A stretch of 64,000 bases of DNA, taken from the sequence record MG752970.1, one strand, 5' to 3'. The notes beneath the pieces are model-generated. The model was given only the letters and a program-made list of their open reading frames with translations. It was not told the DNA's origin and made no database searches. Below are positions 1-64,000 of the stretch, in pieces. The number at the start of each line of letters is the position of its first letter. Position 1 is the stretch's first letter. The position numbers and the translations under genes are program-made.

Positions 1-333
1 TACGTCAAGATCAAGTACAGCAAAATTGGAAAACAATGGAACCCTGGTTCCAAAGCAACCGTCAGATGCGTTCTAGATAAGGCTTTATCATTCAGTGATA
101 AGCAGCTCATTCGAGAGCAGATGATTGAAAAGTTTTCTCTTAGAGGTTTTTCTTTTGAAGAACAAACTACCGACAAGGAAGACGATGATAAGGATCTAGA
201 AGGAATCAAGATTCAATCAATCGATACTATCGTTGCCGAACTTCTAAATCAAATTGAAGACACGCCATCAATAGATAAATCAACATTGATTGAAATTTTC
301 CAAGGATTAAAAACCGATGAATCTAAAGCTTGA
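1..333 (+). CDS. gp47: C-terminal part of gp47-like (Mre11/SbcD) recombination nuclease, starts upstream of window
   Basis: Frame 1 is open from base 1 (YVKIKYSKIGKQW...) into the 121..333 ORF; overlaps start of gp46 as in T4 47-46. Catalytic N-terminus not visible. Confidence 0.6.
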   Translation, partial: YVKIKYSKIGKQWNPGSKATVRCVLDKALSFSDKQLIREQMIEKFSLRGFSFEEQTTDKEDDDKDLEGIKIQSIDTIVAELLNQIEDTPSIDKSTLIEIFQGLKTDESKA

Positions 334-2059
334 TAAAATACGGCTTCGAAACTTTATGAGTTTCGGAAACAACACCATGGAGATAGATCTTGATCAACCA
401 GGATCTATCCATGTTGTTGGCGTAAATCTCGACAATGCAAATCAGGCAAATGGCATTGGTAAAACAACCATGCTGAATGCTATTTCGTATGCATTCTATG
501 ACAAGCCAATCAGCAAAATCTCTAAGGACAAACTAATCAACATTCGGAATGGTAAGTCGTCAGAAATGATGGTGCAACTTACTTTCGAAAAGGGTGGTAA
601 GTCATATGAGATTACTAGATACCGTGGATCAAAGGTTGACGTTAAGTTCATGTGCGATGGTCAAGACCTTGCACCAAACTCTACCGATAATGTGAATCAA
701 AAAATTCTAGATGTGATTGGGATAAGCTACGAATTATTTTCAAAGATTGTCGTCTTCTCAAAAGAGTCAGTTGACTTTTTGGATATGCCAGTAGGATCAC
801 AGCGCGATCTCATCGAAGAACTTTTCAACATCACCATTCTGTCATCTAAAGCCGAAATACTGAAGAAACAGATCGTATCTACTCAGAAGCAAATTGACAT
901 CCTGAACGTTGAAGTAAAAGCAATCAATGATGCCAACGCATTGCGCGAGAAACAAATAGCCGATGCGGAGAAACGAGTGCTTCAATGGGAAGACAACAAA
1001 GTATCTAAAATTTCTCAGCTAGAGAAAGATAAAAGTGCTTTCAATGGAATTGATTTTGAAGGTCAGATAGAAGCAGTAACATTGCTGACCACACTTCAAC
1101 AATTACTGAGAGATCAAACATCTGCATTGGCATCAGGACAAAGAGATTTCGAAAGACTGCAAAAGAAAGCGAACGATCTAGAATCGGAAAATCGTCATCT
1201 TATTTCCAATACATGCCCGTACTGTAATCAAACTTTCAGTTCTGCAGACAAGGATAAAAAGATCGTTGACAATCAAGCACTCATTGATCAAATTTGTCTT
1301 GAAGCTACCGATATTGCAATGAAAAATGCATCCATCAGTGGTGACATCGCAGGGATTGAAGAGCAGCTAAATGAGGTCAAAACTTTCTGTCAGTATTCAA
1401 GCGTCAAGGAAATCACGACTCTTAAGTCGCATTTTGATTCGATCGATAGTCAAATAACACAACTGAATTCTACCGACAATCCACATCTTGAGGCTTATGC
1501 GGCACTTCTCGATAGTCCAATTCAAGAAAATAAGACGGAAGATCTTGATAAGGCAGTTAAACAGTTAGAGCACATGAAGTTTCTTCTGAAGCTGCTCACA
1601 GACAAGAAGTCATTCATACGTAAAGCTATTATCAGTCGCACTCTTCCGTTCATGAACAAGCGACTTCAAGATCACGTTAAGGCACTTGAGCTACCGCATG
1701 ACGTGGCTTTCGATTCTGACATGACGTGTATCGTACATAAGAATGGTATTTCTTTGGATTATGGAAACATGTCTGCTGGAGAAAAGCAAAGAGCAAACCT
1801 AGCTCTAGCATTTACTTTCAGAGATGTACTTCAGAACCTGCATACTCCTATTAATGCCATGTTTATGGATGAGGTTGATGGTGGTTCACTCGACACCAAT
1901 GGTATGGACTGTGTTCTTAGATTGATCAAGCAGAAATCAAGAGATGATGGACTTACCATTTGGGTTATCTCTCATCGACAGGAAGTGGTTAATAGATTGG
2001 ATAAGATTATGACTATTTTCAAAGAAAATGATTTCGTATCGAATATAGAGTGGACATAA
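317..2059 (+). CDS. gp46: gp46-like Rad50/SbcC ATPase
   Basis: LRNFMSFGN start, Walker A (NGIGKTT), coiled coil with CPYC zinc hook, signature MSAGEKQR, Walker B MFMDE, ISH motif. Confidence 0.93.
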   Translation: MNLKLDKIRLRNFMSFGNNTMEIDLDQPGSIHVVGVNLDNANQANGIGKTTMLNAISYAFYDKPISKISKDKLINIRNGKSSEMMVQLTFEKGGKSYEITRYRGSKVDVKFMCDGQDLAPNSTDNVNQKILDVIGISYELFSKIVVFSKESVDFLDMPVGSQRDLIEELFNITILSSKAEILKKQIVSTQKQIDILNVEVKAINDANALREKQIADAEKRVLQWEDNKVSKISQLEKDKSAFNGIDFEGQIEAVTLLTTLQQLLRDQTSALASGQRDFERLQKKANDLESENRHLISNTCPYCNQTFSSADKDKKIVDNQALIDQICLEATDIAMKNASISGDIAGIEEQLNEVKTFCQYSSVKEITTLKSHFDSIDSQITQLNSTDNPHLEAYAALLDSPIQENKTEDLDKAVKQLEHMKFLLKLLTDKKSFIRKAIISRTLPFMNKRLQDHVKALELPHDVAFDSDMTCIVHKNGISLDYGNMSAGEKQRANLALAFTFRDVLQNLHTPINAMFMDEVDGGSLDTNGMDCVLRLIKQKSRDDGLTIWVISHRQEVVNRLDKIMTIFKENDFVSNIEWT

Positions 2060-2080
2060 AATCATTCTTATTCCTAAACC

Positions 2081-2108
2081 AGGGACCCATATGGGTCCCT
2101 TTTTATTT
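2081..2108 (+). terminator. Intrinsic terminator after gp46
   Basis: Perfect palindrome AGGGACCCATATGGGTCCCT followed by T tract. Confidence 0.85.
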
Positions 2109-2116
2109 TGGTCCTA

Positions 2117-2123
2117 ATAAATA
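2117..2123 (+). promoter_or_regulatory. Late promoter box ATAAATA
   Basis: Core of T4 gp55 late promoter TATAAATA; recurs upstream of many genes here. Confidence 0.65.
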
Positions 2124-2169
2124 TTTCCATGCTGGTTTCAATCAGTAACAATTCGAAAATATTTTCCAT

Positions 2170-2727
2170 ATGGCCACAAATAAGAATAAACCGACGGCAG
2201 AAAAGAAGACGAAGCGTGTCGACAGTCGTGCCAAGGGTGCTGGGTTTGAACGCACCCTATCAAAATTTCTATCTGAAAAATTGAACCCGCTTAAATTTAC
2301 CCGTTCTCAAATGTCTGGGGCGATTGTTGGTGGTGTGAATTACGAAAAGGTAGGAGCAAACTACAAGCGTGAAGCATTACGACTCTTTGTAGGTGATGTA
2401 GTTCCAACCAACGAAGGTGAAAATGGAATCAGTTTCAACTTCAGCGTTGAAGCGAAGTTCTATAAAACAGTTCCAACCATGAAGCAGTTGTTTGATGATA
2501 CGTGCCTCGTGTATGGTTGGATGGAAGAAGCCATAATTGATGCTGCGAAGCTCGATGTACATCCTATCGTAATATTCAAGTTCAACAACACTCCCATCTT
2601 TACTGCAACTCCCAGTCACATCGCCATTCCAGATGGAGTCAATCACACCAAGTTAAAAAATGGCATCAATGTTTGCATGCTAGATGATCTCATACAGCAT
2701 TTGGATTTTTGGGTTACCAAAGCATGA
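2170..2727 (+). CDS. Hjc-like PD-(D/E)XK Holliday junction resolvase
   Basis: KGAGFER motif, GDVV, VEAK catalytic motif; next to gp46/47. Confidence 0.75.
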   Translation: MATNKNKPTAEKKTKRVDSRAKGAGFERTLSKFLSEKLNPLKFTRSQMSGAIVGGVNYEKVGANYKREALRLFVGDVVPTNEGENGISFNFSVEAKFYKTVPTMKQLFDDTCLVYGWMEEAIIDAAKLDVHPIVIFKFNNTPIFTATPSHIAIPDGVNHTKLKNGINVCMLDDLIQHLDFWVTKA

Positions 2728-3365
2728 AAGAATCTAATGTGTATCGCACAAATGTGTATAGGGCTGCGGGCGTTGGGATGCTCGATTTAGTAGATAGATT
2801 AACTGGTAGTCTTCTAACATACAAATCTTTGGTTGACTATACCAGCCCACTAATCTCAAAGAATACCAACAATTCATTCTTCTACATATCGGATGATGAA
2901 CTGAAAGACAATGTGAAGAGACATCACTTAATGAACCCCATTATGTTCACCAAGATGATCTCTTCAACCGTCAAACATTTCAAAAATACGAAATATAGAG
3001 TAAAATTGGCAGAGCCACATCCACTTACTCATCGATCTTTTCAAATAGCATCCGATTTATTCACGCTAGATAAGATAGATACTAATGAATACCTAGATGG
3101 AGTAGGATCACGAAAGAGAAACTATACCGTCAAGAGTGTTCATCGGGTGTCAAGCTCACTAGTAGCCGATTTCTACATTGAAAACCTAAGAGATGGTTCT
3201 TATTCTCACCTGATTTTAAGACCAAAGTTTGGACATGGATCCGCCAAACTGACAGAATGGGAAGTCGTTATTCATAAAACAGTCCAAGATTCATACTTGA
3301 TCACCCACATTGACACCGATCTAGAGATCAAGGATCTTAAGCATTTCGCAAACAGAGGAATTTAA
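2724..3365 (+). CDS. Hypothetical protein, possibly TnpB N-terminal (REC/WED)-like, no RuvC domain
   Basis: ATGA overlap with resolvase stop supports start at 2724; TnpB resemblance is architectural only. Confidence 0.6.
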   Translation: MKESNVYRTNVYRAAGVGMLDLVDRLTGSLLTYKSLVDYTSPLISKNTNNSFFYISDDELKDNVKRHHLMNPIMFTKMISSTVKHFKNTKYRVKLAEPHPLTHRSFQIASDLFTLDKIDTNEYLDGVGSRKRNYTVKSVHRVSSSLVADFYIENLRDGSYSHLILRPKFGHGSAKLTEWEVVIHKTVQDSYLITHIDTDLEIKDLKHFANRGI

Positions 3366-3623
3366 ATGAACGCAAAGAAAGCAAAGCAACTACGCCGTAT
3401 GGCCCGTGAAGTAGCGCAAGCAGCTCAATTACCTGAAGGCGCCGTATACGATGAAAAGGAATATTTAGTTCCTAACATGCAGAAGTTTATGACCATGACT
3501 GAGCGGGAAGCAGAAGATCGTGCTAGAGTTACGGCACGCGATATTTCAGATGTACACGTCACCCGTACTCTGAATGCAGATTGCGAACGCGCTCTATATC
3601 AGCGCCTGAAAGCCGCTGTTTGA
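3366..3623 (+). CDS. Small basic hypothetical protein
   Basis: 85 aa ORF abutting upstream stop, followed by terminator. Confidence 0.75.
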   Translation: MNAKKAKQLRRMAREVAQAAQLPEGAVYDEKEYLVPNMQKFMTMTEREAEDRARVTARDISDVHVTRTLNADCERALYQRLKAAV

Positions 3624-3636
3624 TTTTTCTAAGAAT

Positions 3637-3664
3637 ATGGCACCATCCTGTGGTGCCATTCTTT
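3637..3664 (+). terminator. Intrinsic terminator
   Basis: ATGGCACCA-tcctg-TGGTGCCAT then TCTTT. Confidence 0.7.
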
Positions 3665-3679
3665 AAATTAAATCAAACA

Positions 3680-4170
3680 TCCGTTTCGCTGCCTTTGTCA
3701 GGATGCTAGTCACGAAACGATTCAAGTGAGTTCTTGAATGTAAAGATGGTTCATCGAACATATCGATGACGCTGAATAACCCAGTTACAAAATATAACAA
3801 AGAATTCAGGGAGCCGATCCAGTCAAACGGAGCCCCCTTGGTAGAGTAGCAGCCCTATGGTTATTGTAGAAGTTGCAGATGCTATCAAAAACAATCGAGC
3901 AAGCTAGAGACGGTTCTTGATATGGCGCAATGCTTAAAATGATGGTTGAATGTCCGTTACCATCAATGCTCGTATACTAAAACTCAAGTATATAAAATAT
4001 TCCAGATCAGCAAATACAGATTTTGCTGGATAACTAAATCGTTAATGGTTGCGATTTAGTGAAGATCGGCGTCAACGACACCACGCAAGAAGCACAACCG
4101 GTAAAGCGTTACCTGGACGGGTTGAAGAGAAATCTTCTGAAGTGCGAACCATTATTTGAAGCATCCCGAA
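3680..4170 (+). ncRNA. Candidate large structured non-coding RNA (strand not established)
   Basis: No credible ORF; many hairpins (3720-3739, 3751-3769, 3940-3965, 4008-4028, 4033-4060, 4095-4124, 4124-4137 with GAAA loop) and nested long-range complements 3701-3707/4160-4166 and 3746-3752/4146-4152. Confidence 0.4.
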
Positions 4171-4763
4171 TTTTTTGCGCCGAGGCAGGCGCTCTGGTGT
4201 TCCCCAATCGTCTTACGATTAAGATCGTAATCATTAAGAAGAAACAAAAATTCCCCATGACGATCATTGCAAGAACGAACGCCAGTGAGTGATGCAATGA
4301 GACGTCGAGCAAGCGACAGCTGCTCTGATCTAGTCGACTAGATCAATATTGTAGGAAGAAGTCACAAACCAAAGAATGAAATATACATGAGTTTGGACCT
4401 GCATTAAATAGAAATACATCCTGGCAGTACTTTAATGGAAACTGACTTAACTCACCAGTTTCCATTATTTTTGCGCCGGATCCGGCCAAATAGGCAAAAG
4501 GAGCGGCAAGAAGACACCGCTCAGCTATCGATCATGGCCGCTCACTGGCGTTCGCTTCCATTCCGAAGCTTGTGGGTTCTATCTGTCTATATTGGCAGCT
4601 GATACCCATCTGATCTATCTGGTGCATCTCCGTTCATTCCTGTCTCGAATTGACACATACCACATCATCCGTCTGACCCAATTCATCTGGACACCTCTGG
4701 AGAGGCCATGCCCAGTTGTTCAGAACTAGAAACTCGTTCCGGATCCTAAGATTTAGATAAGAG
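4170..4763. other. Palindrome/hairpin-rich non-coding element, origin-like or RNA switch
   Basis: 20-bp perfect palindrome 4326-4345, 12-bp stem 4433-4467, 14-nt complement 4276-4289/4541-4554, direct repeat TTTTTGCGCCG at 4172 and 4468. Confidence 0.5.
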
Positions 4764-4787
4764 AAAAGGAGCCTTTCGGCTCCTTTT
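4764..4787 (-). terminator. Intrinsic terminator for the gp26-like unit
   Basis: Minus strand AAAAGGAGCC-GAAA-GGCTCCTTTT, overlapping stop of the -1 frame extension. Confidence 0.85.
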
Positions 4788-5034
4788 ACAGTGATGCAAC
4801 CAGCTTTTCCATCCATGTCTTTCCTTTTATGATACCTTCTCGTTTCTTAGTTAGAAACTCAACGGCTAGTTCTCTTTCTGCAGCTGACATCATTAAGACG
4901 TCTTCGTATTTTAAGGAACCTTTTGAATAAAAGGAAATTTCTAGAGCACTCTTGATTAGATTTTCCGTATCCTTTGCAAAATAGCTGATTGTTCTCGTGA
5001 TTAGATGATAATCACGAGACCGTATTACTCGGAA
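4786..5034 (-). CDS. -1 frame extension of gp26-like chaperone (82 aa, missed by ORF track)
   Basis: Open -1 frame after T9 run: FRVIRSRDY...ISFYSKGSLKYEDVLMMSAAERE...LVASL*, no Met in its first 47 codons; ends in a terminator. Confidence 0.7.
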   Translation of the reverse strand, partial: FRVIRSRDYHLITRTISYFAKDTENLIKSALEISFYSKGSLKYEDVLMMSAAERELAVEFLTKKREGIIKGKTWMEKLVASL

Positions 5035-5825
5035 AAAAAAACTATCGGGTTGGTTGGGAGATCAACTTGGAATGGCTGTCCACAATCCTTGCAAGTCAAT
5101 GTGACTTGCTGCTGAGTTCCCCACGCTGAGGCGTTTTCAATGGCTGAACCAATCAAATTCACATCCTTGGTGCTCAGATATCTAGCCCATTCACCAATCA
5201 TTGCCTTATCTGTGACGTTGTCCACAGAGTATATGATTGAGCATAGATTTTTTAGAATGTTGTCTTGAATATCTTCAACACTGGTTTCAGAATCTAATCC
5301 ACCTTGAGCTGAACGCTGCATTAGCTCTACTAGATTCTTATAACGTAGTGGCTCAAGCTTTACACTCTGACCGGTACTAATTGTCACGGTTGACTGCTCG
5401 TTGATTGTGGTTGGATCTAATTCGCGAATGTTCTTTACGAACTCATCAAGATCTACTTCGTAAGAATGTGATTCGGCTTTCTCACAATTATGCTCTGCGT
5501 CGACAGAAAATTTTGAACCGTACGTTGCAACTCTTAGGAAGACCATCAGTGCATCAACATCTTTACCAAATAGTTCATTAGGTTTCTTGATGTCTGGAAT
5601 GCACTCTGCGAAGACTTCATCGATTGCTCTACCAGAGAACAACATGTCGATGTTCTTGAGTTTAATTTCCGCTATAGCCGAAAGTGGATGAACGTGGACT
5701 TCGCCATTTGCTACGTTAGGTCCTAGTTCACCGTTTTGATACAAGTGGCCACCAGATGGAAGCTTGAACACTCGTCCAGGTAGTTTAATTTTTGCTAGGA
5801 GGGGGTTTGTAATTGCTGAATCCAT
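5025..5825 (-). CDS. gp26: gp26-like baseplate hub / tail assembly chaperone
   Basis: LPSGGHLY N-terminus, VFLRVATYG, internal HNC and C-terminal CKDC zinc-like motif; adjacent to tape measure. Confidence 0.75.
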   Translation of the reverse strand: MDSAITNPLLAKIKLPGRVFKLPSGGHLYQNGELGPNVANGEVHVHPLSAIAEIKLKNIDMLFSGRAIDEVFAECIPDIKKPNELFGKDVDALMVFLRVATYGSKFSVDAEHNCEKAESHSYEVDLDEFVKNIRELDPTTINEQSTVTISTGQSVKLEPLRYKNLVELMQRSAQGGLDSETSVEDIQDNILKNLCSIIYSVDNVTDKAMIGEWARYLSTKDVNLIGSAIENASAWGTQQQVTLTCKDCGQPFQVDLPTNPIVFFSE

Positions 5826-5855
5826 GGATTCTCCGATTTCTTATAAGATATGAGC

Positions 5856-5885
5856 TATTTATCAGGAACTAAAAGCTCATAAATA
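5856..5885. promoter_or_regulatory. Divergent late promoter pair
   Basis: ATAAATA on minus (5856-5862) and plus (5879-5885), within inverted repeat ATGAGCT/AGCTCAT. Confidence 0.7.
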
Positions 5886-5912
5886 TTAGGTAATCCATCT
5901 TGAAGAGACGCT

Positions 5913-8468
5913 ATGGCTACAGATCCACAAATAACCGGTCTGATAATCGCGGTTAACAATCTTGTCAATATCCTACAGAAGCAATCGTCCACCGCCGGCA
6001 TTGGTCGTCATGGACAGACCTACGCTACGACGGGTGTGAATGTAAACAGACAACAGAACTCGGGTACTGGGACTGCTAAGAAATCTAAGGAACAAATTCA
6101 GCTTGAAGCTACCATTAAGACTGCTGGTAAAAGTCTGAAGGATCTAACCATGTCGACTGACATGGTGATGGAAGCTTTAAAGAGCATGAAGTTTGGTCTA
6201 GGAACGTCAGCAAAGCAATTCAAGGAACTGCAGGCTAATGCGAATGCGTTAACTAAATCGCTGCTGAATACCCGCGGAACGACCGAGAAGATGCAGGAAC
6301 GTCTTCTGAAGAACATTAAAGATCAGGTTGATGCAAGTTCGAAGTATACAAACGTGGTTGATGAACAAGTTAGTTCATTCAAGAAGATTGAGACTGTTCT
6401 AGATAAGGTTGGTAAAGAGCTTGCCGATTATCAACAGACTCTTGAAAATCTAGGATCTGAAAATTTAGAACAAACTAAGGATACCAGCCAGTTGCGTAAG
6501 GCTATGCGTCGATACGCTAGACGCAATAAGGACGCTGAAGCTATCCTTAAGAAGCACAATATTTCAACTGAGGAAGGAGCGCGTGCTGCCGCTAAGGAAA
6601 TGGATGGTGTTATCCTTGCGCGCAGAAAGTTGAAAGAATCGATTGACAACGAAATTAAGAGATACGGTAAAGAAGCAAGCTGGAAAATTCCTTTAAATGA
6701 GACCAAAAATCGGCTTCTTAAGCGTCATGGTCTAGACAGACTTGCTACTGGTTCTGGATCGTTGTCAATGATGGCAGAAGGGGTTGAAAAGCTATACAAG
6801 GATTACAGAACATATGCGTCCAAGGGATTTGGTGGTGAATCCATAGGAAGCGTTCAGCTCAATTCCTCATTGAATGGAATGACACCTGATCAGTATTCGG
6901 ATCTGATGAAGAACAACATGAATGCTGTTGTTCAAACAGGTGGTGCTAATGGATTCAGCAATGTGTTGTCGTCCGGTCGTATGCCATTCCTTAAGGCGGG
7001 TCTTGGACTGGCCGATGCTGCAAAAGCTTCTGCGAATGCCGTTGATACTGGTTCTGCTAATCTAGGTATCAAGGCATCTGATACTCGTGCAATGGCCAAA
7101 TTTATTCAGTCGTACGCTGAACAATTTAAGGATTTAAGAGCTACTACTGGATTCTCTGCAGATGAATTCGACAAATTTAATGATGCGATGTTGTCGAATG
7201 CAACCATTCAAGGAAAGTTGAGTACGCTTGGTGAAAAGGAACGCATTCAACTTCAAAGTCAGCTCATAGAAGAAGCCAAGAAATTGAAGCTTACCGGCCT
7301 GACTAATGATGCAATGGCTAAAACTATTACCACGCTGAATGATCTACAGGGTCAGTCGGTTGAAGATCGTTTCAGTCAAGGCGCAAACATTAGAGCTGCG
7401 GGTTCAATGTTGGGACTGAATGATCAAGCTTCTCGTATTCAGGCAACGATGCTTAAGGGCAAGGCGGCAACTCCTGAGGAACTCACACAGATGGCTTCCG
7501 ATATGGCTGCCATACAGAAAGAAATTGACCGTTTAGAGAACTCTGGTAATCTGAATGATCAAGTGAAAGCAGATGCTCTCAAGAAAATGGTTGGTAAACA
7601 GTTTGAAGAAACTGGTAGAAACATTAACGTTGCGCAACCTGGTAGACAACTAACATCTGAACAAGCATTAGCCCAGCGTGATCGTGGAGACGTATCAGCA
7701 CCAATGGCAATAATTAATGGTGGAATAGATATGACCAAATCGGTGGTGTCTAATCCATGGGTTGATACATTGCTTGGTGCAGGTGGCGTAATAGCTGCAG
7801 GTGGTGCCAAAAAATATATCGCTAACAAGTTTTTCTCTGGCGGTGCAGGAATGTCAGGAGGTGGGGGACTTGGAACTTCTATTCTTGGCGCTAGTAAAAC
7901 TGGTATGGGTTCTATAACGGCAGATGTTGCTGGTGATGCCGGAAAAGCAGCTTTAGCGGGTGGTGCAAAGGGTCTTGGTAAAGGTGTTCTAGGAAAAGCT
8001 ATTCCAATGCTAGGAACGTTACTGGGCGTTGCAGATATTGGAATGGGATTGTACAACCATGATGGTGGTCAAGTAGGTTCCGGCGTCGGTGGACTTATTG
8101 GCGCAGGCCTTGGCACCCTACTAGGTGGTCCTATTGGTATGGCCCTTGGTGGTATCGCAGGCAGTGCACTTGGTGGAGTAATCGGAAATATGGTTAGTCC
8201 GTCTCAGAAGGACGTAAAAACCATAACAAATGACACGGATGATTCTTCTAAACCGCAGGCAACCGATCAAGCTGCAGCCCAAGCGCTGGCGGCACAAACT
8301 GATCAGCTGATGGGAATGAACGCTAAGTTGAGTGCGTTGATTGATCTTGCAAGCAAGAATCTTGCAATTGAGCAAGAAAAGGTAGATGCTCTTAAGGCTG
8401 CACGCCTCGATGATCCTAGTAGATGGGCTCCAACTCAAGCAAACATGGTAGCTAGCTGGAACTACTGA
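5913..8468 (+). CDS. Tape-measure-like protein
   Basis: 851 aa, helical Ala/Lys/Gln-rich, C-terminal glycine zipper (GGLIGAGLGTLLGGPIG), beside hub chaperone. Confidence 0.7.
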   Translation: MATDPQITGLIIAVNNLVNILQKQSSTAGIGRHGQTYATTGVNVNRQQNSGTGTAKKSKEQIQLEATIKTAGKSLKDLTMSTDMVMEALKSMKFGLGTSAKQFKELQANANALTKSLLNTRGTTEKMQERLLKNIKDQVDASSKYTNVVDEQVSSFKKIETVLDKVGKELADYQQTLENLGSENLEQTKDTSQLRKAMRRYARRNKDAEAILKKHNISTEEGARAAAKEMDGVILARRKLKESIDNEIKRYGKEASWKIPLNETKNRLLKRHGLDRLATGSGSLSMMAEGVEKLYKDYRTYASKGFGGESIGSVQLNSSLNGMTPDQYSDLMKNNMNAVVQTGGANGFSNVLSSGRMPFLKAGLGLADAAKASANAVDTGSANLGIKASDTRAMAKFIQSYAEQFKDLRATTGFSADEFDKFNDAMLSNATIQGKLSTLGEKERIQLQSQLIEEAKKLKLTGLTNDAMAKTITTLNDLQGQSVEDRFSQGANIRAAGSMLGLNDQASRIQATMLKGKAATPEELTQMASDMAAIQKEIDRLENSGNLNDQVKADALKKMVGKQFEETGRNINVAQPGRQLTSEQALAQRDRGDVSAPMAIINGGIDMTKSVVSNPWVDTLLGAGGVIAAGGAKKYIANKFFSGGAGMSGGGGLGTSILGASKTGMGSITADVAGDAGKAALAGGAKGLGKGVLGKAIPMLGTLLGVADIGMGLYNHDGGQVGSGVGGLIGAGLGTLLGGPIGMALGGIAGSALGGVIGNMVSPSQKDVKTITNDTDDSSKPQATDQAAAQALAAQTDQLMGMNAKLSALIDLASKNLAIEQEKVDALKAARLDDPSRWAPTQANMVASWNY

Positions 8469-8470
8469 AA

Positions 8471-8965
8471 TCAGTGTGCGGCATTCTTGATGATCGTGGC
8501 AGCTTGAACTACAAGATCGGTAAAGATCGGTACTCCACTGATAAGTTGCATCGCAGCGCACTCAAGGACTACACAGCCAGCAAACAAGAGAATGCCGGTA
8601 CCATCATTTTCTTCAGGATCAAGATCAAATAGAGTATCAACGATGGTGGATTGACACACGGTGACCGTGAACAAAGCGAGTACTACAACGATCACCATTT
8701 GAAACAGGAACAATCCACCTTCATGTACACTCTGAATTGCCGAAAAAAGTGCCACGATGCTGATGCCGCCGCCGAGGATTGCGATAGCAGCCTTGATGCT
8801 GAAAACTGCAGCATATAGACCGGCGCCATTTTGAATCCGGCGGCTTTTTGCGTAGGCATAGCTGGGAATCCAGAAGAGGATGACAGCAAAGAAGCAAAAG
8901 AACAGAACTGCTTTCACCAACTCCCAGATTCTCTGAATCAGTGTTTCCGGTACATTGTAGTACAT
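8471..8965 (-). CDS. Multi-pass membrane protein
   Basis: About 4 hydrophobic segments; GAGGT RBS before ATG at 8965. Confidence 0.7.
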   Translation of the reverse strand: MYYNVPETLIQRIWELVKAVLFFCFFAVILFWIPSYAYAKSRRIQNGAGLYAAVFSIKAAIAILGGGISIVALFSAIQSVHEGGLFLFQMVIVVVLALFTVTVCQSTIVDTLFDLDPEENDGTGILLFAGCVVLECAAMQLISGVPIFTDLVVQAATIIKNAAH

Positions 8966-8998
8966 GATCGAATACCTCATAAAACTGTTTATGGTTTC

Positions 8999-9027
8999 AT
9001 TATAACACATTTTCTGAGACTTCTAAA
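8999..9027 (-). promoter_or_regulatory. Sigma70-type early promoter
   Basis: TTTAGA-17 nt-TATAAT with TG extended -10. Confidence 0.55.
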
Positions 9028-9058
9028 AACCGTTACAATTTTGTCCGGTTTTACACTA

Positions 9059-9065
9059 ATAAATA
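9059..9065 (+). promoter_or_regulatory. Late promoter box ATAAATA
   Basis: Upstream of portal gene. Confidence 0.7.
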
Positions 9066-9101
9066 GAAAGCTTAAGATCTTAGGATAGGAAATCGGGTTC
9101 A

Positions 9102-10826
9102 ATGGGAACACTCACGAATTACTACCGAATAGTCCAACCAGCGTCACCGAAACAAGCATACACTACAACAGATAATGAGCTTGTTTCACGCTATCAGAAC
9201 TATTCATGGTACAACGCTGTCGTAAAGTCAGCATCTACAAGACTCGCACGTTACAAACAATATGAGATGATGGATCGTGACGTGGATATTTCACGTGCAC
9301 TTGATACCATTTCTGAAGAAATGTCTACGGTGGATGAAAAGACGCATCTACCATTTCTCATCTCATATCAGAATGACGATAACGTAGAGGTTAACGAACG
9401 CTTGGTCATGACGATCAAGGCTGCCCTCCGTCATTGGTGTGATCTTCAGGATTTATACAATAGAATTTTCAGAACATGTCGCACCACCGCGAAGATGGGA
9501 GATTGCTTCTTTAGAAAAACAAGCGACCATCGTAAGTGGGAATATATCGATCCATCACTCATTTATGGTGTTGAGATGGATGAAAAAGGTGTGATCATTG
9601 CATATCATGTCAGAATGCTTGGTGCTTCTGGTACCGGTAATTCAACAGAACAAATGCAAATCATTCCGGCTGAAGGAATGATTCACTTTACGTTATCTGA
9701 TGACATGTCATCCATTGCTCCATTTGGTGATTCATTGCTTGAACCGGTTGTGAAGGTATTCAAGCAGATGACTCTACTTGAGGATGCAGTAGTTATCTAT
9801 CGTATCGTAAGAGCACCAGAACGTCGTGTATTTTACCTCGATGTAGGTGGAATGCCTCCTCACAAGGTTAAGGCGTATCTAGAATCGGTCAAGACTGAAA
9901 TGTATCAGAAACGTTTCGCCAATGAAATGGGTGGTGAAGCACAGGTTGACTCCGCATACAATCCTCAATCAATGACTCAAGACTTCTTCATGGCCACAAC
10001 GTCTGAAGGTCGTGGTACAAAGATTGAAACTCTACCAGCTGGTGAGCAGCTTGGTGAAATTACAGATCTTACATACTTCCAAAACCGCGTTGCACGCGGT
10101 CTCCGTGTTCCTACATCATACTTGAACTCTCAAGGCCAAGGGTCAGGTCAATACACTGATGGTAAGGTTGGTATCGCATACATTGAAGAACTTCGATTTG
10201 CAAACTTCGTTAAGCGTCTGCAAAACAAGGTTGAGAAGGTTTATGATCGCCAGTTCAAGGCGTATCTAGATGCATCTGGTATCAAGATTGATCATAATCT
10301 GTTTAAGCTGCAGTTACCAGAACCACAAAACTTTGCATTGTACCGTCAAGCAGCTATTGATGCTGAGCTCATCAATACGTTCAATACCGCTGAAAACATT
10401 CAGTATCTATCCAAGAGATACATTCTCAAGAGATTCCTTGGATTCACTGAAGATGATATTCAAACAAATGAAGCGATGCTACGTCAAGAGCGCAACATTC
10501 CAGACACGACTAACTTGGATGATCCTCCAATTACTGACATTCAACTCATGTACGATCCAGCAATTTACAGCGATCGTAAGGTGGATGTTCCGTCATTCGG
10601 TGGAGGAGGTGGCGGAGCTAGTGGATTCGGTGGAGGAGGAATGGATTTAGGTTCATCTCCATCTGACCTTGGTTTAGAAGAACCGGGTGGTGAGGGTGGT
10701 GCGGGTAAACCAGAGGGAGAAGCTCCTGAAGGTGGAGAATCACCAGAAGCTCCAACAGATACTGGTCCTGAGCTAGAAGCACCTGCAGCGCCAGAACCTG
10801 CTCCAGAAGCTCCACCACCAGTGTAA
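9102..10826 (+). CDS. gp20: Portal protein
   Basis: EDAVVIYRIVRAPERRVFYLDVGGMP, QDFFM, GTKIETLPAG, VPTSYL, EELRFANFV motifs of T4 gp20; acidic Gly/Pro tail. Confidence 0.96.
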   Translation: MGTLTNYYRIVQPASPKQAYTTTDNELVSRYQNYSWYNAVVKSASTRLARYKQYEMMDRDVDISRALDTISEEMSTVDEKTHLPFLISYQNDDNVEVNERLVMTIKAALRHWCDLQDLYNRIFRTCRTTAKMGDCFFRKTSDHRKWEYIDPSLIYGVEMDEKGVIIAYHVRMLGASGTGNSTEQMQIIPAEGMIHFTLSDDMSSIAPFGDSLLEPVVKVFKQMTLLEDAVVIYRIVRAPERRVFYLDVGGMPPHKVKAYLESVKTEMYQKRFANEMGGEAQVDSAYNPQSMTQDFFMATTSEGRGTKIETLPAGEQLGEITDLTYFQNRVARGLRVPTSYLNSQGQGSGQYTDGKVGIAYIEELRFANFVKRLQNKVEKVYDRQFKAYLDASGIKIDHNLFKLQLPEPQNFALYRQAAIDAELINTFNTAENIQYLSKRYILKRFLGFTEDDIQTNEAMLRQERNIPDTTNLDDPPITDIQLMYDPAIYSDRKVDVPSFGGGGGGASGFGGGGMDLGSSPSDLGLEEPGGEGGAGKPEGEAPEGGESPEAPTDTGPELEAPAAPEPAPEAPPPV

Positions 10827-10860
10827 GTTTCAAATTTGAAGTAATAACCCCAATCTTAGA

Positions 10861-10867
10861 ATAAATA
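10861..10867 (+). promoter_or_regulatory. Late promoter box ATAAATA
   Basis: Directly upstream of GGAG RBS of 10881 ORF. Confidence 0.65.
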
Positions 10868-10880
10868 GGAGATTAGATAA

Positions 10881-11033
10881 ATGGATAAGCAAAAACTGAA
10901 TGACTTCGTCAAGCACATGATCAATGATAACGAGGAAGGCATGCAAGCCGCTTTCCACGATTATCTGAAAGGCAAGATGCGACAGGTCCTCGATAAAGTA
11001 GAACCAAAGCAAGACAGCCCAATGGAACAATAA
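10881..11033 (+). CDS. gp67-like prohead core protein (50 aa, below ORF-track cutoff)
   Basis: MDKQKLNDFVKHMINDNEEGMQAAFHDYLKGKMRQVL...; GGAG RBS; position between portal and protease as T4 67/68. Confidence 0.7.
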   Translation: MDKQKLNDFVKHMINDNEEGMQAAFHDYLKGKMRQVLDKVEPKQDSPMEQ

Positions 11034-11072
11034 GCTGGTGGTTATGCCACCAGTTACGATAAGGAGAATTAA

Positions 11073-11705
11073 GTGATTAAGCAACAAATTCTGATTGAGG
11101 AATTGACGCCAGTTCAATCCAATATCATCACCGAATCTGTATCTGGTGGTAAGGATCTGTATCTGCAAGGTATTTTCATGCAGGCAGAGTGTGTTAATGG
11201 CAATGGACGTAACTATCCAGTTGAAGAAATTGCCGCAGCAGTAAAGTACGTTAATGAAAAGATTGCTGAAGGTGTTTCAATCTGCGGTGAACTTAATCAC
11301 CCATCAGATTTGGCGATCAACCTAGAGCGTGTATCACACGTTATCACTGAAATGCACATGGAAGGTAATGATGCTATTGGTAAGGCAAAGCTTTTGAACA
11401 CCCCAATGGGTAACATTGCTAAAGCTCTTATCGATGGTGGAGTTCGTATCGGTGTTTCTTCACGTGGTACTGGTGAAGTTAATGAGGGTGTTGTATCTGG
11501 TTTCCAATTTGTTACAGTGGATATCGTTTCAACTCCGTCTGCTCCAAATGCTTTCCCATCAGTTATTTCAGAAAGCATGCAGCGCATTCAGGACGACCGT
11601 CGTATCGTCACTCTTGCTGAACACGTTTGTAATGACAAGGATGCTCAAAAGTACCTAGCAAAGGCGCTTAAGGGTTTCATTGAACAGCTTCGCAACGGTT
11701 ACTAA
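11073..11705 (+). CDS. gp21: Prohead protease
   Basis: LQGIFMQA, NGNGRNYP, GELNHP, VSH, GVSSRGTG, DIVSTPSAPNA; GTG start with AAGGAG RBS. Confidence 0.96.
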   Translation: MIKQQILIEELTPVQSNIITESVSGGKDLYLQGIFMQAECVNGNGRNYPVEEIAAAVKYVNEKIAEGVSICGELNHPSDLAINLERVSHVITEMHMEGNDAIGKAKLLNTPMGNIAKALIDGGVRIGVSSRGTGEVNEGVVSGFQFVTVDIVSTPSAPNAFPSVISESMQRIQDDRRIVTLAEHVCNDKDAQKYLAKALKGFIEQLRNGY

Positions 11706-12019
11706 TGGATATCACGAGACTTAAGCATCTCGCAGGGGTTCCTCTTTTAGAAATAGAAGAGGAACCTTCGTCATCTCCGCTAGATACAACTTTTGCGGTA
11801 GGCCGTGGAAAGATCTGTATCATTCGAGAAAACACCAACAAGGATGTTGAACAGATGGCAAAGATGCTAAACGTGCCACCTGGTTGGGTTCTTACGAAGG
11901 TATCAGACACGTTGTGGGCAGCGTATGAAGAAGGAAGTGTTCTAGTCCTTTATGAAAGTAAAGATGATTATGACAAGGACTTCTCTGAATTTACGAAGCC
12001 AGATCAAGAGGAAGAATAA
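11705..12019 (+). CDS. Hypothetical head-associated protein
   Basis: In head operon; RLKHLAG motif resembles gp22 C-terminal RLKELGG; LLE processing-like site. Confidence 0.65.
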   Translation: MDITRLKHLAGVPLLEIEEEPSSSPLDTTFAVGRGKICIIRENTNKDVEQMAKMLNVPPGWVLTKVSDTLWAAYEEGSVLVLYESKDDYDKDFSEFTKPDQEEE

Positions 12020-12246
12020 TGCCAGCACCACTAGTCATTTCATTGGCAAAGAAAGCTCGCACTTCAGTAGATACTGTTGAAGCGTATTGGCAAGAAGCAA
12101 AAGAGCAAGCGTATCAGAAGTTTAAGGTGCGCGATGGTAAACATTATTGGGCGTACGTTAATGCAATAGTGCAACGTCGCCTAGGGTTAAGAGAGTCAGA
12201 GCAAATTACGTTTAAAGATTTCATTATCGCTGAAGGCGAAACTTGA
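12019..12246 (+). CDS. Small basic ChaB-like protein
   Basis: MPAP...LAKK...VEAYWQEAK...YWAYVNAIV; C-terminal TFKDFIIAE. Confidence 0.55.
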   Translation: MPAPLVISLAKKARTSVDTVEAYWQEAKEQAYQKFKVRDGKHYWAYVNAIVQRRLGLRESEQITFKDFIIAEGET

Positions 12247-12274
12247 AATTTTTGCGAAATTTCTCCGCACTTTG

Positions 12275-12281
12275 ATAAATA
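12275..12281 (+). promoter_or_regulatory. Late promoter box ATAAATA
   Basis: Upstream of gp22-gp23. Confidence 0.7.
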
Positions 12282-12368
12282 AAATTCATATAGCATTACA
12301 CACCGTGTATGCACAGGATAAAAGACTTTGAGAGATTCTCTTAGTCATAAGCTTAAGGAGATTTTGGA

Positions 12369-13238
12369 ATGGATGAAATTCTACAAAAGCTTTTGAGTTC
12401 TGAACTATTGAGCGAAGAAACTAGAACTGAACTAACTGAACAGTTCAATCTTGCAGTAGCAGCTCTAAAGGAAGATCTCGAAGTTACGGTTAAGGCGGAA
12501 CTTACTGAACAGTTCATCAAGGAAAAGGATGCTCTAGTAGAGTCAACTGATTCCAAGGTCGAAACTCTGATCGCTAAGGAAATCGCAGAGCTTAAGGAAG
12601 ACATCGCAGCTTTCCGCGATCTAGAAGTTGAATTCGCAGAAAAGCTTCTAGAGGAAAAGCACAAGATGGCTGATACTCTAGCTGAAGAAATTGATCAACT
12701 TGTTGACAAGCTAGATCAATTCCTAGAAATGCGTCTTTCAGAAGAAATGAGCGAACTACGTGAAGACATCGACCTAGTTAAGAAGAATGAATTTGGTCGT
12801 AAGATTTTCGAAGCATTCGCAGCAGAATTTAACGTTAGCTACGCTGATGAAAAGTCATTGACTTTCAAGCTGAAGGAAGCTCAAAAGCAAGCAGCTGACG
12901 CAGAAGCTAAGATTGCAAAGCTAGAAGAATCAGTAAAGCAGACCACTCGTAAGCAAAAGCTAGATGAGTGCCTATCTACTCTAACTGGTTTCAAGCGTGA
13001 ACAAATGGAACTCCTACTTGTAAACGTTGCAACTGAGAAGCTAGATGAAGCGTATAACCGCTATATCGGCCGTATCCTTGCAGAAGACAAGAAGGACGAC
13101 AAGAAGGTTCTTTCAGAAGGCAAGAAGGTAGTTACGGGTAAAACCACTGTTGCTACTGGCGATGTACTGAATGAAGATAAAAAAGAAGATAAGACTGGTC
13201 TTCTAGCAAGACTTAAGGAACTGGGTGGCGTCAACTAA
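12369..13238 (+). CDS. gp22: Prohead scaffolding/core protein
   Basis: Acidic coiled coil with many L/I-x-E sites, GRKIFEAF motif, between gp21 and gp23. Confidence 0.9.
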   Translation: MDEILQKLLSSELLSEETRTELTEQFNLAVAALKEDLEVTVKAELTEQFIKEKDALVESTDSKVETLIAKEIAELKEDIAAFRDLEVEFAEKLLEEKHKMADTLAEEIDQLVDKLDQFLEMRLSEEMSELREDIDLVKKNEFGRKIFEAFAAEFNVSYADEKSLTFKLKEAQKQAADAEAKIAKLEESVKQTTRKQKLDECLSTLTGFKREQMELLLVNVATEKLDEAYNRYIGRILAEDKKDDKKVLSEGKKVVTGKTTVATGDVLNEDKKEDKTGLLARLKELGGVN

Positions 13239-13285
13239 TCACGGTTGATCACACGATTTTTTACATTAATGACAAAGGAGTCACA

Positions 13286-14521
13286 ATGAATCTATTTGAA
13301 AATTGGGGTGACGCTAAGGGCGCTCTATTGGAAGGTCTAGCACCATCCAAGAAGAAGCTAGTTGACACTCTACTAGAAAACACGAAGTCACGCATGATTG
13401 CTGAAACGGCTGCTTCTGATGTTACATCACAAGGATCAGTTTCACAATTCAACCGTATTCTTCTTCCAATGATCCGCCGTGTTATCCCTGGCACTATTGC
13501 TACGGAACTCGTCGGTGTACAGCCAATGCATGGCCCAGTTGACCTAGTCTTCTCCATGCGCTATACCTACGGTCAAGATCTTCTAACCGGTGCGTCACTA
13601 ACTGACATCACCCATGGTAACGAAATCTTCGCTCCAGGTACTTCAACTTCTTCAAAGACCAAGCGCTTCTACACTGGTGGTATGACTGCCGGTACTGACG
13701 GTGTATTCTTCACTGCAGACGACGTTGCAACTGGTTTCGCTGCTGATACTGGTCTATTCGAATCATTCGGTGGACGTACAGCTAAGCTAGAAGTCTTGAA
13801 GCAAACTGTTACCGCTGGTACACGTAAGCTACAAGCTAAGATGACCCTAGAAGCTATGCAGGATCTATCATCCCAGCATGGTCTAGATCTAGAGTCCGAG
13901 CTAACTCGTATTCTTTCAACCACGATCGTTACCGAAATCGATAACGAAATTATCACTGACCTTCAGGTTCTAGCTGGTACTTCCGAATCATTCGATATGA
14001 ACGGTACTTTCACTGGTACTCCACACTACGTTGGTGATCGCCACGCTGTTCTAGGTGTTCTAATCAACAAGGTTGCTAACGAAATCGGTCGTAAGATCCG
14101 TCGTGGTAACGGTAACTTCGTTGTGGTTTCACCACTAGTTGCATCAGTTCTACAATCAGCAAGCAAGTCAGTATTCGCTCCAGCTGTTTCAGGAACTTTC
14201 GAAGGTCCAAACAACACCAAGATGATTGGTACCCTAAACGGCACCATCAAGGTTTACTCATACATCTACTTCGACCAAGGCACTGAGCCAGTCATCGTAG
14301 GTTATAAGGGTGGCGATGGTGAAACTGATACTGGTTACTTCTACTGCCCATACATTCCATTGGAATCAAGCGGTATCGTAACTGATCCAGTTACCTTCAA
14401 CAAGCACGTTTCACTGATGACTCGTTATGGTAAGGCTACATTCACCAACACGAGCACGTCGCTTGGTAACTCAGCTGACTATTATGGTAAGGTGACGGTT
14501 GCTAACCTAGCATTCGTTTAA
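13286..14521 (+). CDS. gp23: Major capsid protein
   Basis: LLENT, LPMIRRV, VGVQPMHGP, RKLQAKMTLEAMQDL...HGLD, EIDNEI, FYCPYIPL, MTRYG. Confidence 0.97.
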   Translation: MNLFENWGDAKGALLEGLAPSKKKLVDTLLENTKSRMIAETAASDVTSQGSVSQFNRILLPMIRRVIPGTIATELVGVQPMHGPVDLVFSMRYTYGQDLLTGASLTDITHGNEIFAPGTSTSSKTKRFYTGGMTAGTDGVFFTADDVATGFAADTGLFESFGGRTAKLEVLKQTVTAGTRKLQAKMTLEAMQDLSSQHGLDLESELTRILSTTIVTEIDNEIITDLQVLAGTSESFDMNGTFTGTPHYVGDRHAVLGVLINKVANEIGRKIRRGNGNFVVVSPLVASVLQSASKSVFAPAVSGTFEGPNNTKMIGTLNGTIKVYSYIYFDQGTEPVIVGYKGGDGETDTGYFYCPYIPLESSGIVTDPVTFNKHVSLMTRYGKATFTNTSTSLGNSADYYGKVTVANLAFV

Positions 14522-14545
14522 TCGAAAACCTAGTAGTAAACAAAT

Positions 14546-14579
14546 AGAAAAGAGAGACTACGGTCTCTCTTTTCTTTTA
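14546..14579 (+). terminator. Terminator after major capsid gene
   Basis: AGAAAAGAGAGAC-tacg-GTCTCTCTTTTCT plus T tract. Confidence 0.88.
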
Positions 14580-14580
14580 C

Positions 14581-14616
14581 CTTGGGAAAGATAAATAATC
14601 AAAAGAATTTCTCAAG
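14581..14616 (+). promoter_or_regulatory. Late promoter (14591-14597) inside a stem-loop abutting the HNH start
   Basis: CTTGGGAAA 14581-14589 pairs with TTTCTCAAG 14608-14616; ATAAATA in loop. Confidence 0.6.
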
Positions 14617-15249
14617 ATGATTATGAAGGCAAAAGAAAGAATCTGTAGTGATTGTGGTAAAGTAGAAATGACCGCTAGTAAATCAACCGTTTGTATTGAA
14701 TGCTACGCCACCCGTTGTAAAATTCAAAACATTATTGATGAGCAGGAATTCATATCAAATTATGGATACGAAATCTTGGAAAGATTGCCTGATACTGAAA
14801 TTGGGAATAAAAGAGCATACACTCTATTGACACCATGCGGTCATGTATGGAATTCTCGTGTTGACAATTTCAAAAAGCAAATTAAAAATTCCATGTCTAA
14901 GAATATAGCACTTCCGTGCGGAACATGCGGACCAAAACACCGTATTGCTGCATGTATGGAAGGTTACATGGAGAAACGTGGTAGAGATTATGACATAGAA
15001 GTCTGGAAGGATTATATGCTGAAGGTTCGTAAACTTTCAGATGCTACGTATCGCGAATTTAAGGAAGAGATAAATCCGAACAATCATCCGAGAGGTTTGA
15101 AGGAATGGCATCTCGATCACAAGATACCAATCATTCAATGCTTCAAGCAGGGCTGGACGCCAGAACAGGCATCAGTGAAGGAGAACTTGCAGATGTTGCA
15201 TTACATCGAAAACATTAAAAAATCAGGAAAGATTATTTCATCCGTATGA
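14617..15249 (+). CDS. HNH-family (homing-type) endonuclease with zinc fingers
   Basis: CxxC pairs; WHLDHKIPI...NLQMLHYIENIKK. Confidence 0.8.
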   Translation: MIMKAKERICSDCGKVEMTASKSTVCIECYATRCKIQNIIDEQEFISNYGYEILERLPDTEIGNKRAYTLLTPCGHVWNSRVDNFKKQIKNSMSKNIALPCGTCGPKHRIAACMEGYMEKRGRDYDIEVWKDYMLKVRKLSDATYREFKEEINPNNHPRGLKEWHLDHKIPIIQCFKQGWTPEQASVKENLQMLHYIENIKKSGKIISSV

Positions 15250-15730
15250 AAGGATTTCTGACGTAAATTTTAGATCTTTCAGCGTAGACACCTCTCATCA
15301 AATTTTCAATCATCTCGCTAGTGATCTCTCTACGACGCATCCCACTTGCTGGGAACACGTGCACTAGAATCTCCACATCATCTCCATACAGCTCCATGAT
15401 TGCGTAGACTCTGTTTCTACCTTCATGTCCTACGACTACTGGAACATCTAGTGGTCCGTCTCTATCATCGAGCATAACATCTAAGAATGGTGTTCCAATA
15501 GTTCCACCATCGATGAGGTGCTGCTTAATAGCTTCAACTGAGGTAGCATCCTCTCGTGAGAGGTGGGCGACGACCTCTAGGAACTTCTTCGCCTTCATCA
15601 CGAACTCTAGTCCAAAGTAGTTGACGTCCGCGTTGTATGGGACTGCTCCCCATCCTTTTCGGTTGTCGTAGCGCACTTGATTTAGAACGGTGACGGAGTC
15701 TTCACTTAGGAATTGTTTGAATGTTTGCAT
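15233..15730 (-). CDS. ParB/sulfiredoxin-like protein with capsid-targeting-like N-terminus
   Basis: MQTFKQFLSE; PFL...VVGHEGRNRV resembles ParB/Srx DGxHR. Confidence 0.65.
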   Translation of the reverse strand: MQTFKQFLSEDSVTVLNQVRYDNRKGWGAVPYNADVNYFGLEFVMKAKKFLEVVAHLSREDATSVEAIKQHLIDGGTIGTPFLDVMLDDRDGPLDVPVVVGHEGRNRVYAIMELYGDDVEILVHVFPASGMRRREITSEMIENLMRGVYAERSKIYVRNPFIRMK

Positions 15731-15748
15731 GTGTCTAATCCTTTGAAA

Positions 15749-15755
15749 TATTTAT
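15749..15755 (-). promoter_or_regulatory. Late promoter box ATAAATA
   Basis: Upstream of ParB-like gene. Confidence 0.65.
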
Positions 15756-15828
15756 CATCCTAAGTAAAACTTCTTCTTAGGACCTAATACACCTACAATA
15801 TCCATATCAAAACACACTTGAGAACGTC

Positions 15829-16308
15829 ATGGCTGACAATGTTGCAAATCAAGCAGTAGGTGTCGTTGATAAAGCGGTCACGAAGGCGCTTGATCCGTTG
15901 AGCGAAGCTTTGACACACATCATTGATGCTACAGTGAAGGCTGGAACTGCGGGCATCAATTTCTTGTCTGAGCAGATTCCAGATGTTATTCACCAACTTC
16001 TGGTGTGGAAGGCGATTCAATCTTTCCTTCCATTCATGCTCGGCATCGTGGCGATGATCGCCGGTTCCTACGCCATGTACTACATCATCAAGATGTATCG
16101 CAAGAACGTAGCAGCATACGAGCAGCGTCGACCGCACGGTCTTGGGTATGACGCCTTCGTTGAATGGATCTTGGGACTTTGCGCCGCAGGTGTGGTTGTC
16201 ATGGGATTCTTTGGTGCGGCTACACATATGACGTGGCTGCAGATCATCGTAGCACCGAAGATTTACCTGATTGAATACGCAGCACATCTTTACACCTCAA
16301 TGAAATAA
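15829..16308 (+). CDS. Membrane protein, FLSEQIPDV family paralogue 1
   Basis: Two hydrophobic segments; shared FLSEQIPDV and APKIYL motifs. Confidence 0.8.
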   Translation: MADNVANQAVGVVDKAVTKALDPLSEALTHIIDATVKAGTAGINFLSEQIPDVIHQLLVWKAIQSFLPFMLGIVAMIAGSYAMYYIIKMYRKNVAAYEQRRPHGLGYDAFVEWILGLCAAGVVVMGFFGAATHMTWLQIIVAPKIYLIEYAAHLYTSMK

Positions 16309-16320
16309 CTGGGTGATTGA

Positions 16321-16602
16321 ATGAATGAATTTGAAGAAGACGCAAATAAGTACACCGGCATCCTGAAAGCTCTGTCGGAGGCACCTGGCTCGCAGATTGA
16401 CTCGGCTATTACCATGAAGTTGGCGACTCTGGCCAATACTGTTGATGTGAAGGCGAGTCAGATGCATGATATTCTGGATGAGTGCGCGCATGCAAGTCTG
16501 GCATCTGACTTTGCAATGATGGCGATGGACACCATCTGGAATCAGATGTTGGCCGATGAAGGTGACACGAAGGAAGAAGCTATTCGGAGGAAGCATGGCT
16601 GA
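16321..16602 (+). CDS. Hypothetical protein
   Basis: 93 aa ORF in operon, GGGTG RBS. Confidence 0.7.
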   Translation: MNEFEEDANKYTGILKALSEAPGSQIDSAITMKLATLANTVDVKASQMHDILDECAHASLASDFAMMAMDTIWNQMLADEGDTKEEAIRRKHG

Positions 16603-17020
16603 TGCAGGCAATGTAACACAGGATGTGATGAACAAGGTTGCTACAACCTTGCCTGAAGCTCTGGCGAAGATCATCGATAAGTCGATCAACGCTATCGATG
16701 CCGGTGTCAACTTTCTGTCTGAGCAGATTCCGGACGTTATTCATCAGTTGTTGCTCTATAACCTGGTGTGGAGCTTGATGTGGTGGATCGTTGGACTAAT
16801 TGGGATGATCATTAGTATCGTCACGGTCTTTTATGTTTGCAAAAGCGAAAAATGGACCGGGGATGAAACTGGCGCTGCATGTATGGCAATGTTCTTCCTT
16901 TTTATGGTAAGCATGGTTACTTTTGCGTCTCATTGGGAGTGGTTGCAGATTTGGTTGGCTCCGAAGATTTACCTAATCGAGTACGCAACGCATCTTTACA
17001 AGTCGATGTCTTCAAAGTAA
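16595..17020 (+). CDS. Membrane protein, FLSEQIPDV family paralogue 2
   Basis: GGAGG RBS supports start 16595; same motifs. Confidence 0.8.
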   Translation: MADAGNVTQDVMNKVATTLPEALAKIIDKSINAIDAGVNFLSEQIPDVIHQLLLYNLVWSLMWWIVGLIGMIISIVTVFYVCKSEKWTGDETGAACMAMFFLFMVSMVTFASHWEWLQIWLAPKIYLIEYATHLYKSMSSK

Positions 17021-17032
17021 TAAGGGGAATAT

Positions 17033-17563
17033 ATGTCTGCGGCAACGTGGAATAACGCCAGTGACGCAAGTGCAGTGGCGACGAATGTTGTTGATAAGAT
17101 CGCGGATCCTGCGTCCAGGCTTCTGCTGACTCTCATCGAGAAAACGGGAAGTGCGATTGAGACAGGTGTCAACTTCCTGTCTGAGCAGATTCCAGATGTT
17201 CTTCGCCAGCTGCTCATGTATAACCTAATTGTTAGCGTCGCCTGGTTCACAGTGGGTGTGGCTATAGTTTGCTTTGGTCTGTGGATTATTAAATCTTCGT
17301 TCAAAGCTACGGATAAAATGCATGCTGAATATGCGAAAGCTCTGTCCGAATGGGAGGAGAAATCTAGGGATAAATTTGCTGGTAGGATGCCGGAACGTGA
17401 AGAGGAATTTCTTCTACCTATGTGCGTCTTCGCTGCTATTATTATCGTAGTTGGCATGTCCGTTATGGCTTTCCACATGGATTGGTTGAAAATCTGGATA
17501 GCACCCAAGATTTATTTGCTGGAATACGCAGCCGATTTGTATAAGAATTTTAGGGGACGATGA
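17033..17563 (+). CDS. Membrane protein, FLSEQIPDV family paralogue 3
   Basis: AAGGGG RBS; same motifs. Confidence 0.8.
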   Translation: MSAATWNNASDASAVATNVVDKIADPASRLLLTLIEKTGSAIETGVNFLSEQIPDVLRQLLMYNLIVSVAWFTVGVAIVCFGLWIIKSSFKATDKMHAEYAKALSEWEEKSRDKFAGRMPEREEEFLLPMCVFAAIIIVVGMSVMAFHMDWLKIWIAPKIYLLEYAADLYKNFRGR

Positions 17564-17770
17564 ATGCACGTGTTTATCGGCGTTCTCGCATATTTGTGCG
17601 TAACTAGTTTTGTTGGAAGCATTGCTACCATGATTTTAAAGGGTATCAATGCTATGCCTACCTGGGATTGGCCAATTCTTGCAATCTGGATGTTGTCCTC
17701 TCTGTTGGTGTTTTTAGCATGTGTGATTGCATGGATATCATCCCAGTTTTCAGGTTTCTTTGATAGGTAA
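17564..17770 (+). CDS. Small membrane protein
   Basis: Two hydrophobic helices, coupled to neighbours. Confidence 0.65.
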   Translation: MHVFIGVLAYLCVTSFVGSIATMILKGINAMPTWDWPILAIWMLSSLLVFLACVIAWISSQFSGFFDR

Positions 17771-18228
17771 TGTCTGATAATATACTAAAGCGAATTGCTT
17801 TTCGAGCTCGCTTGAATGATAAGTACCCTATTGGTACTGGCAATTTTAAGGAAGGAAACATCCTTATCATTGCTGAGGAACACAACCATCCCGATATCTA
17901 CACAATGAATCGTCCTTTCAACTCGACGAAGCATTGTTCAGGATGGCTGAACAAAAGGTTGGATGAAGAGAACATCGATGAGCATCACCTGTTTTGGGTA
18001 AACTCTAGAATGGGTGGTGGTAACGAAATTGATCTTCGGGATTTAGTTGATAAGTTGAAGCCAAGTTTGATTGTAACTCTTGGGGGAATCGCATCAAACC
18101 ATTGCAAGAAGCTTGGTTTGCAGCATACGAAGGTTTATCATCCTCAGTATTGGAAGAGATTCCGTAGTAAAGAGCGTTACCCATTGTTCGACATTTTGAA
18201 GGAACATATCAATGTTCGGTTTCAATAG
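17770..18228 (+). CDS. Uracil-DNA glycosylase-like protein
   Basis: LIIAEE, LFWVNS, KPSLIVTLGGIA, VYHPQY match UDG-superfamily layout. Confidence 0.65.
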   Translation: MSDNILKRIAFRARLNDKYPIGTGNFKEGNILIIAEEHNHPDIYTMNRPFNSTKHCSGWLNKRLDEENIDEHHLFWVNSRMGGGNEIDLRDLVDKLKPSLIVTLGGIASNHCKKLGLQHTKVYHPQYWKRFRSKERYPLFDILKEHINVRFQ

Positions 18229-18472
18229 AAAAGAAAAACAGTACGCGTTGTTGAATGCTGCTACTCATCGAACGTATGCCATCATTCCACTTGGTTTGCT
18301 AGCTGAAGCATTTGCTAAGGATATGCTGGAATGGCAGGACAGGGAAGTTCAGATGAAAGGTGAGGATAAGCCGCGCATCGTTCCAGTCGCAGTGGTTACA
18401 AATAATGGTGATATCACCCTTGGCCCACTTACGATTTGTTTCCAGGTTGGTGACTTTTTCGTTGAAAATTGA
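18212..18472 (+). CDS. Hypothetical protein
   Basis: AAGGA RBS, overlaps neighbours. Confidence 0.65.
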   Translation: MFGFNRKEKQYALLNAATHRTYAIIPLGLLAEAFAKDMLEWQDREVQMKGEDKPRIVPVAVVTNNGDITLGPLTICFQVGDFFVEN

Positions 18473-18483
18473 AAGGAAAAATC

Positions 18484-18705
18484 ATGAGTTGCAAATGCAC
18501 ATCGTGTTCCTGCACTACAACGTGTGGTGATGGTCGCGTAAAAGATCAGGCTGCCTCCGAACTGAAGTCATGGTTGAGCGAGAATGCCGTGATGCGATCA
18601 TGGGGTGAATACGAAGGTATCGCCGATCTGAACATGGCCGAGTTGGGTGCTCTTCGTGCTCTAGTTGAAGCGGCCATCCAAGAAAAGATTAAGAATAGAG
18701 AATAA
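18484..18705 (+). CDS. Hypothetical protein with Cys-rich N-terminus
   Basis: AAGGA RBS before ATG 18484. Confidence 0.6.
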   Translation: MSCKCTSCSCTTTCGDGRVKDQAASELKSWLSENAVMRSWGEYEGIADLNMAELGALRALVEAAIQEKIKNRE

Positions 18706-18706
18706 G

Positions 18707-19747
18707 ATGAAAGAGCTAATTAAATTTCCGAGCATTGAACAATTCCGAAACGTTATTAAGGACGTTCAGTTCCGTGCTCAAACTGTCGGTTACGACCAAG
18801 ATGGTAAGCGTGTCATTGACTATGATCCTAAGTATCCAAAGCTCAAGTTCCTGGGTACGGTGAAGATTCATGGTACCAATGCATGTGTTGCTTCACATGA
18901 AGATGATGTGTGGTACCAATCACGTGAACGTATCATTACTCCGGAAAGCGATAATGCTGGATTCGCTACTGCTATGACGGTGATTCCAGATCAAATTACG
19001 GATCTGTTTGCTCAAATTCGTAAGCATAATATCGATAAGGGTGAACATCCAGTTCTCATCTTCGGTGAGTGGTGTGGTGGCAACATTCAAGCTAACGTGG
19101 GTGTTACCGGTCTACCAAAGATGTTTGTGGTTTTCAGCATCAAGGTGAACGATGAATGGCTAACTCGTGAGGATTTCGCCAAAATCACGTTCCCAAACGA
19201 GCAGAAGATTTTTAGCATCTATGATTTTCCAACCTGGGAAATTGAGATCGACTTTGCTCTTCCAACTCTGGTGCAGAACCAGCTGGGTGAACTGACTCTT
19301 GCTGTTGAAGCAGAATGCCCGGTTGCTAAGCATTTTGGCAACTCTGGTGTTGGTGAAGGGATCGTGTGGAAGTGCATCGCGCCTTTCTACAATGAATCTC
19401 GTTACTGGTTCAAGGTGAAGGGTGAGAAGCATTCTGTCAGTAAGGTGAAAACCCTGGCGCCGATTGACGTAGAGAAGGTTCAAAGCATGAATGAACTTAT
19501 CGAAACTGTTCTGACTGAAAATCGTCTAAAGCAAGGTATCGATAAGCTTCAAGAAATGGGTAAGGAAATCAGCGAGAAGTCTACTGGTGATTATCTACGC
19601 TGGATCCATGGCGATATTGTGAAGGAAGAACTTGATCGTATCGTTGCAAGTGGTTTTGAACCTAAGGATCTTGGTAAGCCGGTTAGTACGAAGGCTCGTC
19701 AATGGTTCTTCAACTACATCAACTCTAACCCACCGGTGATTCAATAA
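18707..19747 (+). CDS. Rnl2-family RNA ligase
   Basis: Motif I TVKIHGTN, FGEWCG, GEGIVW, FKVKGEKH; C-terminal Rnl2-type domain. Confidence 0.85.
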   Translation: MKELIKFPSIEQFRNVIKDVQFRAQTVGYDQDGKRVIDYDPKYPKLKFLGTVKIHGTNACVASHEDDVWYQSRERIITPESDNAGFATAMTVIPDQITDLFAQIRKHNIDKGEHPVLIFGEWCGGNIQANVGVTGLPKMFVVFSIKVNDEWLTREDFAKITFPNEQKIFSIYDFPTWEIEIDFALPTLVQNQLGELTLAVEAECPVAKHFGNSGVGEGIVWKCIAPFYNESRYWFKVKGEKHSVSKVKTLAPIDVEKVQSMNELIETVLTENRLKQGIDKLQEMGKEISEKSTGDYLRWIHGDIVKEELDRIVASGFEPKDLGKPVSTKARQWFFNYINSNPPVIQ

Positions 19748-19971
19748 TGGCTTGTGCTGGTTGTTATAACAGATGCGAGGAACACGATGAAGACGGTTGG
19801 GTTGTCAACAAGTGTTCTGATGCAGAATATAGACGAGCTACTGGTGCAAATATGTGTTCAGGTGCTCGCGAAATGGGTAAGAATATCCTAAATACCAACT
19901 GTGAACTGAAATCACCAAGTGCAAAGGTCGATAGATGTGATCTTTGCGGGTATGTTTACATTTATTCTTGA
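19747..19971 (+). CDS. Cys-rich small protein
   Basis: TAATG coupling; CxxC motifs. Confidence 0.65.
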   Translation: MACAGCYNRCEEHDEDGWVVNKCSDAEYRRATGANMCSGAREMGKNILNTNCELKSPSAKVDRCDLCGYVYIYS

Positions 19972-19981
19972 GGAGAAGTAA

Positions 19982-20245
19982 ATGGCAAAAACGTTGTACG
20001 TGATTATTTCTGATGGTGGTGACGGTAGCTATTACCCACAATACACTATGAATACGGACTTGATCAATAAGATGCAGGAAGCTTATGATCTTGGTCTAAT
20101 GCATTACGATAATGGTATTGGATGCGATGGTGATGGTTTTCATTTTGACACTATTACGATTCCAGATGAGTGTACTCCAGATTCATTAGGAATTTCCGTG
20201 TTAGATGATGATTACGCGGATGAATTCTTTGAGAATGCTGAATAA
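19982..20245 (+). CDS. Acidic hypothetical protein
   Basis: GAGGAG RBS. Confidence 0.7.
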   Translation: MAKTLYVIISDGGDGSYYPQYTMNTDLINKMQEAYDLGLMHYDNGIGCDGDGFHFDTITIPDECTPDSLGISVLDDDYADEFFENAE

Positions 20246-20268
20246 TTAACTTAGTTTTTCTATGTGTT

Positions 20269-20293
20269 AAGGGTAGCCTAGGCTACCCTTTTT
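20269..20293 (+). terminator. Terminator ending accessory block
   Basis: Perfect palindrome AAGGGTAGCCTAGGCTACCCTT plus TTT. Confidence 0.85.
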
Positions 20294-20346
20294 CATGTCC
20301 CGGATGTCCTTAGACGGAATAAATAGTCTATCATCCAGGAGACATG
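20294..20346 (+). promoter_or_regulatory. Late promoter (20319-20325) in the loop of an RBS-sequestering hairpin
   Basis: CATGTC/GACATG, TCCCGGATG/CATCCAGGA, TAGAC/GTCTA; right arm holds AGGAG. Confidence 0.7.
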
Positions 20347-20347
20347 A

Positions 20348-21829
20348 ATGTCCGAAATCCTTTCAACAACAATATCAGACCTTATTGAAGAATCCAGACG
20401 TATCAGTCCAACGTTTGAAAGAATCTCACCTACTTCAGCTAAGATTAGCTGGGTCTATCCGTCAACGTTTAGAACCTTAAATGGGGTTTTGGTTCTCCTA
20501 AGTGATTCTGCATTTAATCCATCTAATTATCCAACCGATACGGTTCGGTACACCCCTTCTACGGTTTTCTCATCGCCTGCAGACAAAATTGGTGCCGCAG
20601 TAGTTGTAGGTGCTTTCTACAATGATGTAACAACCCTAAGTGTTACTGTAACGGGATTAGATCCTGCTGTCATCTATTACGCATCTGTTCATGGTGTTTC
20701 AAATGTCATCCAGTACTATCAGAATGGTGTCCAGACATACCCAATCGAAGTAGATGTAGATCCATACACAGGTAACATCCCTGAGTCTGAGACACCTCCT
20801 GCGAACCCTACACTGGGTACGGTGTACTACAACAAATTCAACAATCAGGTTCTAATGTGGACTGGCTCTATGTGGGTACAGGCTTCAGCAGGAACTGTCC
20901 TAACTGGAACACAATTTCCGGTGGCAGGAACGGACGGCGAGTTCTTCTACCACACTAATAGACGAATTCTCTACATATGCAATGCTGGTCAGTGGACTGA
21001 GGCAAACACTGCTGACAGAGGTCAGCAAATGCAAAACAAGAAGGACATAGGAACTGATACTTCTTACGATGCTCGTCTGCAGCTTATCAATATCCTAAAG
21101 GCACAGCTGGGTTGGCCATCTATGTGCGTAGAGCTGAATGAAAACCAGTTTGACGTTGCTATTGATAATGCAATTCAAGAGCTGCGTCGCCGCACTGATG
21201 TTGCCTATCGCCGCCGCTACATTATCATGCGCCTGCAACCTGCGCAAGAAGTTTACTACCTGAATGACCCAACGGTTGGAACTACAAAGGTTACAGAGGT
21301 TTTAAAGATTCACCGTACAAACTATTTTGGTGTTCTTACATCTGGTGATAATGCAATTTACAGCCAGGTCATTTTCAACAACCTGTTCAACAATGGAAGT
21401 GATACAAATCTGGTATCAATTCACTTGCTGGCGGCATATGGAAATGAGTTTACTAAACTATTTGCGGGTGAACTTCAATTCAATTGGGATGAAACCACCC
21501 GTGAACTCTACGTTCACCGCAAGGTTGCTGGAAACGAACCTGTTGTTCTAGAGGTTTCAATGGAACGCACTGAGCAAGAATTGCTCATAGACAGATGGAC
21601 CACACAATGGATTCAAGCGTGGGCTCTTTCAGAATGCAAGTACATGCTGGGTATTATTCGTACAAAATATGCTAATCTTCCTGGAGCAAACGGTGGAATT
21701 AGCATGAATGGTGACATGTTGATTCAGGAAGCGAATACAGATCAACAAGAGTGCCTGCGTCAGATTGCTAACTATGAAGTCGGAAACGGTGGAAGTGAGT
21801 TCGGCAATTGGACCTTTACAATGGGTTAA
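20348..21829 (+). CDS. gp13: Neck protein gp13-like with long N-terminal extension
   Basis: LGWPSMCVELNENQFDVAIDNAI, WIQAWALSECK, GIIRTKY, LPGANGGISMNG. Confidence 0.88.
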   Translation: MSEILSTTISDLIEESRRISPTFERISPTSAKISWVYPSTFRTLNGVLVLLSDSAFNPSNYPTDTVRYTPSTVFSSPADKIGAAVVVGAFYNDVTTLSVTVTGLDPAVIYYASVHGVSNVIQYYQNGVQTYPIEVDVDPYTGNIPESETPPANPTLGTVYYNKFNNQVLMWTGSMWVQASAGTVLTGTQFPVAGTDGEFFYHTNRRILYICNAGQWTEANTADRGQQMQNKKDIGTDTSYDARLQLINILKAQLGWPSMCVELNENQFDVAIDNAIQELRRRTDVAYRRRYIIMRLQPAQEVYYLNDPTVGTTKVTEVLKIHRTNYFGVLTSGDNAIYSQVIFNNLFNNGSDTNLVSIHLLAAYGNEFTKLFAGELQFNWDETTRELYVHRKVAGNEPVVLEVSMERTEQELLIDRWTTQWIQAWALSECKYMLGIIRTKYANLPGANGGISMNGDMLIQEANTDQQECLRQIANYEVGNGGSEFGNWTFTMG

Positions 21830-21835
21830 TTTCAT

Positions 21836-23368
21836 ATGGCTATTCAACAACCAGATTGCAAATATCAAGCCCCCGAGCTGGATATTGGAACTCTTGATTT
21901 ATCTACCGATGATTGTATTGTCCAACATGACAACCAATACATCAACAATCTTACTGCCGAACATTTGCAGATCGCAGGAGCGCCAGTTAACGTCTTTAAA
22001 ATGTTGGGGGTGCATGAACAGGGATCTACCATTGATCTTGTAGGATCTGGTTATCCAATTTCGTCTGGAACTTCGGCAGGATACAACGCTCTGAACGCGT
22101 TCAACAGTTCCGGTGGAACTTGGAGAAGCATTCAGACTGGTGCCGCAGTTGTTACGACTCCCGCTTACATTGGATATTCGTTTGGTACCAAGAAAACGAA
22201 AGTAGGCAATCAGGAAAGATACGCACCGTCACAGCCCGTAAGATATCATGTTACGACAATTAAGTTACGTCAAGGTGATTTGCAACAAAATCGAGCTCTT
22301 CAAATTAAGGTTGAAAGATCGGATGACGGAATAAACTGGGTGCTTGTTGATTATGTTAACTTAGCAAATGATAATACTTTGCAGACGTTGAACATAAAAC
22401 AGTCGACGATGATGCAGCAATGGAGAATCAGTCCCACAATTTTTAATGGTGGCAGCGCCGATGCATGGGAAGTTGCTGAAATTCACTTACTAGATTATAG
22501 TGCAACGTCGCTTGATAATATTCAGGATTTCGTATTACTTGAGAATCGTGACAGAGATTATTCAACTACTTCAATTCAATTGAAGTGCTCATATGACATG
22601 AATGAGTCGATGACTGATCTAGCAAAATTTGGTATCATGCTTCCAGATCAGTACAACTTTGTAGTATCGTTTGCAATGATGGTGCAAAAACTAGGTCGAC
22701 CTATTGTTGTTGGCGATATAGTTGAGCTTCCATCGCAACTTCAATACGATGCAAATTTGAATTGCGTACGTAAGTATCTAGAAGTAACAGATACTATGTG
22801 GTCATCTGAAGGATTTACTCCAAGCTGGTATCCAACGCTGTTTAAATTTGTGGCTGTTCCTGCACTTGCAACCCAAGAAACACGAGATATTTTTGGAACT
22901 GCCAAGGATTACAAGAAGAGTGGTGGATCGATCAACGATTTCTTGAATGGAAATATTCCAATTGATCTTCTTAATGTGAAAGCATCCGATGATATTCAAC
23001 AACAATCTGCTGAGATGGTTCCAGAACGAGGATCTGACGTATCCGATGTCGTAAGTGGAATGGATATTAGAGACACTCGAGGATCATATGATGGAACTGA
23101 TTTATATGTTGAGGATGCAATTCCACCAAACAATCAACCTTATACCGAATTGATTAATCAATGGCCAGCCAATCCGCAGGACGGTGATTGGCATCGAATG
23201 CTGCAAGATCCTGCTCTCAGAATACCTGCAGTACTATACAGATATAACGGTGTAAAGAAGCGTTGGATTAAAGTTGAAGTCGACCGTAGAGATCCATACA
23301 TCTCATACAAGCCTACCATAAATAACATCGTGACTTCTAACACGCAATTTAACATTAATGAGAAGTGA
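21836..23368 (+). CDS. gp14: Neck protein gp14-like with discoidin (F5/8C)-like insertion
   Basis: EHLQIAGAPVNVFK, LAKFGI, LGRPIVVGDIV; insert with SSGGTW...IKVERSDDGINW...WRISP. Confidence 0.8.
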   Translation: MAIQQPDCKYQAPELDIGTLDLSTDDCIVQHDNQYINNLTAEHLQIAGAPVNVFKMLGVHEQGSTIDLVGSGYPISSGTSAGYNALNAFNSSGGTWRSIQTGAAVVTTPAYIGYSFGTKKTKVGNQERYAPSQPVRYHVTTIKLRQGDLQQNRALQIKVERSDDGINWVLVDYVNLANDNTLQTLNIKQSTMMQQWRISPTIFNGGSADAWEVAEIHLLDYSATSLDNIQDFVLLENRDRDYSTTSIQLKCSYDMNESMTDLAKFGIMLPDQYNFVVSFAMMVQKLGRPIVVGDIVELPSQLQYDANLNCVRKYLEVTDTMWSSEGFTPSWYPTLFKFVAVPALATQETRDIFGTAKDYKKSGGSINDFLNGNIPIDLLNVKASDDIQQQSAEMVPERGSDVSDVVSGMDIRDTRGSYDGTDLYVEDAIPPNNQPYTELINQWPANPQDGDWHRMLQDPALRIPAVLYRYNGVKKRWIKVEVDRRDPYISYKPTINNIVTSNTQFNINEK

Positions 23369-23369
23369 A

Positions 23370-24233
23370 ATGACATTTAAGGCATTTTTGCAAGAAACAA
23401 CCATGTCAGATACTAGCAGAGTTATTTCATTAAAAACTGCTGCAGAATTAGTACGTCAACATTGCATGGATGCTTACAATCAAACACGTAATGAACACGC
23501 GGTTTTATTTAGAGGAATTCGTTCGGTAAGTGGTAAGAACGCTCTAGCATTGGAAACAGATAGGCATGTAAGAACTGCGGCATTCACCTATAACATTGTC
23601 AATTTGCTGATGAGCAATCTTCCTGTATGGTCTGATTATCCAAAACGAAACTTATCGGCAGTATGCACAAATAGTGAAAGACGCGCAAACGATTATTCAA
23701 ATAATCCCGGTGAGGTGTTTGTAGTATTTCCTTTTAATGGGACCAAGATAGGACAGTGTAGTGAATACGATTTGTGGGAATCATTTCAAAGACTTGCACA
23801 CATTGGAACGGTAGACTTTTTTGCTGAAATTCTTACTGATTTTATGAGTGAGATGGTTGACAAAAATTTCTATACTTATTCTAAAAACAGTCAGTATGAC
23901 AAGGTTGTTGCATCCTTCGCAAAATTGGATGCTTATGCTAAGAAAATTGGCATAGAAAAGTTTAAGGAAAAAGCTAAAGAGAATGAGAATGGTGAAGTTT
24001 TGTTTAGCAAGTACAAATACGCATTGGCCGATTACGATGGAAATTTTCTAGAATCACTATCAAAACTTCTTGATCCAACAAAGAATGGTTTTAAGATTAC
24101 CACTGCTGGTCACATAGAAAAAAGTACGGATAGACTTGGTAAAGAAATGTGGTTTTCAGGTAAAGCTGTAGCGGTACCTGTTGATCTCATGGACAAATTT
24201 ATGGATTTGATGGATAAGTATGACAACGTTTAA
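23370..24233 (+). CDS. Putative ADP-ribosyltransferase-fold protein, paralogue 1
   Basis: MTFKAFLQE; LFRG, YPKRNLSAVCT, EMW. Confidence 0.55.
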   Translation: MTFKAFLQETTMSDTSRVISLKTAAELVRQHCMDAYNQTRNEHAVLFRGIRSVSGKNALALETDRHVRTAAFTYNIVNLLMSNLPVWSDYPKRNLSAVCTNSERRANDYSNNPGEVFVVFPFNGTKIGQCSEYDLWESFQRLAHIGTVDFFAEILTDFMSEMVDKNFYTYSKNSQYDKVVASFAKLDAYAKKIGIEKFKEKAKENENGEVLFSKYKYALADYDGNFLESLSKLLDPTKNGFKITTAGHIEKSTDRLGKEMWFSGKAVAVPVDLMDKFMDLMDKYDNV

Positions 24234-25137
24234 AGAATATTTGACAGAAATGACGAGGTCTGAACGATCGGAACTCGTCAAATCTACGTTTAAAGGTCTT
24301 ACTAAAGATCAAACTCTAGAATACGTGAAGACGCATTGTAAGAAGGCTCTTGCAGACTTCAAGGCGGGAAGAATTATGTTTCGTGGAATTAAAACGAAGG
24401 ATGAATACGGATTTATCAATCCATCATCAATAGAACGACAATCCGCAAACACATACAATCTTTACAACATTATTATTAGTGAGTCGTCGAATTGGGCCAA
24501 ATATCCCAAGCGTAACAAATCTGCAATATGCACTATTGACACATGGAAAGCTCAAAGATATTCATACAATGGAATGCCTCACATGGTTTTTCCGGTAGAT
24601 GGATTCTTGCTAGGTGTGTGCCCTGATCATGACATTTACGTTTCATTCAATCACACCCTTAAGGAACTACTTCATATAGCTACTCCAACATTACGAGTTT
24701 TTAATGGAATAGTTCTGGCAATCCTGGTTATGTCCGGTGTTGTGGGTTCAGCATCTACTGATTTTGCAGAATTGTTGGACAATGGATCTAGATCTGATGA
24801 AGTCTTTCACGATGCAGCAAAAGTAAAGCATCTATTTTCTGAATTTGATCGTAGATATGCCAAAGAAAAAAATCTCGATAAGCTTCTTGCCACGGTGAAG
24901 TTATCCGGTGATGGTAATGGTGCTGCAGTTACTTTAGCATTGCGTTTGTTGACTAACTATAAAGGTGATCTTTGGAAATTATGCTCACAAATTTTAGATC
25001 CAACTGCCAATGATTTTGTGTTGTTGAAGAACCAAATTCCAGAACCAGGCAAATCAAAAGAGGTTTGGACTGATTCTGATTGTATCGTAATTGAGGCTAC
25101 AGATGAAAATATCGAAGCTCTCATGTTACTAAAATGA
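24220..25137 (+). CDS. Putative ADP-ribosyltransferase-fold protein, paralogue 2
   Basis: MTTFKEYLTE; MFRG, YPKRNKSAICT, EVW. Confidence 0.55.
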   Translation: MTTFKEYLTEMTRSERSELVKSTFKGLTKDQTLEYVKTHCKKALADFKAGRIMFRGIKTKDEYGFINPSSIERQSANTYNLYNIIISESSNWAKYPKRNKSAICTIDTWKAQRYSYNGMPHMVFPVDGFLLGVCPDHDIYVSFNHTLKELLHIATPTLRVFNGIVLAILVMSGVVGSASTDFAELLDNGSRSDEVFHDAAKVKHLFSEFDRRYAKEKNLDKLLATVKLSGDGNGAAVTLALRLLTNYKGDLWKLCSQILDPTANDFVLLKNQIPEPGKSKEVWTDSDCIVIEATDENIEALMLLK

Positions 25138-25145
25138 GAAAACTT

Positions 25146-26009
25146 ATGAAGCTTGAAGATTTATTTGAAACCTCAGAGCAAGTAGAGAAGCTTGTCTCTA
25201 ATTATAAGAAAATTTCTGAAGAGACTGTTCTCAAATATTTGAAATCAGATTTTAAAAATTCATTTGACGTTATTTCCGAAACACCGTTATATAGGGGTCT
25301 ACCCTCGAATGAAGCATTCTTCTTCGTTGATCCTAAACAATTATCTAGAACCGAATTCCAGTCAAATCTTTATACGCTCATTATCGATAACAGTGAGGAA
25401 TGGGAAAATTTCCCAAAAAGATCTGAAAGTGTAATAGCTACAACGGACTTCCAAGATACTAAAACATATGGAACACCGTATTACGTAATTCCTATGGATG
25501 GATTTAAATTAGGGTGCTGCTCTGCGGATGAAATAGACGACTCATTCCAGAACGCAATGAAGGAGGTCGGTAAGGCCTCTCTGAGTGAATTTTGCGATTC
25601 GATGAAGGATCTATTGTGGCTCGTGACCGGGTGTAACCGGGAGGACCTATACACCTCAGAGGCAACATTACGTAAAGTATGTAGAAGATTTGATGCGGCA
25701 TACAGTGGAACGCACATCAAAGAATTTTTAGAAAGCAAATCCATAACATCTAAGAACAAAATGTTTGATGAAACTATGGATGATATCGGATTAGTAATGT
25801 TGCATTACTTTGATGTTCATTACGAGGGTGATGTATACGCATGGATTGAGCATATCATTAATCCAGAAGAAAATGCATTATTTGTTGAGGATAATTACGT
25901 CCCGGGTGGATACGTGGAAGTCTGGACAGATTCTCCGTGCATTTTTGTTCATGAAAAGAAGTTTAAAGAAATCCAGACAAAACTTGGCCGCAATACTAAT
26001 GGTGGATAA
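25146..26009 (+). CDS. Putative ADP-ribosyltransferase-fold protein, paralogue 3
   Basis: MKLEDLFE (start may be 25134); LYRG, FPKRSESVIAT, EVW. Confidence 0.55.
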   Translation: MKLEDLFETSEQVEKLVSNYKKISEETVLKYLKSDFKNSFDVISETPLYRGLPSNEAFFFVDPKQLSRTEFQSNLYTLIIDNSEEWENFPKRSESVIATTDFQDTKTYGTPYYVIPMDGFKLGCCSADEIDDSFQNAMKEVGKASLSEFCDSMKDLLWLVTGCNREDLYTSEATLRKVCRRFDAAYSGTHIKEFLESKSITSKNKMFDETMDDIGLVMLHYFDVHYEGDVYAWIEHIINPEENALFVEDNYVPGGYVEVWTDSPCIFVHEKKFKEIQTKLGRNTNGG

Positions 26010-26012
26010 ATA
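26006..26012 (+). promoter_or_regulatory. Late promoter box ATAAATA
   Basis: Overlaps upstream stop, precedes gp15. Confidence 0.5.
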
Positions 26013-26016
26013 AAAC

Positions 26017-26829
26017 ATGATTACTGGATATTTCTATCAACAGCAACTGAAGAGATACATAATTCAGTTCGCGGCAATTTTTGCAGGTCTCAAAGTTAAA
26101 ACCGGAAAAGGAAAAGACGGAGAGATTACTGACATCGACGTTCCTATAAGTTATGGGTCGAGAGATCGAGTTGTGTCTGCAATTGGAGCAGGATTTACGC
26201 AAAATAAACCAGTTGTAATCCCAACTATGACGTGTTATATGCAAGGTATAGATATTGCCTTGGATAGAATGAAGGGTACAGGTTTTCTTGATAGACGGGT
26301 TCATTTGCAAGCTGGTGGAATTTTCCCAGATGATCTAAAAGTTGTTGAGCGTTATATGCCAATTCCGTATGATTTGACATTTGAGCTCAACCTAGTAGCA
26401 TCCAATTCTGATCAAATGTATCAAATGCTAGAACAGATATTGGTCATGTTTGATCCTATTCTACAAATACAAACATCGGACGCTCCTTTTGATTGGACGA
26501 AAATTACATGTGTGACTCTTCAATCTGCTGGAAACGAGGAAAATTGGCCTCTTGGAACCGATAGAAGATTGATAACATGGACGTTAACATTTAAAGTGGA
26601 TGCGTATCTTGGTATTCCAGCAGATTTACGCAATCAAATTGTGAGAAACATTATCATTCAGTATGGTGACCTAGATGGTTTTACTATGAATGAATACTCG
26701 GAAGATGGAGAGATGGTTCCGTTTGTTGATCAATATGCAACATCAATAGTGCAGGGATCTCCTCTATATTATGACGGCGAGGCAGACTATGATGGAGTCT
26801 ATCAGTCGGGTGCAGGATCTGTCGAATAA
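26017..26829 (+). CDS. gp15: Tail sheath stabiliser / tail terminator
   Basis: GYFYQQQLKRYIIQFAAIF, VPISYGSR, PIPYDLTFEL, QMLEQIL..F.P. Confidence 0.9.
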   Translation: MITGYFYQQQLKRYIIQFAAIFAGLKVKTGKGKDGEITDIDVPISYGSRDRVVSAIGAGFTQNKPVVIPTMTCYMQGIDIALDRMKGTGFLDRRVHLQAGGIFPDDLKVVERYMPIPYDLTFELNLVASNSDQMYQMLEQILVMFDPILQIQTSDAPFDWTKITCVTLQSAGNEENWPLGTDRRLITWTLTFKVDAYLGIPADLRNQIVRNIIIQYGDLDGFTMNEYSEDGEMVPFVDQYATSIVQGSPLYYDGEADYDGVYQSGAGSVE

Positions 26830-26845
26830 CGTGGAAGATTAAAAT

Positions 26846-29170
26846 ATGGCAAATTTGGTTGAGGTTCCACAGTGGGAACCTAGTATATTTCAGATCGACA
26901 TAACAACTAGAGTTCTAGGTGGTACTGGAGGTCCAGCAAATACACAAGCCCAACAGCTCGCAAATAGATCGGCGTATCTTAAAAGTCAGGTTGATGGAAT
27001 ACTGGCAACTCTTGCGGCGGGCGTTCCTCATCATACACACGATGCTGCTGACATAATTTCGGGAGTTCTAGATCCTGCTCGTATGGGTCTAGGTGTGGCA
27101 AATAATTCAACATATCTGCGTGGCGATGGTGTCTGGGCGACAGTATCTCAGTATGCCCTTCCAACTGCTTCGTCAAGCGTTATAGGTGGAATTAAAGTAG
27201 GATCTGGACTGTCGATAGATGGTACCGGAATTTTATCTACCAATGTTACCACCGTAGCCGGAAGAACAGGAAATATTGTCTTGGCAGTCGCAGATGTATC
27301 TGATGCTGCATCTTCGTCGGCACTTGCTGCTTCATCTGGATCCTCATTAATTGGATTTATTTCTAGCGACACCGGATCATTGCTCAGAACAGTTCAAACG
27401 AGGTTAAGAGATTTCTATAATCTTAAGGATTATGGAGCAGTTGGTGATGGTGTTACGGATGATACCGCAGCGGTTCAGGCTGCAATTACGGCGGCCGTTA
27501 CCAAGAAAAAGGCATTGTATGTTCCTGCGGGTAATTACATGCTTAATAGTGGCATCACTATTAATGGCGTACTCACCATGTACGGTGACGGTATGCAGAA
27601 TTCCATCTTTACATACGTCCCTGTTAATGGTAATGCCTTCACATGGACAGCAGATGGATCGTATTCAAGCATTCGTGGAATAAAGCTAGCCCATACGGCT
27701 ACTAGAGTACTTGGTAACACCGCAACAGGATTTAAAACGTATACAGGCGCAGCTTGCGTGTTTTATCTATTTGATGAAGTATGGGTTGATGGTTTCCAGC
27801 TGTGGGGCTATGATGTAAATGATAGCTTTAATTGCAAATTCACAAATGGTAGAATTCGCAACAACGGTGTCCAGGCCACATTAGCCGGTGGAGGAACTAA
27901 CGGTCAGGGCGGAGGTATGCATCTATCACGCATAACTTTCACTGGGGCTGCAACGACAGGTAATGATTATAGCAACATGTATATCACCGGAAATAACTGG
28001 GGTATCCAAGTTGAACCATCAGGAAACAATAACAAGGCTTTTAACACTAGATTCGACGTGTGTATCTTCGAGTCGAACTATATCGGTGTAGATCTGCGCA
28101 ACCTTGGTACGGGTGGAATGGGTCGTTATCAGTTCCTGAACACATGTTATGGTGAGGCCAACATCTTCGCCCTCGCGATGCTGGATGAAGGTAGCAGTGT
28201 TGCATGCTATCAGAACAACACCACAGCAGGCACAGGTACTCCACCTTCCACATCGTTGGATGGTCCGGATGGTATTAACTTCACTGCTCGTTTCGTTGAG
28301 GATCGCCCATCACGTTTCCGTATTGGTAACCAGGGCGCGGCGCCGTATGATCGTTCAGTGGCTACGGCCTTCTCTGTCGATAAGGGAGAGACGACCAACT
28401 ATGTGAGCACTATCCGTGTGCTGAATCAAGGTACTCTGCAGCTTGTTGGAGGTGCTGGTTCGGCTGTTCCTGCTGTTACTATTAACTCTGGTTCAGGTAA
28501 CCCGGAAGCGTCGATTACGGCTAACAATGGCTCCCTGTACATGCGTTATAACGGTGTTGACCTAGGCACAACGTTGTACCTCAAGGTGAGTGGCACGGGT
28601 AATACTGGTTGGTTACCTCTAGGACCACAATATGGTCCTACCGCATCCCGTCCTACTTCTGCTGCTACAAACAAGGGTCAGTTCTACTACGATACTGATA
28701 TTTTGCGTGTAGTTACGGCAAACGGCTCTGGTGCTTGGAGAGAATATAACGGTTTATCTTCAGTAACTGGAACATATGCAAATATTCCGGCTGGCATAAC
28801 TGGTGCAAATTATTACGCTACTGATTTGTTTGCCAACTTCACATATGATGGCACTAGATGGGGTATGCAAACTCTACCAGTGTCATTTGTTTCGGTGGCT
28901 GCAGCGGGTAATGCTACTATTCCTACACGCGGTGGTCATGTTCTAGGAACTACAACTGGATCTGCAGTTGCTACATTCACTTTGAATCTTCCATCTGGCA
29001 CAAATGCGGCATCCGGTGATAGAGCTAGATTTACTACATCGTGCGCAATCACTGCCTTGACGGTATCATCTAGTGCGTCTATCGTAAATGCGCCATCTGC
29101 AATGTCAGCTGGACAGACAATTGAATTTGTTTACAATGGTTCTAGCACCACATGGTTTAGAACAGCATAA
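26846..29170 (+). CDS. Tail fibre/spike with pectate-lyase-like beta-helix
   Basis: NLKDYGAVGDGVTDDTAAVQAAI...LYVPAGNY; N-terminus shared with 29191 gene. Confidence 0.85.
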   Translation: MANLVEVPQWEPSIFQIDITTRVLGGTGGPANTQAQQLANRSAYLKSQVDGILATLAAGVPHHTHDAADIISGVLDPARMGLGVANNSTYLRGDGVWATVSQYALPTASSSVIGGIKVGSGLSIDGTGILSTNVTTVAGRTGNIVLAVADVSDAASSSALAASSGSSLIGFISSDTGSLLRTVQTRLRDFYNLKDYGAVGDGVTDDTAAVQAAITAAVTKKKALYVPAGNYMLNSGITINGVLTMYGDGMQNSIFTYVPVNGNAFTWTADGSYSSIRGIKLAHTATRVLGNTATGFKTYTGAACVFYLFDEVWVDGFQLWGYDVNDSFNCKFTNGRIRNNGVQATLAGGGTNGQGGGMHLSRITFTGAATTGNDYSNMYITGNNWGIQVEPSGNNNKAFNTRFDVCIFESNYIGVDLRNLGTGGMGRYQFLNTCYGEANIFALAMLDEGSSVACYQNNTTAGTGTPPSTSLDGPDGINFTARFVEDRPSRFRIGNQGAAPYDRSVATAFSVDKGETTNYVSTIRVLNQGTLQLVGGAGSAVPAVTINSGSGNPEASITANNGSLYMRYNGVDLGTTLYLKVSGTGNTGWLPLGPQYGPTASRPTSAATNKGQFYYDTDILRVVTANGSGAWREYNGLSSVTGTYANIPAGITGANYYATDLFANFTYDGTRWGMQTLPVSFVSVAAAGNATIPTRGGHVLGTTTGSAVATFTLNLPSGTNAASGDRARFTTSCAITALTVSSSASIVNAPSAMSAGQTIEFVYNGSSTTWFRTA

Positions 29171-29190
29171 TTATTAAACGGAGAATATGA

Positions 29191-29904
29191 ATGGCAAATT
29201 TGGTAGAGGTATCCCAGTGGGAGCCTTCCGTATTTCAGGTTGATATAACAACCAGAGTTTTGGGTGGAACGGGTGGCCCAGCAAATACGCAAGCCCAACA
29301 GCTTGCAAATAGAACGACATATTTGCGGGATCAAGTTAACACCATCTTGGCAACTTTGGCTGCAGGGGTGCCACATCATACTCACGATGCTGCTGATATT
29401 ATCACTGGTGTTATTCCGGTCTCGCATTTGGGGGTTGGAACGGCTGATACTACCAAATTCTTGCGTGGTGATGGTGCATGGGCGCTGCCTCCAACATATA
29501 CGCTTCAAACGGCGTCTAGTTCAGTTCTCGGCGGCGTGAAAGTTGGATCTGGTCTGTCAATAGATGGAAGTGGAGTGTTGTCAACGACGGAACTTTTGAA
29601 TGTTGTCACTCAGACAACATCATATTCTATTCCGAATGCATTAACAAATAATTCGCACATACGAATGAATTCATCAGCCGGAGTGACTGTTACTGTTCCA
29701 TCAGATGCTACCTATGCATTTCCGATCGGTACATCATTTTCTATTCGTCAAGTTGGATCTGGTCAAGTTACGGTTGCTGGAACATCTACATTTGATTTGC
29801 CAGCTAGTACAGTTGCTAAAACAAGAGTGCAAGGAAGTACTATTGCAATTATTAAGGTTGCGGCAGATGAATGGGAAGTAACAGGTGATTTAGCATCAGC
29901 ATAA
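29191..29904 (+). CDS. Short fibre/adaptor protein
   Basis: First ~130 aa near-duplicate of 26846 gene; different C-terminal beta domain. Confidence 0.8.
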   Translation: MANLVEVSQWEPSVFQVDITTRVLGGTGGPANTQAQQLANRTTYLRDQVNTILATLAAGVPHHTHDAADIITGVIPVSHLGVGTADTTKFLRGDGAWALPPTYTLQTASSSVLGGVKVGSGLSIDGSGVLSTTELLNVVTQTTSYSIPNALTNNSHIRMNSSAGVTVTVPSDATYAFPIGTSFSIRQVGSGQVTVAGTSTFDLPASTVAKTRVQGSTIAIIKVAADEWEVTGDLASA

Positions 29905-29916
29905 TAGAGCATTAAT

Positions 29917-30306
29917 ATGACGTCATTAGTTAGCTTTGCATCGCAATTGACATGGTCGCCCGGTCAGTCATTGAGTGTTTCTTTTCACACATGGAAAGGA
30001 ACTACTATTATTCAACCGAATGCGGTGCGAGAGCTTACGATTTTTTATCCAGCTAATAAATCTGCTACTGGTTTAATAGTGACTGATTTATATGGTCATT
30101 CTGTTACCCCCGCGTATGTGAATGAATCGTATAAAAATGATTCATCAACCCAAATGCGAATGATGCTAGTAGGTCTTTCTACGGCGATGGGTGTGCAAGT
30201 GAGTTTAACACTTATAGATAGAGTATCTAATGTGTCATATTTGCAGCTTACAGATGGATCTGCTTTAACATTGATGACGGGTTTAACTCTTGATTTGCAA
30301 ATATAA
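29917..30306 (+). CDS. Hypothetical structural protein
   Basis: In fibre operon. Confidence 0.65.
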   Translation: MTSLVSFASQLTWSPGQSLSVSFHTWKGTTIIQPNAVRELTIFYPANKSATGLIVTDLYGHSVTPAYVNESYKNDSSTQMRMMLVGLSTAMGVQVSLTLIDRVSNVSYLQLTDGSALTLMTGLTLDLQI

Positions 30307-30319
30307 TTGAACAAGCGAT

Positions 30320-31018
30320 ATGTCGAAATTAACAGAACTTAGCACAGCCTCAACATTAACTGGATCAGAGTTGGTATATGTGGTTCAGAGCGGGGCAGAT
30401 AGATCAACCACTTTACAGTCAATCTTAGCGCTTGCACCTAGTAAGGCACCAACTGACGGTAAAGCATATGTATCCAAAAATGGAGCGTGGATAGATTTAA
30501 GTACGCTGGCACCATCGCTTGCGCCTACAGATGGTAAATCTTACGTATCCAAGAATAATGCGTGGATAGATTTAAGTACGGTTGCTGCTAGTGTTGCTCC
30601 ATCCGATGGAAATGCGTATGTATCCAAGAATGGTTCTTGGGTAAATTTGAGCACACTACTTCCTGCACCAACTCTTTCATCATACTCATATACGTTTCCA
30701 TCTATAGCTGCCGGTCAAACATATTCTACCACTTTAAATTCGTTGCCGGTATTTTCGGATCAGTCGGTAATTTTCTTCGTTATAAGCATGAGTGTGACGG
30801 CAACAACGTCTTATACATTTGAATTGGTTGAAGTAGATTCCAGCAATAATGAAAGTGTTGTGTATCAGTCTGCGACTCAAACTACATCATTTAAAGATAC
30901 TCAACCATTTACATTTGACAGAATGAACATAGCAAATACCTTGGTTTTAAGAATAATAAATTCATCATCTTCGGCAATCACCGGGGCATCAGTAAGAATG
31001 GTTATGGCAGGAGTGTAA
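30320..31018 (+). CDS. Structural protein with three foldon-like repeats
   Basis: MSKLTELSTAS N-terminus; 3x APxDGxxYVSKNxxWxxLST. Confidence 0.75.
   Translation: MSKLTELSTASTLTGSELVYVVQSGADRSTTLQSILALAPSKAPTDGKAYVSKNGAWIDLSTLAPSLAPTDGKSYVSKNNAWIDLSTVAASVAPSDGNAYVSKNGSWVNLSTLLPAPTLSSYSYTFPSIAAGQTYSTTLNSLPVFSDQSVIFFVISMSVTATTSYTFELVEVDSSNNESVVYQSATQTTSFKDTQPFTFDRMNIANTLVLRIINSSSSAITGASVRMVMAGV
30446..30658 (+). repeat. Three tandem 75-nt repeats
   Basis: Visible at protein and DNA level. Confidence 0.85.
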
Positions 31019-31019
31019 T

Positions 31020-33929
31020 ATGGCGCGTCCTCCATTTCCAACTATAAATGATTTTGTTCAAATTTACCCAGGTGGTTTTAATGCTGGGATTGATCCTGTA
31101 AATTTGAGAGACACGTATTATCCGGTATCAGATTTCACTCTGTCTGATAAATTTACCATGCCTGGTAGTAGCACACAGATAAATGGAGCATGGTCTACAG
31201 ACTCTGGAGATCTAGGTCTTCCAGATAGTCAGAAGGAATCGAGATCATTCTGTTTAAAGGGAAAAGCTTCTATTCAGGTAAACGGTACCGCAATCATTTT
31301 GCGAGTGCAATTAAATTCTGGATGGGGAACTGCCAGTGTGTATGTGGATGGAGTGAAACCATCAACAATATCAGGACTTGCAGCCTATTCGGATACTATC
31401 AATTGTAATGCTGATAGCTATCCTGGAACGGTAGGAACTGTTTATCATGATATCGTAATAGCAGATGGTCTGTCTTCTGGAAACCATACGGTAGACATTT
31501 ATGCAAATACGACTGGAACGCAAACATGGGTATCGTTATCAGCAGCAAAAACTAGATCGTATTCGCAAAAACCATACGTGTTTAAGGGTTGGAAATCACC
31601 AGTAAGTACTGGATTGAATTCTAGAACGCTGTCGTTTAAAAATTTGAGTAGTGATACATTTAAAAATGTCACATTAACTGTTCCCGCAAACTTGGTGAAA
31701 CAGGATGGCACGTCATATACGTCACCAATTTCAATCGGTGATATAGCGCCCGGCGCACAGTATGATTTTGCCTATAGTATAGATGGAAGTACTCAACCGG
31801 ATAGTACGTCATATATAGCTACGTTTTCGGCTCTATATCCAGATCCTCTTGGTTCTACAAATTTATCGTCTACAAATACGTATGACGTCAATAGCTCGGC
31901 TATTGTTTTTACTGGTGCCTGGAATAAAGATCAAGGTGCACCTAATTCAACATGGAGAGCATTTACCACAGGAACCAACCAAAAAGCATCATTTGTAACA
32001 GATGCTACATCATTTGTGATAACTCTTCAGAAAGAATTTGGTTGGGGTAGTGCAAAGGTTATGGTTGGTTCAACGCAATATGCCACACTGACCAGCAATG
32101 ATGCAGTAGGTGGAGGATTCTTACAAGATGTTACTGTGAGTGGTCTTCCTTCGGGGACAAAAACAATTGACATTATTTCAACTACGGCAGCAGCAAAACC
32201 GTTTGTGTTTACAAAACTGTCGTACACGAAAACGTCAACATATTCTCAGGTTAATGAGAATGTAGTATTGAATTACGCATACTCTTATGTTCCACCATTT
32301 GCTCCTAAAAATCCTAGATTGCAGGGAGGCATGGTTACGTGGGATGCGTCCAATAGAACTGATTTAGATATTACGATTCCTAGAGATAATTCTAATCTTA
32401 CTGAGTATAGAGTTTATTCTAGATTTCCAACATATTGCGTATATTATTTCCAGGGTAAACAGGACATATTATCTCAGTACGATATTGTAATCATAGAACC
32501 ATCTGCCGTGTCGCGTCAACAGGTAAAGGCATGGCAGGATAAAGGAATCAAAGTTTTCGGTTATGTATCATTTGGTGAAGAGGATGGAGAAAGACCAGAT
32601 ATTTTTGATTTAGCTAGTTCAGCCCTCGGTCCGCATAAAGACGATCAAGGCGGTCCTGGAGGATACGCATCTTACTATAACAAAGGTGGTAATCTATTTG
32701 GTGAGGCAAGCGAATGTCAATTAGATAACCAGCGGGTTCTGGGGACTAAAACATGCGCTGTTGGAAACCCAAAATATTTTACTGGAACTGGAAGATGCAG
32801 TACATCATGCACTAATGACTGGCGAGATGGTTATATAACTCAGCAAGCAGGAGGAACATGTAAGGCAGGGTTCACTATCCATAATAATTGGATTAGAGAC
32901 GCCATGACGGCATGTTCCAATAAATCATGTCCTAGTTATACTCCTGTCAATCAGAAGTGTACCCAATACGTTCCTAGCGATGTTAAATGGGGCCAGGATT
33001 ATAGCATGGCGACTCCGAATTATCCCGACCAAAATGGAATATGGGGTTCTTCATTTATTAATCCTATAGCTCCACGCTGGAAACAAAAACTGCAAAATTT
33101 CTACATGCCAACAGTTTTTGGTACTGGTCAGAATTTTACAGAAACTTACACCTGCGCTTCTCATACTAATTCAGATGGCTCTACTAAACTGGTATTCCGT
33201 TTGAATAATTATCCGATTGACGATAATGAAACGTTTACGGTTAAGAGCGCAGATGGAACTATTGAGTATAAGAAGAACTTGGATTATAGCTATGATGCTA
33301 CTGCTGGTGTTATAGCAATAGAGCCTACTGCGGGGGTGGATGCTGGATACACTGCACCTGTTGCTGGAACACAATTCAGTGTGACTTATCAGAAGAAAGG
33401 ATTGCAGTGCGATGGAATTTTTATGGATACGGTAGATACGGTTGATGTTTACCCATCTGAGCAGTTCAATCAAGCTATGGCTGATATGATTAACTCTCTT
33501 AAAGCTAGCAATCCTACAAAATATTTCTGTAGCAATAGAGGATTTAGTGTTTTAGACAAGATCATTTCATCATGTTCGCACGTGATGTTCGAAACCTTTC
33601 TATCTGAATATAACTGGGATACCGGTCAATATTATGAAATTACGGATCCAGATTCGGTGTCATTCAATGATGGGATAAAGAAGCAATTGCGAAATCTTAG
33701 AAGACAACATAAGTTTGATGTGTTTGCTCTTAATTATTGCGATAACGGACCGTCAGGTGATGCTCTGCGTCAGAAAATAAATGATCAATGCTATGCTGAA
33801 GGTTATATGAGTTGGACATCTACTATCGATCTAAATGACCCACTTCCGGTTATTCCAATGAATGTGAATCCGGGAGGTGCTATAAGATCTAATACGTGGA
33901 TGATGCTAAGAAAATCTAAGGTTCAATAA
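31020..33929 (+). CDS. Putative virion-associated alpha-1,4-galactosaminidase-like hydrolase (GH114/GH166)
   Basis: YDIVIIEP, GYVSFGEE, DGIFMDTVD, NRGF, VMFE, VFALNYC; N-terminal beta-sandwich modules. Confidence 0.75.
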   Translation: MARPPFPTINDFVQIYPGGFNAGIDPVNLRDTYYPVSDFTLSDKFTMPGSSTQINGAWSTDSGDLGLPDSQKESRSFCLKGKASIQVNGTAIILRVQLNSGWGTASVYVDGVKPSTISGLAAYSDTINCNADSYPGTVGTVYHDIVIADGLSSGNHTVDIYANTTGTQTWVSLSAAKTRSYSQKPYVFKGWKSPVSTGLNSRTLSFKNLSSDTFKNVTLTVPANLVKQDGTSYTSPISIGDIAPGAQYDFAYSIDGSTQPDSTSYIATFSALYPDPLGSTNLSSTNTYDVNSSAIVFTGAWNKDQGAPNSTWRAFTTGTNQKASFVTDATSFVITLQKEFGWGSAKVMVGSTQYATLTSNDAVGGGFLQDVTVSGLPSGTKTIDIISTTAAAKPFVFTKLSYTKTSTYSQVNENVVLNYAYSYVPPFAPKNPRLQGGMVTWDASNRTDLDITIPRDNSNLTEYRVYSRFPTYCVYYFQGKQDILSQYDIVIIEPSAVSRQQVKAWQDKGIKVFGYVSFGEEDGERPDIFDLASSALGPHKDDQGGPGGYASYYNKGGNLFGEASECQLDNQRVLGTKTCAVGNPKYFTGTGRCSTSCTNDWRDGYITQQAGGTCKAGFTIHNNWIRDAMTACSNKSCPSYTPVNQKCTQYVPSDVKWGQDYSMATPNYPDQNGIWGSSFINPIAPRWKQKLQNFYMPTVFGTGQNFTETYTCASHTNSDGSTKLVFRLNNYPIDDNETFTVKSADGTIEYKKNLDYSYDATAGVIAIEPTAGVDAGYTAPVAGTQFSVTYQKKGLQCDGIFMDTVDTVDVYPSEQFNQAMADMINSLKASNPTKYFCSNRGFSVLDKIISSCSHVMFETFLSEYNWDTGQYYEITDPDSVSFNDGIKKQLRNLRRQHKFDVFALNYCDNGPSGDALRQKINDQCYAEGYMSWTSTIDLNDPLPVIPMNVNPGGAIRSNTWMMLRKSKVQ

Positions 33930-33939
33930 GGGTGATGAT

Positions 33940-34188
33940 ATGTCGGATATAAATCCTAATGAAGTAAATCCATTTCTTACAGATATTCCTGTTGTTTCTA
34001 TTGTCACACAGGTTAGATTGGTAAACGGCGTTGAAGTTGAGACGCCGGTTTCTGATTGTATTAGAGTTTGGGGTAGATTGAATGGGGCTGCAAAAAGAGA
34101 TGCACACAAAAATCCTATAATCCCTAATTCTCAGCCTATTAGAATTATACCTGATCCGTACGGAATGGATAAACAGAGAAATTTCTAA
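33940..34188 (+). CDS. Hypothetical protein
   Basis: AAGGG RBS. Confidence 0.6.
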   Translation: MSDINPNEVNPFLTDIPVVSIVTQVRLVNGVEVETPVSDCIRVWGRLNGAAKRDAHKNPIIPNSQPIRIIPDPYGMDKQRNF

Positions 34189-34202
34189 CGAGTATAGAAA
34201 CC

Positions 34203-34209
34203 ATAAATA
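34203..34209 (+). promoter_or_regulatory. Late promoter box ATAAATA
   Basis: Upstream of 34240 gene. Confidence 0.65.
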
Positions 34210-34239
34210 ACAGAATATAGAACACTAGAGGATTCATCC

Positions 34240-34818
34240 ATGAATGATTGTCAAAACATCCAAGCTACAAGTCGAATCGTAGCAAGTTATCTCGACACTG
34301 GTGAGGTTGTCGCTGATTTCACTAATGCGGTTCATCCGCAAAATATGGCTAGAATCATTGCAAGAGGTCTAGCTCGTGAAACTAACGGTTGGATTCATAA
34401 AATGGCTTTTGGTAATGGCGGAACTCACATTAACTCGGGTTTAACTATTACTTATCTTACGCCGAACACCGTTGGTACTGCAGCATCTTTGTATAATCAA
34501 ACATACGAAGAAATTATTGATGATTCCAACGTTTCGGTTGGTCCAGGTAATTCGTGTATTTCATCGGCTTCTCCTGATCCAGCTATAACATCGGTTGTTA
34601 CGTGTACTTGCGTTATAGCGGCAAATGAACCGTCCGGTCAGGCAAATTCAGATGGTACAACTACGGATCCAGATAGTCTGTACACATTTGATGAATTGGG
34701 GTTGTTTACGGCTGATGCGCAACCATTAATGCTTACTCATGCTATTTTTTCTCCAATTGAAAAAACAGGTAATAGAGCAATGCTTATCAACTATACGCTG
34801 ACAATCTCAGTTAACTGA
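34240..34818 (+). CDS. Baseplate/tail-collar-type structural protein
   Basis: MAFGNGGT, FDELGLF, HAIFSPIEKT pattern of myophage baseplate wedge proteins. Confidence 0.7.
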   Translation: MNDCQNIQATSRIVASYLDTGEVVADFTNAVHPQNMARIIARGLARETNGWIHKMAFGNGGTHINSGLTITYLTPNTVGTAASLYNQTYEEIIDDSNVSVGPGNSCISSASPDPAITSVVTCTCVIAANEPSGQANSDGTTTDPDSLYTFDELGLFTADAQPLMLTHAIFSPIEKTGNRAMLINYTLTISVN

Positions 34819-34837
34819 TTTTAGTTTCAACAATTTG

Positions 34838-34864
34838 AAAATGGGACCGAAAGGTCCCATTTTT
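34838..34864 (+). terminator. Intrinsic terminator
   Basis: AAAATGGGACC-GAAA-GGTCCCATTTT. Confidence 0.88.
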
Positions 34865-34893
34865 CGTTTATGGAATCAATTTCATAAAGTCTC

Positions 34894-34900
34894 ATAAATA
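34894..34900 (+). promoter_or_regulatory. Late promoter box ATAAATA
   Basis: Starts second fibre operon. Confidence 0.7.
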
Positions 34901-34928
34901 GCTAATCTAAGGATTTAAAGGACGCAAC

Positions 34929-35150
34929 ATGACTAACGTTTACAGCACTACCGACATTGTTTTGGCAGCAACACTTCGCTGCCTTGGTTATAAGCTTGCT
35001 AACATAGTTAAGAACGGAAATAAGGGCACGTTCCAATTTGAAGGCGTCGACGAGGATGTACTGAACAAGTATGATCTAGGCGAACTGCGTGTGGAACCTT
35101 CCGAATTTAACCACAACATAAAGGCCCTGACGACAGCGTCTAGGAGATAA
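34929..35150 (+). CDS. DUF5659-like small protein
   Basis: YSTTDIVLAATL...GY...GTFQF pattern. Confidence 0.55.
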   Translation: MTNVYSTTDIVLAATLRCLGYKLANIVKNGNKGTFQFEGVDEDVLNKYDLGELRVEPSEFNHNIKALTTASRR

Positions 35151-35152
35151 TT

Positions 35153-35374
35153 TTGCCAGTATGTAATAACCCGTACGTTCATACGCAAGATATTGCGGCC
35201 GTAACTTGGCCGATTGCGCATGGGCTTAATACATATCCCATTGTAGAAATTTTGATCGATGATGGAAATGGTGGCTGGATGGTAATGATTCCAGCTGAAA
35301 TCCATGTAATAGACATGGATCATGTTGAAATTCAGTTTACATCAGCCAGAACCGGCAAAGCCATTTTAATTTAA
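35153..35374 (+). CDS. Small fibre-associated protein (TTG start)
   Basis: AGGAG RBS before TTG; HxQ...WxIxHxL..YPxV pattern. Confidence 0.65.
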   Translation: MPVCNNPYVHTQDIAAVTWPIAHGLNTYPIVEILIDDGNGGWMVMIPAEIHVIDMDHVEIQFTSARTGKAILI

Positions 35375-35385
35375 GAGGATAAAGC

Positions 35386-37101
35386 ATGTTAATTGATGGA
35401 ATTATGCTAACTGACACATCAAATGTTAGCAACATGCAGACGGAAAGTGGACCTGCGTTCCCATCAAATCCAAAGCAAGGACGAATATTCTATTTGAATA
35501 CATCTACCTCGCAGTATCAGCAAGGTTTGTATTTCTATGATGGTTCTGATTGGATTATTGGAGATATTTCGTCGGTAGACGTAGGAGCAAATAGTGGTCT
35601 AACCGGCGGCGGTGGTAGAGGTGACGTATCTTTGGCAGTTGATCCTACTAAATTTACGACTACGGCAAATTTTAATGCGCACGTAAATGACACTCAACGC
35701 CACCTTAGCCCATGGGCATCAGCATTAATCGCCGGCCTCAGCATACAGCTTACGTCAACGCATTTAAACCATTTAGTAGGTGTTAGATCTAACGTTCAAA
35801 TTCAATTGGATAATAAGTTGAGTTTGACCGGTGGTACCATAACAGGTCCGGTAATTCTACCAGGAGATCCTCCATTCCCACTCAGCCCAGCCACCAAAGC
35901 ATATGTTGATAGTAAGGTGATGGGTATCGATGCTAAGAATTCCGTTAGAGTGGTTACTGCTGGGGATATTCCACTATTGGGACTTCAATCAATAGATGGA
36001 TATCAGCTTGTCGAGGGCGACAGAGTTTTGGTTCGTCTGCAAAATGACATGAAAACCAACGGTATTTACATTGCATCCAGCGGTGTATGGACCAGAGCTC
36101 CCGACGCGAATAGTAATTCTAATTTTACGTCCGGAATTTATATTTTCGTTGAAACCGGAAACACGTATGGTGCAACTGCTTGGGTGTGTACTGATACTTC
36201 TATCAATTTAGGTTACACCGATATCCATTTTGCGCAATTCTCTGGCATGAATGGAAATTCGTATACAGCCGGCCCAGGTCTAATTCTACAGGGAGGCACG
36301 TTTAGTGCGCAGTCCGTAGATTCAAGTAGAATTCTTATTAATGGAAGTGGTATCGATCTAGGTGCTGTTGGTAATCCTGGAACATTTAACCGAGTGTCGG
36401 TTGACAACTATGGCCGTGTTCTTCTGGGAACGCTTGAAAATTATTTGCTAGAAAACCAACAGATTACTCTTAGTGGTGATGCTAGCGGTACAGGAAACAC
36501 TTCAATAACGGTAACGCTGGCAAACTCGGGTGTTACTGTAGGTACTTATAAGTCCGTGACTGTAGATGCTAAGGGCCGTGTTACTGCTGGTACCAATCCA
36601 ACAACATTGGCTGGATATGGTATTACTGATGCAGCTCCACTATCTCACGTTGGATCTAGTGGTGTTGCACAGCACGCAATTGCTACAACATCCGTGGCTG
36701 GATTCTTATCTCCGTCTGATAAGACGAAACTTGACGGGATTGCGTCGGGTGCAACGGGGCTTACATATGGAACAATCACTGATGGCACCAATACGGCAAG
36801 CCCTAGCTCAGTAAATAACGTTCTTAGAATGTTAAGTGCCAATGGATTACTAAGTATTGTTGTTACGGATAATTATTCTGGTAGTGATGATGCTGTGACA
36901 TTCACGGTGAATGAGAGCAGCATTCAAATTGGAAATATTGCTGGTACATTGGCGATAGCTAAGGGTGGTACTGGGGCAACAGATGCCGCAACAGCTCGTA
37001 CCAATTTGGGACTAGGAACCATGGCCCTGCAAAATGCAGCAAGCGTCGCTATTACGGGTGGTACCATTGATGGAATTGTGATAGACGGCGGCACATATTA
37101 A
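35386..37101 (+). CDS. Tail fibre protein
   Basis: SVRVVT...IDG...GDRVLV...NGIY...WTRAPDA module; VTVDAKGRV repeat. Confidence 0.85.
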   Translation: MLIDGIMLTDTSNVSNMQTESGPAFPSNPKQGRIFYLNTSTSQYQQGLYFYDGSDWIIGDISSVDVGANSGLTGGGGRGDVSLAVDPTKFTTTANFNAHVNDTQRHLSPWASALIAGLSIQLTSTHLNHLVGVRSNVQIQLDNKLSLTGGTITGPVILPGDPPFPLSPATKAYVDSKVMGIDAKNSVRVVTAGDIPLLGLQSIDGYQLVEGDRVLVRLQNDMKTNGIYIASSGVWTRAPDANSNSNFTSGIYIFVETGNTYGATAWVCTDTSINLGYTDIHFAQFSGMNGNSYTAGPGLILQGGTFSAQSVDSSRILINGSGIDLGAVGNPGTFNRVSVDNYGRVLLGTLENYLLENQQITLSGDASGTGNTSITVTLANSGVTVGTYKSVTVDAKGRVTAGTNPTTLAGYGITDAAPLSHVGSSGVAQHAIATTSVAGFLSPSDKTKLDGIASGATGLTYGTITDGTNTASPSSVNNVLRMLSANGLLSIVVTDNYSGSDDAVTFTVNESSIQIGNIAGTLAIAKGGTGATDAATARTNLGLGTMALQNAASVAITGGTIDGIVIDGGTY

Positions 37102-37113
37102 ATCGGATAGTAA

Positions 37114-40100
37114 ATGTCAAATACACTTCTCCTTAAGCGCTCAGCGGTTCCAGGAAAGACGCCGCTATTAACGGATTTGCAGCTAGGTCAGCTTGCTATT
37201 AACACATATGATGGCAAGCTGTATACTAGAAAAGATAATGGAACGGCATCAATTATAGATCTTGGAAACATAACTTTGTCCGGTGATGTCACTGGATCTG
37301 GATCTGGTTCAATAACATTAACGTTAGCAAACTCTGGTGTTACGGCTGGAACTTATAAATCGGTAACCGTCGATGCTAAAGGACGAGTGACGGCTGGAAC
37401 TAATCCCACCACTCTTGCTGGTTATGGAATAACTGATGGCGTAAACGTTTCATCGTTGGCTGCAGCAAATGGTGTTGCTACTTTAGATTCTTTTGGAAAG
37501 CTGTTGACATCACAAATTCCTGCTTCTCTTGTTGGAGCGGTTGTTTATCAAGGGGTGTGGAATGCATCTACTAACTCTCCAACATTGACATCTGGTACTG
37601 GAACAAAGGGTAATTATTATAAAGTATCAGTAGCAGGTTCAACAAACATAGATGGCCATTCAAGTTGGAATATTGGAGATATGATTATCTTCAATGGAAC
37701 GACATGGGATAAAATTGATGGAGTAGAATCTGAGGTTCTATCAGTTTTTGGTAGAACCGGTGTGGTAACGATGCTATCATCTGACGTTACCACCGCACTT
37801 GGTTATACACCACTTAGTGGAAACCAAAATATCACATTGTCAGGTGATGCTACTGGATCTGGGGCAACTTCTATCACTGTAACTCTAGCTGATTCAGGAG
37901 TAACGGCCGGAACATACTCATCAGTTACTGTTGATGCTAAAGGTAGAGTGACATCGGGTGGACAAATAAATTCAGGCACTGTTACGTCGGCTCTTGGATA
38001 CACGCCTGTTCAGACAGTTGCGGGAAGAACAGGAAACGTAGTACTAACGACTAGCGATGTTACCGGTTACGGTACTGTGAGTGACTCGGTATTTTCGATT
38101 ACCAACAATTCCGATCCTACAAAAATTGCGAAATTTGATGCAAGCGGTATTTCAACAGGAACAACGAACACTTATACGCTTCCATCGGTTACTGGTACTC
38201 TAGCAAGTCTCGCGAATATTTCGCAAACATTTACAGGCACCACAACATTTTCGGGTACATCCGTTACTGTGGGAAGTTCGACTGCAACCGCGACGTATGG
38301 CTTTGGATCTGGTGCTACGGTAAACGGATCTACAAAGACTATTAACATTGGTACGTCTGGTGTTTCAGGTTCTACTACTGCTATAACTGTCGGTTCAACT
38401 ACGTCCACGACGACAATTGCCCTTAATGGTGCGGTAACTGCATCAACACCAACTACCGCGGATAACAGTACGCTTATAGCTACCACCGCTTTTGTTAAAA
38501 ATCAGGGATATGCGCAATCATCCGCATTAAGTGCTTCGTCTGGTTCTTCACTCGTTAATTTTATCGCATCTGGATCTGCTGCAGTATCAAGAACTGTTCA
38601 ATCCGTTTTGCGTGATACATTCAACGTTCGCAATTATGGTGCTGTTGGTAATGGGGTTACAGATGACACTGCTGCCCTTAATGCCATGTTTGCGATGATT
38701 CAGTCTAATGCAACTGTCGTAGACGTTTATTTCCCGGCCGGAAACTACATTTATTCAGGAAGTGGATTAACCGGTAATGCATATGTTGGAAGAATCCGTG
38801 GTGATGGTCCAACAGCATCTATGATTACTGCAGCATCAAGCGCGGTTACGGGTTCTGCACTTACATTCACTGCAACTGCCGATGGACTAACACTGCAGGA
38901 TATAGGTATTTTTGGTCCGGGTCAAGGTGCTGCTGGTGGTCAAGACGGCGTGGTTATATCGAACGGTGGATCACCTGTTCGTCAGCCAAGATTTGTAAAT
39001 TGCGAAATTTACAATTGGCCAGGAAAAGCATTGAATGTTACAACACCAATAGCCGGTTCTGCACATAATTGCCGCTTCCAGAATAACATTCATGGCGTAT
39101 ATTTGAGTGGTGGAACAAGCTTTACATTCTATAACTGCTATCCTAATGGTAATAAGAAGTCGGGATACTGGTTGAATGGTACCACATATAGCACCTTCAA
39201 CGGCTGCGCGGCAGATACCAATGGTATTGCATACTTACTGTCTGGATCAACTGCTATCACCCTTGTAGGATGTGGTAATGAAGCGGGTACTGCTAATAAT
39301 TTGACCATTACGAACAGTTCGCTTACGTCCAACGTTGCAACATTCACATACTCCGGTCCTGATCAATCGGCTGATTTTATAGGTAATGGTAGAACCGTGA
39401 TTATTCAGGGTTCAACAAACATCCCAGCTGCCAACGCGGGTATATCTGGTCTTGGTGATGGTCGCTGGCCTATAGCATCTGTTGGTACAAATACAATTAG
39501 TATTAACTTGACAAGTGCAAACATTTCTTCAGCTGCTGATACGGGTACGGCTAGCTTCTGGGCTGGAGATGGTGTCGTTATAAACGGATCTACGATTATT
39601 CAAATTCAGGGTTACAGAACAATAGCTCCAGCACAGACAAGCAGCTCTATGCTGGTGACTGAAGGTTCTGCTAACCAGGTTACCGTGACTGGTATGCGTA
39701 GCACACAGGGAAGTGGATCTCTGCAGCTTGTTGATATGTGGTTGGGTAACGGCACTGCGAACATTATACGGATGAATAACGCATTCACCGGCGGTACTTA
39801 TTCGGCTGCAAACAATATTTCGACGGTGTCAAACGGAACATGGACGCTTCCTACTGTTACAGGCGTAAATGCTTTAAACTCTAACGGAAACCTTTCTCTT
39901 ACGACGACTGCTTCGGCCACATCAGGTACCAATAATAACAGTCCAACTGCTTTTCTGATTGGCACATACTGGACAGGCACCGCATCATCGCAAGATGTGG
40001 TTGCTATTCAGTCAAAGCCTGCTACCGGTGCAAATCCTTTAATTTCATTGAACTTCCAGCATCAATCTGGATCTTCAGGTGGTATGCAATTGTCGGTTAA

Positions 40101-40887
40101 TGGAACTCCATTCTTGTCTGGAAACAGTCAGTTTATTGGTACTAGCATTAACACGTCGGGTAATGCTACTATTGGTGGCACATTGAGTGTGACTGGTGTT
40201 GCAACGGCCCCTACAGCAGCACCAGGAACTAACACCACACAAATTGCTACAACGGCATTTGTGCAAACCGCGACATCTTCATATCTGCCGCTTGCTGGTG
40301 GAACGGTTACTGGTGCTATTACGTTGAACGCGGCTCCGGTTGTAAATGGAACAGCGGGATGGACGACTGTAAGCTGGAATAAGGGAATGAGACTATCTCC
40401 ATCCACTGCTATTGAATTTGCGGGTCCTTCTAGCAACCACTTTGGTATAGGTAACTCTGGCGGTACGCTGTATTTCTTCACAAACACTGCCGATGATAAC
40501 TCAGCAGCTCCTAACTATTTCATGACTGCCAATAGTTCAGGAACCGTGACGTACAATGCACCGGTTAATGGTACGTTCTTTAACGTATCTGTTTCGGGTG
40601 CGGTTGCAGCAGCAGGTACTACGCAAGGAACGGCTACAGCGCTAACTTCATCGGTTAATGTGGTTACATCAGGAACAGGTGGAGTAGTTCTTCCAGCTGC
40701 AACAGGAGGAATGGAGTTGGTGGTTATCAATACTACAGGTTCTGCTATTAACGTATATCCAGCTTCAGGCGGTCAAATTGACTCGTTGGGAGCTAATGTA
40801 GCATTCTCGTTGGGAGCGGGAGCTAAATTGTGCTATGTTGCTACATCTACTACCCAATGGTATTCATTGACTGCAGTGTATGCATGA
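37114..40887 (+). CDS. Long tail fibre with second beta-helix depolymerase-like domain
   Basis: LLLKRSAVPGKTP N-terminus; NVRNYGAVGNGVTDDTAA...YFPAGNY. Confidence 0.85.
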   Translation: MSNTLLLKRSAVPGKTPLLTDLQLGQLAINTYDGKLYTRKDNGTASIIDLGNITLSGDVTGSGSGSITLTLANSGVTAGTYKSVTVDAKGRVTAGTNPTTLAGYGITDGVNVSSLAAANGVATLDSFGKLLTSQIPASLVGAVVYQGVWNASTNSPTLTSGTGTKGNYYKVSVAGSTNIDGHSSWNIGDMIIFNGTTWDKIDGVESEVLSVFGRTGVVTMLSSDVTTALGYTPLSGNQNITLSGDATGSGATSITVTLADSGVTAGTYSSVTVDAKGRVTSGGQINSGTVTSALGYTPVQTVAGRTGNVVLTTSDVTGYGTVSDSVFSITNNSDPTKIAKFDASGISTGTTNTYTLPSVTGTLASLANISQTFTGTTTFSGTSVTVGSSTATATYGFGSGATVNGSTKTINIGTSGVSGSTTAITVGSTTSTTTIALNGAVTASTPTTADNSTLIATTAFVKNQGYAQSSALSASSGSSLVNFIASGSAAVSRTVQSVLRDTFNVRNYGAVGNGVTDDTAALNAMFAMIQSNATVVDVYFPAGNYIYSGSGLTGNAYVGRIRGDGPTASMITAASSAVTGSALTFTATADGLTLQDIGIFGPGQGAAGGQDGVVISNGGSPVRQPRFVNCEIYNWPGKALNVTTPIAGSAHNCRFQNNIHGVYLSGGTSFTFYNCYPNGNKKSGYWLNGTTYSTFNGCAADTNGIAYLLSGSTAITLVGCGNEAGTANNLTITNSSLTSNVATFTYSGPDQSADFIGNGRTVIIQGSTNIPAANAGISGLGDGRWPIASVGTNTISINLTSANISSAADTGTASFWAGDGVVINGSTIIQIQGYRTIAPAQTSSSMLVTEGSANQVTVTGMRSTQGSGSLQLVDMWLGNGTANIIRMNNAFTGGTYSAANNISTVSNGTWTLPTVTGVNALNSNGNLSLTTTASATSGTNNNSPTAFLIGTYWTGTASSQDVVAIQSKPATGANPLISLNFQHQSGSSGGMQLSVNGTPFLSGNSQFIGTSINTSGNATIGGTLSVTGVATAPTAAPGTNTTQIATTAFVQTATSSYLPLAGGTVTGAITLNAAPVVNGTAGWTTVSWNKGMRLSPSTAIEFAGPSSNHFGIGNSGGTLYFFTNTADDNSAAPNYFMTANSSGTVTYNAPVNGTFFNVSVSGAVAAAGTTQGTATALTSSVNVVTSGTGGVVLPAATGGMELVVINTTGSAINVYPASGGQIDSLGANVAFSLGAGAKLCYVATSTTQWYSLTAVYA

Positions 40888-40922
40888 TAGGTAAATAAAC
40901 CATCAAATAAACTGATTCCTAT

Positions 40923-41783
40923 ATGTCATACGTAAAAGGTGGTGCTGCATCGGCAGCAGACGTCAATTCAATAATCAATGATATCAATTTGATAGTTGGG
41001 TCTCCATCCGGTTCTGGCGCGGCAGCATATGGTTGGAATCAAACGTCGCTTACTTTATCAACACTGTCTAGTGGACAACCGGTTTTGGCGTCAACATGGT
41101 CTGCAATACAATCTAGATTGCAGACCATCATGAATCATACGGGAACCACTATATCTGGTTTTCCTTCTGGATCTGCATTTACCAGTGGAAATGCCCATGC
41201 ATATATTTTGGTTTTGGATGGAATTACTACTACATTAAAAAGTAACAGATTTAATTTGGGATCTGGTACACTAGAAAGTAACGTACAATCAACAAAAACT
41301 AGAACGACTGCATGGGGTGGTGGAGCAGCTGGAATTATACATGATATTGTTTTTGTGTTTTCTACTGCAGCACATATGCAAGCATTTTTTAATGCTGGTG
41401 GTAAATTCAGTTTTACTGCATCAAGAACGGGTGGTTCTGCTACAACGCAGAATACGTCATGGACTACATTGTTGTCTACAATGGGAACTTACTCGTTTAC
41501 TAGAAACGAATTTTATAACGCTACCTCAACTTTAGCGAATACCGCACAATGGGTATCCACTAGCGCGTATTCTGCAAATACTATAACTGCTGCTTGCTCT
41601 GTTCCTGCATCAAATCAATTCAGAGTTCAAATGAGCTATTATGACGGTCACACTAATAGTTTCTCCGATTCTGTAGATGGAACTTTTACAAGCACCATCA
41701 CAACCGTCAGACCTTCTACTCTATATCTAAACAATCCAGCGATTGCATTTCCTACTCTGGGCACGGATTCAAGCACTATCTAA
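40923..41783 (+). CDS. Ser/Thr-rich structural protein
   Basis: FFNAGG motif, fibre-operon context. Confidence 0.7.
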   Translation: MSYVKGGAASAADVNSIINDINLIVGSPSGSGAAAYGWNQTSLTLSTLSSGQPVLASTWSAIQSRLQTIMNHTGTTISGFPSGSAFTSGNAHAYILVLDGITTTLKSNRFNLGSGTLESNVQSTKTRTTAWGGGAAGIIHDIVFVFSTAAHMQAFFNAGGKFSFTASRTGGSATTQNTSWTTLLSTMGTYSFTRNEFYNATSTLANTAQWVSTSAYSANTITAACSVPASNQFRVQMSYYDGHTNSFSDSVDGTFTSTITTVRPSTLYLNNPAIAFPTLGTDSSTI

Positions 41784-41801
41784 GGTTAGTCCTTAATCTT
41801 C

Positions 41802-41835
41802 ATAAATAGTCTATGTAACTCATAGACTATTTTTC
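41802..41835 (+). terminator. Terminator hairpin overlapping a late promoter box
   Basis: AAATAGTCTATG-taact-CATAGACTATTT plus T tract; ATAAATA at 41802-41808. Confidence 0.7.
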
Positions 41836-41856
41836 TTAGAGCAGCGGGAAACTTCA

Positions 41857-44800
41857 ATGTCAAACAAGTTGTTAATTAAACGATCATCTACATCTGGTAA
41901 AGTACCTACTATTGCAGATATAGTGGTTGGCGAACTAGCCATGAATACCTATGATGGTAGATTATTCATGCATATCAATAATGGATCGGATTCCATTATA
42001 GAAATAGGTGCGTTAAATTCTCCTGCTTTTACAGGAATTCCTACTGCTCCTACTGCATCTGCTAGTACAAATACCAGTCAAATAGCGACAACTGCGTATG
42101 TCACTACAGCAATATCCAATGCAGCATTTGTGTCAAATAGCAATAACATTGTTGCTGGGAGTGGTATTTCTGTTTCAAAATCGGGCACTGATATAACAAT
42201 TTCGGCAACCGGATCTGGTACAGGGAGTGTAACCAGTGTGGCATTATCCATGCCATCTATTTTTAACGTTTCAGGTTCACCGGTAACCACTACTGGTACT
42301 CTTACTGCTACATTAGCAGGTCAGAATGCTAATACATTCTTAAGTGGCCCTGGATCTGGTCCTGCAGATATACCTACATTCAGAGCAATAGCACCAGCAG
42401 ACCTACCGCTGGCCACAACGACTAATGTTGGCGCAGTATCAATAGGTGCAGGTTTGACGGTTGATGTTTCTGGTGTAGTTAAGCTTGATACGAATAACGC
42501 TGTTCAGTCATTCAACGGTCGATATGGAACAGTAACTCTAACAAGTGCAGATGTCACCGGTGTTGGTGGACTGTTGGCTAATAATGCTGCGCTGACAGGA
42601 ACTCCTACCGCCCCAACTGCAGCAGTTAACAACAATACAACCCAGATAGCTAACACCGCCTTCGTAACCACGGCAATCAATAACGCTATTTCTAGTGGAA
42701 CTGTTACTGCATTTAATGGTCGTGGTGGTAACGTAATTCTGCAGGCTACTGACGTTACTGGTGTAGGCGGAGCATTACTGAATTCACCTACATTTACAGG
42801 CACGCCTGCTGCTCCAACTGCTGCATTAGGAACTAACACTACTCAGATTGCTACAACGGCGTTCGTTGCCGGTGCGATTAGCAATATGTCATATGTGAGT
42901 TCGTTTAACGGCAGAACGGGAGCGGTAACACTAACACAATCTGACGTAACCAATGTTGGTATAGCTTTACTGAGTGGTTCCGATTTTACGGGAACTGTGA
43001 CAGCGCCAACTCCAGCTACAAGTGATAATTCTACTAAGGTAGCAACAACTGCATTCGTTAAGACGGTCGTTGCATCATCTGGAGTATCCACTTTTAATGG
43101 TCGTTCTGGTGATGTGTCACTTACATCGAGTGATATTTTGAATGCTGGAGGAGCCCTATTAACAAGTCCAGCATTTACGGGAACACCAACAGCTCCAACG
43201 CCAGCTACAAGCGATAATTCGACGCAGATTGCAACGACGGCATTCGTTAAAACCGCTTTAAGTGGATATACATTGCCGGTTGCAACAGGATCGACTCCTG
43301 GGGCGGTAATAGTTGGATCTGGTATTAATGTCGCGCCCGACGGTACAATTTCAACAACGTTCCCGGTGACATCAGTAGCCGGTAAAACGGGAGCAGTTAC
43401 ACTGTCTCTCAGCGATATTAATGGTGCTTCTAGTTTAGCACCAATTAATAGCCCATCATTTTCTGGAACTCCTCTAGCACCCACTATTGATCCTCATAAC
43501 TTAACATGGAGTTCTGGACAACCGAGTGATCAAATTGCTACCAATGGTTTCGCTGTAGCCGTAGCTACTCAGACGTCAACGAGCATTGGTGTGACAGGTG
43601 GAAACGTTTCACTTGGAAATGCAGCAAATTACCAGTATATTGTTATCACTGGAACTCTGACATCTGATGCAACAATTGTTCTTCCAGGAGATCCTGGTGG
43701 TCGTTGGGTATTCTACAACAATACATCAGGTAGCTATAACGTAATTCTCGCTGGACCTACTGCTAACAAGGCAACATTCACGCTTCAGCAGGGTGGAACT
43801 GCAGAAGTAGTTTGTGTATCGTCTATTGGTGTTCTTCCTGCAACTTCTGTAGGTATAACGCAACCTCAAACAGATAATTCGACAAACTTGGCTACAACAG
43901 CATTTGTTAAATCTATGTTTGCTGGTCAAACTGCAGTTACATCGTTTAACAGCAGAGTTGGAGCGATCACGCTGCAAACATCAGATGTTAGTGCTGTTGG
44001 TGCAGCAATGCTAACCGGGGCAAATTTCACCGGAGCAGTCACGGCACCAACTCCATCAATAGGTGATTCATCTACTAACGTTGCAACCACTCAGTACGTT
44101 GAAAAGGCACTTCTAAACACAACAACTGTATCGTTAAGTTCTACCAACGTTACGTTGACTCCGGCACAGTATGGTACTGCCATTATAGAATTCACTGGAA
44201 CCTTAACGCAATCTGTTACGATAACTGTTCCTACTAGTGGTCAATGGGTGATGTATAACGCCACCACTGGTGCGTTCAATGTTACGTTGAGTAATGGTCA
44301 AGGATCGACTTATGTTGTTCCTCAGAATCAGAGCGCCTCGGTGATGTCTCTTGGTAGCCTAGGAATAGTGAATGCTAATATTGCGGCATTCGTTCTTACT
44401 CCTGCTACGGCTACAACTCTAGGTGGTGTATATGTACCAAGTGGAAATGGACTTACTGTTGATAACACCGGTGCTATAAAAGCTTCTATAGCCGGATCTA
44501 CTTCGTCGACGACGGGTGTAGTGTATCAGGGTGATGGTATAACGATAGGATCTGATGGTAAATTAAGTGCTAACCTGCGGACAGTTGCAGGAGTTACTCC
44601 AACCGGTGGTGATATCACATTGGCTGTTGGAAATATTTCTGGAGCTGCACCACTTAACAGTCCTACATTTACAGGTACTCCTGCTGCACCAACTCCAGCA
44701 ACAAATGACAATTCAACTCGTATAGCTACGACTGCTTTCGTTGTTAATGCTCTTGGATCAATTGGTGTTACATCGTTTAATAGCAGAATGGGAGCGGTTA

Positions 44801-45966
44801 CGTTACAGGCTTCTGATGTTACTGGAGTGGGTGGAGCTCTGACGGCATCACCAACATTTACAGGTACTCCTGCTGCACCAACGCCAGCTACAAGTGATAA
44901 TTCAACCAGAATTGCTACTACTGCGTTTGTGCAATCTGTTTTTGCTCAAATAGGATCCGGTGTTCTTACATTTAACGGTAGATCCGGGTCTGTAACGCTT
45001 CAAGCTTCTGACGTTACTGGCGTTGGTGGTGCATTGACGGCTTCTCCAGGATTTACCGGAACACCAACTGCGCCAACAGCAACGGCAGGTACTAACACTA
45101 CTCAGATTGCTACAACCGCTTTCGTTCAGACAGCCATTGCTGGTGTTTCAGGAGTTTCTAGCTTTAATACCCGTACGGGTGCAGTGACATTAACTGCCGC
45201 GGATGTATCTAACGTTGGTGGTGCTATGACTGCATCTCCATCGTTTAGTGGTACCCCAACGGCACCTAATCCAACTATAGGAACCAACACAAACCAAATT
45301 GCTACTGCTCAATTTGTTGAAAGCACGCTATTTACTGCATCATCTGTGGCATTGTCAAATGCTAACGTTACCCTATCTGCATCACAGTATGGTGCGTGTA
45401 TTATCAAATTGACTGGAACCTTAACGGCGAACGTCTCTATAACATTCCCTACAAGTGGTCAATGGGATGTTTATAACGCAACTTCTGGTTCATTTACTGT
45501 CACCCTTACTAACGGTACTGGATCAAATGTTGTGGCTCCTCAGGGAACGGTTACAGTCGTTATGTCTGATAACACTGCTGGAATGATAAACACTAGTGCA
45601 TACGCCGCGGCCAACGTTGCACGTATAGCATGTAATATCCCAGGTAGTCCGAATGTTACGACAGAAACGTTCTATCTATTTGGACAAGCATGCACGTTAC
45701 CAGCCAACTTGACAGGAGCAACAGCTTATGGGGTTGCAGCGGCAAGCAGCTCTGCTCCATACACCGTTAACGTGTATAAATACGTAGGAACTTCATCGTC
45801 AGGAACGCAAGTTGGAACCATAACTGTAAATCCAGGTTCGACATCAACTTTCGCCACGACCGGCGGCACTTCGGTATCGTTTGCGGTTGGAGACAGATTA
45901 AGTTATCAATTCCCAACTGGCAACATGACACTGTTTGCAGCAACGCTTGTTGGAACATGGCAGTAA
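41857..45966 (+). CDS. Long repetitive tail fibre
   Basis: About 12 FTGTPTAPT...N(S/T)TxIATTAFV repeats alternating with VTSFNGRxGxVxL. Confidence 0.88.
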   Translation: MSNKLLIKRSSTSGKVPTIADIVVGELAMNTYDGRLFMHINNGSDSIIEIGALNSPAFTGIPTAPTASASTNTSQIATTAYVTTAISNAAFVSNSNNIVAGSGISVSKSGTDITISATGSGTGSVTSVALSMPSIFNVSGSPVTTTGTLTATLAGQNANTFLSGPGSGPADIPTFRAIAPADLPLATTTNVGAVSIGAGLTVDVSGVVKLDTNNAVQSFNGRYGTVTLTSADVTGVGGLLANNAALTGTPTAPTAAVNNNTTQIANTAFVTTAINNAISSGTVTAFNGRGGNVILQATDVTGVGGALLNSPTFTGTPAAPTAALGTNTTQIATTAFVAGAISNMSYVSSFNGRTGAVTLTQSDVTNVGIALLSGSDFTGTVTAPTPATSDNSTKVATTAFVKTVVASSGVSTFNGRSGDVSLTSSDILNAGGALLTSPAFTGTPTAPTPATSDNSTQIATTAFVKTALSGYTLPVATGSTPGAVIVGSGINVAPDGTISTTFPVTSVAGKTGAVTLSLSDINGASSLAPINSPSFSGTPLAPTIDPHNLTWSSGQPSDQIATNGFAVAVATQTSTSIGVTGGNVSLGNAANYQYIVITGTLTSDATIVLPGDPGGRWVFYNNTSGSYNVILAGPTANKATFTLQQGGTAEVVCVSSIGVLPATSVGITQPQTDNSTNLATTAFVKSMFAGQTAVTSFNSRVGAITLQTSDVSAVGAAMLTGANFTGAVTAPTPSIGDSSTNVATTQYVEKALLNTTTVSLSSTNVTLTPAQYGTAIIEFTGTLTQSVTITVPTSGQWVMYNATTGAFNVTLSNGQGSTYVVPQNQSASVMSLGSLGIVNANIAAFVLTPATATTLGGVYVPSGNGLTVDNTGAIKASIAGSTSSTTGVVYQGDGITIGSDGKLSANLRTVAGVTPTGGDITLAVGNISGAAPLNSPTFTGTPAAPTPATNDNSTRIATTAFVVNALGSIGVTSFNSRMGAVTLQASDVTGVGGALTASPTFTGTPAAPTPATSDNSTRIATTAFVQSVFAQIGSGVLTFNGRSGSVTLQASDVTGVGGALTASPGFTGTPTAPTATAGTNTTQIATTAFVQTAIAGVSGVSSFNTRTGAVTLTAADVSNVGGAMTASPSFSGTPTAPNPTIGTNTNQIATAQFVESTLFTASSVALSNANVTLSASQYGACIIKLTGTLTANVSITFPTSGQWDVYNATSGSFTVTLTNGTGSNVVAPQGTVTVVMSDNTAGMINTSAYAAANVARIACNIPGSPNVTTETFYLFGQACTLPANLTGATAYGVAAASSSAPYTVNVYKYVGTSSSGTQVGTITVNPGSTSTFATTGGTSVSFAVGDRLSYQFPTGNMTLFAATLVGTWQ

Positions 45967-45976
45967 GGAGAGTAGA

Positions 45977-48217
45977 ATGGCTTTAAAGTACGCAGAGGGA
46001 TTTGAAACATCTGTAGATGATAGTGATATTCGCGCACGCGGATGGTTGTACGCACCTACGAAGCGTTATGCAGGTTTACCTCCTTCAAAAACGGCAGCCG
46101 TTGGATCAATAGGTCTACGTAGATTTGTGAATAACGGCAGCGATGCTGCCACCACTGTTGGGGCGACCGGTGCAGCTGATTTGGGGTATTACAATACGGG
46201 TATAACGGTTAATCAGGCCTGGTCCGCCGGAGGTTTTACATTTGGATCGTCTGCCACTCATTATAGCGGCTCTATGGTTCAGATAGGTGCAGTAGGAACT
46301 GGTGGTCCATCCGGTCAAGCACTAGGATGTATAGATTTTGATGGTACAAATTATTGGGCTTGTACGTCTGCGACTAAAATTGCAAAATCTACCGATTTTA
46401 TTACGTGGACGAATACTACAGCAACCCCAACGGGCTTAACTCTATCATCGACGGTATCGTTCATGGGTTCCGGTGTAGTGATGGTTGTTCCTCAAACTGC
46501 AACACCAACCACGTTAAGTGTTGCATACACTAGTAACGGTGGAACTAGCTGGTCCACGCAAACACTGGCCACTGGAATTAGTACAACAACAGGTGCTCAA
46601 TATGGAATTGGATTTGCAACTGGAAATCCAACATATCCCCATGCAATCTTAATTGGGATTAGTGATAACTCTGCGGCAAATGGTCTCTATATAGGAACTC
46701 TGGGTGGAACGTTTACCCAAGTAATTGGTGGTACGGCTTACACGATGGGATTCTTTGTTCCTAGACCTGTGGTTATTAATGGATACATTTATGTAACTGA
46801 TGCGTCAAATAATGCGACATCCGCGAATTTTTATTCTGCACCCGTATCCGGGGCAATAAACACAGCGGGAGCCTGGACTAAATGGTCTCTTGGAAATGTG
46901 CCTAACCCTTCTCAAATATCGTATTTTCAGGCGGCAAACGTTTTCATGATATCATCTGTCACGAACGGTTTGTTCACTATTCCTAACACTGGTGGTACAG
47001 GTACTCCTACTCCCCCAACGTCGGCAACAACTGCATCGAATCCTTACTCAGCAGCAGGAGTATTCGGAATAGCATCCAGTGGATCTACTGCGGTTATTTT
47101 TCCAGATGTGTTTAATTCTATCAGTGCTAACAATACGGTTTTCACATCAACCGATGCGTCAACCTGGACTCCTCAATTCAAAATCTGGCCAGACTTGGGT
47201 GGAACGAATAGAAATGGTTGGTGTACGGTGTTTTATGACGGGACGCAATATGTTGCTGTAGGATCTGTAGGATCTACAGCCCACTCCCAAATCATATGTA
47301 CGACGGATGATGGTGTAAACAATTGGCGTATCAGATACGCATCTGATACTTCAAGCAATGGTACAACAGGTGGATTTAGTGGATTGGGTGTGTGCACTGC
47401 AACTGCTGCTCCGGTATCGGGGTCAACATGGACAGCGGGAACCACTGCTGCATGGTTAAATGCGAGCGTCCCTTCTGCAGGATCATCTACTATTAGCTTT
47501 TTCACTACGTCAAACAGTGCAACCGCGGCATCCACCGCAGCTGTTTCGACATCCACTACGCTAACTCATTATTACGAAATAAAAGCGGTTGCCACTGCTA
47601 CTGCTAATACATTTAATATCAGTTGGTATGTAGATGGGGCATTGAAAGCCACAAGTACAAGTATCCTTCTTGGATCTTCTACAACGGATACTACAAGTTT
47701 GCTGATACTCAACATTCCTAGATGTGGTGCTTGGCAGCAATTCGATGATATGTACTTAACGCTTGATAACGGCACCGGATTACAAGGACCTGCGGGCCCC
47801 ATCTACATTACAGCACGCAGACCGACAACGGATGTGCAGGATCAATGGTCTCCTAATGGCACGGCAACAAATTCAACTGCAACCAATCAGACTGCATTAA
47901 GCAGTAGAAAAGACAGATATTCTTCAACATATACTGATGGCGCAAAAGATGTTTATTCGTCCACCGATTCTACTCCATCCAGTTATAAAGTAAAAGCAGT
48001 TCAGATAGAGGGATATTTTTCGCAATTGAGTACTGTTGCTCCAACTGCTAAATTGAGCTTGATTAGTAGTGGCAATCAGGTTGATGCGTCAACTGCAACG
48101 GTAAATAGCAGTCAGGTATTCACATCGGCGATAGTTGAACAAAATCCAAATGGTAACGTTGCTTGGACTCCAGGAACGGTAAATAGTTCACAGTTTGCAA
48201 TTACTAAGGTGACTTAA
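45977..48217 (+). CDS. Putative fibre tip/adhesin, paralogue A
   Basis: AAGGAG RBS supports start 45977; beta-rich, SxDxxxW-type repeats. Confidence 0.8.
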   Translation: MALKYAEGFETSVDDSDIRARGWLYAPTKRYAGLPPSKTAAVGSIGLRRFVNNGSDAATTVGATGAADLGYYNTGITVNQAWSAGGFTFGSSATHYSGSMVQIGAVGTGGPSGQALGCIDFDGTNYWACTSATKIAKSTDFITWTNTTATPTGLTLSSTVSFMGSGVVMVVPQTATPTTLSVAYTSNGGTSWSTQTLATGISTTTGAQYGIGFATGNPTYPHAILIGISDNSAANGLYIGTLGGTFTQVIGGTAYTMGFFVPRPVVINGYIYVTDASNNATSANFYSAPVSGAINTAGAWTKWSLGNVPNPSQISYFQAANVFMISSVTNGLFTIPNTGGTGTPTPPTSATTASNPYSAAGVFGIASSGSTAVIFPDVFNSISANNTVFTSTDASTWTPQFKIWPDLGGTNRNGWCTVFYDGTQYVAVGSVGSTAHSQIICTTDDGVNNWRIRYASDTSSNGTTGGFSGLGVCTATAAPVSGSTWTAGTTAAWLNASVPSAGSSTISFFTTSNSATAASTAAVSTSTTLTHYYEIKAVATATANTFNISWYVDGALKATSTSILLGSSTTDTTSLLILNIPRCGAWQQFDDMYLTLDNGTGLQGPAGPIYITARRPTTDVQDQWSPNGTATNSTATNQTALSSRKDRYSSTYTDGAKDVYSSTDSTPSSYKVKAVQIEGYFSQLSTVAPTAKLSLISSGNQVDASTATVNSSQVFTSAIVEQNPNGNVAWTPGTVNSSQFAITKVT

Positions 48218-48218
48218 T

Positions 48219-48431
48219 ATGGCATCTAATGCAAATGAATTACTAGGCGCAAAGGCCTTAGCTGAGCAGATTATTCTTGTGGCTGGGGTTCAGGCTAAAG
48301 CTCAGACTATTGCGCAGCAAGTTCTTATGAGACCTTCATCCCAAGCGAAGGCATGGGCTATTGCAGAGCAAGTTTTGTTGCAACCTGGGTCTGGACAAAC
48401 GTATCCGGTTGCAACTTGGTGGTTTAGTTAA
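48219..48431 (+). CDS. Small protein with 3 AxAxxIAxQV repeats
   Basis: Between the paralogues. Confidence 0.65.
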   Translation: MASNANELLGAKALAEQIILVAGVQAKAQTIAQQVLMRPSSQAKAWAIAEQVLLQPGSGQTYPVATWWFS

Positions 48432-48441
48432 AGGAATAAAA

Positions 48442-50640
48442 ATGACATTGAAAGTTATGCAGGGATTTGAAACGTGCAGAGACGATTCAGATCTTAGAGC
48501 ACAAAATTGGTTGAAATCACCAACATTAGATTATGCAGGATTTCCTGGAGCAACCACGGCAGTTGGAAATACTGGAATTAAACAGTTTACGGTGGCCAGC
48601 GCTGCCGCTACCGTGGTCGGTAATGCATCGGCTGCGGATCTAGGATATTACAATACGGGTATCACCGTTAATCAGGCATGGACTGCTGGTGGTTTTACAT
48701 TTGGGGCATCCGCGACGTTTTATAGTGGTACTGCAGGTGCCGCAATTGGATCTGCCCTGAGTACCAGCCAATATATGAATCAAATAGTTTTTGATGGAAC
48801 TAGATATTGGTCAATTCAATCAAACCCAACTATACAGGTCGTAACTTCTACCGATTTAATTACCTGGACAGCAACACCATCCCAGCCTGGAGGTTTAACA
48901 GGTACAGCTGGTAATAGTGTGTCATATATGGGCGGCGGTGTAGTGATGGTGATACCTGGTGGAGGTGCGTCAAACATCGTGTATTACACCTCCAATAATG
49001 GATCATCATGGAGCTCGCAGAGTTTTGGTGCGGCAACCGGACCTATTTATGGTGCTGGATGTGCCACTGGTAATTCGACATACCCACATTGCGTAGCGAT
49101 TAACTCATCAAACACATCTTCATGGAACGGAGTGTGGATTGGTACACTTGGTGGAACTATGACGCAGGCTGTATCGCCTGGTGCGTATGCTGCAACTGGT
49201 TTGCTATCACGTCCTAAAATCATAAATGGATACATCATTTGTACGTTGGGAAATAACGGAATATATTCGGCTCTTGCGTCAAGCGCAAGCTTGAATACTA
49301 CCGGCGCGTGGACTAAATGGACCTACACTGGTCAAAACTTGACGGATGTAAACTACTTTCAACCAACAAACGTGTGGATTGTTAGTGGCTATCAGGCAGG
49401 CGTCGTAACAATTCCAAATCTCGGTGGGTCTGGAACACCAACTCCACCAACTACTGGCTCGGGAACTTCGGTGTATGCGAGTCCGATATATGGATTAATA
49501 GTTAGTTCAACGAACGTAACAATGTTACCTGCTGCTACTACAACTGGTAACGTGTCTCTTCTCACATCGACTACCGCGGCGTCCGGAAGTTGGACAAATA
49601 CGTCAAGAATTCTACCGTATCTGGGTGCGAACATCAATGGATTTAAAGAATCGTATTATGATGGAACAAAATGGATAGTTGTTGGTTGGGCAAGTGGAAC
49701 ATCGTCTAGTCAGGTTATTTGCACGACAACCGATGGATTGAACAATTGGCAAACAAAATATATGACGGATGTGGCGCCATCTACGACCGGTGGATTTAGT
49801 GGTCTTGGTGTCTGTGCTGCTACCGCAGCCCCTACTTCTGGATCAGCTTGGACGCAGGTAGGTGGAACTGCATGGCTGAATTGTTCAACTCCTGCATCAA
49901 ATTCTTCCACAATAACGGTGTACACCGCCGCTGGTACGACTGCAGCATTTACGGCCACACAAGCATCAACTACCTTGACACATACATACGAGGTTAAGGC
50001 AACAGCAGTTCCAGGAACTACTAATAGTTTTACTATTACACTTTACATAGATGGAACACTTCAGAGTGGCTCTGCTACGGTCGCAATGGGATCTGGGACA
50101 TCGGATACAACATCATTGCTGATCCTTAATTTACCTAGATCGGGTAACTGGCAGCAATTTGATGATGTGGTGTTTACTCTTGATGATGGATCTGGTATAG
50201 TAGGTCCATTGGGTGTTATGAACATAGTAGCACGAAGACCAACTACTGATACGCAGGCACAATGGACAATCAATGGATCCGCTGTTTCAGATTCTCTGTC
50301 TGTGAATCAATCTGCACTGTCTTCACAGTCTACTAATTACATTTCTACGTTCACTGATGGTGCTAAAGACATTTACACGTCTTCAGATACTCTTCCTACA
50401 AACTATAAACCGATTGCCGTTCAAGTAGAAGGATATTTCGCTAAAGGCGGAACAAATGCTCCAGTTGTAAGTCTGGGAATTCAGAGTGGATCTACTGAAG
50501 TTGATAGCTCAAACTTAACGGTAAATAACTCCACTGCTACTTACCTAAGTCAGATAGTTGAAAAGGATCCGAATGGAAATATCGCGTGGACTACAACTAG
50601 TGTTACAAATTCAAAACTGGTAGTCAACAAGATATCGTAA
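48442..50640 (+). CDS. Putative fibre tip/adhesin, paralogue B
   Basis: AAGGA RBS; colinear full-length similarity to paralogue A. Confidence 0.8.
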   Translation: MTLKVMQGFETCRDDSDLRAQNWLKSPTLDYAGFPGATTAVGNTGIKQFTVASAAATVVGNASAADLGYYNTGITVNQAWTAGGFTFGASATFYSGTAGAAIGSALSTSQYMNQIVFDGTRYWSIQSNPTIQVVTSTDLITWTATPSQPGGLTGTAGNSVSYMGGGVVMVIPGGGASNIVYYTSNNGSSWSSQSFGAATGPIYGAGCATGNSTYPHCVAINSSNTSSWNGVWIGTLGGTMTQAVSPGAYAATGLLSRPKIINGYIICTLGNNGIYSALASSASLNTTGAWTKWTYTGQNLTDVNYFQPTNVWIVSGYQAGVVTIPNLGGSGTPTPPTTGSGTSVYASPIYGLIVSSTNVTMLPAATTTGNVSLLTSTTAASGSWTNTSRILPYLGANINGFKESYYDGTKWIVVGWASGTSSSQVICTTTDGLNNWQTKYMTDVAPSTTGGFSGLGVCAATAAPTSGSAWTQVGGTAWLNCSTPASNSSTITVYTAAGTTAAFTATQASTTLTHTYEVKATAVPGTTNSFTITLYIDGTLQSGSATVAMGSGTSDTTSLLILNLPRSGNWQQFDDVVFTLDDGSGIVGPLGVMNIVARRPTTDTQAQWTINGSAVSDSLSVNQSALSSQSTNYISTFTDGAKDIYTSSDTLPTNYKPIAVQVEGYFAKGGTNAPVVSLGIQSGSTEVDSSNLTVNNSTATYLSQIVEKDPNGNIAWTTTSVTNSKLVVNKIS

Positions 50641-50661
50641 TTCTAGGTATCCTAATACCAC

Positions 50662-50668
50662 ATAAATA
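50662..50668 (+). promoter_or_regulatory. Late promoter box ATAAATA
   Basis: Upstream of lysis cluster. Confidence 0.7.
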
Positions 50669-50701
50669 GCAAGTAAATCTTTTCTATAAATGGAGTTATA
50701 A

Positions 50702-51025
50702 ATGCTTAAAGACTTACTTGCTTTTTATACGGCACATCATAAGGAACTCCAGTTCGTTTTTACAGGTGTTCTAGGAATGATATTCCACTATTACAAAGCG
50801 CTGTGGAGAAATGAAACTGCGGCAACTTTTAAACAGTGGTTCGGTCTTGCAGATCCACATTCAACGTTCATGACATTTGCTGCATTCATCGGGGCGATGT
50901 TTACGGCACTTTCTACAAATGCTCTCGATTCCATGAATTTCTATGGTGTTGCTGTTGCTGGATTTACTGCCGGATTTTCTATAGACTCTGCATTCAACTC
51001 AGTACCGGATAAGAAGATAGCTTAA
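50702..51025 (+). CDS. Putative holin
   Basis: 107 aa, 2-3 TM helices, basic C-terminus, before spanins. Confidence 0.6.
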   Translation: MLKDLLAFYTAHHKELQFVFTGVLGMIFHYYKALWRNETAATFKQWFGLADPHSTFMTFAAFIGAMFTALSTNALDSMNFYGVAVAGFTAGFSIDSAFNSVPDKKIA

Positions 51026-51042
51026 ACTATAAGGAGAAACAT

Positions 51043-51432
51043 ATGGTCTTAGCGGCAATATTAAGAAACTGGAAATTATTCACGGTTTTGGGAATCCTTG
51101 TTGTTCTGTTATCAATTATAGGTGTCTACAAGGTGAAGGCTGACTCGTATATGAAAGATGCCAACACATTGAGAGTTCAAAATGGTCAATTGCAAGAGAA
51201 AATTAATCAGGCAGTCCAGATTAATAAAGAAAATCTGGCAGTAATAGACCAAATGCAGAAGGACGCTAAAACCAAGGATCAAGTGGTTCAAACTCTGAAT
51301 CAAACACTCAGCAAAAACAGGTCGGATCTTCAGAAGCTGCGCGATAATCTATCGCACTCAAAGCCTGAAGATAATGGATCTGTAGCTCCTGTTCTCCGTG
51401 ACGTTATTAGAGGAGTTCAAAATGCGCGCTAA
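51043..51432 (+). CDS. i-spanin (Rz-like)
   Basis: N-terminal TM then coiled coil, overlapping a lipoprotein gene. Confidence 0.8.
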   Translation: MVLAAILRNWKLFTVLGILVVLLSIIGVYKVKADSYMKDANTLRVQNGQLQEKINQAVQINKENLAVIDQMQKDAKTKDQVVQTLNQTLSKNRSDLQKLRDNLSHSKPEDNGSVAPVLRDVIRGVQNAR

Positions 51433-51739
51433 ATTGATCATCTCACTGTTGTCCATTTTCATGATTTCCGGATGTGCTACCACGTCTGACGTTAAGGTGG
51501 TGGAAAAGATTAAATATGTACGTGATGATATTCCAGCTGAAATGCTGACTATCCCACCGCATCAGGCTAATTTAAATGTTGATGATCCAGCTCTAACTCA
51601 GAAGGACGTTGGTATGTGGATTATAAATGAAGCTGATTATTCGACAACTGTTACAAAGATGCTTGAGGCAATTAAGAGCTATCAAGATAAGCGTGATGCT
51701 GACATTGAGAAAATGAATAAAGATCAACAAGGAAAGTAA
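51422..51739 (+). CDS. o-spanin (Rz1-like lipoprotein)
   Basis: MRAKLIISLLSIFMISG-C lipobox; Pro-containing mature part. Confidence 0.8.
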   Translation: MRAKLIISLLSIFMISGCATTSDVKVVEKIKYVRDDIPAEMLTIPPHQANLNVDDPALTQKDVGMWIINEADYSTTVTKMLEAIKSYQDKRDADIEKMNKDQQGK

Positions 51740-53409
51740 TGGGTTGCGTAGCATCAAAGAAAGCCGCAAAGGATGTCTCTGCAAGATGGGCATCCTTTGC
51801 TGTCTCTGACGACGTATATGACAAGGATACGTTTCAGCAGCAAAATGAATGTTCGGAGGGATATTTGGCCCGCGCCGGAGTTCCAGTAGATGAAAGAAAT
51901 GGTGGTGACTTAGCATCCAACCAAATAGAAAATGTTTCTATTCCGGTAAAATGCGATCTATCTGTTGATACCCAGATGAAAATCACCAAGCTTGATTCTC
52001 CATTTACTGGACCAGTAACATGGTCGGCGTTTTTTCCTGATGGAACTACACCATACAGTGGTGATGTGAATGTGGATTCTTCGGGTCGTGTTTCGGGTAC
52101 TTACACCAGGGAATCAACGTACGAGATGCAGATTGTGGCTAAGGATTCAACTGGTCAAGTGATTGATAAAAAGCAATTCAAATTGGTAGCCCAGAAATGC
52201 AAACCTGGTTTGTCAATTAAATTTCAACACCCACTCCCAGGATCAGTATGTACGTCCAAATGTAATCCTAACCGAGTTCACCCTGTTACCGGGCAGGTAA
52301 AACCGCATAAAGGCTGTGATTTTGCGTATCCAGGTGGAGCCACAAAAGATGCTCTTGCATCCGCCGACGGAGAAGTTATTTTTGCCGGCGTGAAGAATGG
52401 CTATGGAAACGTGGTTTACATTGGTCATAAGAATGGTGCTGGAGTTGCATTGTGTGTTACTAAATACGCCCACCTAGAAAAAATATATGTCAAAGTGGGT
52501 GATAGAGTTTACGGCGGTCAGCCTGTTGGTCACGAAGGAAAAACAGGGATTGGCACGGGAAAACACTTGCACTTTGAGATTAGAGGAGGAGACGGACAAG
52601 ATGCAGTTGTGTATGATCCGTTGGAATACATTGATGGAACTCTGACTATTAAAACTGACCCAGCTGCTCAGGCAGCTAATGGTGATGCTGATACTGGAAA
52701 CGCTGATGGCAATGCAACACAGAAGCAAAACAACAACGTTCAATTGACAACGGCAAAAGCTCAATTGCCATGTTCGGGATTTCAGAATAACCAAAATGAT
52801 GGAGCAACTCCTCCAACACAACCAACAGTCAATCCAGGTCTTGGATGTGATTTTGAATCCGCATTTAGATTCACAATGCGTTATGAATGTACTCCTTCAT
52901 TCGACGTGAACGACCCTGATGTTATCGCGGGCAACATTAGCACGCCGGCCGCCGCTCGTAAGTGTGGTTACGTGAACAACCCGTCTGATAAAGGGGGAGT
53001 CACAAAATACGGCGTGGCGCAAAATAGTAACCCACACTATAACGTAGCTTCTCTTAATTTGGATTCTGCTAGAGGAATATTTAAACAGAAATATTGGGAT
53101 GTTGGTGGAGCTGCTCAGCTTCCGTACCCTCTTTGTGTGGTGCATTTCGATACGTGTGTTCTGTTCGGTCCTGCCCGAGCCGTAAAATTTGTCCAACAGG
53201 TTCTTGGTGTTCCTGATACCGGACGAATGGATGCAGCTACAGCTTCAGCTGCAGCAGCCTATGCTGACCAGAATGATTTGAAGAATAAGGTAATACAGAA
53301 GAGAAGAGATTACCATATCAACAGATGCAATGAAAATCCATCTCAGAAAAAATTCCTGAATGGTTGGTTGTCACGTTGCAACAGTCTTCAAAGCTCTTTT
53401 AACGGATAA
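51739..53409 (+). CDS. Multi-domain muralytic protein: Ig-like + M23 peptidase + GH108 muramidase/PG-binding
   Basis: HKGCDF, GYGNVV, YAHL, HLHFE (M23); DKGGVTKYGV and FLNGWLSR (GH108). Confidence 0.88.
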   Translation: MGCVASKKAAKDVSARWASFAVSDDVYDKDTFQQQNECSEGYLARAGVPVDERNGGDLASNQIENVSIPVKCDLSVDTQMKITKLDSPFTGPVTWSAFFPDGTTPYSGDVNVDSSGRVSGTYTRESTYEMQIVAKDSTGQVIDKKQFKLVAQKCKPGLSIKFQHPLPGSVCTSKCNPNRVHPVTGQVKPHKGCDFAYPGGATKDALASADGEVIFAGVKNGYGNVVYIGHKNGAGVALCVTKYAHLEKIYVKVGDRVYGGQPVGHEGKTGIGTGKHLHFEIRGGDGQDAVVYDPLEYIDGTLTIKTDPAAQAANGDADTGNADGNATQKQNNNVQLTTAKAQLPCSGFQNNQNDGATPPTQPTVNPGLGCDFESAFRFTMRYECTPSFDVNDPDVIAGNISTPAAARKCGYVNNPSDKGGVTKYGVAQNSNPHYNVASLNLDSARGIFKQKYWDVGGAAQLPYPLCVVHFDTCVLFGPARAVKFVQQVLGVPDTGRMDAATASAAAAYADQNDLKNKVIQKRRDYHINRCNENPSQKKFLNGWLSRCNSLQSSFNG

Positions 53410-53411
53410 TC

Positions 53412-53699
53412 ATGGCAAAAATAGGAAGATTGGGGGATCCATTTGATGATGGTGACTTTATCGCTCAGGGGAGTGCAAATGTGTTTGTTAACGGACTTCC
53501 CGCGTCAAAAGTCGGAGATATGACTACAGGTCATGAAGATTGGCCACCAGTTGCTATTATTGATGGGGCATCTACGGTTTTTGTAAATGGTGTCCCATTA
53601 GTAAGAGTTGGATCGCATCATGACATACACTGCAATCATGACGACGATTGTCACGATGCAACACTTATTGATGGATCAGATACGGTTAACGTAGAATAA
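53412..53699 (+). CDS. PAAR-domain spike tip protein
   Basis: GRLGD...GSANVFVNGLPASKVGD...H, repeated thrice. Confidence 0.9.
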   Translation: MAKIGRLGDPFDDGDFIAQGSANVFVNGLPASKVGDMTTGHEDWPPVAIIDGASTVFVNGVPLVRVGSHHDIHCNHDDDCHDATLIDGSDTVNVE

Positions 53700-54592
53700 T
53701 GCCAAGAAATCAACAGAAAAATTACACATACGTACCCAACTTTAGATTGAATTCTACTCAACAGATGCCATCGTTTGAGAGTTTTCGTTCTCGCCTAGAA
53801 ATTGGTGGAACTTTTTTCAGATCTAAAGCTATAGGAACAGAAGCAAACAAAATATCTGTCACGTGTACGGTTTCTGGAACCACTTTCACTCTGTTGGTCC
53901 AATCGACTATTTCGGTAAAAAACGTAACATACACCGGTACGGCTACAAAATATGGGGTTAACGTTGTAGCACCGGATACTTCGGTTCCGCAGGATGTTAC
54001 GTTATCTTTCTCTTCTGCCACATCTTTCTCTATGACTGGATCCGTAAGTGGGACAACTGGTCCATTTCAGGTTGGATCTGCAGCTAGAATTGCGGGATGC
54101 ATAGTAACTGTTATTCCTGGATCTTCTCCATTTTCTTCGGGTGACAAGATAAAATTTTCGGTTGTTAAACCTAGGGAAACTTATTCAGCAGACCAATCGG
54201 GAGCTATAGATCCCATTACAGGAGCATTTGTTGGGACTTCTGCTATTCCTGCTATCAGGGCCGCAGTAAATGCTCAAAGTTCTCTGATTGAAATGCCTGA
54301 ACGTGGATACGACTATGTCGATCTGGTAGGAACCGATTCTGGATCTGGCAGAACAGTAGGACGCTCTGGTCCTCTTCTGACCCCAGAAGGTGCTCTTTCC
54401 GTTTTTCCACAGACGCTTCTATATGGGGCTTCAGGCCCTCCATCAAACCCATCTGGTATACAAACCGGCCCCGAGCGAACATTAATCCATTTGAATAGAA
54501 CTGAGAATGACCAGGGAGCTCTGGTTTCTATCGGTAAGGTCCTGGAGTTCGTCGGGTCTTCAGTGTATAATGGCTTCTTCCAGGAGTACTGA
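53699..54592 (+). CDS. Hypothetical structural protein
   Basis: Coupled to PAAR gene. Confidence 0.7.
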   Translation: MPRNQQKNYTYVPNFRLNSTQQMPSFESFRSRLEIGGTFFRSKAIGTEANKISVTCTVSGTTFTLLVQSTISVKNVTYTGTATKYGVNVVAPDTSVPQDVTLSFSSATSFSMTGSVSGTTGPFQVGSAARIAGCIVTVIPGSSPFSSGDKIKFSVVKPRETYSADQSGAIDPITGAFVGTSAIPAIRAAVNAQSSLIEMPERGYDYVDLVGTDSGSGRTVGRSGPLLTPEGALSVFPQTLLYGASGPPSNPSGIQTGPERTLIHLNRTENDQGALVSIGKVLEFVGSSVYNGFFQEY

Positions 54593-54619
54593 AGGTCTCT
54601 GGGGACCTCTGAATCTCTA

Positions 54620-54660
54620 GGATTTTTCACGATATGAAATTTGGGATTTTTCACGATATG
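54620..54660. repeat. 17-bp direct repeat GGATTTTTCACGATATG x2
   Basis: 54620-54636 and 54644-54660, just upstream of a sigma70 promoter. Confidence 0.85.
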
Positions 54661-54672
54661 GTATAAAAACTA

Positions 54673-54701
54673 TGTACATATCGAAAAACCTGACATATAA
54701 T
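54673..54701 (+). promoter_or_regulatory. Sigma70-type early promoter
   Basis: TGTACA-17 nt-TATAAT, A-rich upstream. Confidence 0.7.
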
Positions 54702-54775
54702 ATCTCATACTTTGAATATTTCGAAACACCGAAGATTCAAGTAAAACTAATAAATCCAGAAACGGAGAAGTTAAA

Positions 54776-56161
54776 ATGGCAAAAGCAACCCTGACCTACA
54801 ACGCAGCTACCGATAAGTGGGAAGCAAAGTACAACGGTGTTGTTATCATCAAGGGTGGTTCCCGTCAATATGTTGAAAACGCTGTGAACAGCGGTTTGAA
54901 CACGAAGTGCAAGAAGCTGGGTATCGACGGTTTCCTCTCTGATGAAGTTGCTCACGAAGATATCCGCGATTCCATCTCTGAAATGTTCGGTGTTACTGAA
55001 CGTTTTGAAATGCTGAATACGCTGGCTACGATGATCGCCAACGACAAGGCAAAATCGCTGATTGTTACTGGTACTGGTGGTCTCGGCAAAACGCACATGA
55101 TTCTCGAGGCCATGCGAGCTGCAGGTCTTCAATCTGCAGACGAAGCTCCGAAGTTTGATGCAACGGTTCTCTTCCCGAAGGAATGTGAAGAACTTCGGAA
55201 AGCCGTTCATGCAGCCATCGACAAGGCAAATGCATTCTATGCAGAACGCCGTGAAGAGCTGGAAGAAGAAAACGAAGATAATCCGGATTTCGAACATAAG
55301 CTTGCTGAAATCGATCTTGAGTATCCTAACATCGAGTTTAACAATCTCGATCATGGTAAGATTCTTGGTACAGCTCACTATGCTTCGAACACGATCTCCT
55401 TCAACTTCGCGGCATACTTGCACAACCCGAGCGCCTTCATCAATGTGGTAGCTCCCCACGAAGTTTCTCACTTGGTTGTGGATGCACTTTACGCTGACGC
55501 TGACAAGCATCCCAAGGCACACGGCAAGGAATTCCGGAAGGTGATGCAGGAATGCTTCGACCTGGACGGTTCGGCTACCACGCCCGTTGGTGATATGAGC
55601 TACGTGCATACGAATGAAACCTGGAAGAATCCTGGTGACTACACCATGATCAAGGGTTATTCGACTGCTAAGGGTCTCTATAAGGCTCTGTATGCCAATC
55701 GCAACAAGATCGTGATTCTCGATGACTGCGACTCGGTTTGGAAGGATGCGGTGTCGCTGAACATCATGAAGGCAGCTCTGGATTCCTACGACAAGCGGAT
55801 CGTCTCCTGGAATGCAGACATTGATGACATGCCTACCTCGTTCGAGTTCACCGGCCGAATGATCTTCATCTCCAACCTGAGCCAGAATGATCTGTCGCAG
55901 GCAGTTAAGTCCCGTAGCCTGCGTGTTGATCTCTCTATGACGACTCTGGAAAAGATCGAGCGCATGGAACACCTGGTTGAATCCGAAGAGTTCATGGCTG
56001 AGGTTCCGAAGAACATCAAGCGTGAAGCGATGGCCTTCATGAAGGAGCATGCAGCTCAAGCAACGGACCTGAACATCCGTACTCTCATGTCGGTGATCAC
56101 TCTCCGCATGGGTGCTCCTAAGTCGTGGACCCGCCTGGCTCTGTACACGATCACCGCGTAA
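54776..56161 (+). CDS. AAA-type ATPase with inserted SprT-like Zn metalloprotease
   Basis: Walker A GTGGLGKT, HEVSH and HGKEF (SprT), Walker B ILDDCD, IFISN, SRS. Confidence 0.85.
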   Translation: MAKATLTYNAATDKWEAKYNGVVIIKGGSRQYVENAVNSGLNTKCKKLGIDGFLSDEVAHEDIRDSISEMFGVTERFEMLNTLATMIANDKAKSLIVTGTGGLGKTHMILEAMRAAGLQSADEAPKFDATVLFPKECEELRKAVHAAIDKANAFYAERREELEEENEDNPDFEHKLAEIDLEYPNIEFNNLDHGKILGTAHYASNTISFNFAAYLHNPSAFINVVAPHEVSHLVVDALYADADKHPKAHGKEFRKVMQECFDLDGSATTPVGDMSYVHTNETWKNPGDYTMIKGYSTAKGLYKALYANRNKIVILDDCDSVWKDAVSLNIMKAALDSYDKRIVSWNADIDDMPTSFEFTGRMIFISNLSQNDLSQAVKSRSLRVDLSMTTLEKIERMEHLVESEEFMAEVPKNIKREAMAFMKEHAAQATDLNIRTLMSVITLRMGAPKSWTRLALYTITA

Positions 56162-56165
56162 GTAA

Positions 56166-56192
56166 AAGGAGAGTCCTAGGACTCTCCTTGTT
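56166..56192. terminator. Bidirectional terminator
   Basis: 24-bp perfect palindrome AAGGAGAGTCCTAGGACTCTCCTT between convergent genes. Confidence 0.85.
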
Positions 56193-56212
56193 GCAGATTT
56201 CTCCGTGTGAGA

Positions 56213-56485
56213 TTAGATAATTGCCATAATCTCACTTTCACGGGCTAGATAAACGTCTAGCCCGTTTATTTTTGTCTTCTTGGCGTCGGTGTGGTGAATC
56301 AGAATCGAGTCACCAACTTTGACGTCCATCGGAAATTCCTTTCCAGGTCCTGTCTGGATTACGTGTCCAGTTAGGATTTCTTCTCCTTGTTGCTGCATGA
56401 CAACAATTCCTGCTACTTCTCGTTGAGAAGTGTCTGCAACCGTAAATGCTACATAGTCATCTAACAGGGTGATAGTTTCGGTCAT
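56213..56485 (-). CDS. GroES-like co-chaperonin
   Basis: LLDDYV, mobile loop AGIVV, GHVIQTGPG, VKVGDSIL, ESEIMAII. Confidence 0.88.
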   Translation of the reverse strand: MTETITLLDDYVAFTVADTSQREVAGIVVMQQQGEEILTGHVIQTGPGKEFPMDVKVGDSILIHHTDAKKTKINGLDVYLARESEIMAII

Positions 56486-56627
56486 CTCTGGGTCTCTCAG
56501 TTGAATTTGAATTGGGAAGACATATGGAACTACATCTTCACTGGTTGATCATCTCTGGTGACCTCTGGTGAGGTCAGAATTGTATCGATTATCATCTCGG
56601 ATCTATCAGAGAGGCTCAGAGATGACC
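56480..56627 (-). promoter_or_regulatory. Structured leader closing over the GroES start codon
   Basis: 11-bp inverted repeat 56480-56490/56617-56627 includes the ATG; internal hairpin 56559-56576. Confidence 0.55.
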
Positions 56628-56643
56628 AATCAATGCGGTTGTA

Positions 56644-57294
56644 TTACTCTATGTGATCAGAGAACCAGTCCTTCCAGGTTCCTGGAAAATTAGCTGGATC
56701 GTACAGATACATATCTTGAGCTGTGATATTTATGCGAGCTTGGAGGAGTGTTCCAACCTTGACGTTGGAAATTGAGGTAATGAAGTGAGGTCCTGCTGGA
56801 TAGATAATTAGTGATCCTCTCTGAGGAACTAAACTAAAATTGAAATACGGTGCTGGAAATTCAAGCTTGCCACCGAATACTTCGTATCTCAGATCAATAG
56901 GGGTTTCATTTTGATAATCTGACAGCCATAGAATAGCCGTCAAATCTACGTCTTTGACTTTGACCCATTTTCTTTTTAGATACACCGCATTTTCGCAACC
57001 CGGCGGCTGACAATGGGATTTCATTCCCTCATGAAATCCCTCGAATTTAACTTTCTCTATACTTTTGATCTTAAGACCATATCTGGTTTCTATATCAGGA
57101 ACCAAACCTTCCAGTTGATCCACGATGATCGATTCGGCATCATCATGGGTCTTTTCCATTTTTACTGGAAAACCAGCAGCATCTCTGTCAACATGGTTAA
57201 ATTTCACCATCGTGGAGATTTGATCGCACCATTTAGGTGACAAAAAGTCATTGATCACCATAAATGGCGACTTCGCCGGTTTTTTCCCGCTCAT
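56644..57294 (-). CDS. 2OG-Fe(II) oxygenase-fold protein, apparently degenerate
   Basis: DLTAILWLSDY, FGGKLEF, PQRGSLIIYP; canonical HxD...H not evident. Confidence 0.7.
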   Translation of the reverse strand: MSGKKPAKSPFMVINDFLSPKWCDQISTMVKFNHVDRDAAGFPVKMEKTHDDAESIIVDQLEGLVPDIETRYGLKIKSIEKVKFEGFHEGMKSHCQPPGCENAVYLKRKWVKVKDVDLTAILWLSDYQNETPIDLRYEVFGGKLEFPAPYFNFSLVPQRGSLIIYPAGPHFITSISNVKVGTLLQARINITAQDMYLYDPANFPGTWKDWFSDHIE

Positions 57295-57303
57295 TGAATC
57301 CTC

Positions 57304-57846
57304 TTACTTAAGTCTTTGTTGGCTTGTATTCAACCCGACAATCAGTCCATGTAAAGAAGCTAGCTCACGTTGAAGATCTTGAAGCTGTCTGGTTGTTTCT
57401 TTACCTTGAAGTTTAACTTCAGTTGTTACTGATGTCAGTTCATGCTTAATGATATTTATCGAATCCACATTACGACCCTGTGAGTCCTTAAGATGCTCAA
57501 TCTCAGTGATAAGTCCATTGATTTTATCAGTGAATTTGTCGTCGTGAATTTTTAAATCGTTGGCGGTAGCCGTGAGAAGATTAAGCTTGTCTTTAAGCTC
57601 ATCGAGAATGGATATTTCTTTGTCACTCATCTTGGTAACTGCGGCTCCCAGCGTAGCGACGTCCGATTTTGATGCTACTTCGTCATTCGGTCCACTTCCT
57701 CCGTTCTTTTTAAAGAACTCGAGGGCTTTAAAGAGAAAATTGACTATCACGTAAGTAATCAAAACAAAGCCAATAATTACTAGACCGACGTCTGAAATAT
57801 TGCCACTTTTGATCGCCTCTAGGATAGCAGAGATGAGGTGTTCCAT
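57304..57846 (-). CDS. Membrane-anchored coiled-coil protein
   Basis: One TM helix then heptad repeats. Confidence 0.75.
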   Translation of the reverse strand: MEHLISAILEAIKSGNISDVGLVIIGFVLITYVIVNFLFKALEFFKKNGGSGPNDEVASKSDVATLGAAVTKMSDKEISILDELKDKLNLLTATANDLKIHDDKFTDKINGLITEIEHLKDSQGRNVDSINIIKHELTSVTTEVKLQGKETTRQLQDLQRELASLHGLIVGLNTSQQRLK

Positions 57847-57870
57847 AGAGTACCAGTAATCATTACTGAA

Positions 57871-57877
57871 TATTTAT
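57871..57877 (-). promoter_or_regulatory. Late promoter box ATAAATA
   Basis: Upstream of 57846 gene. Confidence 0.65.
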
Positions 57878-57900
57878 TCGATTATCGGGTAAACCTTGAC

Positions 57901-58614
57901 TTATAGGAACGATGTAATTGTCAATCCTGCTTCTTTGAGTTGTGACAAAACTTCTTGATCTAGTGGGTGATCAGTGTAATTTTTTAATGCAAATTCAGAA
58001 GTGCCGAACTCCTTCTTGTAGGCAAGGCCTCGTTCTACAATTAGAAGTTTTCCGGTATCATTGAAAATATCCATTGTGTCCTTTGTGAGTGATAGGAATG
58101 GTTTGTCGTTTCCAATTCTCTCACTTTCATGGATAATGTGTAGAAGATTGTACAAAATACCGGTGATCGCAGATACAATTTTTGGATACGCCATGTAGAT
58201 GGTGTATTTGTCAGCTGCCGCGATTTTTGCTTTTGCGTAATCTATGTATGGTCTCTGGAATTTGATAATGTTGCTTACATTATCATTGAAAAGATGTGGC
58301 GCCGCTTGAATGACATCCCCAATTTCCTCTACAACATGCTCAACTGACGCGCTTAAATATGGCTCGTACGTCGAGATGTTGTCCTCTTGTTGATTATCAC
58401 TAACGATCAATGTGAGGAATAGTTTTTCGGTTCGAAGGATCCATTTGAACCATAGATCATAGTTAAGCAGAAGAATTTCTCTGCTTGAATGGGAAAACGA
58501 ACCCTTCGGATTTCTAATCAACTCATTGAATATGAATGCTTGTTGCTGACGAAATTTAGCAATAGAATTGCTAGAGACAATTCTGAATTCAATGTTGTTA
58601 GGGATGTAATTCAT
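57901..58614 (-). CDS. Hypothetical protein
   Basis: 237 aa ORF in operon. Confidence 0.75.
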   Translation of the reverse strand: MNYIPNNIEFRIVSSNSIAKFRQQQAFIFNELIRNPKGSFSHSSREILLLNYDLWFKWILRTEKLFLTLIVSDNQQEDNISTYEPYLSASVEHVVEEIGDVIQAAPHLFNDNVSNIIKFQRPYIDYAKAKIAAADKYTIYMAYPKIVSAITGILYNLLHIIHESERIGNDKPFLSLTKDTMDIFNDTGKLLIVERGLAYKKEFGTSEFALKNYTDHPLDQEVLSQLKEAGLTITSFL

Positions 58615-58616
58615 TT

Positions 58617-59381
58617 TTATTTTAGATTGGAGTGCACATCCTGACCAACAATGAGATGTGCTGGGCCGGTTGCTTTTTCCAACTTCACTGCGCTTGCAAG
58701 CTTTTCATTGTTTACAAACACATTCATGGCTATCATGTTACCCTTTTCGATTGGTGTCTTGAATTGCTTAGAACCAATGCTGAATGTGGCGACAGACTTT
58801 CCGACAGTCAAATTTTCAACCATCAAAATGACGTCCTTTCCTTTAGCCTTTTTAACCTTTACGGGATCTGAAAATAAACGGCAGGTTGCCATGCTTTCAT
58901 AGAAATCGTCATCCTCTTCTTCGTCTTCTTCTTCTTCTTCGGATTCCTCTTCTTCTGATCCATCAGCCTTTTTAACTTTCTTTACTGCATCCTTGACATC
59001 ATCGCCTTCTTCATCTTCGGCATTGTCGTCAGTTGTTTTATCTTCCTTGTCATCCTCGGATGCATCTTCTGGTTCTACGTCAGAAGGAGGTGGAGTTTCT
59101 TCAACAGGAGGAACATCCTTTTTATCTTCTACTGGTGCAACATCAACGCTTGTGATAGCGATAGTAGTTGGAACAACTGGATTTCCAATGTATGACTGGG
59201 AAGTCTGTTTTTCAATCTTGTCATCAAGCAAGTGAATTAGTGACTTGCAGACTTCCATTCTGTTTTGGTCAGGAAGATCATTCAGTGCATTAAATGAGCT
59301 TACAAGATCAGCCCAGACCAATAGACACTTGGCATTGGTCTCGTCGTCCATATTGAATTGTGGAATTATAAGTTTAGACAC
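58617..59381 (-). CDS. Hypothetical protein with long acidic tract
   Basis: GTG start with AAGGA RBS; poly-E/D stretch. Confidence 0.75.
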   Translation of the reverse strand: MSKLIIPQFNMDDETNAKCLLVWADLVSSFNALNDLPDQNRMEVCKSLIHLLDDKIEKQTSQSYIGNPVVPTTIAITSVDVAPVEDKKDVPPVEETPPPSDVEPEDASEDDKEDKTTDDNAEDEEGDDVKDAVKKVKKADGSEEEESEEEEEDEEEDDDFYESMATCRLFSDPVKVKKAKGKDVILMVENLTVGKSVATFSIGSKQFKTPIEKGNMIAMNVFVNNEKLASAVKLEKATGPAHLIVGQDVHSNLK

Positions 59382-59405
59382 GTGCTTTTCCTTTTATTAG
59401 CTGAT

Positions 59406-60074
59406 TTACGATGAAGTATTTATTAGGCTGGTGTAGAATTTGTCAATTCTCTCTGCAAGAATGGAAACATATGGTAACAAATCCTTCTTAAAAATGAGTG
59501 GAAGATTGTTTTCGACAGCCATGATGACAACACCATGCATAATATCTGTTCCAAACATTTCATTATGGGCTAACGCATAAAACGTTACTTGAACCCAATA
59601 ATCTTCAATTTCTTTGTCGGTTTTGTTTCTCAAAGAAGTTTTAAAATCTATGATTGATGGAATTCCATTCCATACACCAATTAAGTCGGTTCTACCTGCA
59701 ACCTGTAGGACATGAGAATATAATGCGGCTTCTTGTCCCCATACTTCGTTGATTTTCTTTACATGCAACTTGATGCTGTTGAAAAGTTTGATATGATCCG
59801 GATGTTGATTTTCAGTTGGATTCGGATGACCTTGCAGAAATTTTTCACACATCAAATGAACTGCAGTTCCTCTTTCACCGGCATCTTTCAATACCTTATC
59901 AGCCTTTTCAGCACCTATGCTTTGACGCCACGCATCTAGTCTTGATTTCTTTTCGGCAGAAACCGTTTGACCGAGAATTGTGGTAATAGATGGATAGTAC
60001 AGGTCTCCTTCGACGTGATACCAGCGTCTATTGTCCACACTAATTGTCTCTAAATCCCTGTACTCGTATTTCAT
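59406..60074 (-). CDS. PD-(D/E)XK exonuclease (Cas4-like, no Fe-S cluster seen)
   Basis: YPSITTIL, RGTAVH..CE, AGRTDLI, IIDFKTS, QVTFY. Confidence 0.85.
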   Translation of the reverse strand: MKYEYRDLETISVDNRRWYHVEGDLYYPSITTILGQTVSAEKKSRLDAWRQSIGAEKADKVLKDAGERGTAVHLMCEKFLQGHPNPTENQHPDHIKLFNSIKLHVKKINEVWGQEAALYSHVLQVAGRTDLIGVWNGIPSIIDFKTSLRNKTDKEIEDYWVQVTFYALAHNEMFGTDIMHGVVIMAVENNLPLIFKKDLLPYVSILAERIDKFYTSLINTSS

Positions 60075-60292
60075 CTTTTCTTTGTCATAAATGTATGGTT
60101 TGTTGGAACTCCAACCTTATGCTTTCTTGCAATCTTTAGTTTTCTAGACAGCTTGAAATTTTTGCGTTTAAAACACGCAGCTGCATTTTTTACTTTCTTG
60201 CCTTTTCTATTTCCAGTGCAGCAAGTGAATGATTCATTTATTCGATAAACTTTAAATTCACTTGATGATTCATTCTTTAGTGTTATTTTCAT
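60071..60292 (-). CDS. Small very basic protein
   Basis: ATGA overlaps at both ends. Confidence 0.6.
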   Translation of the reverse strand: MKITLKNESSSEFKVYRINESFTCCTGNRKGKKVKNAAACFKRKNFKLSRKLKIARKHKVGVPTNHTFMTKKR

Positions 60293-61449
60293 TGTGCATC
60301 TACCTCACCGGTTCGGCCATCTGAATCCAGTAATTGATTGACCAGTTCACCGTCAAGAGTTGCACTCCAACCAGTTGTGTTGCACTTTAGCGTAATGCCG
60401 TCACCGACTGGGGTGATAGTACACGTGGATGCTCCATCAACATTCATTTCTACAGTTTCACCGGTATCAATAGCTTGCCTGATTTGTGCTATTTCATCAT
60501 GTGTGAATTGAAGATCGACGCCATCGGCCTTTATAGAAACTGAGTCATTGGCCATTTGAACTTCACCCTGACTTTCGTGTATAGAATAATCAGAGAATGA
60601 ATCATGGCCTAGAAATTTTAGAAGATAATAGCGCTGATGTTGGTTTAATTCCTTTACATGTTCACCAATGATGTGAACTAATGATTGATAGCGTACAAGC
60701 ATGCTTGGGGTGATTCCCAATTTTGTGGCGACATCTACACCAAGCTGGCGATAACGATTTGACCCTATATACCTGTCAAGACGGGTTCTATCAGGATCCA
60801 TAGCCGATACAGATGAATCAATGTCATCGTCTAGTGCCCCAAATTTTGGTGATTCGTCGCTCGCCTTCGTGAATTGGTTGTCGTCTTCAACGTCATCTTT
60901 GCTTTCGCGAAAACGCGCCTTAAATGATTCTTCTGATTCACCAAGAAATTTCGTCTTGAGTCCCAGTTTGGTAGAATAGCTTTCTGACGTGTCGGATCTA
61001 TCTACGGCTTTATTAAGAGATTCGGATCCATCGGTCATGGTGTCCTCAGCATCTTCATCTGATGGATCATGATCTTCATCTTCATCTTCTTCGTTTTCGT
61101 CGTCATAGCCTTCTGGCCATTCTACGTCAACGATGTCATATTCTTTGTCTAGCTCGGCAAGAACTTCGTCTATGTCGTCATTTTCTGCTAGTTCGTTGGC
61201 CAGTGCAGCTTCGAAATCGTCGGCTTGATCTGCTCTAACGTACACTTTAACGACCGCACCGGTATCAGTTTCCATTCCGAAAACTACGGTGTCAACATCA
61301 TCTATTTCGGCTGCCCTATCCAGTTTAGCATGAACATCGTTATCTGACATTGCTGCCAGCTTTTCAAGATTCTGTTGAGCTCGCTCGCCAGCTTCATCGC
61401 CAGTTGTAACCGGCATTTTTTCTAGAAGCGATTGAAGAAATTTTGTCAT
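60289..61449 (-). CDS. Acidic protein, possibly head-packaged
   Basis: MTKFLQSLLE N-terminus; D/E-rich; preceded by late promoter. Confidence 0.75.
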   Translation of the reverse strand: MTKFLQSLLEKMPVTTGDEAGERAQQNLEKLAAMSDNDVHAKLDRAAEIDDVDTVVFGMETDTGAVVKVYVRADQADDFEAALANELAENDDIDEVLAELDKEYDIVDVEWPEGYDDENEEDEDEDHDPSDEDAEDTMTDGSESLNKAVDRSDTSESYSTKLGLKTKFLGESEESFKARFRESKDDVEDDNQFTKASDESPKFGALDDDIDSSVSAMDPDRTRLDRYIGSNRYRQLGVDVATKLGITPSMLVRYQSLVHIIGEHVKELNQHQRYYLLKFLGHDSFSDYSIHESQGEVQMANDSVSIKADGVDLQFTHDEIAQIRQAIDTGETVEMNVDGASTCTITPVGDGITLKCNTTGWSATLDGELVNQLLDSDGRTGEVDAQ

Positions 61450-61472
61450 TCGTATTTCCTGTTATTTTAAGG

Positions 61473-61479
61473 TATTTAT
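61473..61479 (-). promoter_or_regulatory. Late promoter box ATAAATA
   Basis: Upstream of 61449 gene. Confidence 0.65.
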
Positions 61480-63140
61480 CAAGAGCGTTTCTTCTTTTTG
61501 CGTTTAGCTATCATAGCTTTAGCTTTTGATGAGCGAGTTCTCTTGATCATTGTTCCTCTTGAGAAGAGGGGTTGTGGAAACGTAGCTATATCTGCTGATG
61601 TGACAGCACCGGAATCTACAGCACCACCGTCATCTTCCAACAGTGATTCTGCCATAACTGGTTCGGTAAACAATCTGTCAATTTGCTTAGGAAACATTGC
61701 TAAGTAAATATCGCTGATTCTATTAGCATCCAAAATTTTATTCTCTAAGCTATTCAATTCCTTTCTAGCTTCGGCAAATGCAAGCAGTGTTCTATATTTG
61801 ATTTCATCGTCATACTTTGCTTTCTTATCTCCCTTGAGGTCGACAGAATATGACTTGCTGTGGAGCTTAAACTCACTTAGTGCTTTGTCTAGAGCTTCAA
61901 TCGAATATTGAATGATTGCTTTTGCTTTTCTTTTGACAGAATCTAATTCGATATTTCTGAACTTATCATTGATTGCTGAAACCAAACCATCACGTGTAAT
62001 AGCTCCAAATTTCTTCAGAGTCGATTTTAACGATGATGCATTTGACACATCTGGAATTCCTATGATCTTATATAGGCGCAATTTGGTATTTCCTACGATA
62101 CCGCCTCTAGATGTGAGAGGCGCAGCCGGATCATTGGTAAGAATTTGACCAGATATTGTTCTACGGACTTCGTGATTGAATTTGTTAAGCTTTGTAAAAT
62201 CACCTTTGTCAACGATCTTAGTTTGATCATCTGAATCGGGATCTAGTAAAACTATTCCTTCAACATTTCCATTGCTGGAATTCATCTTTGATTGAATTTT
62301 TCCAGCATATGCATCAAGAAGTTTCTTCTTGATAGGAAGCTTGAAATCGTTGAACAGCGCCGCTGCAACCTTTTCTCTTTCGACTTTGATTGCCGGTCTG
62401 TCTTTTACAGGAACATCATTCAGTGAAACCGTTACCACCTGTCTATTCGTCATTTTGATTCCGACTGCTGACAGCGGTTTATTTGTTTCTTCAAGGTATC
62501 TTTTCAGCTTAAACATTTCTTGCTGAACATTCACCTTTGTTAGAATACTGTTGTTGATGACTTGTGTGGATGTAAATTTCCACTGCGTCAGCTTTTCCTC
62601 TTCCTCTACATTGACACCATCATCGGTGTAAACTTGCATAGTCTTGACGGCGACACTTTTTCCTTTGAGTGCTTCGTCGAGCTTTCCAACAATTTCTTGA
62701 TCTGGTGTTTTATCTGCATCTTGACCCTGAACAGATCTTAGGAATGCAATGTAATTAAATCCGTCTAGATCATATTCAATGGCATTTGGCTGATTTCCGA
62801 AAAGAATTTCACATTCGACTTCTCTCCCGGCACCCACAACATCTCTTAGGATATTAACTACTTTTAGTAAAGCTGCGTGAGCTGATTTAAAACCATTTGC
62901 AGCCCCATTGATCCCGTATTCAGAGGGCTTACGGATGAGGACTGGGGATGATTTACGTCTAGTGTAAAATTTGCCATTGTTGTCGAAGCCGAATGACAAC
63001 TGGGCACCATCTAGCTTCTCTGAGATGATAAATTTCGACAAATTGTCAATTGTACTTATGAATTTGTCGATTGAAAGATCTTCCAGATGCGAAATACCTT
63101 CCGTTAGAATAGGTTGTGCGTATTGCTTAAAGGTTAGCAT
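61479..63140 (-). CDS. Ligase-like covalent nucleotidyltransferase with capsid-targeting-like N-terminus
   Basis: MLTFKQY...ILTE, HLED, SEKLDG (motif I), CEILFG, VEGIVL, TKIVDK. Confidence 0.7.
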   Translation of the reverse strand: MLTFKQYAQPILTEGISHLEDLSIDKFISTIDNLSKFIISEKLDGAQLSFGFDNNGKFYTRRKSSPVLIRKPSEYGINGAANGFKSAHAALLKVVNILRDVVGAGREVECEILFGNQPNAIEYDLDGFNYIAFLRSVQGQDADKTPDQEIVGKLDEALKGKSVAVKTMQVYTDDGVNVEEEEKLTQWKFTSTQVINNSILTKVNVQQEMFKLKRYLEETNKPLSAVGIKMTNRQVVTVSLNDVPVKDRPAIKVEREKVAAALFNDFKLPIKKKLLDAYAGKIQSKMNSSNGNVEGIVLLDPDSDDQTKIVDKGDFTKLNKFNHEVRRTISGQILTNDPAAPLTSRGGIVGNTKLRLYKIIGIPDVSNASSLKSTLKKFGAITRDGLVSAINDKFRNIELDSVKRKAKAIIQYSIEALDKALSEFKLHSKSYSVDLKGDKKAKYDDEIKYRTLLAFAEARKELNSLENKILDANRISDIYLAMFPKQIDRLFTEPVMAESLLEDDGGAVDSGAVTSADIATFPQPLFSRGTMIKRTRSSKAKAMIAKRKKKKRS

Positions 63141-63167
63141 TAGCGTCTCTCTGTGTAACATTTAAGC

Positions 63168-63174
63168 TATTTAT
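63168..63174 (-). promoter_or_regulatory. Late promoter box ATAAATA
   Basis: Upstream of ligase-like gene. Confidence 0.65.
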
Positions 63175-63194
63175 TACCTATAGCTAGAAAATGA

Positions 63195-63218
63195 AAAAGG
63201 GCTAAATTTAGCCCTTTT
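63195..63218. terminator. Terminator
   Basis: 24-bp perfect palindrome AAAAGGGCTAAATTTAGCCCTTTT. Confidence 0.8.
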
Positions 63219-63219
63219 G

Positions 63220-63597
63220 TTAGTCTACGACTATTGGTTCGTTCCATGGATAGTTTGGTGGATAATTTGGAGGATATGCCCAAGGTGTTCCAGTTCTATC
63301 TGATGGATAAATCCATGGTCTATATGGAGGAACAGGATTTGTTCCTGTTTGATTATCTCGTTCGTACTTTTTGATAGCTTCTTCCATTTCTTCGGCTGCT
63401 TTCTTAACTATGTCTTCCTTCACTGATGGTTTTGGCGCCGGTGTAGGAAGTTGAGTTAGTGTTGCTTGTCCGACCTTTTCAACAATCTTTGCCCATTCCT
63501 CGGTGGTAGGAAGTCTACCACCGGTGATTTCAATAAATCCGGCTAACCATTTTGCTAGATCAGACGGAATTGGTTGAACGATGTTAGACGTTGTCAT
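63220..63597 (-). CDS. Hypothetical protein with Pro/Trp/Tyr-rich tail
   Basis: WLAGFIE...PTTEEW pattern. Confidence 0.7.
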   Translation of the reverse strand: MTTSNIVQPIPSDLAKWLAGFIEITGGRLPTTEEWAKIVEKVGQATLTQLPTPAPKPSVKEDIVKKAAEEMEEAIKKYERDNQTGTNPVPPYRPWIYPSDRTGTPWAYPPNYPPNYPWNEPIVVD

Positions 63598-63599
63598 GA

Positions 63600-63926
63600 T
63601 TATCCTAGAAGCTTAACGCGCTTGATATTGAACTTGCGGTGCTTTAAGGCATCACTGGGTTCCCAATTGGACGCGGTAGCATCAAGCCATTGCTCAAACG
63701 TTGGTGCTTTGACATTTTCTAGAAACGCCAGATACATATCGTAAAATTCTTCAAAGCATTTACGATCGTATTCGCCCATTTCTGTCAAATCGATTGCATT
63801 GAGGTTTTCTGTTGGGAGGCGATGAAACAGTGCCTCCCTAGTGGTGACATTACCCTTAGAATCGGTATATTCAAACTTACGGATATTATCTTTTGCTGTC
63901 ATTTTAATCTCAGTAGTCACCGCCAT
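63600..63926 (-). CDS. Hypothetical protein
   Basis: 108 aa ORF in operon. Confidence 0.7.
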   Translation of the reverse strand: MAVTTEIKMTAKDNIRKFEYTDSKGNVTTREALFHRLPTENLNAIDLTEMGEYDRKCFEEFYDMYLAFLENVKAPTFEQWLDATASNWEPSDALKHRKFNIKRVKLLG

Positions 63927-63999
63927 CAGTCTCAGCTGATTCCTGAGGGGCGGCTGTCTCAGTTTCAGGTTGAGCAGGATGCTCGTAATTGTACATGAG
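63910..63999 (-). CDS. C-terminal end of a gene running off the window
   Basis: ...LMYNYEHPAQPETETAAPQESAETDGGDY*, overlapping the 63926 start. Confidence 0.5.
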   Translation of the reverse strand, partial: LMYNYEHPAQPETETAAPQESAETDGGDY

Positions 64000-64000
64000 C

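What the first reader, a model, noticed from the sequence alone, without database searches (positions are those of the whole stretch)
4786..5042. Unannotated -1 ribosomal frameshift in the gp26-like hub chaperone
Seen: the gene ends GTT TTT TTT TCC GAG TAA (nine Ts, plus-strand 5033-5041). The -1 frame is open for 82 codons (FRVIRSRD...ISFYSKGSLKYEDVLMMSAAERE...VASL) with no Met for 47 codons, an 11-bp hairpin (4993-5019) lies 13 nt downstream, and the operon terminator sits at the extension's stop, not the short ORF's. Predicted products 266 and 346 aa. Established: lambda G/GT-type tail chaperones next to tape measure genes use -1 frameshifts; this suggests T4-type gp26-like chaperones can do the same.
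Basis: partly seen in the sequence, partly recalled or inferred. Interest (0 to 1): 0.75.

Follow-up and report, generated by a model that had tools for sequence, protein, structure and literature searches.

The report
Phage tail-chaperone gene with frameshift
A tail-assembly chaperone gene of a giant Ralstonia phage almost certainly makes a short and a long protein by slipping back one base at a run of T's; this is a real but unannotated example of a trick already described for T4-like phages in 2022.

Summary
The window is Ralstonia jumbo phage RsoM2USA. Its gp26-like gene (Pfam PF12322, 266 aa, minus strand 5025-5825) ends just after a nine-T run. The -1 frame stays open for 82 more codons, has no start-type codon for 47 codons, and stops at a terminator-like hairpin.

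Comparison makes chance, assembly error and a separate small gene unlikely:
- 103 of 103 non-Teven homologues carry an in-frame T_TTT_TTY heptamer at the same spot (jumbo phages, cyanophages, KVP40-like, rhizobiophage).
- Wherever measured, their -1 frame continues 54-79 codons past the stop, and the +1 frame does not.
- Substitutions in the extension fall mostly on third codon positions.
- Four independent metagenome assemblies show the same run length.

In cyanophages the extension is what is annotated as a small 'gp51'. In the two Tevenvirinae examined, gp51 is an in-frame 'gp26-like plus extension' paralogue and the heptamer is absent.

So this is a tail assembly chaperone short/long pair of the lambda G/GT kind. 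Citing papers show that Vladimirov, Gautam and Davidson (Virology 2022) already described this for T4-like phages, so I rate it a new member of a known kind.

Two points stay open. The 11-bp hairpin is not conserved, so its role is doubtful. Ribosomal slippage versus transcriptional slippage on the T9 run is unresolved.

The parts
5025..5825 (-). Short-form chaperone ORF (TAC-N; gp26-like; RsoM2USA_375), 266 aa. It carries two Cys pairs and a C-terminal NP..FF motif.
   Evidence: ORF and translation. Pfam PF12322 at 39.5 bits against a cut-off of 24.5, and phrog_150 'baseplate hub'. AlphaFold2 model with pLDDT 85.5. BFVD matches to T4-like baseplate hub assembly proteins, TM 0.7-0.8, E down to 9e-20. 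Conserved residues.
4786..5061 (-). Open stretch in the -1 frame (91 codons plus stop). It overlaps the end of the short ORF by 12 codons. The 82 codons after the T-run would form the C-terminal extension of the long form (TAC-NC, 346 aa).
   Evidence: No ATG/GTG/TTG before codon 48. Substitutions against relatives are concentrated on third codon positions (4/0/19 and 14/10/39). The stretch aligns with the -1 pieces of relatives (A4, A5). hhalign to T4-like 'gp51' pieces gives probability 75%, E 2.5e-5. hhalign to Gram-positive phage pieces gives probability 92%, E 8e-7.
4993..5019 (-). 11-bp stem, 5-nt loop hairpin 13-14 nt downstream of the T-run. It may be a local stimulator, but it is not conserved.
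   Evidence: z -3.55. Present in the 98%-identical relative L010 but lost without compensation in L014, and not general in the family.
4764..4787 (-). Terminator-like hairpin (10-bp stem, GAAA loop, T-rich tail) abutting the stop of the -1 frame.
   Evidence: No terminator-like site lies between the 0-frame stop and this one.
5913..8468 (+). Divergently transcribed neighbour, 851 aa, the likely tape measure protein and thus the expected client of the chaperone.
   Evidence: phrog_167 'tail length tape measure protein' at E 1.5e-9, and a glycine-zipper hit. At 0.15 nm per residue, 851 aa gives about 128 nm; the published tail length is 125 +/- 5 nm (PMC8504454).

Best explanation
The gp26-like gene of RsoM2USA is the phage's tail assembly chaperone gene, and it encodes two proteins.
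- Most ribosomes terminate normally and make the 266-aa short form (TAC-N).
- A minority shift to the -1 frame at the in-frame U_UUU_UUU heptamer inside the T-run. They read 82 more codons and make a 346-aa long form (TAC-NC), whose C-terminal domain corresponds to the C-terminal part of T4-type gp51.

By analogy with lambda gpG/gpGT and with T4 gp26/gp51, the shared N-terminal part would bind the tape measure protein encoded next door. The extension would link that complex to another tail or hub component. Neither form would stay in the virion.

Shown here: the sequence anatomy, its conservation, purifying selection on the extension, and family membership.

Inferred: that slippage happens, its efficiency, that it is ribosomal (RNA polymerase slippage on the nine-T run may contribute), and the binding partners.
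For: 1. Family and context. The gene passes PF12322, and its predicted fold matches T4-like baseplate hub assembly proteins. It sits beside the tape measure candidate. In Bacillus and Listeria relatives the homologue occupies the classical slot sheath - tube - chaperone - tape measure.

2. Conservation of the signal. All 20 Gram-negative-type homologues first examined have an in-frame T_TTT_TTY heptamer 3-33 nt before the stop, with the -1 frame open 64-79 codons beyond it and the +1 frame only 2-29. The same holds for S-PM2, phiM12, a KVP40-like phage, an Aeromonas phage and Cronobacter S13, and for 84 of 84 IMG/VR loci.

3. Selection at nucleotide level. Across 103 loci the codon before the two Phe codons ends in T in 103 of 103 cases. 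This covers nine different codons for eight amino acids, against a background of 52%. The first Phe codon is TTT in 103 of 103, against a background of 63%. The two Tevenvirinae examined keep the FF motif but not the heptamer, and their -1 frame is gene 25.

4. The extension is coding. Window versus L010: 23 substitutions, 19 at third positions, 20 synonymous codon changes against 2 amino-acid changes. Five other pairs behave alike.

5. No independent start. There is no start-type codon before codon 48 in RsoM2USA, L010 and L014, and none before codon 31 in RaK2. The conserved core begins near codon 32.

6. Not an assembly artefact. Four independent assemblies from different samples have the same run length. 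Among the 120 best 90%-identity clusters none is longer than 303 aa. Among the 150 best 50%-identity representatives the match reaches the protein's C-terminus to within about 17 residues.

7. No second copy. RsoM2USA has only one PF12322-type locus detectable by tblastn, so no separate long-form gene is seen.

8. Link to gp51. The -1 pieces of T4-like relatives hit phrog_634 'baseplate hub assembly catalyst' (E 1e-10 to 1e-28). Teven gp51 combines PF12322 (E 2e-43 and 5e-50) with phrog_634 at its C-terminus.

9. Literature. T4 gp26 and gp51 are hub assembly chaperones, and gp51 is absent from the particle (PMC3004832). Short/long TAC pairs and poly-T slippery sites in T4-like phages are attributed to Vladimirov et al. 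2022.
Against: - There is no direct evidence of the long protein. The RsoM2USA virion proteomics analysed only the most abundant gel bands and did not report ORF375, which says nothing either way for a chaperone.
- The RsoM2USA extension itself does not hit phrog_634 or any Pfam/NCBIfam model by HMMER. The link to gp51 rests on position, frame and a moderate profile-profile score (probability 75%).
- The downstream hairpin is further from the site than typical stimulators and is not conserved.
- The gene is divergent from, not upstream of, the tape measure gene.
- Structural likeness to a classical TAC is only a weak hint (HK97 chaperone 2ob9_A: E 2.2, probability 0.25, TM 0.46 on the target).
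- A T9 run is long enough for transcriptional slippage, so the 'ribosomal' part is not established.
Confidence: 0.8

Rival explanations
1. The same two proteins are made, but mainly through transcriptional slippage. RNA polymerase stutters on the nine-T run and produces a fraction of mRNAs with a changed number of U's. Ordinary translation then reads the extension in phase. This can coexist with ribosomal slippage.
For: The run is nine T's here and in the closest relatives, eight in the next clade, and only six or seven elsewhere. It is the only homopolymer of 8 or more bases in 64 kb. From my own knowledge, runs of about nine A or T are the classical bacterial transcriptional-slippage motif. 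The Atkins et al. review (PMC5009743) notes its use in type III secretion genes. The non-conserved hairpin is not needed under this model.
Against: Relatives with only six T's keep the same arrangement, and a run that short slips poorly in transcription. The heptamer is in the ribosomal X_XXY_YYZ register in 103 of 103 loci. Transcriptional slippage would not require that register.
Confidence: 0.3
2. The downstream stretch is a separate small gene translated from its own start, as it is annotated in XacN1, Xoo-sp13, RAS14, S-PM2 ('gp51') and others. There is no recoding.
For: Several records annotate a 53-76-aa ORF there. Some relatives have an ATG in the stretch.
Against: - In RsoM2USA and its close relatives no ATG/GTG/TTG precedes codon 48, which lies beyond the conserved core. 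In RaK2 none precedes codon 31.
- Candidate starts elsewhere sit at inconsistent positions and mostly lack a Shine-Dalgarno-like sequence.
- The linker before those starts is open in every genome and conserved as protein.
- A separate gene would not explain the invariant in-frame heptamer.
- Gene callers found no ORF for the stretch in the close relatives, and a search of 5.8 billion proteins with it found nothing.
Confidence: 0.04
3. Artefact or decay. Either a miscounted homopolymer in the assembly splits what is really a single 346-aa ORF, or the extension is a dead remnant that is never translated.
For: Homopolymers are error-prone, and the record rests on one Illumina MiSeq assembly.
Against: - Four independent assemblies agree on the run length.
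- No fused protein of about 346 aa exists among 120 close clusters or 150 representatives.
- The split arrangement holds in 103 of 103 loci with run lengths from 6 to 9.
- Strong third-position bias shows the extension is translated.
Confidence: 0.03

Closest known systems
T4-like tail assembly chaperones gp26 (short, TAC-N) and gp51 (long, TAC-NC): Vladimirov, Gautam & Davidson, Virology 2022. I could not read this paper; I know it only through PMC10885494 and PMC12846349.
   Same: Same protein family (PF12322). Same logic of a short form plus a long form that adds a C-terminal domain. Poly-T slippery sequence at the end of the short gene in non-Teven T4-like phages.
   Different: The two Tevenvirinae examined (CC31, P545) use two separate, divergently transcribed genes and lack the heptamer. 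RsoM2USA has one gene and must recode. RsoM2USA is a 344-kb jumbo phage only about 25% identical to those proteins. I cannot tell whether that paper covered jumbo phages.
Cyanophage S-PM2 gp26 plus the small ORF annotated 'gp51 baseplate hub assembly catalyst'. The same arrangement is found in phiM12, KVP40-like ValKK3, Aeromonas G2 and Cronobacter S13.
   Same: In-frame T_TTT_TTC (T_TTT_TTT in phiM12) 3-7 nt before the stop. The -1 frame is open 54-58 codons beyond the stop. The extension shares the ...ER... core.
   Different: Their extension is shorter (about 57 against 82 codons) and hits phrog_634 directly, which the RsoM2USA extension does not. Their runs are 6-7 T rather than 9. Their gene is followed by the likely tape measure gene on the same strand rather than diverging from it.
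Lambda gpG/gpGT and the conserved tail-chaperone frameshift of long-tailed phages (Levin et al. 1993; Xu, Hendrix & Duda 2004; summarised in PMC5009743)
   Same: [quoted passage not shown] The second ORF has no start of its own. The gene is adjacent to the tape measure gene. The chaperones are absent from virions.
   Different: There is no detectable sequence similarity, and only a weak fold hint to the HK97 chaperone. The short form is about twice as large and has two Cys pairs. The heptamer is U-rich. The gene orientation relative to the tape measure gene differs here.
Transcriptional slippage on T9/A9 runs (for example type III secretion regulators and IS elements; from my own knowledge and the mention in PMC5009743)
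   Same: A run of nine identical T's joins two overlapping frames.
   Different: The family-wide signal is a six- or seven-T heptamer in a fixed codon register. That points to the ribosome rather than the polymerase as the ancestral slipping machine.

Membership tests
PF12322 T4_baseplate (T4 gp26/gp51 hub assembly chaperone / TAC-N family) | Match to the family model above the curated threshold | tested here: met
   39.5 bits against a gathering score of 24.5, E 6.6e-10. phrog_150 'baseplate hub' at E 2.7e-12.
PF12322 T4_baseplate (T4 gp26/gp51 hub assembly chaperone / TAC-N family) | Same predicted fold as other members | tested here: met
   AlphaFold2 model with pLDDT 85.5 and pTM 0.81. BFVD hits named 'Baseplate hub assembly protein, bacteriophage T4-like' and 'Baseplate hub subunit [Bacillus phage SP-15]', E 9e-20 to 2e-16, TM 0.7-0.8.
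PF12322 T4_baseplate (T4 gp26/gp51 hub assembly chaperone / TAC-N family) | Conserved Cys pairs and the C-terminal FF motif shared by members | tested here: met
   C114, C245, C248, F263 and F264 are invariant in alignments A2 and A3.
G/GT-type tail assembly chaperone with programmed frameshift (Xu et al. 2004) | Two overlapping ORFs; the second is in the -1 (or +1) frame and has no start of its own | tested here: met
   12-codon overlap; the -1 frame is open for 82 codons after the run; the first start-type codon is at codon 48.
G/GT-type tail assembly chaperone with programmed frameshift (Xu et al. 2004) | Slippery heptamer in the zero-frame register inside the overlap, conserved among relatives | tested here: met
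   T_TTT_TTY in 103 of 103 loci. The third base of the preceding codon is T in all of them, against 52% background.
G/GT-type tail assembly chaperone with programmed frameshift (Xu et al. 2004) | [quoted passage not shown] | tested here: not met
   In RsoM2USA the gene is adjacent to the tape measure candidate but divergent from it. The canonical order is met in the Gram-positive relatives HSE3, LIS04 and SP-15.
G/GT-type tail assembly chaperone with programmed frameshift (Xu et al. 2004) | Fold related to solved tail assembly chaperones | tested here: inconclusive
   No significant PDB match. The only low-rmsd hit is the HK97 tail assembly chaperone 2ob9_A (E 2.2, probability 0.25, TM 0.46 on the target, rmsd 4.3 over 94 columns). 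The sequence search of the PDB gave nothing.
G/GT-type tail assembly chaperone with programmed frameshift (Xu et al. 2004) | Two products made in a fixed ratio; neither is present in virions | not testable with these tools
   There are no expression data. The published virion analysis covered only the major gel bands.
gp51 C-terminal domain (phrog_634 'baseplate hub assembly catalyst') | Sequence match of the extension to the family | tested here: inconclusive
   HMMER finds no hit for the RsoM2USA extension. Profile-profile comparison of the jumbo-phage extensions with T4-like 'gp51' pieces and Teven gp51 C-termini gives probability 75%, E 2.5e-5 over 35 columns. The position, frame and ER core are shared.
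Transcriptional-slippage sites | Homopolymer of about nine A or T joining two frames | tested here: met
   Nine T's here and in L010-L015.
Transcriptional-slippage sites | Heterogeneous run length in the transcripts | not testable with these tools
   No RNA data are available.

The most novel reading that the evidence does not exclude
Within one chaperone family the recoding mechanism has diversified. The ancestral state is ribosomal -1 slippage on a six-T heptamer. In the RsoM2USA clade the run has grown to eight or nine T's, so RNA polymerase slippage has become the main source of the long form. Gram-positive relatives reach the homologous extension in the +1 frame. Tevenvirinae replaced recoding by gene duplication. 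RsoM2USA would then be a natural case of a switch from translational to transcriptional recoding at the same site.
Probability: 0.25. Interest if true: 0.55.

Novelty: new member of a known kind. Interest (0 to 1): 0.35.

Why it matters
For this genome the result is an annotation correction. RsoM2USA_375 is the tail assembly chaperone, it has an unannotated long form of 346 aa, and its neighbour is the tape measure protein.

More broadly, none of the 13 records of frameshift-type relatives that I inspected carries a joined CDS here. The downstream piece is either left blank or called a small 'hypothetical protein' or 'gp51'. Hundreds of cyanophage and jumbo-phage records therefore probably mis-describe this locus.

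The comparison also shows in one picture why T4 looked like the exception to the conserved tail-chaperone frameshift. Teven phages carry the short and long forms as two paralogous genes (26 and 51), while their relatives make both from one gene. That idea is already published, so the gain here is confirmation and extension to distant jumbo phages, not a new principle.

Tried and rejected
- **tblastn of the 82-aa extension against 50,697 phage records:** only the phage itself.
- **Search of 5.8 billion proteins with the extension:** nothing.
- **Pfam and NCBIfam on the extension:** nothing meaningful.
- **The search for related loci:** alignment A2 was too diverse. The window protein alone found no relative in IMG/VR.
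- **PDB search by sequence:** nothing. **PDB search by fold:** no significant match.
- **AlphaFold2 of the extension alone:** pLDDT 56, mostly helical, too poor for a fold search.
- **Hairpin as a conserved stimulator:** rejected, because it is not conserved.
- **'Open -1 frame' as evidence in itself:** rejected, because 10 of 47 ORFs in the window show one.
- **Heptamer listing:** it used a wrong codon register (my script error). Those sites were read from the printed DNA and re-checked automatically.
- **Vladimirov et al. 2022:** not held in the library, so its exact scope is unknown to me.

Full report
**Identity of the window.** The region is 100% identical to Ralstonia phage RsoM2USA (MG752970.1, 343,806 bp; window position = record position minus 248,000). 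The record annotates the minus-strand ORF 5025-5825 as RsoM2USA_375, 'hypothetical protein', 266 aa. It annotates nothing between that gene and RsoM2USA_374, which ends at window 3623, and it has no joined CDS. The genome paper calls ORF375 a baseplate hub subunit, sequenced the phage on Illumina MiSeq, and does not mention a frameshift (PMC8504454).

**Observation.**
- The ORF ends a few codons after a run of nine T. This is the only homopolymer of 8 or more bases in the 64 kb.
- The -1 frame is open from 5061 to a stop at 4786-4788. That is 82 codons after the run.
- The first ATG/GTG/TTG in that stretch is at codon 48.
- An 11-bp hairpin lies at 5019-4993 (z -3.55).
- A terminator-like hairpin at 4787-4764 abuts the -1 stop, with none between the two stops.
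- An open -1 frame after a stop is not rare here (10 of 47 larger ORFs). The case rests on the other features.

**What the gene is.**
- The 266-aa protein passes Pfam PF12322 (T4_baseplate, the gp26 family) and phrog_150.
- Its AlphaFold2 model (pLDDT 85.5) matches predicted structures named 'Baseplate hub assembly protein, bacteriophage T4-like' with TM 0.7-0.8.
- The divergent neighbour (5913-8468, 851 aa) hits the tape-measure PHROG. At 0.15 nm per residue it predicts a tail of about 128 nm; 125 +/- 5 nm was measured.
- In Bacillus phages HSE3 and SP-15 and in Listeria phage LIS04 the homologue sits in the order sheath - tube - gp26-like - tape measure. That is the classical slot of the tail assembly chaperone.

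**Conservation of the recoding anatomy.**
- I first examined seven isolated relatives (Xoo-sp13, XacN1, RAS14, Atu_ph07, RaK2, Phosso, SCTP-2; 24-33% protein identity) and twelve metagenome loci (47-98% identity). All have an in-frame T_TTT_TTY heptamer 3-33 nt before the stop. Their -1 frame is open 64-79 codons past the stop; their +1 frame is open only 2-29 codons past it. Run lengths vary from 6 to 9.
- The same holds in T4-like cyanophage S-PM2, rhizobiophage phiM12, KVP40-like ValKK3, Aeromonas phage G2 and Cronobacter phage S13.
- It also holds in 84 of 84 IMG/VR loci: the heptamer is identical in all, the -1 frame runs 57-64 codons past the stop, and the +1 frame at most 13.
- Over 103 loci the codon before the two Phe codons is one of nine different codons for eight amino acids. 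It always ends in T, against 52% elsewhere in these genes. The first Phe codon is always TTT, against 63% elsewhere. That is selection on the nucleotides, not only on the FF motif.

**The extension is translated.** Between the window and a 98%-identical relative the extension differs at 23 bases. Of these, 19 are at third codon positions of the -1 frame, giving 20 synonymous codon changes and 2 amino-acid changes. Five other pairs show the same bias, including within the first 24 codons for the closer pairs. The extension pieces, each read in its own single frame, align across all lineages with an invariant Glu and a near-invariant Arg.

**Rivals.**
- Assembly error is excluded for practical purposes. 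Four independent assemblies have the same run length. No fused protein of about 346 aa exists among the 120 best clusters (maximum 303 aa). Among the 150 best representatives the family match reaches the C-terminus to within about 17 residues.
- A separate small gene cannot explain RsoM2USA, L010, L014 or RaK2, which have no start-type codon upstream of the conserved core.
- RsoM2USA has a single PF12322-type locus, so there is no separate long-form gene.

**Link to gp51 and to T4.**
- In S-PM2 and phiM12 the -1 piece is annotated from an internal ATG as 'gp51 baseplate hub assembly catalyst'.
- The -1 pieces of five T4-like phages hit phrog_634 at positions 58-115 (E 1e-10 to 1e-28).
- In the Teven-type phages CC31 and P545, genes 26 and 51 are adjacent and divergent. 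There gp26 ends in FF encoded without a T-run, and its -1 frame is gene 25 with its own ATG.
- In those two phages gp51 matches PF12322 over its first roughly 170-200 residues (E 2e-43 and 5e-50) and phrog_634 at its C-terminus. It covers phrog_150 to its end, whereas gp26 stops about 50 positions short.
- Teven gp51 is therefore an in-frame 'gp26-like plus extension' paralogue. It is the long form made as a separate gene.
- The RsoM2USA-type extensions link to this domain only moderately by profile comparison (probability 75%, E 2.5e-5). They link more strongly to the homologous pieces of Gram-positive phages (probability 92%).

**What is already known.**
- The 2016 recoding review states that G-T frameshifting is conserved among long-tailed phages 'except T4' (PMC5009743).
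- The 2010 T4 tail review lists gp26 and gp51 as hub assembly chaperones. It calls gp51 essential, of unknown function, and absent from the particle (PMC3004832).
- The PRFect paper and a 2025 Pakpunavirus paper cite Vladimirov, Gautam & Davidson (Virology 2022). They credit it with identifying the TAC genes of T4-like phages, showing that some carry a short gene plus a fused long gene instead of frameshifting, and noting poly-T slippery sequences in the TAC-N genes of T4-like phages.
- I could not read that paper. My independent analysis arrives at the same picture, so the principle is not new.
- What I add is this unannotated instance, and evidence that the arrangement reaches distant jumbo phages and Gram-positive myophages.

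**Mechanism.**
- The fixed codon register of the heptamer in lineages with only six T's argues that the ancestral and general mechanism is ribosomal -1 slippage of two tRNA-Phe.
- No conserved stimulator was found. There is no Shine-Dalgarno-like element upstream. Downstream structure is strong in some lineages and absent in others, including the 79%-identity relative of RsoM2USA. This fits a low-efficiency, slippery-site-only event like lambda G-T.
- In the RsoM2USA clade the run has grown to eight or nine T's. Polymerase slippage could contribute or dominate there, and the protein outcome would be the same.

Noticed in passing
window 3624-4785: A 1.16-kb stretch lies between the convergent gene RsoM2USA_374 and the chaperone extension. 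It has no annotated gene, no tRNA, no Rfam match and no stop-free stretch above 92 aa. Yet it is more conserved in DNA than the adjacent chaperone gene: 92.6% against 87.0% in L010, and 82.9% against 73.2% in L014. Its mismatches show no three-base periodicity. The half nearest gene 374 is the most conserved. Both strands fold better than shuffles (z about -3.2 and -3.5, only 20 shuffles). It is a candidate conserved non-coding element.
   Followed up: partly
L009 3183-3407; L024 3138-3446; L025 3117-3440; L026 3150-3518: In the Gram-positive myophages HSE3, LIS04, SP-15 and GXN1 the homologous extension (hhalign probability 92% to the jumbo-phage extensions) lies in the +1 frame of the gp26-like gene, 64-89 codons past the stop. 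HSE3 and GXN1 have no six-T run; LIS04 and SP-15 have one, but not in the -1 slippery register. The shift site and mechanism there are unknown.
   Followed up: partly
L032 (Stenotrophomonas phage IME-SM1, KR560069.1) 1971-2911: This record departs from the pattern. The annotated gp26 ORF is longer (280 aa), the T-run is shorter, and the homologous extension lies in a different frame relative to the annotated ORF. I cannot tell whether this is a real variant or a homopolymer miscount in the record.
   Followed up: no
L022 3214-3387 (S-PM2), L023 3172-3333 (phiM12), L029 2831-2998 (ValKK3); unannotated gaps in L006, L030, L031: None of the 13 records of frameshift-type relatives that I inspected carries a joined CDS at this locus. 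The -1 piece is annotated from an internal ATG as 'gp51 baseplate hub assembly catalyst' or 'hypothetical protein', or the 160-365 nt are left blank. 765 phage records match S-PM2 gp26, so the annotation issue is widespread.
   Followed up: partly
window 5025-5061 and loci L010-L021: The T-run length changes along the clade: nine in RsoM2USA and its 79-98% relatives, eight in the next group at about 52% identity, and six or seven further out. The register and frame relation stay fixed throughout.
   Followed up: partly
L018 3023-3628 (metagenome relative, 355-kb contig): A GIY-YIG/NUMOD3 homing-endonuclease-like gene sits on the opposite strand immediately after the -1 stop of the chaperone extension. 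It is absent from the other relatives.
   Followed up: no
BFVD hits (for example Ralstonia phage phiRSL1 B2ZYI8 384 aa, Achromobacter phage Motura 438 aa, Klebsiella phage Eowyn 553 aa): Several structural matches to the short form are much longer proteins in unrelated large phages. They may be naturally fused long forms or multi-domain relatives.
   Followed up: no
window 5913-8468: The length of the tape measure candidate (851 aa, about 128 nm at 0.15 nm per residue) agrees with the published tail length of 125 +/- 5 nm. The record calls it a hypothetical protein.
   Followed up: partly

Follow-up and report, generated by a model that had tools for sequence, protein, structure and literature searches.

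Three adjacent paralogous proteins of the jumbo Ralstonia phage RsoM2USA are probably cargo of the phage head, carrying an N-terminal leader like the capsid-targeting sequence (CTS) of phage T4, being cut by a gp21-type protease and leaving the head with the DNA. Loading into the head for delivery to the host is their most likely role because each of them starts with a near copy of the T4 capsid-targeting leader. The genes lie in a 64,000-nt stretch of sequence record MG752970.1 (hereafter, the window) as three same-strand open reading frames (ORFs), the first of which begins at either 23358 or 23370. All three are intact, without internal stops or frameshifts, and are labeled 'hypothetical protein' in GenBank (RsoM2USA_403-405; here ORF403, ORF404 and ORF405). 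The trio is situated in a tightly packed neck and tail-completion operon that is opened by a gene for a gp13-type adaptor and runs on into fiber genes:

20269..20290 (+), terminator-like hairpin with a 9-bp stem, upstream of the operon
20348..21829 (+), gp13-type head-tail adaptor (phrog_211, E = 6e-51; PF26809 Phage_T4_gp13 on an ortholog)
21836..23368 (+), 510-aa 'virion structural protein' in the gp14 position (phrog_11591, E = 3.4e-29)
23370..24233 (+), paralog 1, RsoM2USA_403, 287 aa (A3 HMM, E = 1.4e-71)
24220..25137 (+), paralog 2, RsoM2USA_404, 305 aa
25134..26009 (+), paralog 3, RsoM2USA_405, 291 aa, the most divergent copy
26017..26829 (+), T4 gp15 tail sheath stabilizer / tail completion protein (PF16724, E = 1.2e-40)

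An earlier note on this DNA had described a tandem trio of paralogs of about 290-305 aa, and this is borne out: the proteins are 287 (or 291), 305 and 291 aa long and share 22-28% identity in pairwise BLASTP (E = 1e-9 to 6.5e-30), which is far above chance. Its placement of the trio between gp14 and gp15 holds on the gp15 side, where PF16724 is matched, but not on the gp14 side, where BLASTP against T4 gp14 gave E = 1.3 and leaves the gp14 identity of the 510-aa protein unconfirmed. GenBank starts RsoM2USA_403 at 23358, making it 291 aa; the start at 23370 given in the earlier note is probably the true one, since an RBS-like GAGAAG precedes it, the stop codon of the upstream gene comes right before it, and translation from there makes the leader Glu residue 9, a position usual in the family. 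The gene junctions of the operon overlap or are no more than 7 nt apart, a close spacing consistent with late co-transcription, and there are no terminator-like hairpins between gp13 and gp15. The T4 late promoter TATAAATA has a single copy in the window, below the chance expectation and away from the operon, and a sigma-70 scan was at background level; because both scans were null, operon structure is the sole basis for the late timing.

The relationship of the three proteins is also apparent in their motifs. Every motif listed in the earlier note is found in all three: (F/Y)RG; (Y/F)PKRxxS(A/V)(V/I)(C/A)T, then a Tyr; V(F/I)P; and E(M/V)W near the C-terminus. The poorly conserved region between the motifs (approximately residues 135-241) is all-helical in the predicted models, in agreement with the divergent helical inserts that had been described. 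The wider family, which is unnamed, comprises 3,682 clusters at 50% identity. Among 144 members, R72, N78, W90, P94, R96 and E262 (ORF405 numbering) are invariant and another 17 columns are at least 90% conserved; ORF403, ORF404 and ORF405 keep 20/23, 21/23 and 18/23 of the near-invariant columns, respectively. Judged from the models, the body plan of the family is a conserved β-rich core with a variable helical insert, the latter being a likely specificity element, and the invariant polar set (three Arg, Asn, Ser, Asp and Glu) has the look of a pocket, enzymatic or ligand-binding, that accepts a phosphorylated substrate.

Libraries were searched with the single proteins, with 3-, 8- and 144-sequence profiles and with a core-only 20-sequence profile. 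Neither the trio nor its family profiles matched any family in Pfam, NCBIfam, PADLOC or the PDB, the sequence libraries yielding only the unnamed PHROGs 12810 and 11975 along with coiled-coil noise from the helical insert, and no fused domains were found in ten long members (373-570 aa). Two candidate characters were rejected: a basic, DNA-binding one like that of the T4 internal proteins (IPs), because the family has a pI of 4.7-9.7 (median 6.9), and a cysteine protease, there being no conserved His and the near-invariant Cys being missing from ORF405. The family-bearing phages are those of the T4-core jumbo group (XacN1, Atu_ph07, Salicola SCTP-2). The operon position of the trio is kept in two related contigs, in one relative the site holds four copies, the kind of array turnover expected for fast-evolving cargo, and other contigs have single copies in unrelated contexts, while a diverged fourth RsoM2USA member, ORF255 (hhalign 96.5%), is located elsewhere in the genome. 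Copy numbers across phages are 3, 4 and 11.

The leaders of the first two proteins are MTFKAFLQE (ORF403, Glu 9) and MTTFKEYLTE (ORF404, Glu 10), whereas that of ORF405 is degenerate and ends in LFE at residue 12 (residue 8 if the start is 25146); the gp21 motif [L/I]-x-Glu is thus present in the trio as LQE-9, LTE-10 and LFE-12. Likeness to the T4 CTS goes beyond this cleavage tripeptide to the hydrophobic positions 4 and 7, although it is weak in ORF405, which scores 5.1 with a leader matrix compared with 13-18 for ORF403 and ORF404; ORF404 has the top leader score of the entire RsoM2USA genome. The targeting sequence of T4 IPIII is its first 10 residues, with positions 4 and 7 serving targeting and 8 and 10 processing (PMC9026906), and T4 Alt is cleaved at ITE-6 and LTE-619 (PMC5694885). 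The corresponding T4 N-termini, taken from NC_000866, are MKTFKEF... for IPI and MKTYQEFIAE for IPII/III.

This resemblance extends to the family as a whole. The motif [LI]xE lies within the first 25 residues of 90% of the 144 members, compared with 2-33% in other 25-residue windows, the leader Glu is at residue 9-11 in 104 of 136 members, and the column consensus is M-(R/K)-(L/F)-K-x-(Y/L/I/F)-(L/I)-x-E. When the leader matrix, trained on the family, was run over all 1,151 ATG-started T4 candidates, ipII ranked 2nd, gp24 4th, ipIII 6th and gp22 11th (hypergeometric P = 9e-7); once the L/I and E positions were dropped from the matrix, ipII, ipIII and gp24 ranked 1st, 3rd and 4th of 75. Within RsoM2USA, the pattern [FL]K.[FYLIW][LI].E stands at the N-terminus of 12 distinct genes, against an expectation of 0.27 and 0-1 in control windows. 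No mutual homology was detected among these genes, which include a kinase, ORF89 and the following:

15233..15730 (-), RsoM2USA_385 (ORF385), 165 aa, leader MQTFKQFLSE, unrelated to the trio, with relatives that are 67-70% identical

Searches of Pfam, PHROG and PADLOC gave no match for RsoM2USA_385. Because 12 mutually unrelated genes of one phage carry it N-terminally, the leader appears to behave as a signal and not as family baggage. In the gp53-gp63 array of the Agrobacterium phage Atu_ph07 the leaders are 70% identical, compared with 32% for the bodies; within the stretch examined there, the leader is found on family members only, so in that phage it could be ordinary family conservation.

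As in T4, the leader occurs in a phage with a gp21-type protease and a T4-type head, the genes for which are in the window:

9102..10826 (+), T4 gp20-type portal (PF07230, E = 3.8e-93)
11073..11705 (+), T4 gp21-type prohead serine protease (PF03420 Peptidase_S77, E = 2.6e-29; phrog_207)
12369..13238 (+), coiled-coil, LxE-rich protein between the protease and capsid genes (by position and composition)
13286..14521 (+), T4 gp23-type major capsid protein (PF07068, E = 2.2e-97)

Cleavage after the leader Glu would be expected from the gp21-type protease, and the coiled-coil protein, going only by its position and composition, is a candidate scaffold or core protein onto which the leader presumably docks.

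Both homologs of the trio and other proteins with the leader have been detected in virions. The ORF89 product, which has the strict leader pattern, was identified by LC-MS/MS in RsoM2USA virions, as was ORF132 by MS, in an analysis that sampled the ten strongest gel bands only (PMC8504454). The N-terminus of ORF132, MKTFKQFLNTLME, is a close leader variant that falls outside the strict pattern. In Atu_ph07, gp53-gp63 are 11 consecutive family members. Purified virions contained all 11, each represented by 3-31 unique peptides that covered 12-46% of the sequence (PMC6102473 Table S5). An indirect hint of processing comes from gp53, an 87 kDa protein that was found mainly in a low-mass gel band (PMC6102473); its domain junction, VTE, aligns with a leader cleavage site.

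In the model we favor, the trio would be synthesized late, alongside the neck proteins, each with an N-terminal leader of approximately 9-12 residues that is related to the T4 CTS, with hydrophobic residues at the IPIII-type targeting positions followed by [L/I]-x-Glu. This leader would mediate docking on the scaffolding core during prohead assembly, whereupon the gp21-type protease would cut after the Glu to leave a mature protein of approximately 32-33 kDa inside the head, and the mature protein would most likely exit with the DNA at infection, as do T4 Alt and the internal proteins. The suggestion of the earlier note that the proteins are packaged and injected like T4 Alt is well supported by the T4-type leader, the gp21-type protease and the virion-detected homologs, and we infer the packaging of the trio itself, its cleavage at the predicted site, its ejection and any catalysis.

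The same note had identified the paralogs as ADP-ribosyltransferases (ARTs), an identity that is not supported by Pfam, by hhalign against Alt, ModA and ModB, or by Foldseek. At E <= 1, no ART family of Pfam matched the trio and none recurred in the 144 members, whereas T4 Alt, used as a positive control, matches PF03496 at 5.8e-36. Comparison by hhalign with T4 Alt, ModA, ModB and their alignment (the Alt/ModA/ModB alignment was used; a search for the Alt family gave only 98-100% identical T-even Alts) returned probabilities of 0.3-1.5%, with only 'YRG' lining up. A Foldseek comparison of predicted models with ART folds, which the note had proposed as a check, gave ART matches at noise level only. 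Predicted models with a pLDDT of 77.9 and 89.4 (the latter a confident AlphaFold model of ORF405) matched nothing in the PDB below E = 0.03 and 0.58, respectively, and the best ART matches were TccC3HVR (PDB; E = 5.6, TM 0.15-0.22) and a PolyVal ART (BFVD; E = 0.18, TM 0.14), the queries being whole models in which the core is split by the 110-residue insert. R, S and E are conserved in 98%, 98% and 100% of the family, in ART order and at strand ends in the models, but the Ser precedes [IL][IV]C where an ART would have T-[ST], two positions before the Glu there is D/N/G in place of Q/E, and the STS and [QE]xE sub-motifs are absent from the family.

We therefore consider it unlikely that the trio are mono-ADP-ribosyltransferases of the R-S-E (cholera-toxin/C3/Alt-like) type, enlarged by a long helical insertion, which would act on host RNA polymerase, defense proteins or nucleic acids after packaging and injection; this reading is compatible with packaging and rivals the head-cargo model on chemistry only. 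The models do place the conserved R (R54) at the end of one strand and the S (S99) and E (E262) where two further strands begin, the first strand being preceded by four N-terminal helices and the Ser strand followed by a helix. The best (non-significant) local hhalign match to ModB sets (I/L)YRG(I) over LYRGI, the alignment with the T4 ART profile, though at noise level, keeps the same order in both, pairing the Arg residues with each other and the Ser strand with the STS region, the PolyVal ART is the first non-family match in BFVD and TccC3HVR is in the PDB list, and T4 Alt provides a precedent for a packaged ART with a like leader. However, these matches are all at chance level (Foldseek probabilities <0.1, TM 0.14-0.22), the residues around the Ser and Glu differ as described, R72, N78, W90 and R96 are invariant without having an ART counterpart, and the core-only profile has no relative in the PDB. 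The copies may form an expanded arsenal with different targets, as the earlier note had it. Turning from chemistry to location, virion association fits the neck or tail too, and the genes are in a neck operon, both of which weigh against a place in the head; the degenerate leader of ORF405 and a family pI that, unlike that of the T4 IPs, is not basic weigh against packaging.

The position of the trio inside a tightly packed operon leading into fiber genes, which is kept in the two related contigs, would suit proteins that build or help assemble the neck, collar or whiskers and whose N-terminal motif is unrelated to head targeting, as would the whisker-like structures and many unassigned virion proteins of Atu_ph07. 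Such a role seems to us distinctly improbable given that the 11 Atu_ph07 homologs adjoin primase/helicase genes, far from the neck genes gp140 and gp143, that single copies elsewhere are in unrelated contexts, that ORF255 is away from the operon and beside a kinase, and that in T4 there is nothing between genes 14 and 15. The copy number is moreover variable, the invariant polar residues suggest a pocket and not a lattice contact, and the leader specifically matches the T4 head-targeting signal. The trio could instead be non-packaged cytoplasmic proteins, such as late metabolic or anti-defense enzymes, whose leader likeness is inherited and disused; this would accommodate the degraded leader of ORF405, and the direct virion evidence is limited to homologs and same-leader proteins. 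Those proteins are nevertheless physically in virions, the leader is conserved far beyond the body and the motif is highly specific to the N-terminus, which makes a cytoplasmic role very improbable.

Zeta-toxin/AAA_33 P-loop kinase modules occur in the 'polyvalent' delivered proteins of phages and conjugative elements, and a kinase of this type is linked to the family in two phages, being fused to one member and the immediate neighbor of another, whereas the trio itself has no P-loop. In Atu_ph07 gp53, the sole informative fusion, the family domain is joined to a Zeta_toxin/AAA_33 domain, and in RsoM2USA, ORF255 overlaps by 4 nt with ORF254, a leader-bearing kinase that is 31% identical to the kinase part of gp53 (E = 1e-31). 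Because of the fusion in one phage and the adjacency in the other, the family would be expected to share a substrate or pathway with a Zeta-toxin/AAA_33-type P-loop kinase, and since the kinase too carries the leader, it and the family member appear to be delivered together. We tentatively raise the possibility that the family represents a new, non-ART enzyme fold, loaded into the capsid through a T4-like leader in jumbo phages with T4-type heads and delivered with the genome, which together with the co-delivered Zeta-toxin-like kinase might modify a host nucleotide, cell-wall precursor or immune signaling molecule early in infection; the insert and the arrays of 3-11 copies would then reflect an arms race over targets.

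When head cargo of this kind is compared with known systems, its leader resembles that of T4 IPI, IPII and IPIII: both have approximately 10 residues with hydrophobic positions 4 and 7 and [L/I]-x-E at 8-10, agree at most residues and are found on fast-evolving proteins that are otherwise unrelated. Beyond the leader the family has no relation to the IPs, and its HMM matches nothing in T4; unlike the IPs, the trio proteins are three times larger, are not basic, have enzyme-like invariant residues and belong to a very large family with tandem arrays, and their packaging and cleavage are what we infer here. T4 Alt, which is in the capsid and enters with the DNA according to the T4 record, is similar in that it is cargo the size of an enzyme, bears a gp21 cleavage motif at its N-terminus (ITE-6) and has the order Arg...Ser...Glu, but comparisons of sequence, profile and fold detected no relation of the trio to Alt or PF03496, and Alt is a 682-aa protein with a C-terminal ART domain while the trio proteins are 287-305 aa. 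A further parallel is provided by the head paralog families of giant phages, namely A and B of SPN3US and the inner-body proteins gp93-95 of phiKZ with their relatives (pfam12699). These are multi-copy virion paralogs numbering 2-20 per related phage, from which a gp21-related protease takes off propeptides whose conservation far exceeds that of the rest of the protein; they are regarded as ejection proteins (PMC5694885). The present family likewise has multi-copy paralogs, those of Atu_ph07 being in virions, with a leader better conserved than the body, although pfam12699 neither matched the trio nor appeared among the recurring families of the 144 members. The cleavage motif in the family is the T4-like [LI]xE, in contrast to S/A-x-E in phiKZ and SPN3US (PMC9026906), and its phages are of the T4-core jumbo group, not the phiKZ group.

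In the literature searched, the T4 CTS is discussed only for T4, its close relatives and, by analogy, phiKZ-like phages. The T4 capsid-targeting sequence is a classic finding, and a near-identical 10-residue leader is now seen on a family of thousands of members in uncultured large phages and on at least a dozen unrelated genes of one jumbo phage. If this leader works as it does in T4, it would provide a simple sequence rule for recognizing those 'hypothetical proteins' of jumbo phages that are carried in the head and enter first, and it would connect a very large unnamed family with a Zeta-like kinase packaged alongside it and put that family high on the list for structure determination. The analysis also sets right an ART annotation that was appealing but lacked support, before it can spread. 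Should the tentative reading of a delivered new enzyme fold be true, the leader by itself would be enough to read from sequence which proteins thousands of uncultured large phages eject.

Window bases 20300-26900 match Ralstonia phage RsoM2USA (MG752970.1), a jumbo myovirus of 343.8 kb, at 100% identity (record coordinate minus 248,000 gives window coordinate), and all annotated features of this segment carry the GenBank label 'hypothetical protein'. The three paralogues described in the earlier note are borne out as ORF403, ORF404 and ORF405 (RsoM2USA_403-405), a same-strand trio of intact genes with 22-28% pairwise identity (BLASTP E-values of 1e-9 to 6.5e-30); all of the motifs that it listed are found in them, and the intervening variable region is all-helical in predicted models.

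20269-20290, terminator-like hairpin 5' of the gp13-like gene, the only good one
23358/23370-24233, same strand as ORF404 and ORF405, ORF403
24220-25137, same strand as ORF403 and ORF405, ORF404
25134-26009 (+), same strand as ORF403 and ORF404, ORF405

The genes of the operon overlap by 14 and 4 nt, with the other junctions a few nt apart. Genes for a gp13-type adaptor and a 510-aa virion protein precede the trio, and a clear gp15 homologue follows it. The proposed position between gp14 and gp15 holds on the gp15 side; comparison with T4 gp14 did not confirm that identity for the 510-aa protein. In T4 there is no gene between 14 and 15. An RNA ligase gene (PF09414, E 1.8e-16; 18665-19747, +) separates the head module from the neck module, a position that it keeps in relatives; T4 rnlB likewise adjoins gene 24. 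Downstream, two consecutive fibre/spike genes (26846-29170 and 29191-29904, +) have near-identical N-terminal regions of ~100 residues, followed in the former by a pectate-lyase-like domain (PF12708, E 1.1e-17), and look like two receptor-binding proteins on one common anchor. Three small tandem paralogues with hydrophobic stretches (15829-16308, 16556-17020 and 17033-17563, +) have two blocks in common, '(I/V)NFLSEQIPDV..QLL' and, at the C-terminus, 'APKIYL.EYA'; the antisense ORFs annotated across them in GenBank (RsoM2USA_386, 388 and 391) look like over-calls.

The trio belongs to a large, unnamed family of phage-borne proteins. A word-index search returned six relatives only; an exhaustive profile search returned 3,682 representatives at 50% identity (1,325 with E < 1e-30), none of which bears a name, and searches of Pfam, NCBIfam, PADLOC and PDB sequences gave no match to the family. 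Agrobacterium phage Atu_ph07 and Salicola phage SCTP-2 have members, as do several 'huge phage' assemblies and many contigs from metagenomes that carry phage genes. Copy number changes quickly, from three in RsoM2USA to four at the corresponding site of a related contig and 11 consecutive copies in Atu_ph07. In that related contig (Logan SRR31513911; L011 9138-12613) the four copies are flanked by a 518-aa protein and gp15, and the additional one, of 281 aa, has no orthologue in RsoM2USA; the ORF403 lineage (38% identity) has diverged much faster than those of ORF404 and ORF405 (71-74%). Across a 144-sequence alignment R72, N78, W90, P94, R96 and E262 (ORF405 numbering) are invariant and 17 further columns are ≥90% conserved. 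These 23 columns are kept at 20 positions in ORF403, 21 in ORF404 and 18 in ORF405, the outlier of the trio, which departs by Ser to Thr, Cys to Ala, Asp to Glu, Trp to Asp and Phe to Leu and also has the weakest leader (see below). Its orthologues are 74-84% identical, and it is therefore maintained.

The leader is an N-terminal stretch of ~10 residues ending in [LI]xE. This motif occurs within the first 25 residues of 90% of the 144 members, against 2-33% in other 25-residue windows, with the Glu at residue 9-11 in 104 of 136 and the column preferences M-(R/K)-(L/F)-K-x-(Y/L/I/F)-(L/I)-x-E, then G/S-R; in the ORF405 model, low confidence is confined to the first ~10 residues. T4 internal proteins and Alt carry N-terminal propeptides of 10-19 residues, the capsid-targeting sequence (CTS), which docks cargo on the prohead core and is then removed by the protease gp21 (PMC9026906, PMC5694885, PMC3012670). 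Targeting by the IPIII CTS depends on residues 4 and 7 and processing on residues 8 and 10 (PMC9026906), and the family leader has conserved hydrophobic residues at exactly the same functional positions; Alt is cleaved at ITE-6 and LTE-619 (PMC5694885). When a family-trained leader matrix was run on all 1,151 ATG-started T4 candidates of ≥60 aa, ipII ranked 2nd, gp24 4th, ipIII 6th, gp22 11th and gp21 33rd, with alt, whose actual site is beyond the range scanned, at 36th; by chance, at least four of the ten known gp21 substrates would reach the top eleven with a probability of 9e-7. Without the L/I and Glu columns, ipII, ipIII and gp24 ranked 1st, 3rd and 4th of 75. The likeness is visible in the records themselves: T4 IPI begins MKTFKEF and IPII/III MKTYQEFIAE, and RsoM2USA ORF404 begins MTTFKEYLTE, ORF403 MTFKAFLQE, ORF385 MQTFKQFLSE and ORF89 MKTFKQFLSE. 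The window also encodes a gp21-type protease (Peptidase_S77, E 2.6e-29), a gp20 portal and a gp23 capsid protein.

Across the RsoM2USA genome, 12 distinct and mutually unrelated genes carry [FL]K.[FYLIW][LI].E in residues 1-12 (0-1 per control window; 0.27 expected from internal density), among them ORF385, the P-loop kinase ORF254 and ORF89. ORF89 and ORF132 are among ten RsoM2USA virion proteins identified by LC-MS/MS (PMC8504454), and the N-terminus of ORF132, MKTFKQFLNTLME, is a close leader variant outside the strict pattern. Their predicted masses (28.56 and 76.62 kDa) agree with those published (28.57 and 76.64), confirming the ORF-to-coordinate mapping. ORF385 (15233-15730, -; 165 aa) lies beside the capsid gene, is unrelated to the trio, and has no family match; two related contigs conserve it at 67-70%. 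Elsewhere in the record, at about 175,000-211,000 (L021 25363 to L022 10056), an extensive tandem array (ORF274-284, 301-322 and 325-336), some 45 genes of 190-210 aa spread over both strands, includes at least two with the leader, ORF275 and ORF279. For each of the 11 Atu_ph07 members, gp53-gp63, purified virions yielded 3-31 unique peptides (PMC6102473 Table S5). Between these copies the 8-residue leader, M[RK]WxQL[TN]E, has 70% identity and the bodies 32%, the same contrast as reported for SPN3US head paralogues (PMC5694885).

The trio is probably head-packaged cargo, targeted and trimmed as in T4. The packaging proposed in the earlier note is well supported by the T4-like leader, the gp21-type protease and the homologues in Atu_ph07 virions; for ORF403-405 themselves we infer packaging, cleavage and ejection. 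The same note took the proteins to be putative ADP-ribosyltransferases (ARTs), and in the models (ORF404, 8-sequence alignment, pLDDT 77.9; ORF405, 144-sequence alignment, pLDDT 89.4, pTM 0.85) the conserved Arg, Ser and Glu do lie at strand ends, in ART order. When these models were compared with known folds using Foldseek, as it had proposed, no PDB match fell below E 0.03 (ORF404) or 0.58 (ORF405), and the sole ART listed was TccC3HVR (rank 36, E 5.6, TM 0.15-0.22). Against BFVD all 29 significant or near-significant matches were family members, the first outside the family being a PolyVal ART (E 0.18, probability 0.09, TM 0.14); the long insert could blunt such searches.

Profile comparisons lend the ART assignment no support. 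Against T4 proteins taken from NC_000866, hhalign gave the family profile 0.5% for Alt, 0.5% for ModA, 1.5% for ModB (just nine residues around YRG) and 0.27% for an alignment of the three, and a core-only profile gave 0.6%. No ART Pfam family recurs among the 144 members at E ≤ 1, whereas T4 Alt, as positive control, matches PF03496 at 5.8e-36, and the STS and [QE]xE sub-motifs are absent from the family alignment. Given the strand-end order of Arg, Ser and Glu and the possible effect of the insert on Foldseek, we keep ART activity as a reading of low probability.

A hint at function comes from Atu_ph07 gp53, in which the family domain is followed by a Zeta_toxin/AAA_33 P-loop kinase. RsoM2USA ORF255 is a fourth, diverged family member (hhalign 96.5%) and overlaps by 4 nt the leader-bearing kinase ORF254, which matches the kinase part of gp53 (31% identity, E 1e-31). 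That the two are fused in one phage and are neighbours, in matching order, in the other argues that the family protein and the kinase work together. Each gene of the ORF254-258 cluster (record 164332-167473, outside the window; L021 14332-17473) has an [L/I]xE leader, or a near variant of it, at its N-terminus; one of them, ORF257 (ITE at residue 15), encodes a virion protein confirmed by MS. In gp53 (L002 13279-15615; 778 aa), ~320 residues without a family match follow the kinase domain. In the published gel (PMC6102473) this 87-kDa protein peaked in a band of low mass, which suggests extensive processing; since its junction 'VTE' also aligns with the ORF254 leader site, internal cleavage is possible.

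The invariant Arg/Asn/Ser/Asp/Glu set of the family may form a binding pocket whose ligand is phosphorylated. CTS cargo and paralogue families of giant-phage heads are known types of system; in the CTS literature we found nothing dealing with these phages, and this family, the extension of the T4-like leader to jumbo phages and the tie to the kinase all seem to be new to the literature.

Follow-up and report, generated by a model that had tools for sequence, protein, structure and literature searches.

The window analysed here is a stretch of 64,000 nucleotides from sequence record MG752970.1. A single open reading frame with an ATG start encodes in it a protein of 969 aa (~106 kDa), which is 100% identical to RsoM2USA_411 (AVH85339.1), annotated as a hypothetical protein of the giant Ralstonia phage RsoM2USA. 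The protein contains 17 cysteines in total, and no signal peptide was recognisable in it. The gene lies among co-directional genes for a head-tail adaptor, a sheath stabiliser, tailspike-like and fibritin-like proteins and tail fibres, so the location in a fibre operon proposed in the earlier note was borne out. A terminator-like hairpin (20269-20290) stands directly upstream of this block, and promoter-like sites were no more frequent than in shuffled sequences. Two β-helix proteins of the PF12708 family are encoded in the same block and could handle other glycans. The coordinates of the features are collected in Table 1.

Table 1. Features of the RsoM2USA_411 locus (coordinates are those of the window).
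Feature	Extent	Coordinates	Strand	Description and basis
Neck/spike/fibre block		20348..34818	+	Co-directional; adaptor, sheath stabiliser, tailspike-like, fibritin-like genes
RsoM2USA_411, whole gene	969 aa	31020..33929	+	
Module N1	res 1-185	31020..31574	+	Conserved N-terminal peptide and jelly-roll β-sandwich; pLDDT >90
Module N2	res 186-290	31575..31889	+	β-sandwich; predicted model and identity profile
Module N3	res 291-444	31890..32351	+	Second jelly roll; predicted model, paralogy to N1
Barrel part a	res 445-555	32352..32684	+	β1-β3; PelA match, alignment, model
Insert A	res 556-663	32685..33008	+	108-aa Cys-rich module; alignment, model
Barrel helix α3 segment	res 664-700	33009..33119	+	Common to compact relatives
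Insert B	res 701-795	33120..33404	+	95-aa all-β domain between α3 and β4; model, alignment
Barrel part b	res 796-945	33405..33854	+	β4-β8; PelA match, model
D803 codon		33426..33428	+	Aligned with PelA D160 (putative nucleophile); C-terminal end of β4
E858 codon		33591..33593	+	Aligned with PelA E218 (putative acid/base); C-terminal end of β6
RsoM2USA_412	82 aa	33940..34188	+	Conserved downstream ORF

The N-terminal 444 residues were confidently predicted by AF2 to form three β-sandwich modules. N1 is a paralogue of N3 (29% identity, E 5e-12), and N2 is the least conserved region of the protein, with a mean identity of 31%. N1, N2, N3, insert A together with helix α3, and insert B were each searched singly against Pfam and yielded nothing beyond CE2_N and WxL noise below the threshold, the CE2_N resemblance being that of N1 (E 0.007). 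The earlier note had described about 470 aa of carbohydrate-binding-like modules. The modules themselves were found, over ~444 aa, and the label attached to them stands for a resemblance of fold alone, because they resemble the CE2_N jelly roll and malectin/CBM-type folds only weakly. A unit of ~100 aa of the N3 type recurs as 7-8 tandem repeats in the large unrelated proteins P0153 and P0154. The first ~30 residues of RsoM2USA_411 are conserved across the family and were matched to no known anchor family in family-model searches.

The rest of the protein, residues 445-969, was modelled as a (β/α)8 barrel with a pLDDT of 94.5 and a pTM of 0.91. Two AF2 runs were performed: the whole protein with 16 sequences gave a pLDDT of ~30 for the Cys-rich insert, and residues 445-969 with a deeper alignment of 49 sequences gave ~95 for the same segment. 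The compact cellular relatives align to residues 470-555, 664-700 and 796-943, and in them these pieces are only 2-6 residues apart. The barrel is therefore interrupted by two separate insertions, insert A (556-663) and insert B (701-795), with helix α3 between them. This sharpens the initial description of a barrel split by a Cys-rich segment and a further β domain, and the number of cysteines in that segment is eight rather than about ten. They are located at positions 566, 579, 593, 597, 614, 632, 637 and 647; none of the eight varies in the 16-sequence alignment, and each is at least 90% conserved among the 49 sequences.

Insert A has little regular secondary structure in the model, and it is conserved to the level of the barrel (59%). 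Across the phages of the family, identity is 59-64% for the barrel core and the Cys-rich insert versus 31-46% for the N-terminal modules. The cysteines are spaced without CxxC pairs and are accompanied by no conserved His, which tips the balance towards disulfides over Zn or Fe-S roles. No match to the Cys-rich segment alone was found among the PDB sequences even at E 10, nor in Pfam, and a word-indexed protein search with residues 550-668 found the module only within the RsoM2USA_411 family. This eight-cysteine module belongs to a protein made within the reducing cytoplasm, a circumstance that we weighed against the main reading given below. Insert B weakly resembles the Ig-like domains found in tail proteins. 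In the alignment, insert A occupies the β3-α3 region of the barrel, where the clan has its β3 insertion site (PMC12054363). The Foldseek search also returned pyruvate kinase with its B domain and SusG with CBM58, which are likewise barrels with an extra domain after β3 over the active-site face; their inserts are not homologous to insert A and their chemistry differs, so the analogy is one of architecture.

A phmmer search of the PDB with RsoM2USA_411 matched PelA only (5tcb, E 6.6e-9), over the stretches 483-531 and 798-942, i.e., β2-β3 and β4-β8, and thus confirmed that the TIM-barrel motifs of the galactosaminidase type noticed at the outset are real. The family profile also matched only PelA (5tcb, E 1.1e-10). 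Neither the protein nor the profile retrieved Ega3, TM1410 or Env-GH191 among the PDB sequences. In the Foldseek ranking for residues 445-969, 5tcb was the first (E 1.6e-14, TM 0.78), followed by GH191 (TM ~0.70) and Ega3 (6oj1, TM 0.69), and the only meaningful match of a BFVD fold search was the homologue of phage SCYZ1. No NCBIfam model, TIGR01370 included, matched the protein. The Pfam GH114 model (PF03537) stayed below its cut-off (23.9 versus 27 bits), with the match confined to residues 485-538, because the inserts break it up. Relatives without the inserts reach 45-84 bits with PF03537, and a precomputed table gives PF03537.20 for the RsoM2USA_411 cluster.

Among cellular proteins, those most closely related to the barrel are compact bacterial PF03537 proteins (e.g., P0066, P0067 and P0083; profile E 1e-36 to 1e-38). 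They have all the catalytic motifs of RsoM2USA_411, but are only 270-500 aa long, with an uninterrupted barrel, neither insert and no N-terminal modules. These proteins are themselves PelA-like, matching PelA across the whole barrel (6e-28 for P0083, 1e-17 for P0066 and 1e-15 for P0067), while in the same searches GH191 appeared only at ~1e-3 and Ega3 was absent. The two compact genes examined are stand-alone and chromosomal, outside pel operons. GH191 (TM1410, Env-GH191; 9euz, 9ep5, 2aam) and the GH114 enzyme Ega3 (6oj1) have the same fold as RsoM2USA_411 (TM 0.65-0.71), with the catalytic pair and the β3 insertion at the same positions (PMC12054363), but no relation to either was detectable by sequence. 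Membership in GH114 proper or in GH191 was rejected, as both match by fold only. By sequence and by predicted fold, the barrel is closest to the hydrolase domain of PelA (GH166), to which it is distantly related. Hence, in the earlier assignment to a GH114/GH166-like type, the GH166 half was supported and the GH114 half was reduced to a similarity of fold. A peptidoglycan hydrolase or endolysin was also considered and rejected, because all significant matches of the barrel are endo-galactosaminidases.

The PelA structures of P. aeruginosa (5tcb/5tsy) and P. thermotolerans (9cgy) share with RsoM2USA_411 the barrel, the β4 Asp and the β6 Glu, and the motifs GE-x-D, F-x-D-T-x-D, NRGF and (D/N)-Y are present in both proteins. 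Unlike PelA, RsoM2USA_411 is phage-borne, lacks a signal peptide as well as the deacetylase and other PelA domains, and starts with 444 aa of β-sandwich modules; its 108-aa eight-cysteine and 95-aa β-domain inserts are found at sites where PelA has ~40 residues. The identity is 14% over the structural alignment, a level at which homology to PelA cannot tell substrate specificity.

For the examination of individual residues, a family set of at least 42 full-length members was available, ~26 of which represent separate 50%-identity clusters. In the alignment, D803 and E858 are the counterparts of the catalytic residues D160 and E218 of PelA. D803 is kept in 42/42 full-length relatives and in 92/92 aligned compact relatives, and E858 in 42/42 and 91/91, respectively. 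In the model, both residues are placed at the C-terminal ends of their strands (β4 and β6). The putative catalytic acids on which the enzyme reading of the earlier note hung are thus present in a model, intact and invariant. Directly past β3, G519, E520 and E521 are invariant, and so are the NRGF motif after β5 (839-842) and Y906, which closes β7, the latter two in 42/42 full-length relatives. The double mutant D160A/E218A of PelA is hydrolase-dead (PMC12022489), and the PDB entries 5tsy and 5tcb differ at the Glu aligned with E858. From the homology and the invariant residues we infer that RsoM2USA_411 is catalytically active.

The hydrolase gene and the conserved downstream ORF of ~80 aa form a two-gene cassette, which is present in at least five unrelated phage backgrounds. 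The small partner has no relative in Pfam or the PDB. The genes 5' of the hydrolase and 3' of the small ORF are not conserved between the backgrounds compared, and a larger conserved cassette was rejected for this reason. The named hosts are R. solanacearum (three phages), P. fluorescens and R. pickettii. Two R. pickettii chromosomes carry a family member, and the one examined is prophage-borne, located in a lambda-like prophage one gene past the gpJ-like central fibre gene. Andreprevotia chitinilytica is another bacterium whose genome has family members in prophages. In SCYZ1, the homologue is encoded downstream of the head and "particle protein" genes. In P0027, a member of this family is fused to the baseplate-hub domains PF09931 and PF09356, and NlpC/P60 and Phage-tail_3 genes follow. 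Altogether, four independent backgrounds have the family gene within tail or fibre modules. By contrast, the cassette of the T4-like metagenomic contig L010 lies amid replication and accessory genes and not among recognisable tail genes.

The gene context and the hub fusion suggest that RsoM2USA_411 is a component of the phage particle. The published analysis of the RsoM2USA virion identified 10 abundant gel bands, and ORF411 was not among them (PMC8504454); no open virion proteomics was found in the literature for phiRSL1 ORF189. The likely role of a virion-borne polysaccharide cutter and the position in the fibre block are shared with the β-helix tailspike/fibre depolymerases. However, those enzymes are trimeric β-helices, whereas the catalytic fold here is the TIM barrel of the galactosaminidase clan; moreover, RsoM2USA_411 is best conserved in its catalytic part, where the β-helix depolymerases vary most.

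The suspicion that such an enzyme hints at a Pel-producing host agrees with the origin of the phage: the host belongs to the Ralstonia solanacearum species complex, and complete pel operons have been reported in R. solanacearum GMI1000, Molk2, IPO1609 and UW551, as well as in R. pickettii 12D and P. fluorescens Pf-5 (PMC2864759). The conservation of the core and of the Cys-rich insert is easier to reconcile with a polymer that is constant among hosts than with a capsule or O-antigen that varies between strains. The Psl-dependent Pseudomonas phages Clew-1 and PaStL1/PaStL2 bind or degrade a matrix exopolysaccharide to infect (PMC12339003, PMC12627681). They offer a precedent for matrix-directed phages, but their polymer is Psl, not Pel, and their proteins are unrelated. 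Our literature searches revealed neither a Pel-directed phage enzyme nor any publication describing a phage enzyme of GH114/GH166.

The explanation towards which we lean, with slightly more confidence than doubt, is that RsoM2USA_411 is a virion-displayed hydrolase of the PelA lineage (GH166-like) which cleaves α-1,4-GalNAc/GalN chains with retention, most probably the Pel of the host. The endo-α-1,4-(N-acetyl)galactosaminidase barrel would cleave the polymer by a retaining mechanism, with D803 as the nucleophile and E858 as the acid/base, and the cleavage of Pel would let the particle pass through, or dock on, the Ralstonia biofilm matrix. The three N-terminal modules may bind the polymer or anchor the protein on the particle. 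As the Cys-rich insert extends the β3 insertion, which covers the groove in other families of the clan, it probably forms part of the substrate groove. The ~80-aa neighbour probably serves as a partner in assembly or attachment. Since the core resembles a Pel-cutting enzyme and the gene is located with the tail fibres, the particle probably carries its own matrix-cutting tool.

Pel is the putative substrate, and its main rival is the GalNAc-containing EPS I. The same virion-borne enzyme might act on another GalNAc-containing polymer of the host, i.e., EPS I, an O-antigen or a capsule, which we regard as rather unlikely. The low identity to PelA leaves space for this, and specificity might have shifted through the large inserts that surround the groove. 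EPS I is also the exopolysaccharide that predominates in R. solanacearum, and it contains N-acetylgalactosamine, bacillosamine and galactosaminuronic acid (PMC3759889). Yet every characterised member of the clan (GH114, GH135, GH166, GH191) acts on α-1,4-GalN/GalNAc chains (PMC12054363), and the two β-helix proteins of the same block are candidate depolymerases. Besides, members of the family, whose catalytic cores are 45-70% identical, are found also in the T4-like contig, in contigs of Andreprevotia and in a phage of P. fluorescens, while EPS I is, to our knowledge, specific to the R. solanacearum complex.

Two further readings differ in where the protein acts or in whether it cuts at all. 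An active PelA-like hydrolase could work outside the particle, as a soluble late protein freed at lysis that loosens the matrix for the spread of progeny. The ten bands of the virion analysis do not place the protein in the particle, the cassette of the T4-like contig is away from recognisable tail genes, and no anchor domain from a known family is recognisable at the N-terminus. Nevertheless, we find this decidedly unlikely, given the tail and fibre modules of four independent backgrounds, the covalent fusion of one relative to a baseplate hub protein, and the 444-aa non-catalytic N-terminus with a conserved small partner, which is typical of assembled fibre or spike proteins. As some phage receptor-binding proteins are enzyme-derived and the inserts could close the groove, the barrel might also have been kept as a lectin in a receptor-binding protein that binds the polysaccharide uncut. 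The invariance of the nucleophile, the acid/base, NRGF and Y906 in 42/42 relatives would be unexpected after the loss of catalysis and makes this very improbable.

A bolder extension of the virion-displayed Pel hydrolase seems unlikely as it stands. According to it, the cassette would be a mobile "Pel-tropism" unit exchanged among unrelated phages of pel-carrying Proteobacteria, with Pel serving them as a primary receptor in the way that Psl serves the Clew-type phages, and the eight-cysteine insert would be an oxidation- or metal-dependent lid of the groove that takes its active shape only outside the reducing cytoplasm.

Pel is among the most widespread polymers of bacterial biofilm matrices, and phage enzymes or receptors have been described for alginate and Psl, whereas our searches turned up neither for Pel. 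If the virion-displayed hydrolase reading is true, phages target the Pel matrix too, by means of a conserved family with a PelA-like core. The access of jumbo phages to matrix-embedded cells of a major crop pathogen would then be explained in part, and the few known Pel/GAG hydrolases would gain a natural, robust and particle-borne variant. With its two nested inserts and its cassette of two genes that travel together, the family also illustrates clearly how domains are inserted and modules exchanged in the receptor-binding machinery of phages.

RsoM2USA_411, annotated in GenBank as a 'hypothetical protein' and assigned over its full length to phrog_37372 (function unknown), starts two bases past the stop of the gene ahead. 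A phmmer search of the protein against all PDB sequences returned only PelA, the hydrolase domain of which is GH166 (5tcb, E 6.6e-9, in the pieces 483-531 and 798-942), and a profile built from 16 full-length relatives again found PelA alone (E 1.1e-10). The barrel motifs that the earlier note had seen in this protein are thus borne out, with sharper boundaries. The Pfam GH114 model scored 23.9 bits, below its threshold of 27, because two inserts interrupt the match; NCBIfam gave no match. Searching 1.84 billion representative proteins with a profile yielded 1187 relatives at E <= 1e-3, including about 26 full-length cluster representatives and hundreds of compact proteins of 270-500 aa. The compact relatives closest to the phage family match PelA across the whole barrel (P0083, 6e-28; P0066, 1e-17; P0067, 1e-15), GH191 no better than ~1e-3, and Ega3 is absent from their PDB sequence matches. 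By these matches the phage barrel belongs to the PelA-like branch, so that the GH166-like part of the former 'GH114/GH166-like' assignment stands and GH114 proper does not.

According to the domain table, the compact relatives align to phage residues 470-555, 664-700 and 796-943 with only 2-6 residues of their own between the pieces, indicating that the phage barrel holds two clean insertions, A and B. The model of the whole protein (16 sequences) was confident in the N-terminal modules and had a pLDDT of ~30 in insert A. The model of residues 445-969 (49 sequences) reached a pLDDT of 94.5 and a pTM of 0.91, with ~95 in insert A; in it, insert A is largely irregular and insert B is all-beta. 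When this model was compared with the PDB by Foldseek, the PelA hydrolase 5tcb (GH166) ranked first (E 1.6e-14, TM 0.78), the GH191 structures 9ep5, 9euz and 2aam second (E ~3e-9, TM ~0.70) and the GH114 enzyme Ega3 (6oj1) third (E 1e-7, TM 0.69). The next matches, SusG and pyruvate kinase, are barrels with inserted domains and represent an architectural echo. The fold search of a viral structure library matched only the homologue from phage SCYZ1.

Insert A contains eight cysteines (566, 579, 593, 597, 614, 632, 637 and 647) out of 17 in the whole protein, close to the 'about ten' first counted. All eight are invariant among the 16 aligned sequences, and each is at least 90% conserved among 49. 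The insert has no match in Pfam, the PDB or proteins outside the family. Since the invariant cysteines form no CxxC pairs and no His is conserved, the pattern leans towards disulfides, which are odd in a protein folded in the cytoplasm. The relatives P0044, P0045, P0047 and P0055 retain insert B together with the N-terminal modules yet lack insert A, as apparently do P0050 and P0053, which indicates that insert A is a discrete module. P0044 (1296 aa) also has another PF03537 barrel, this one without interruption, at residues 1005-1239, and P0012 (1101 aa) has a further insertion of >100 aa nested within the Cys-rich insert.

Residues 1-444 are modelled as three beta-sandwiches, N1-N3. N1 is paralogous to N3 (29% identity, E 5e-12); both show weak CE2_N likeness and a fold resembling malectin/CBM-type modules. 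P0153 (2315 aa) and P0154 (1428 aa), large, non-phage-like proteins with CARDB, fn3 or trypsin domains, contain 7-8 tandem copies of the jelly-roll unit of N3 (residues ~286-391).

The hydrolase-dead form of PelA is the double mutant D160A/E218A (PMC12022489), and Asp has been assigned as the nucleophile and Glu as the acid/base across GH114, GH135, GH166 and GH191 (PMC12054363). The E218A variant 5tsy differs from 5tcb at the Glu aligned with phage E858, while D160, 58 residues upstream of E218 in the phmmer alignment, pairs with D803. The earlier note had made its reading depend on the catalytic acids, and both are present in the model of residues 445-969: D803 closes beta4 and E858 closes beta6. 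Y906 closes beta7, and the NRGF motif (839-842) directly follows beta5. D803, E858 and N839 are each found in 42/42 full-length relatives and in 92/92, 91/91 and 92/92 aligned compact relatives, respectively. Judging by sequence and model, RsoM2USA_411 is probably a hydrolase.

The earlier proposal that the gene lies in a fibre operon is supported: a co-directional block of neck, sheath-stabiliser, spike and fibre genes surrounds it. The block begins after a hairpin, the only convincing terminator-like site near its start, and runs from the head-tail adaptor/neck gene through a virion structural gene, three paralogues, the tail-sheath stabiliser, the tailspike-like, fibre-like and fibritin-like genes, RsoM2USA_411 and an 82-aa ORF to further fibre genes, including that of the second beta-helix protein. 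Counting RsoM2USA_411 and the two PF12708 candidates, the phage may thus have three or more distinct proteins, all predicted, that cut glycans. The tailspike-like and fibre-like proteins have their first ~60 residues and their PHROG N-terminal matches in common, and this stretch looks like an attachment domain.

Features of RsoM2USA_411, its surroundings and its relatives (window coordinate = record coordinate - 248,000)
Feature	Location	Strand	Remarks
Terminator-like hairpin	window 20269-20290	+	9 bp, GC-rich, then T run; ~60 bases before neck gene
Three consecutive paralogous ORFs	window 23358-26009	+	291-305 aa; all phrog_12810 (function unknown); neck to sheath-stabiliser interval
Tailspike-like protein	window 26846-29170	+	774 aa; pectate-lyase-like beta-helix, PF12708
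Fibre-like protein	window 29191-29904	+	
RsoM2USA_411	window 31020-33929	+	single ORF, 969 aa, ATG start
Insert A	residues 556-663		108 aa; gap in compact-relative alignment
Insert B	residues 701-795		95 aa; divided from insert A by helix alpha3
~80-aa ORF (RsoM2USA_412)	window 33940-34188	+	
Second beta-helix protein	window 37114-40887	+	1257 aa; pectate-lyase-like, PF12708
Paralogous ~740-aa pair	window 45977-48217, 48442-50640	+	phrog_30887 (function unknown); 70-aa ORF between
~80-aa ORF, other copies	L002 11912-12148; L003 12021-12278; L005 5933-6163; L010 13092-13334; L013 12898-13140		
P0027	L004 198-4112		whole family body, C-terminal fusion to baseplate-hub domains PF09931 and PF09356
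Andreprevotia chitinilytica DSM 18519, two full-length matches	L005 3043-5925; L006 8001-10883		57% identity; same 339-aa ORF upstream of each
A. chitinilytica, third match	L007 8001-8777		C-terminal quarter only; may be a different fusion or a damaged copy
Gene matching the Acb1 family (PF23474, anti-CBASS nuclease)	L010 13346-13852		directly after cassette, T4-like metagenomic contig
Adjacent radical-SAM gene pair	L013 15719-18081		few genes downstream of cassette, R. pickettii prophage tail region

Among 50,697 phage records, tblastn found homologues only in the Ralstonia phages phiRSL1 (ORF189, 55% identity) and RSP15 (48%) and in the Pseudomonas fluorescens phage SCYZ1 (orf52, 41%), where the gene lies downstream of those for the major head protein and a 'particle protein'. 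Family members also occur on two Ralstonia pickettii chromosomes and, amid replication and accessory genes, on a T4-like 140-kb metagenomic contig. On the one R. pickettii chromosome that was examined, the gene sits in the tail module of a lambda-like prophage, one gene past that for the gpJ-like central fibre. Downstream of the fusion protein P0027, NlpC/P60 and Phage-tail_3 genes form a siphophage-type baseplate set. A comparable fusion may be present in P0033, which is about as long as P0027. In every genomic background examined, a homologous ~80-aa ORF lies directly 3' of the hydrolase gene (identity 59% in phiRSL1, 46% in R. pickettii, 37% in SCYZ1); no relative of this ORF turned up in Pfam or the PDB. 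The remaining flanking genes showed no conservation between the backgrounds compared. As joint conservation is confined to this pair, we conclude that it moves as a two-gene cassette.

Characterised members of the clan cut the alpha-1,4-GalN/GalNAc chains of Pel and of the galactosaminogalactan made by fungi (PMC12054363, PMC12022489). The pel operon has been reported as complete in R. solanacearum GMI1000, Molk2, IPO1609 and UW551, R. pickettii 12D and P. fluorescens Pf-5 (PMC2864759), and these lineages cover all named family hosts except Andreprevotia. Pel is the probable substrate. Its chief competitor is EPS I, an acidic polysaccharide that R. solanacearum produces abundantly and that likewise contains GalNAc (PMC3759889); the spread of the family beyond Ralstonia and the two predicted beta-helix enzymes near RsoM2USA_411 make EPS I the less likely candidate. 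Across the family, mean identity is highest in the barrel and insert A (59-64%), falling to 40% in insert B and 31% in N2. Spikes specific for capsules or O-antigens usually show the opposite pattern. The conservation seen here fits a polymer of the same structure in different hosts.

In the RsoM2USA paper, 10 abundant bands were identified, and ORF411 is not among them (PMC8504454). Binding or degradation of alginate and Psl by phages has been described (PMC12339003, PMC12627681); searches of the open literature yielded no phage enzyme of the GH114/GH166 type and no Pel-directed phage protein. RsoM2USA_411, a protein unannotated in GenBank, would be a virion-borne depolymerase, a known kind of phage protein, here built on a PelA-like TIM barrel with two nested inserts and encoded in a mobile two-gene cassette.
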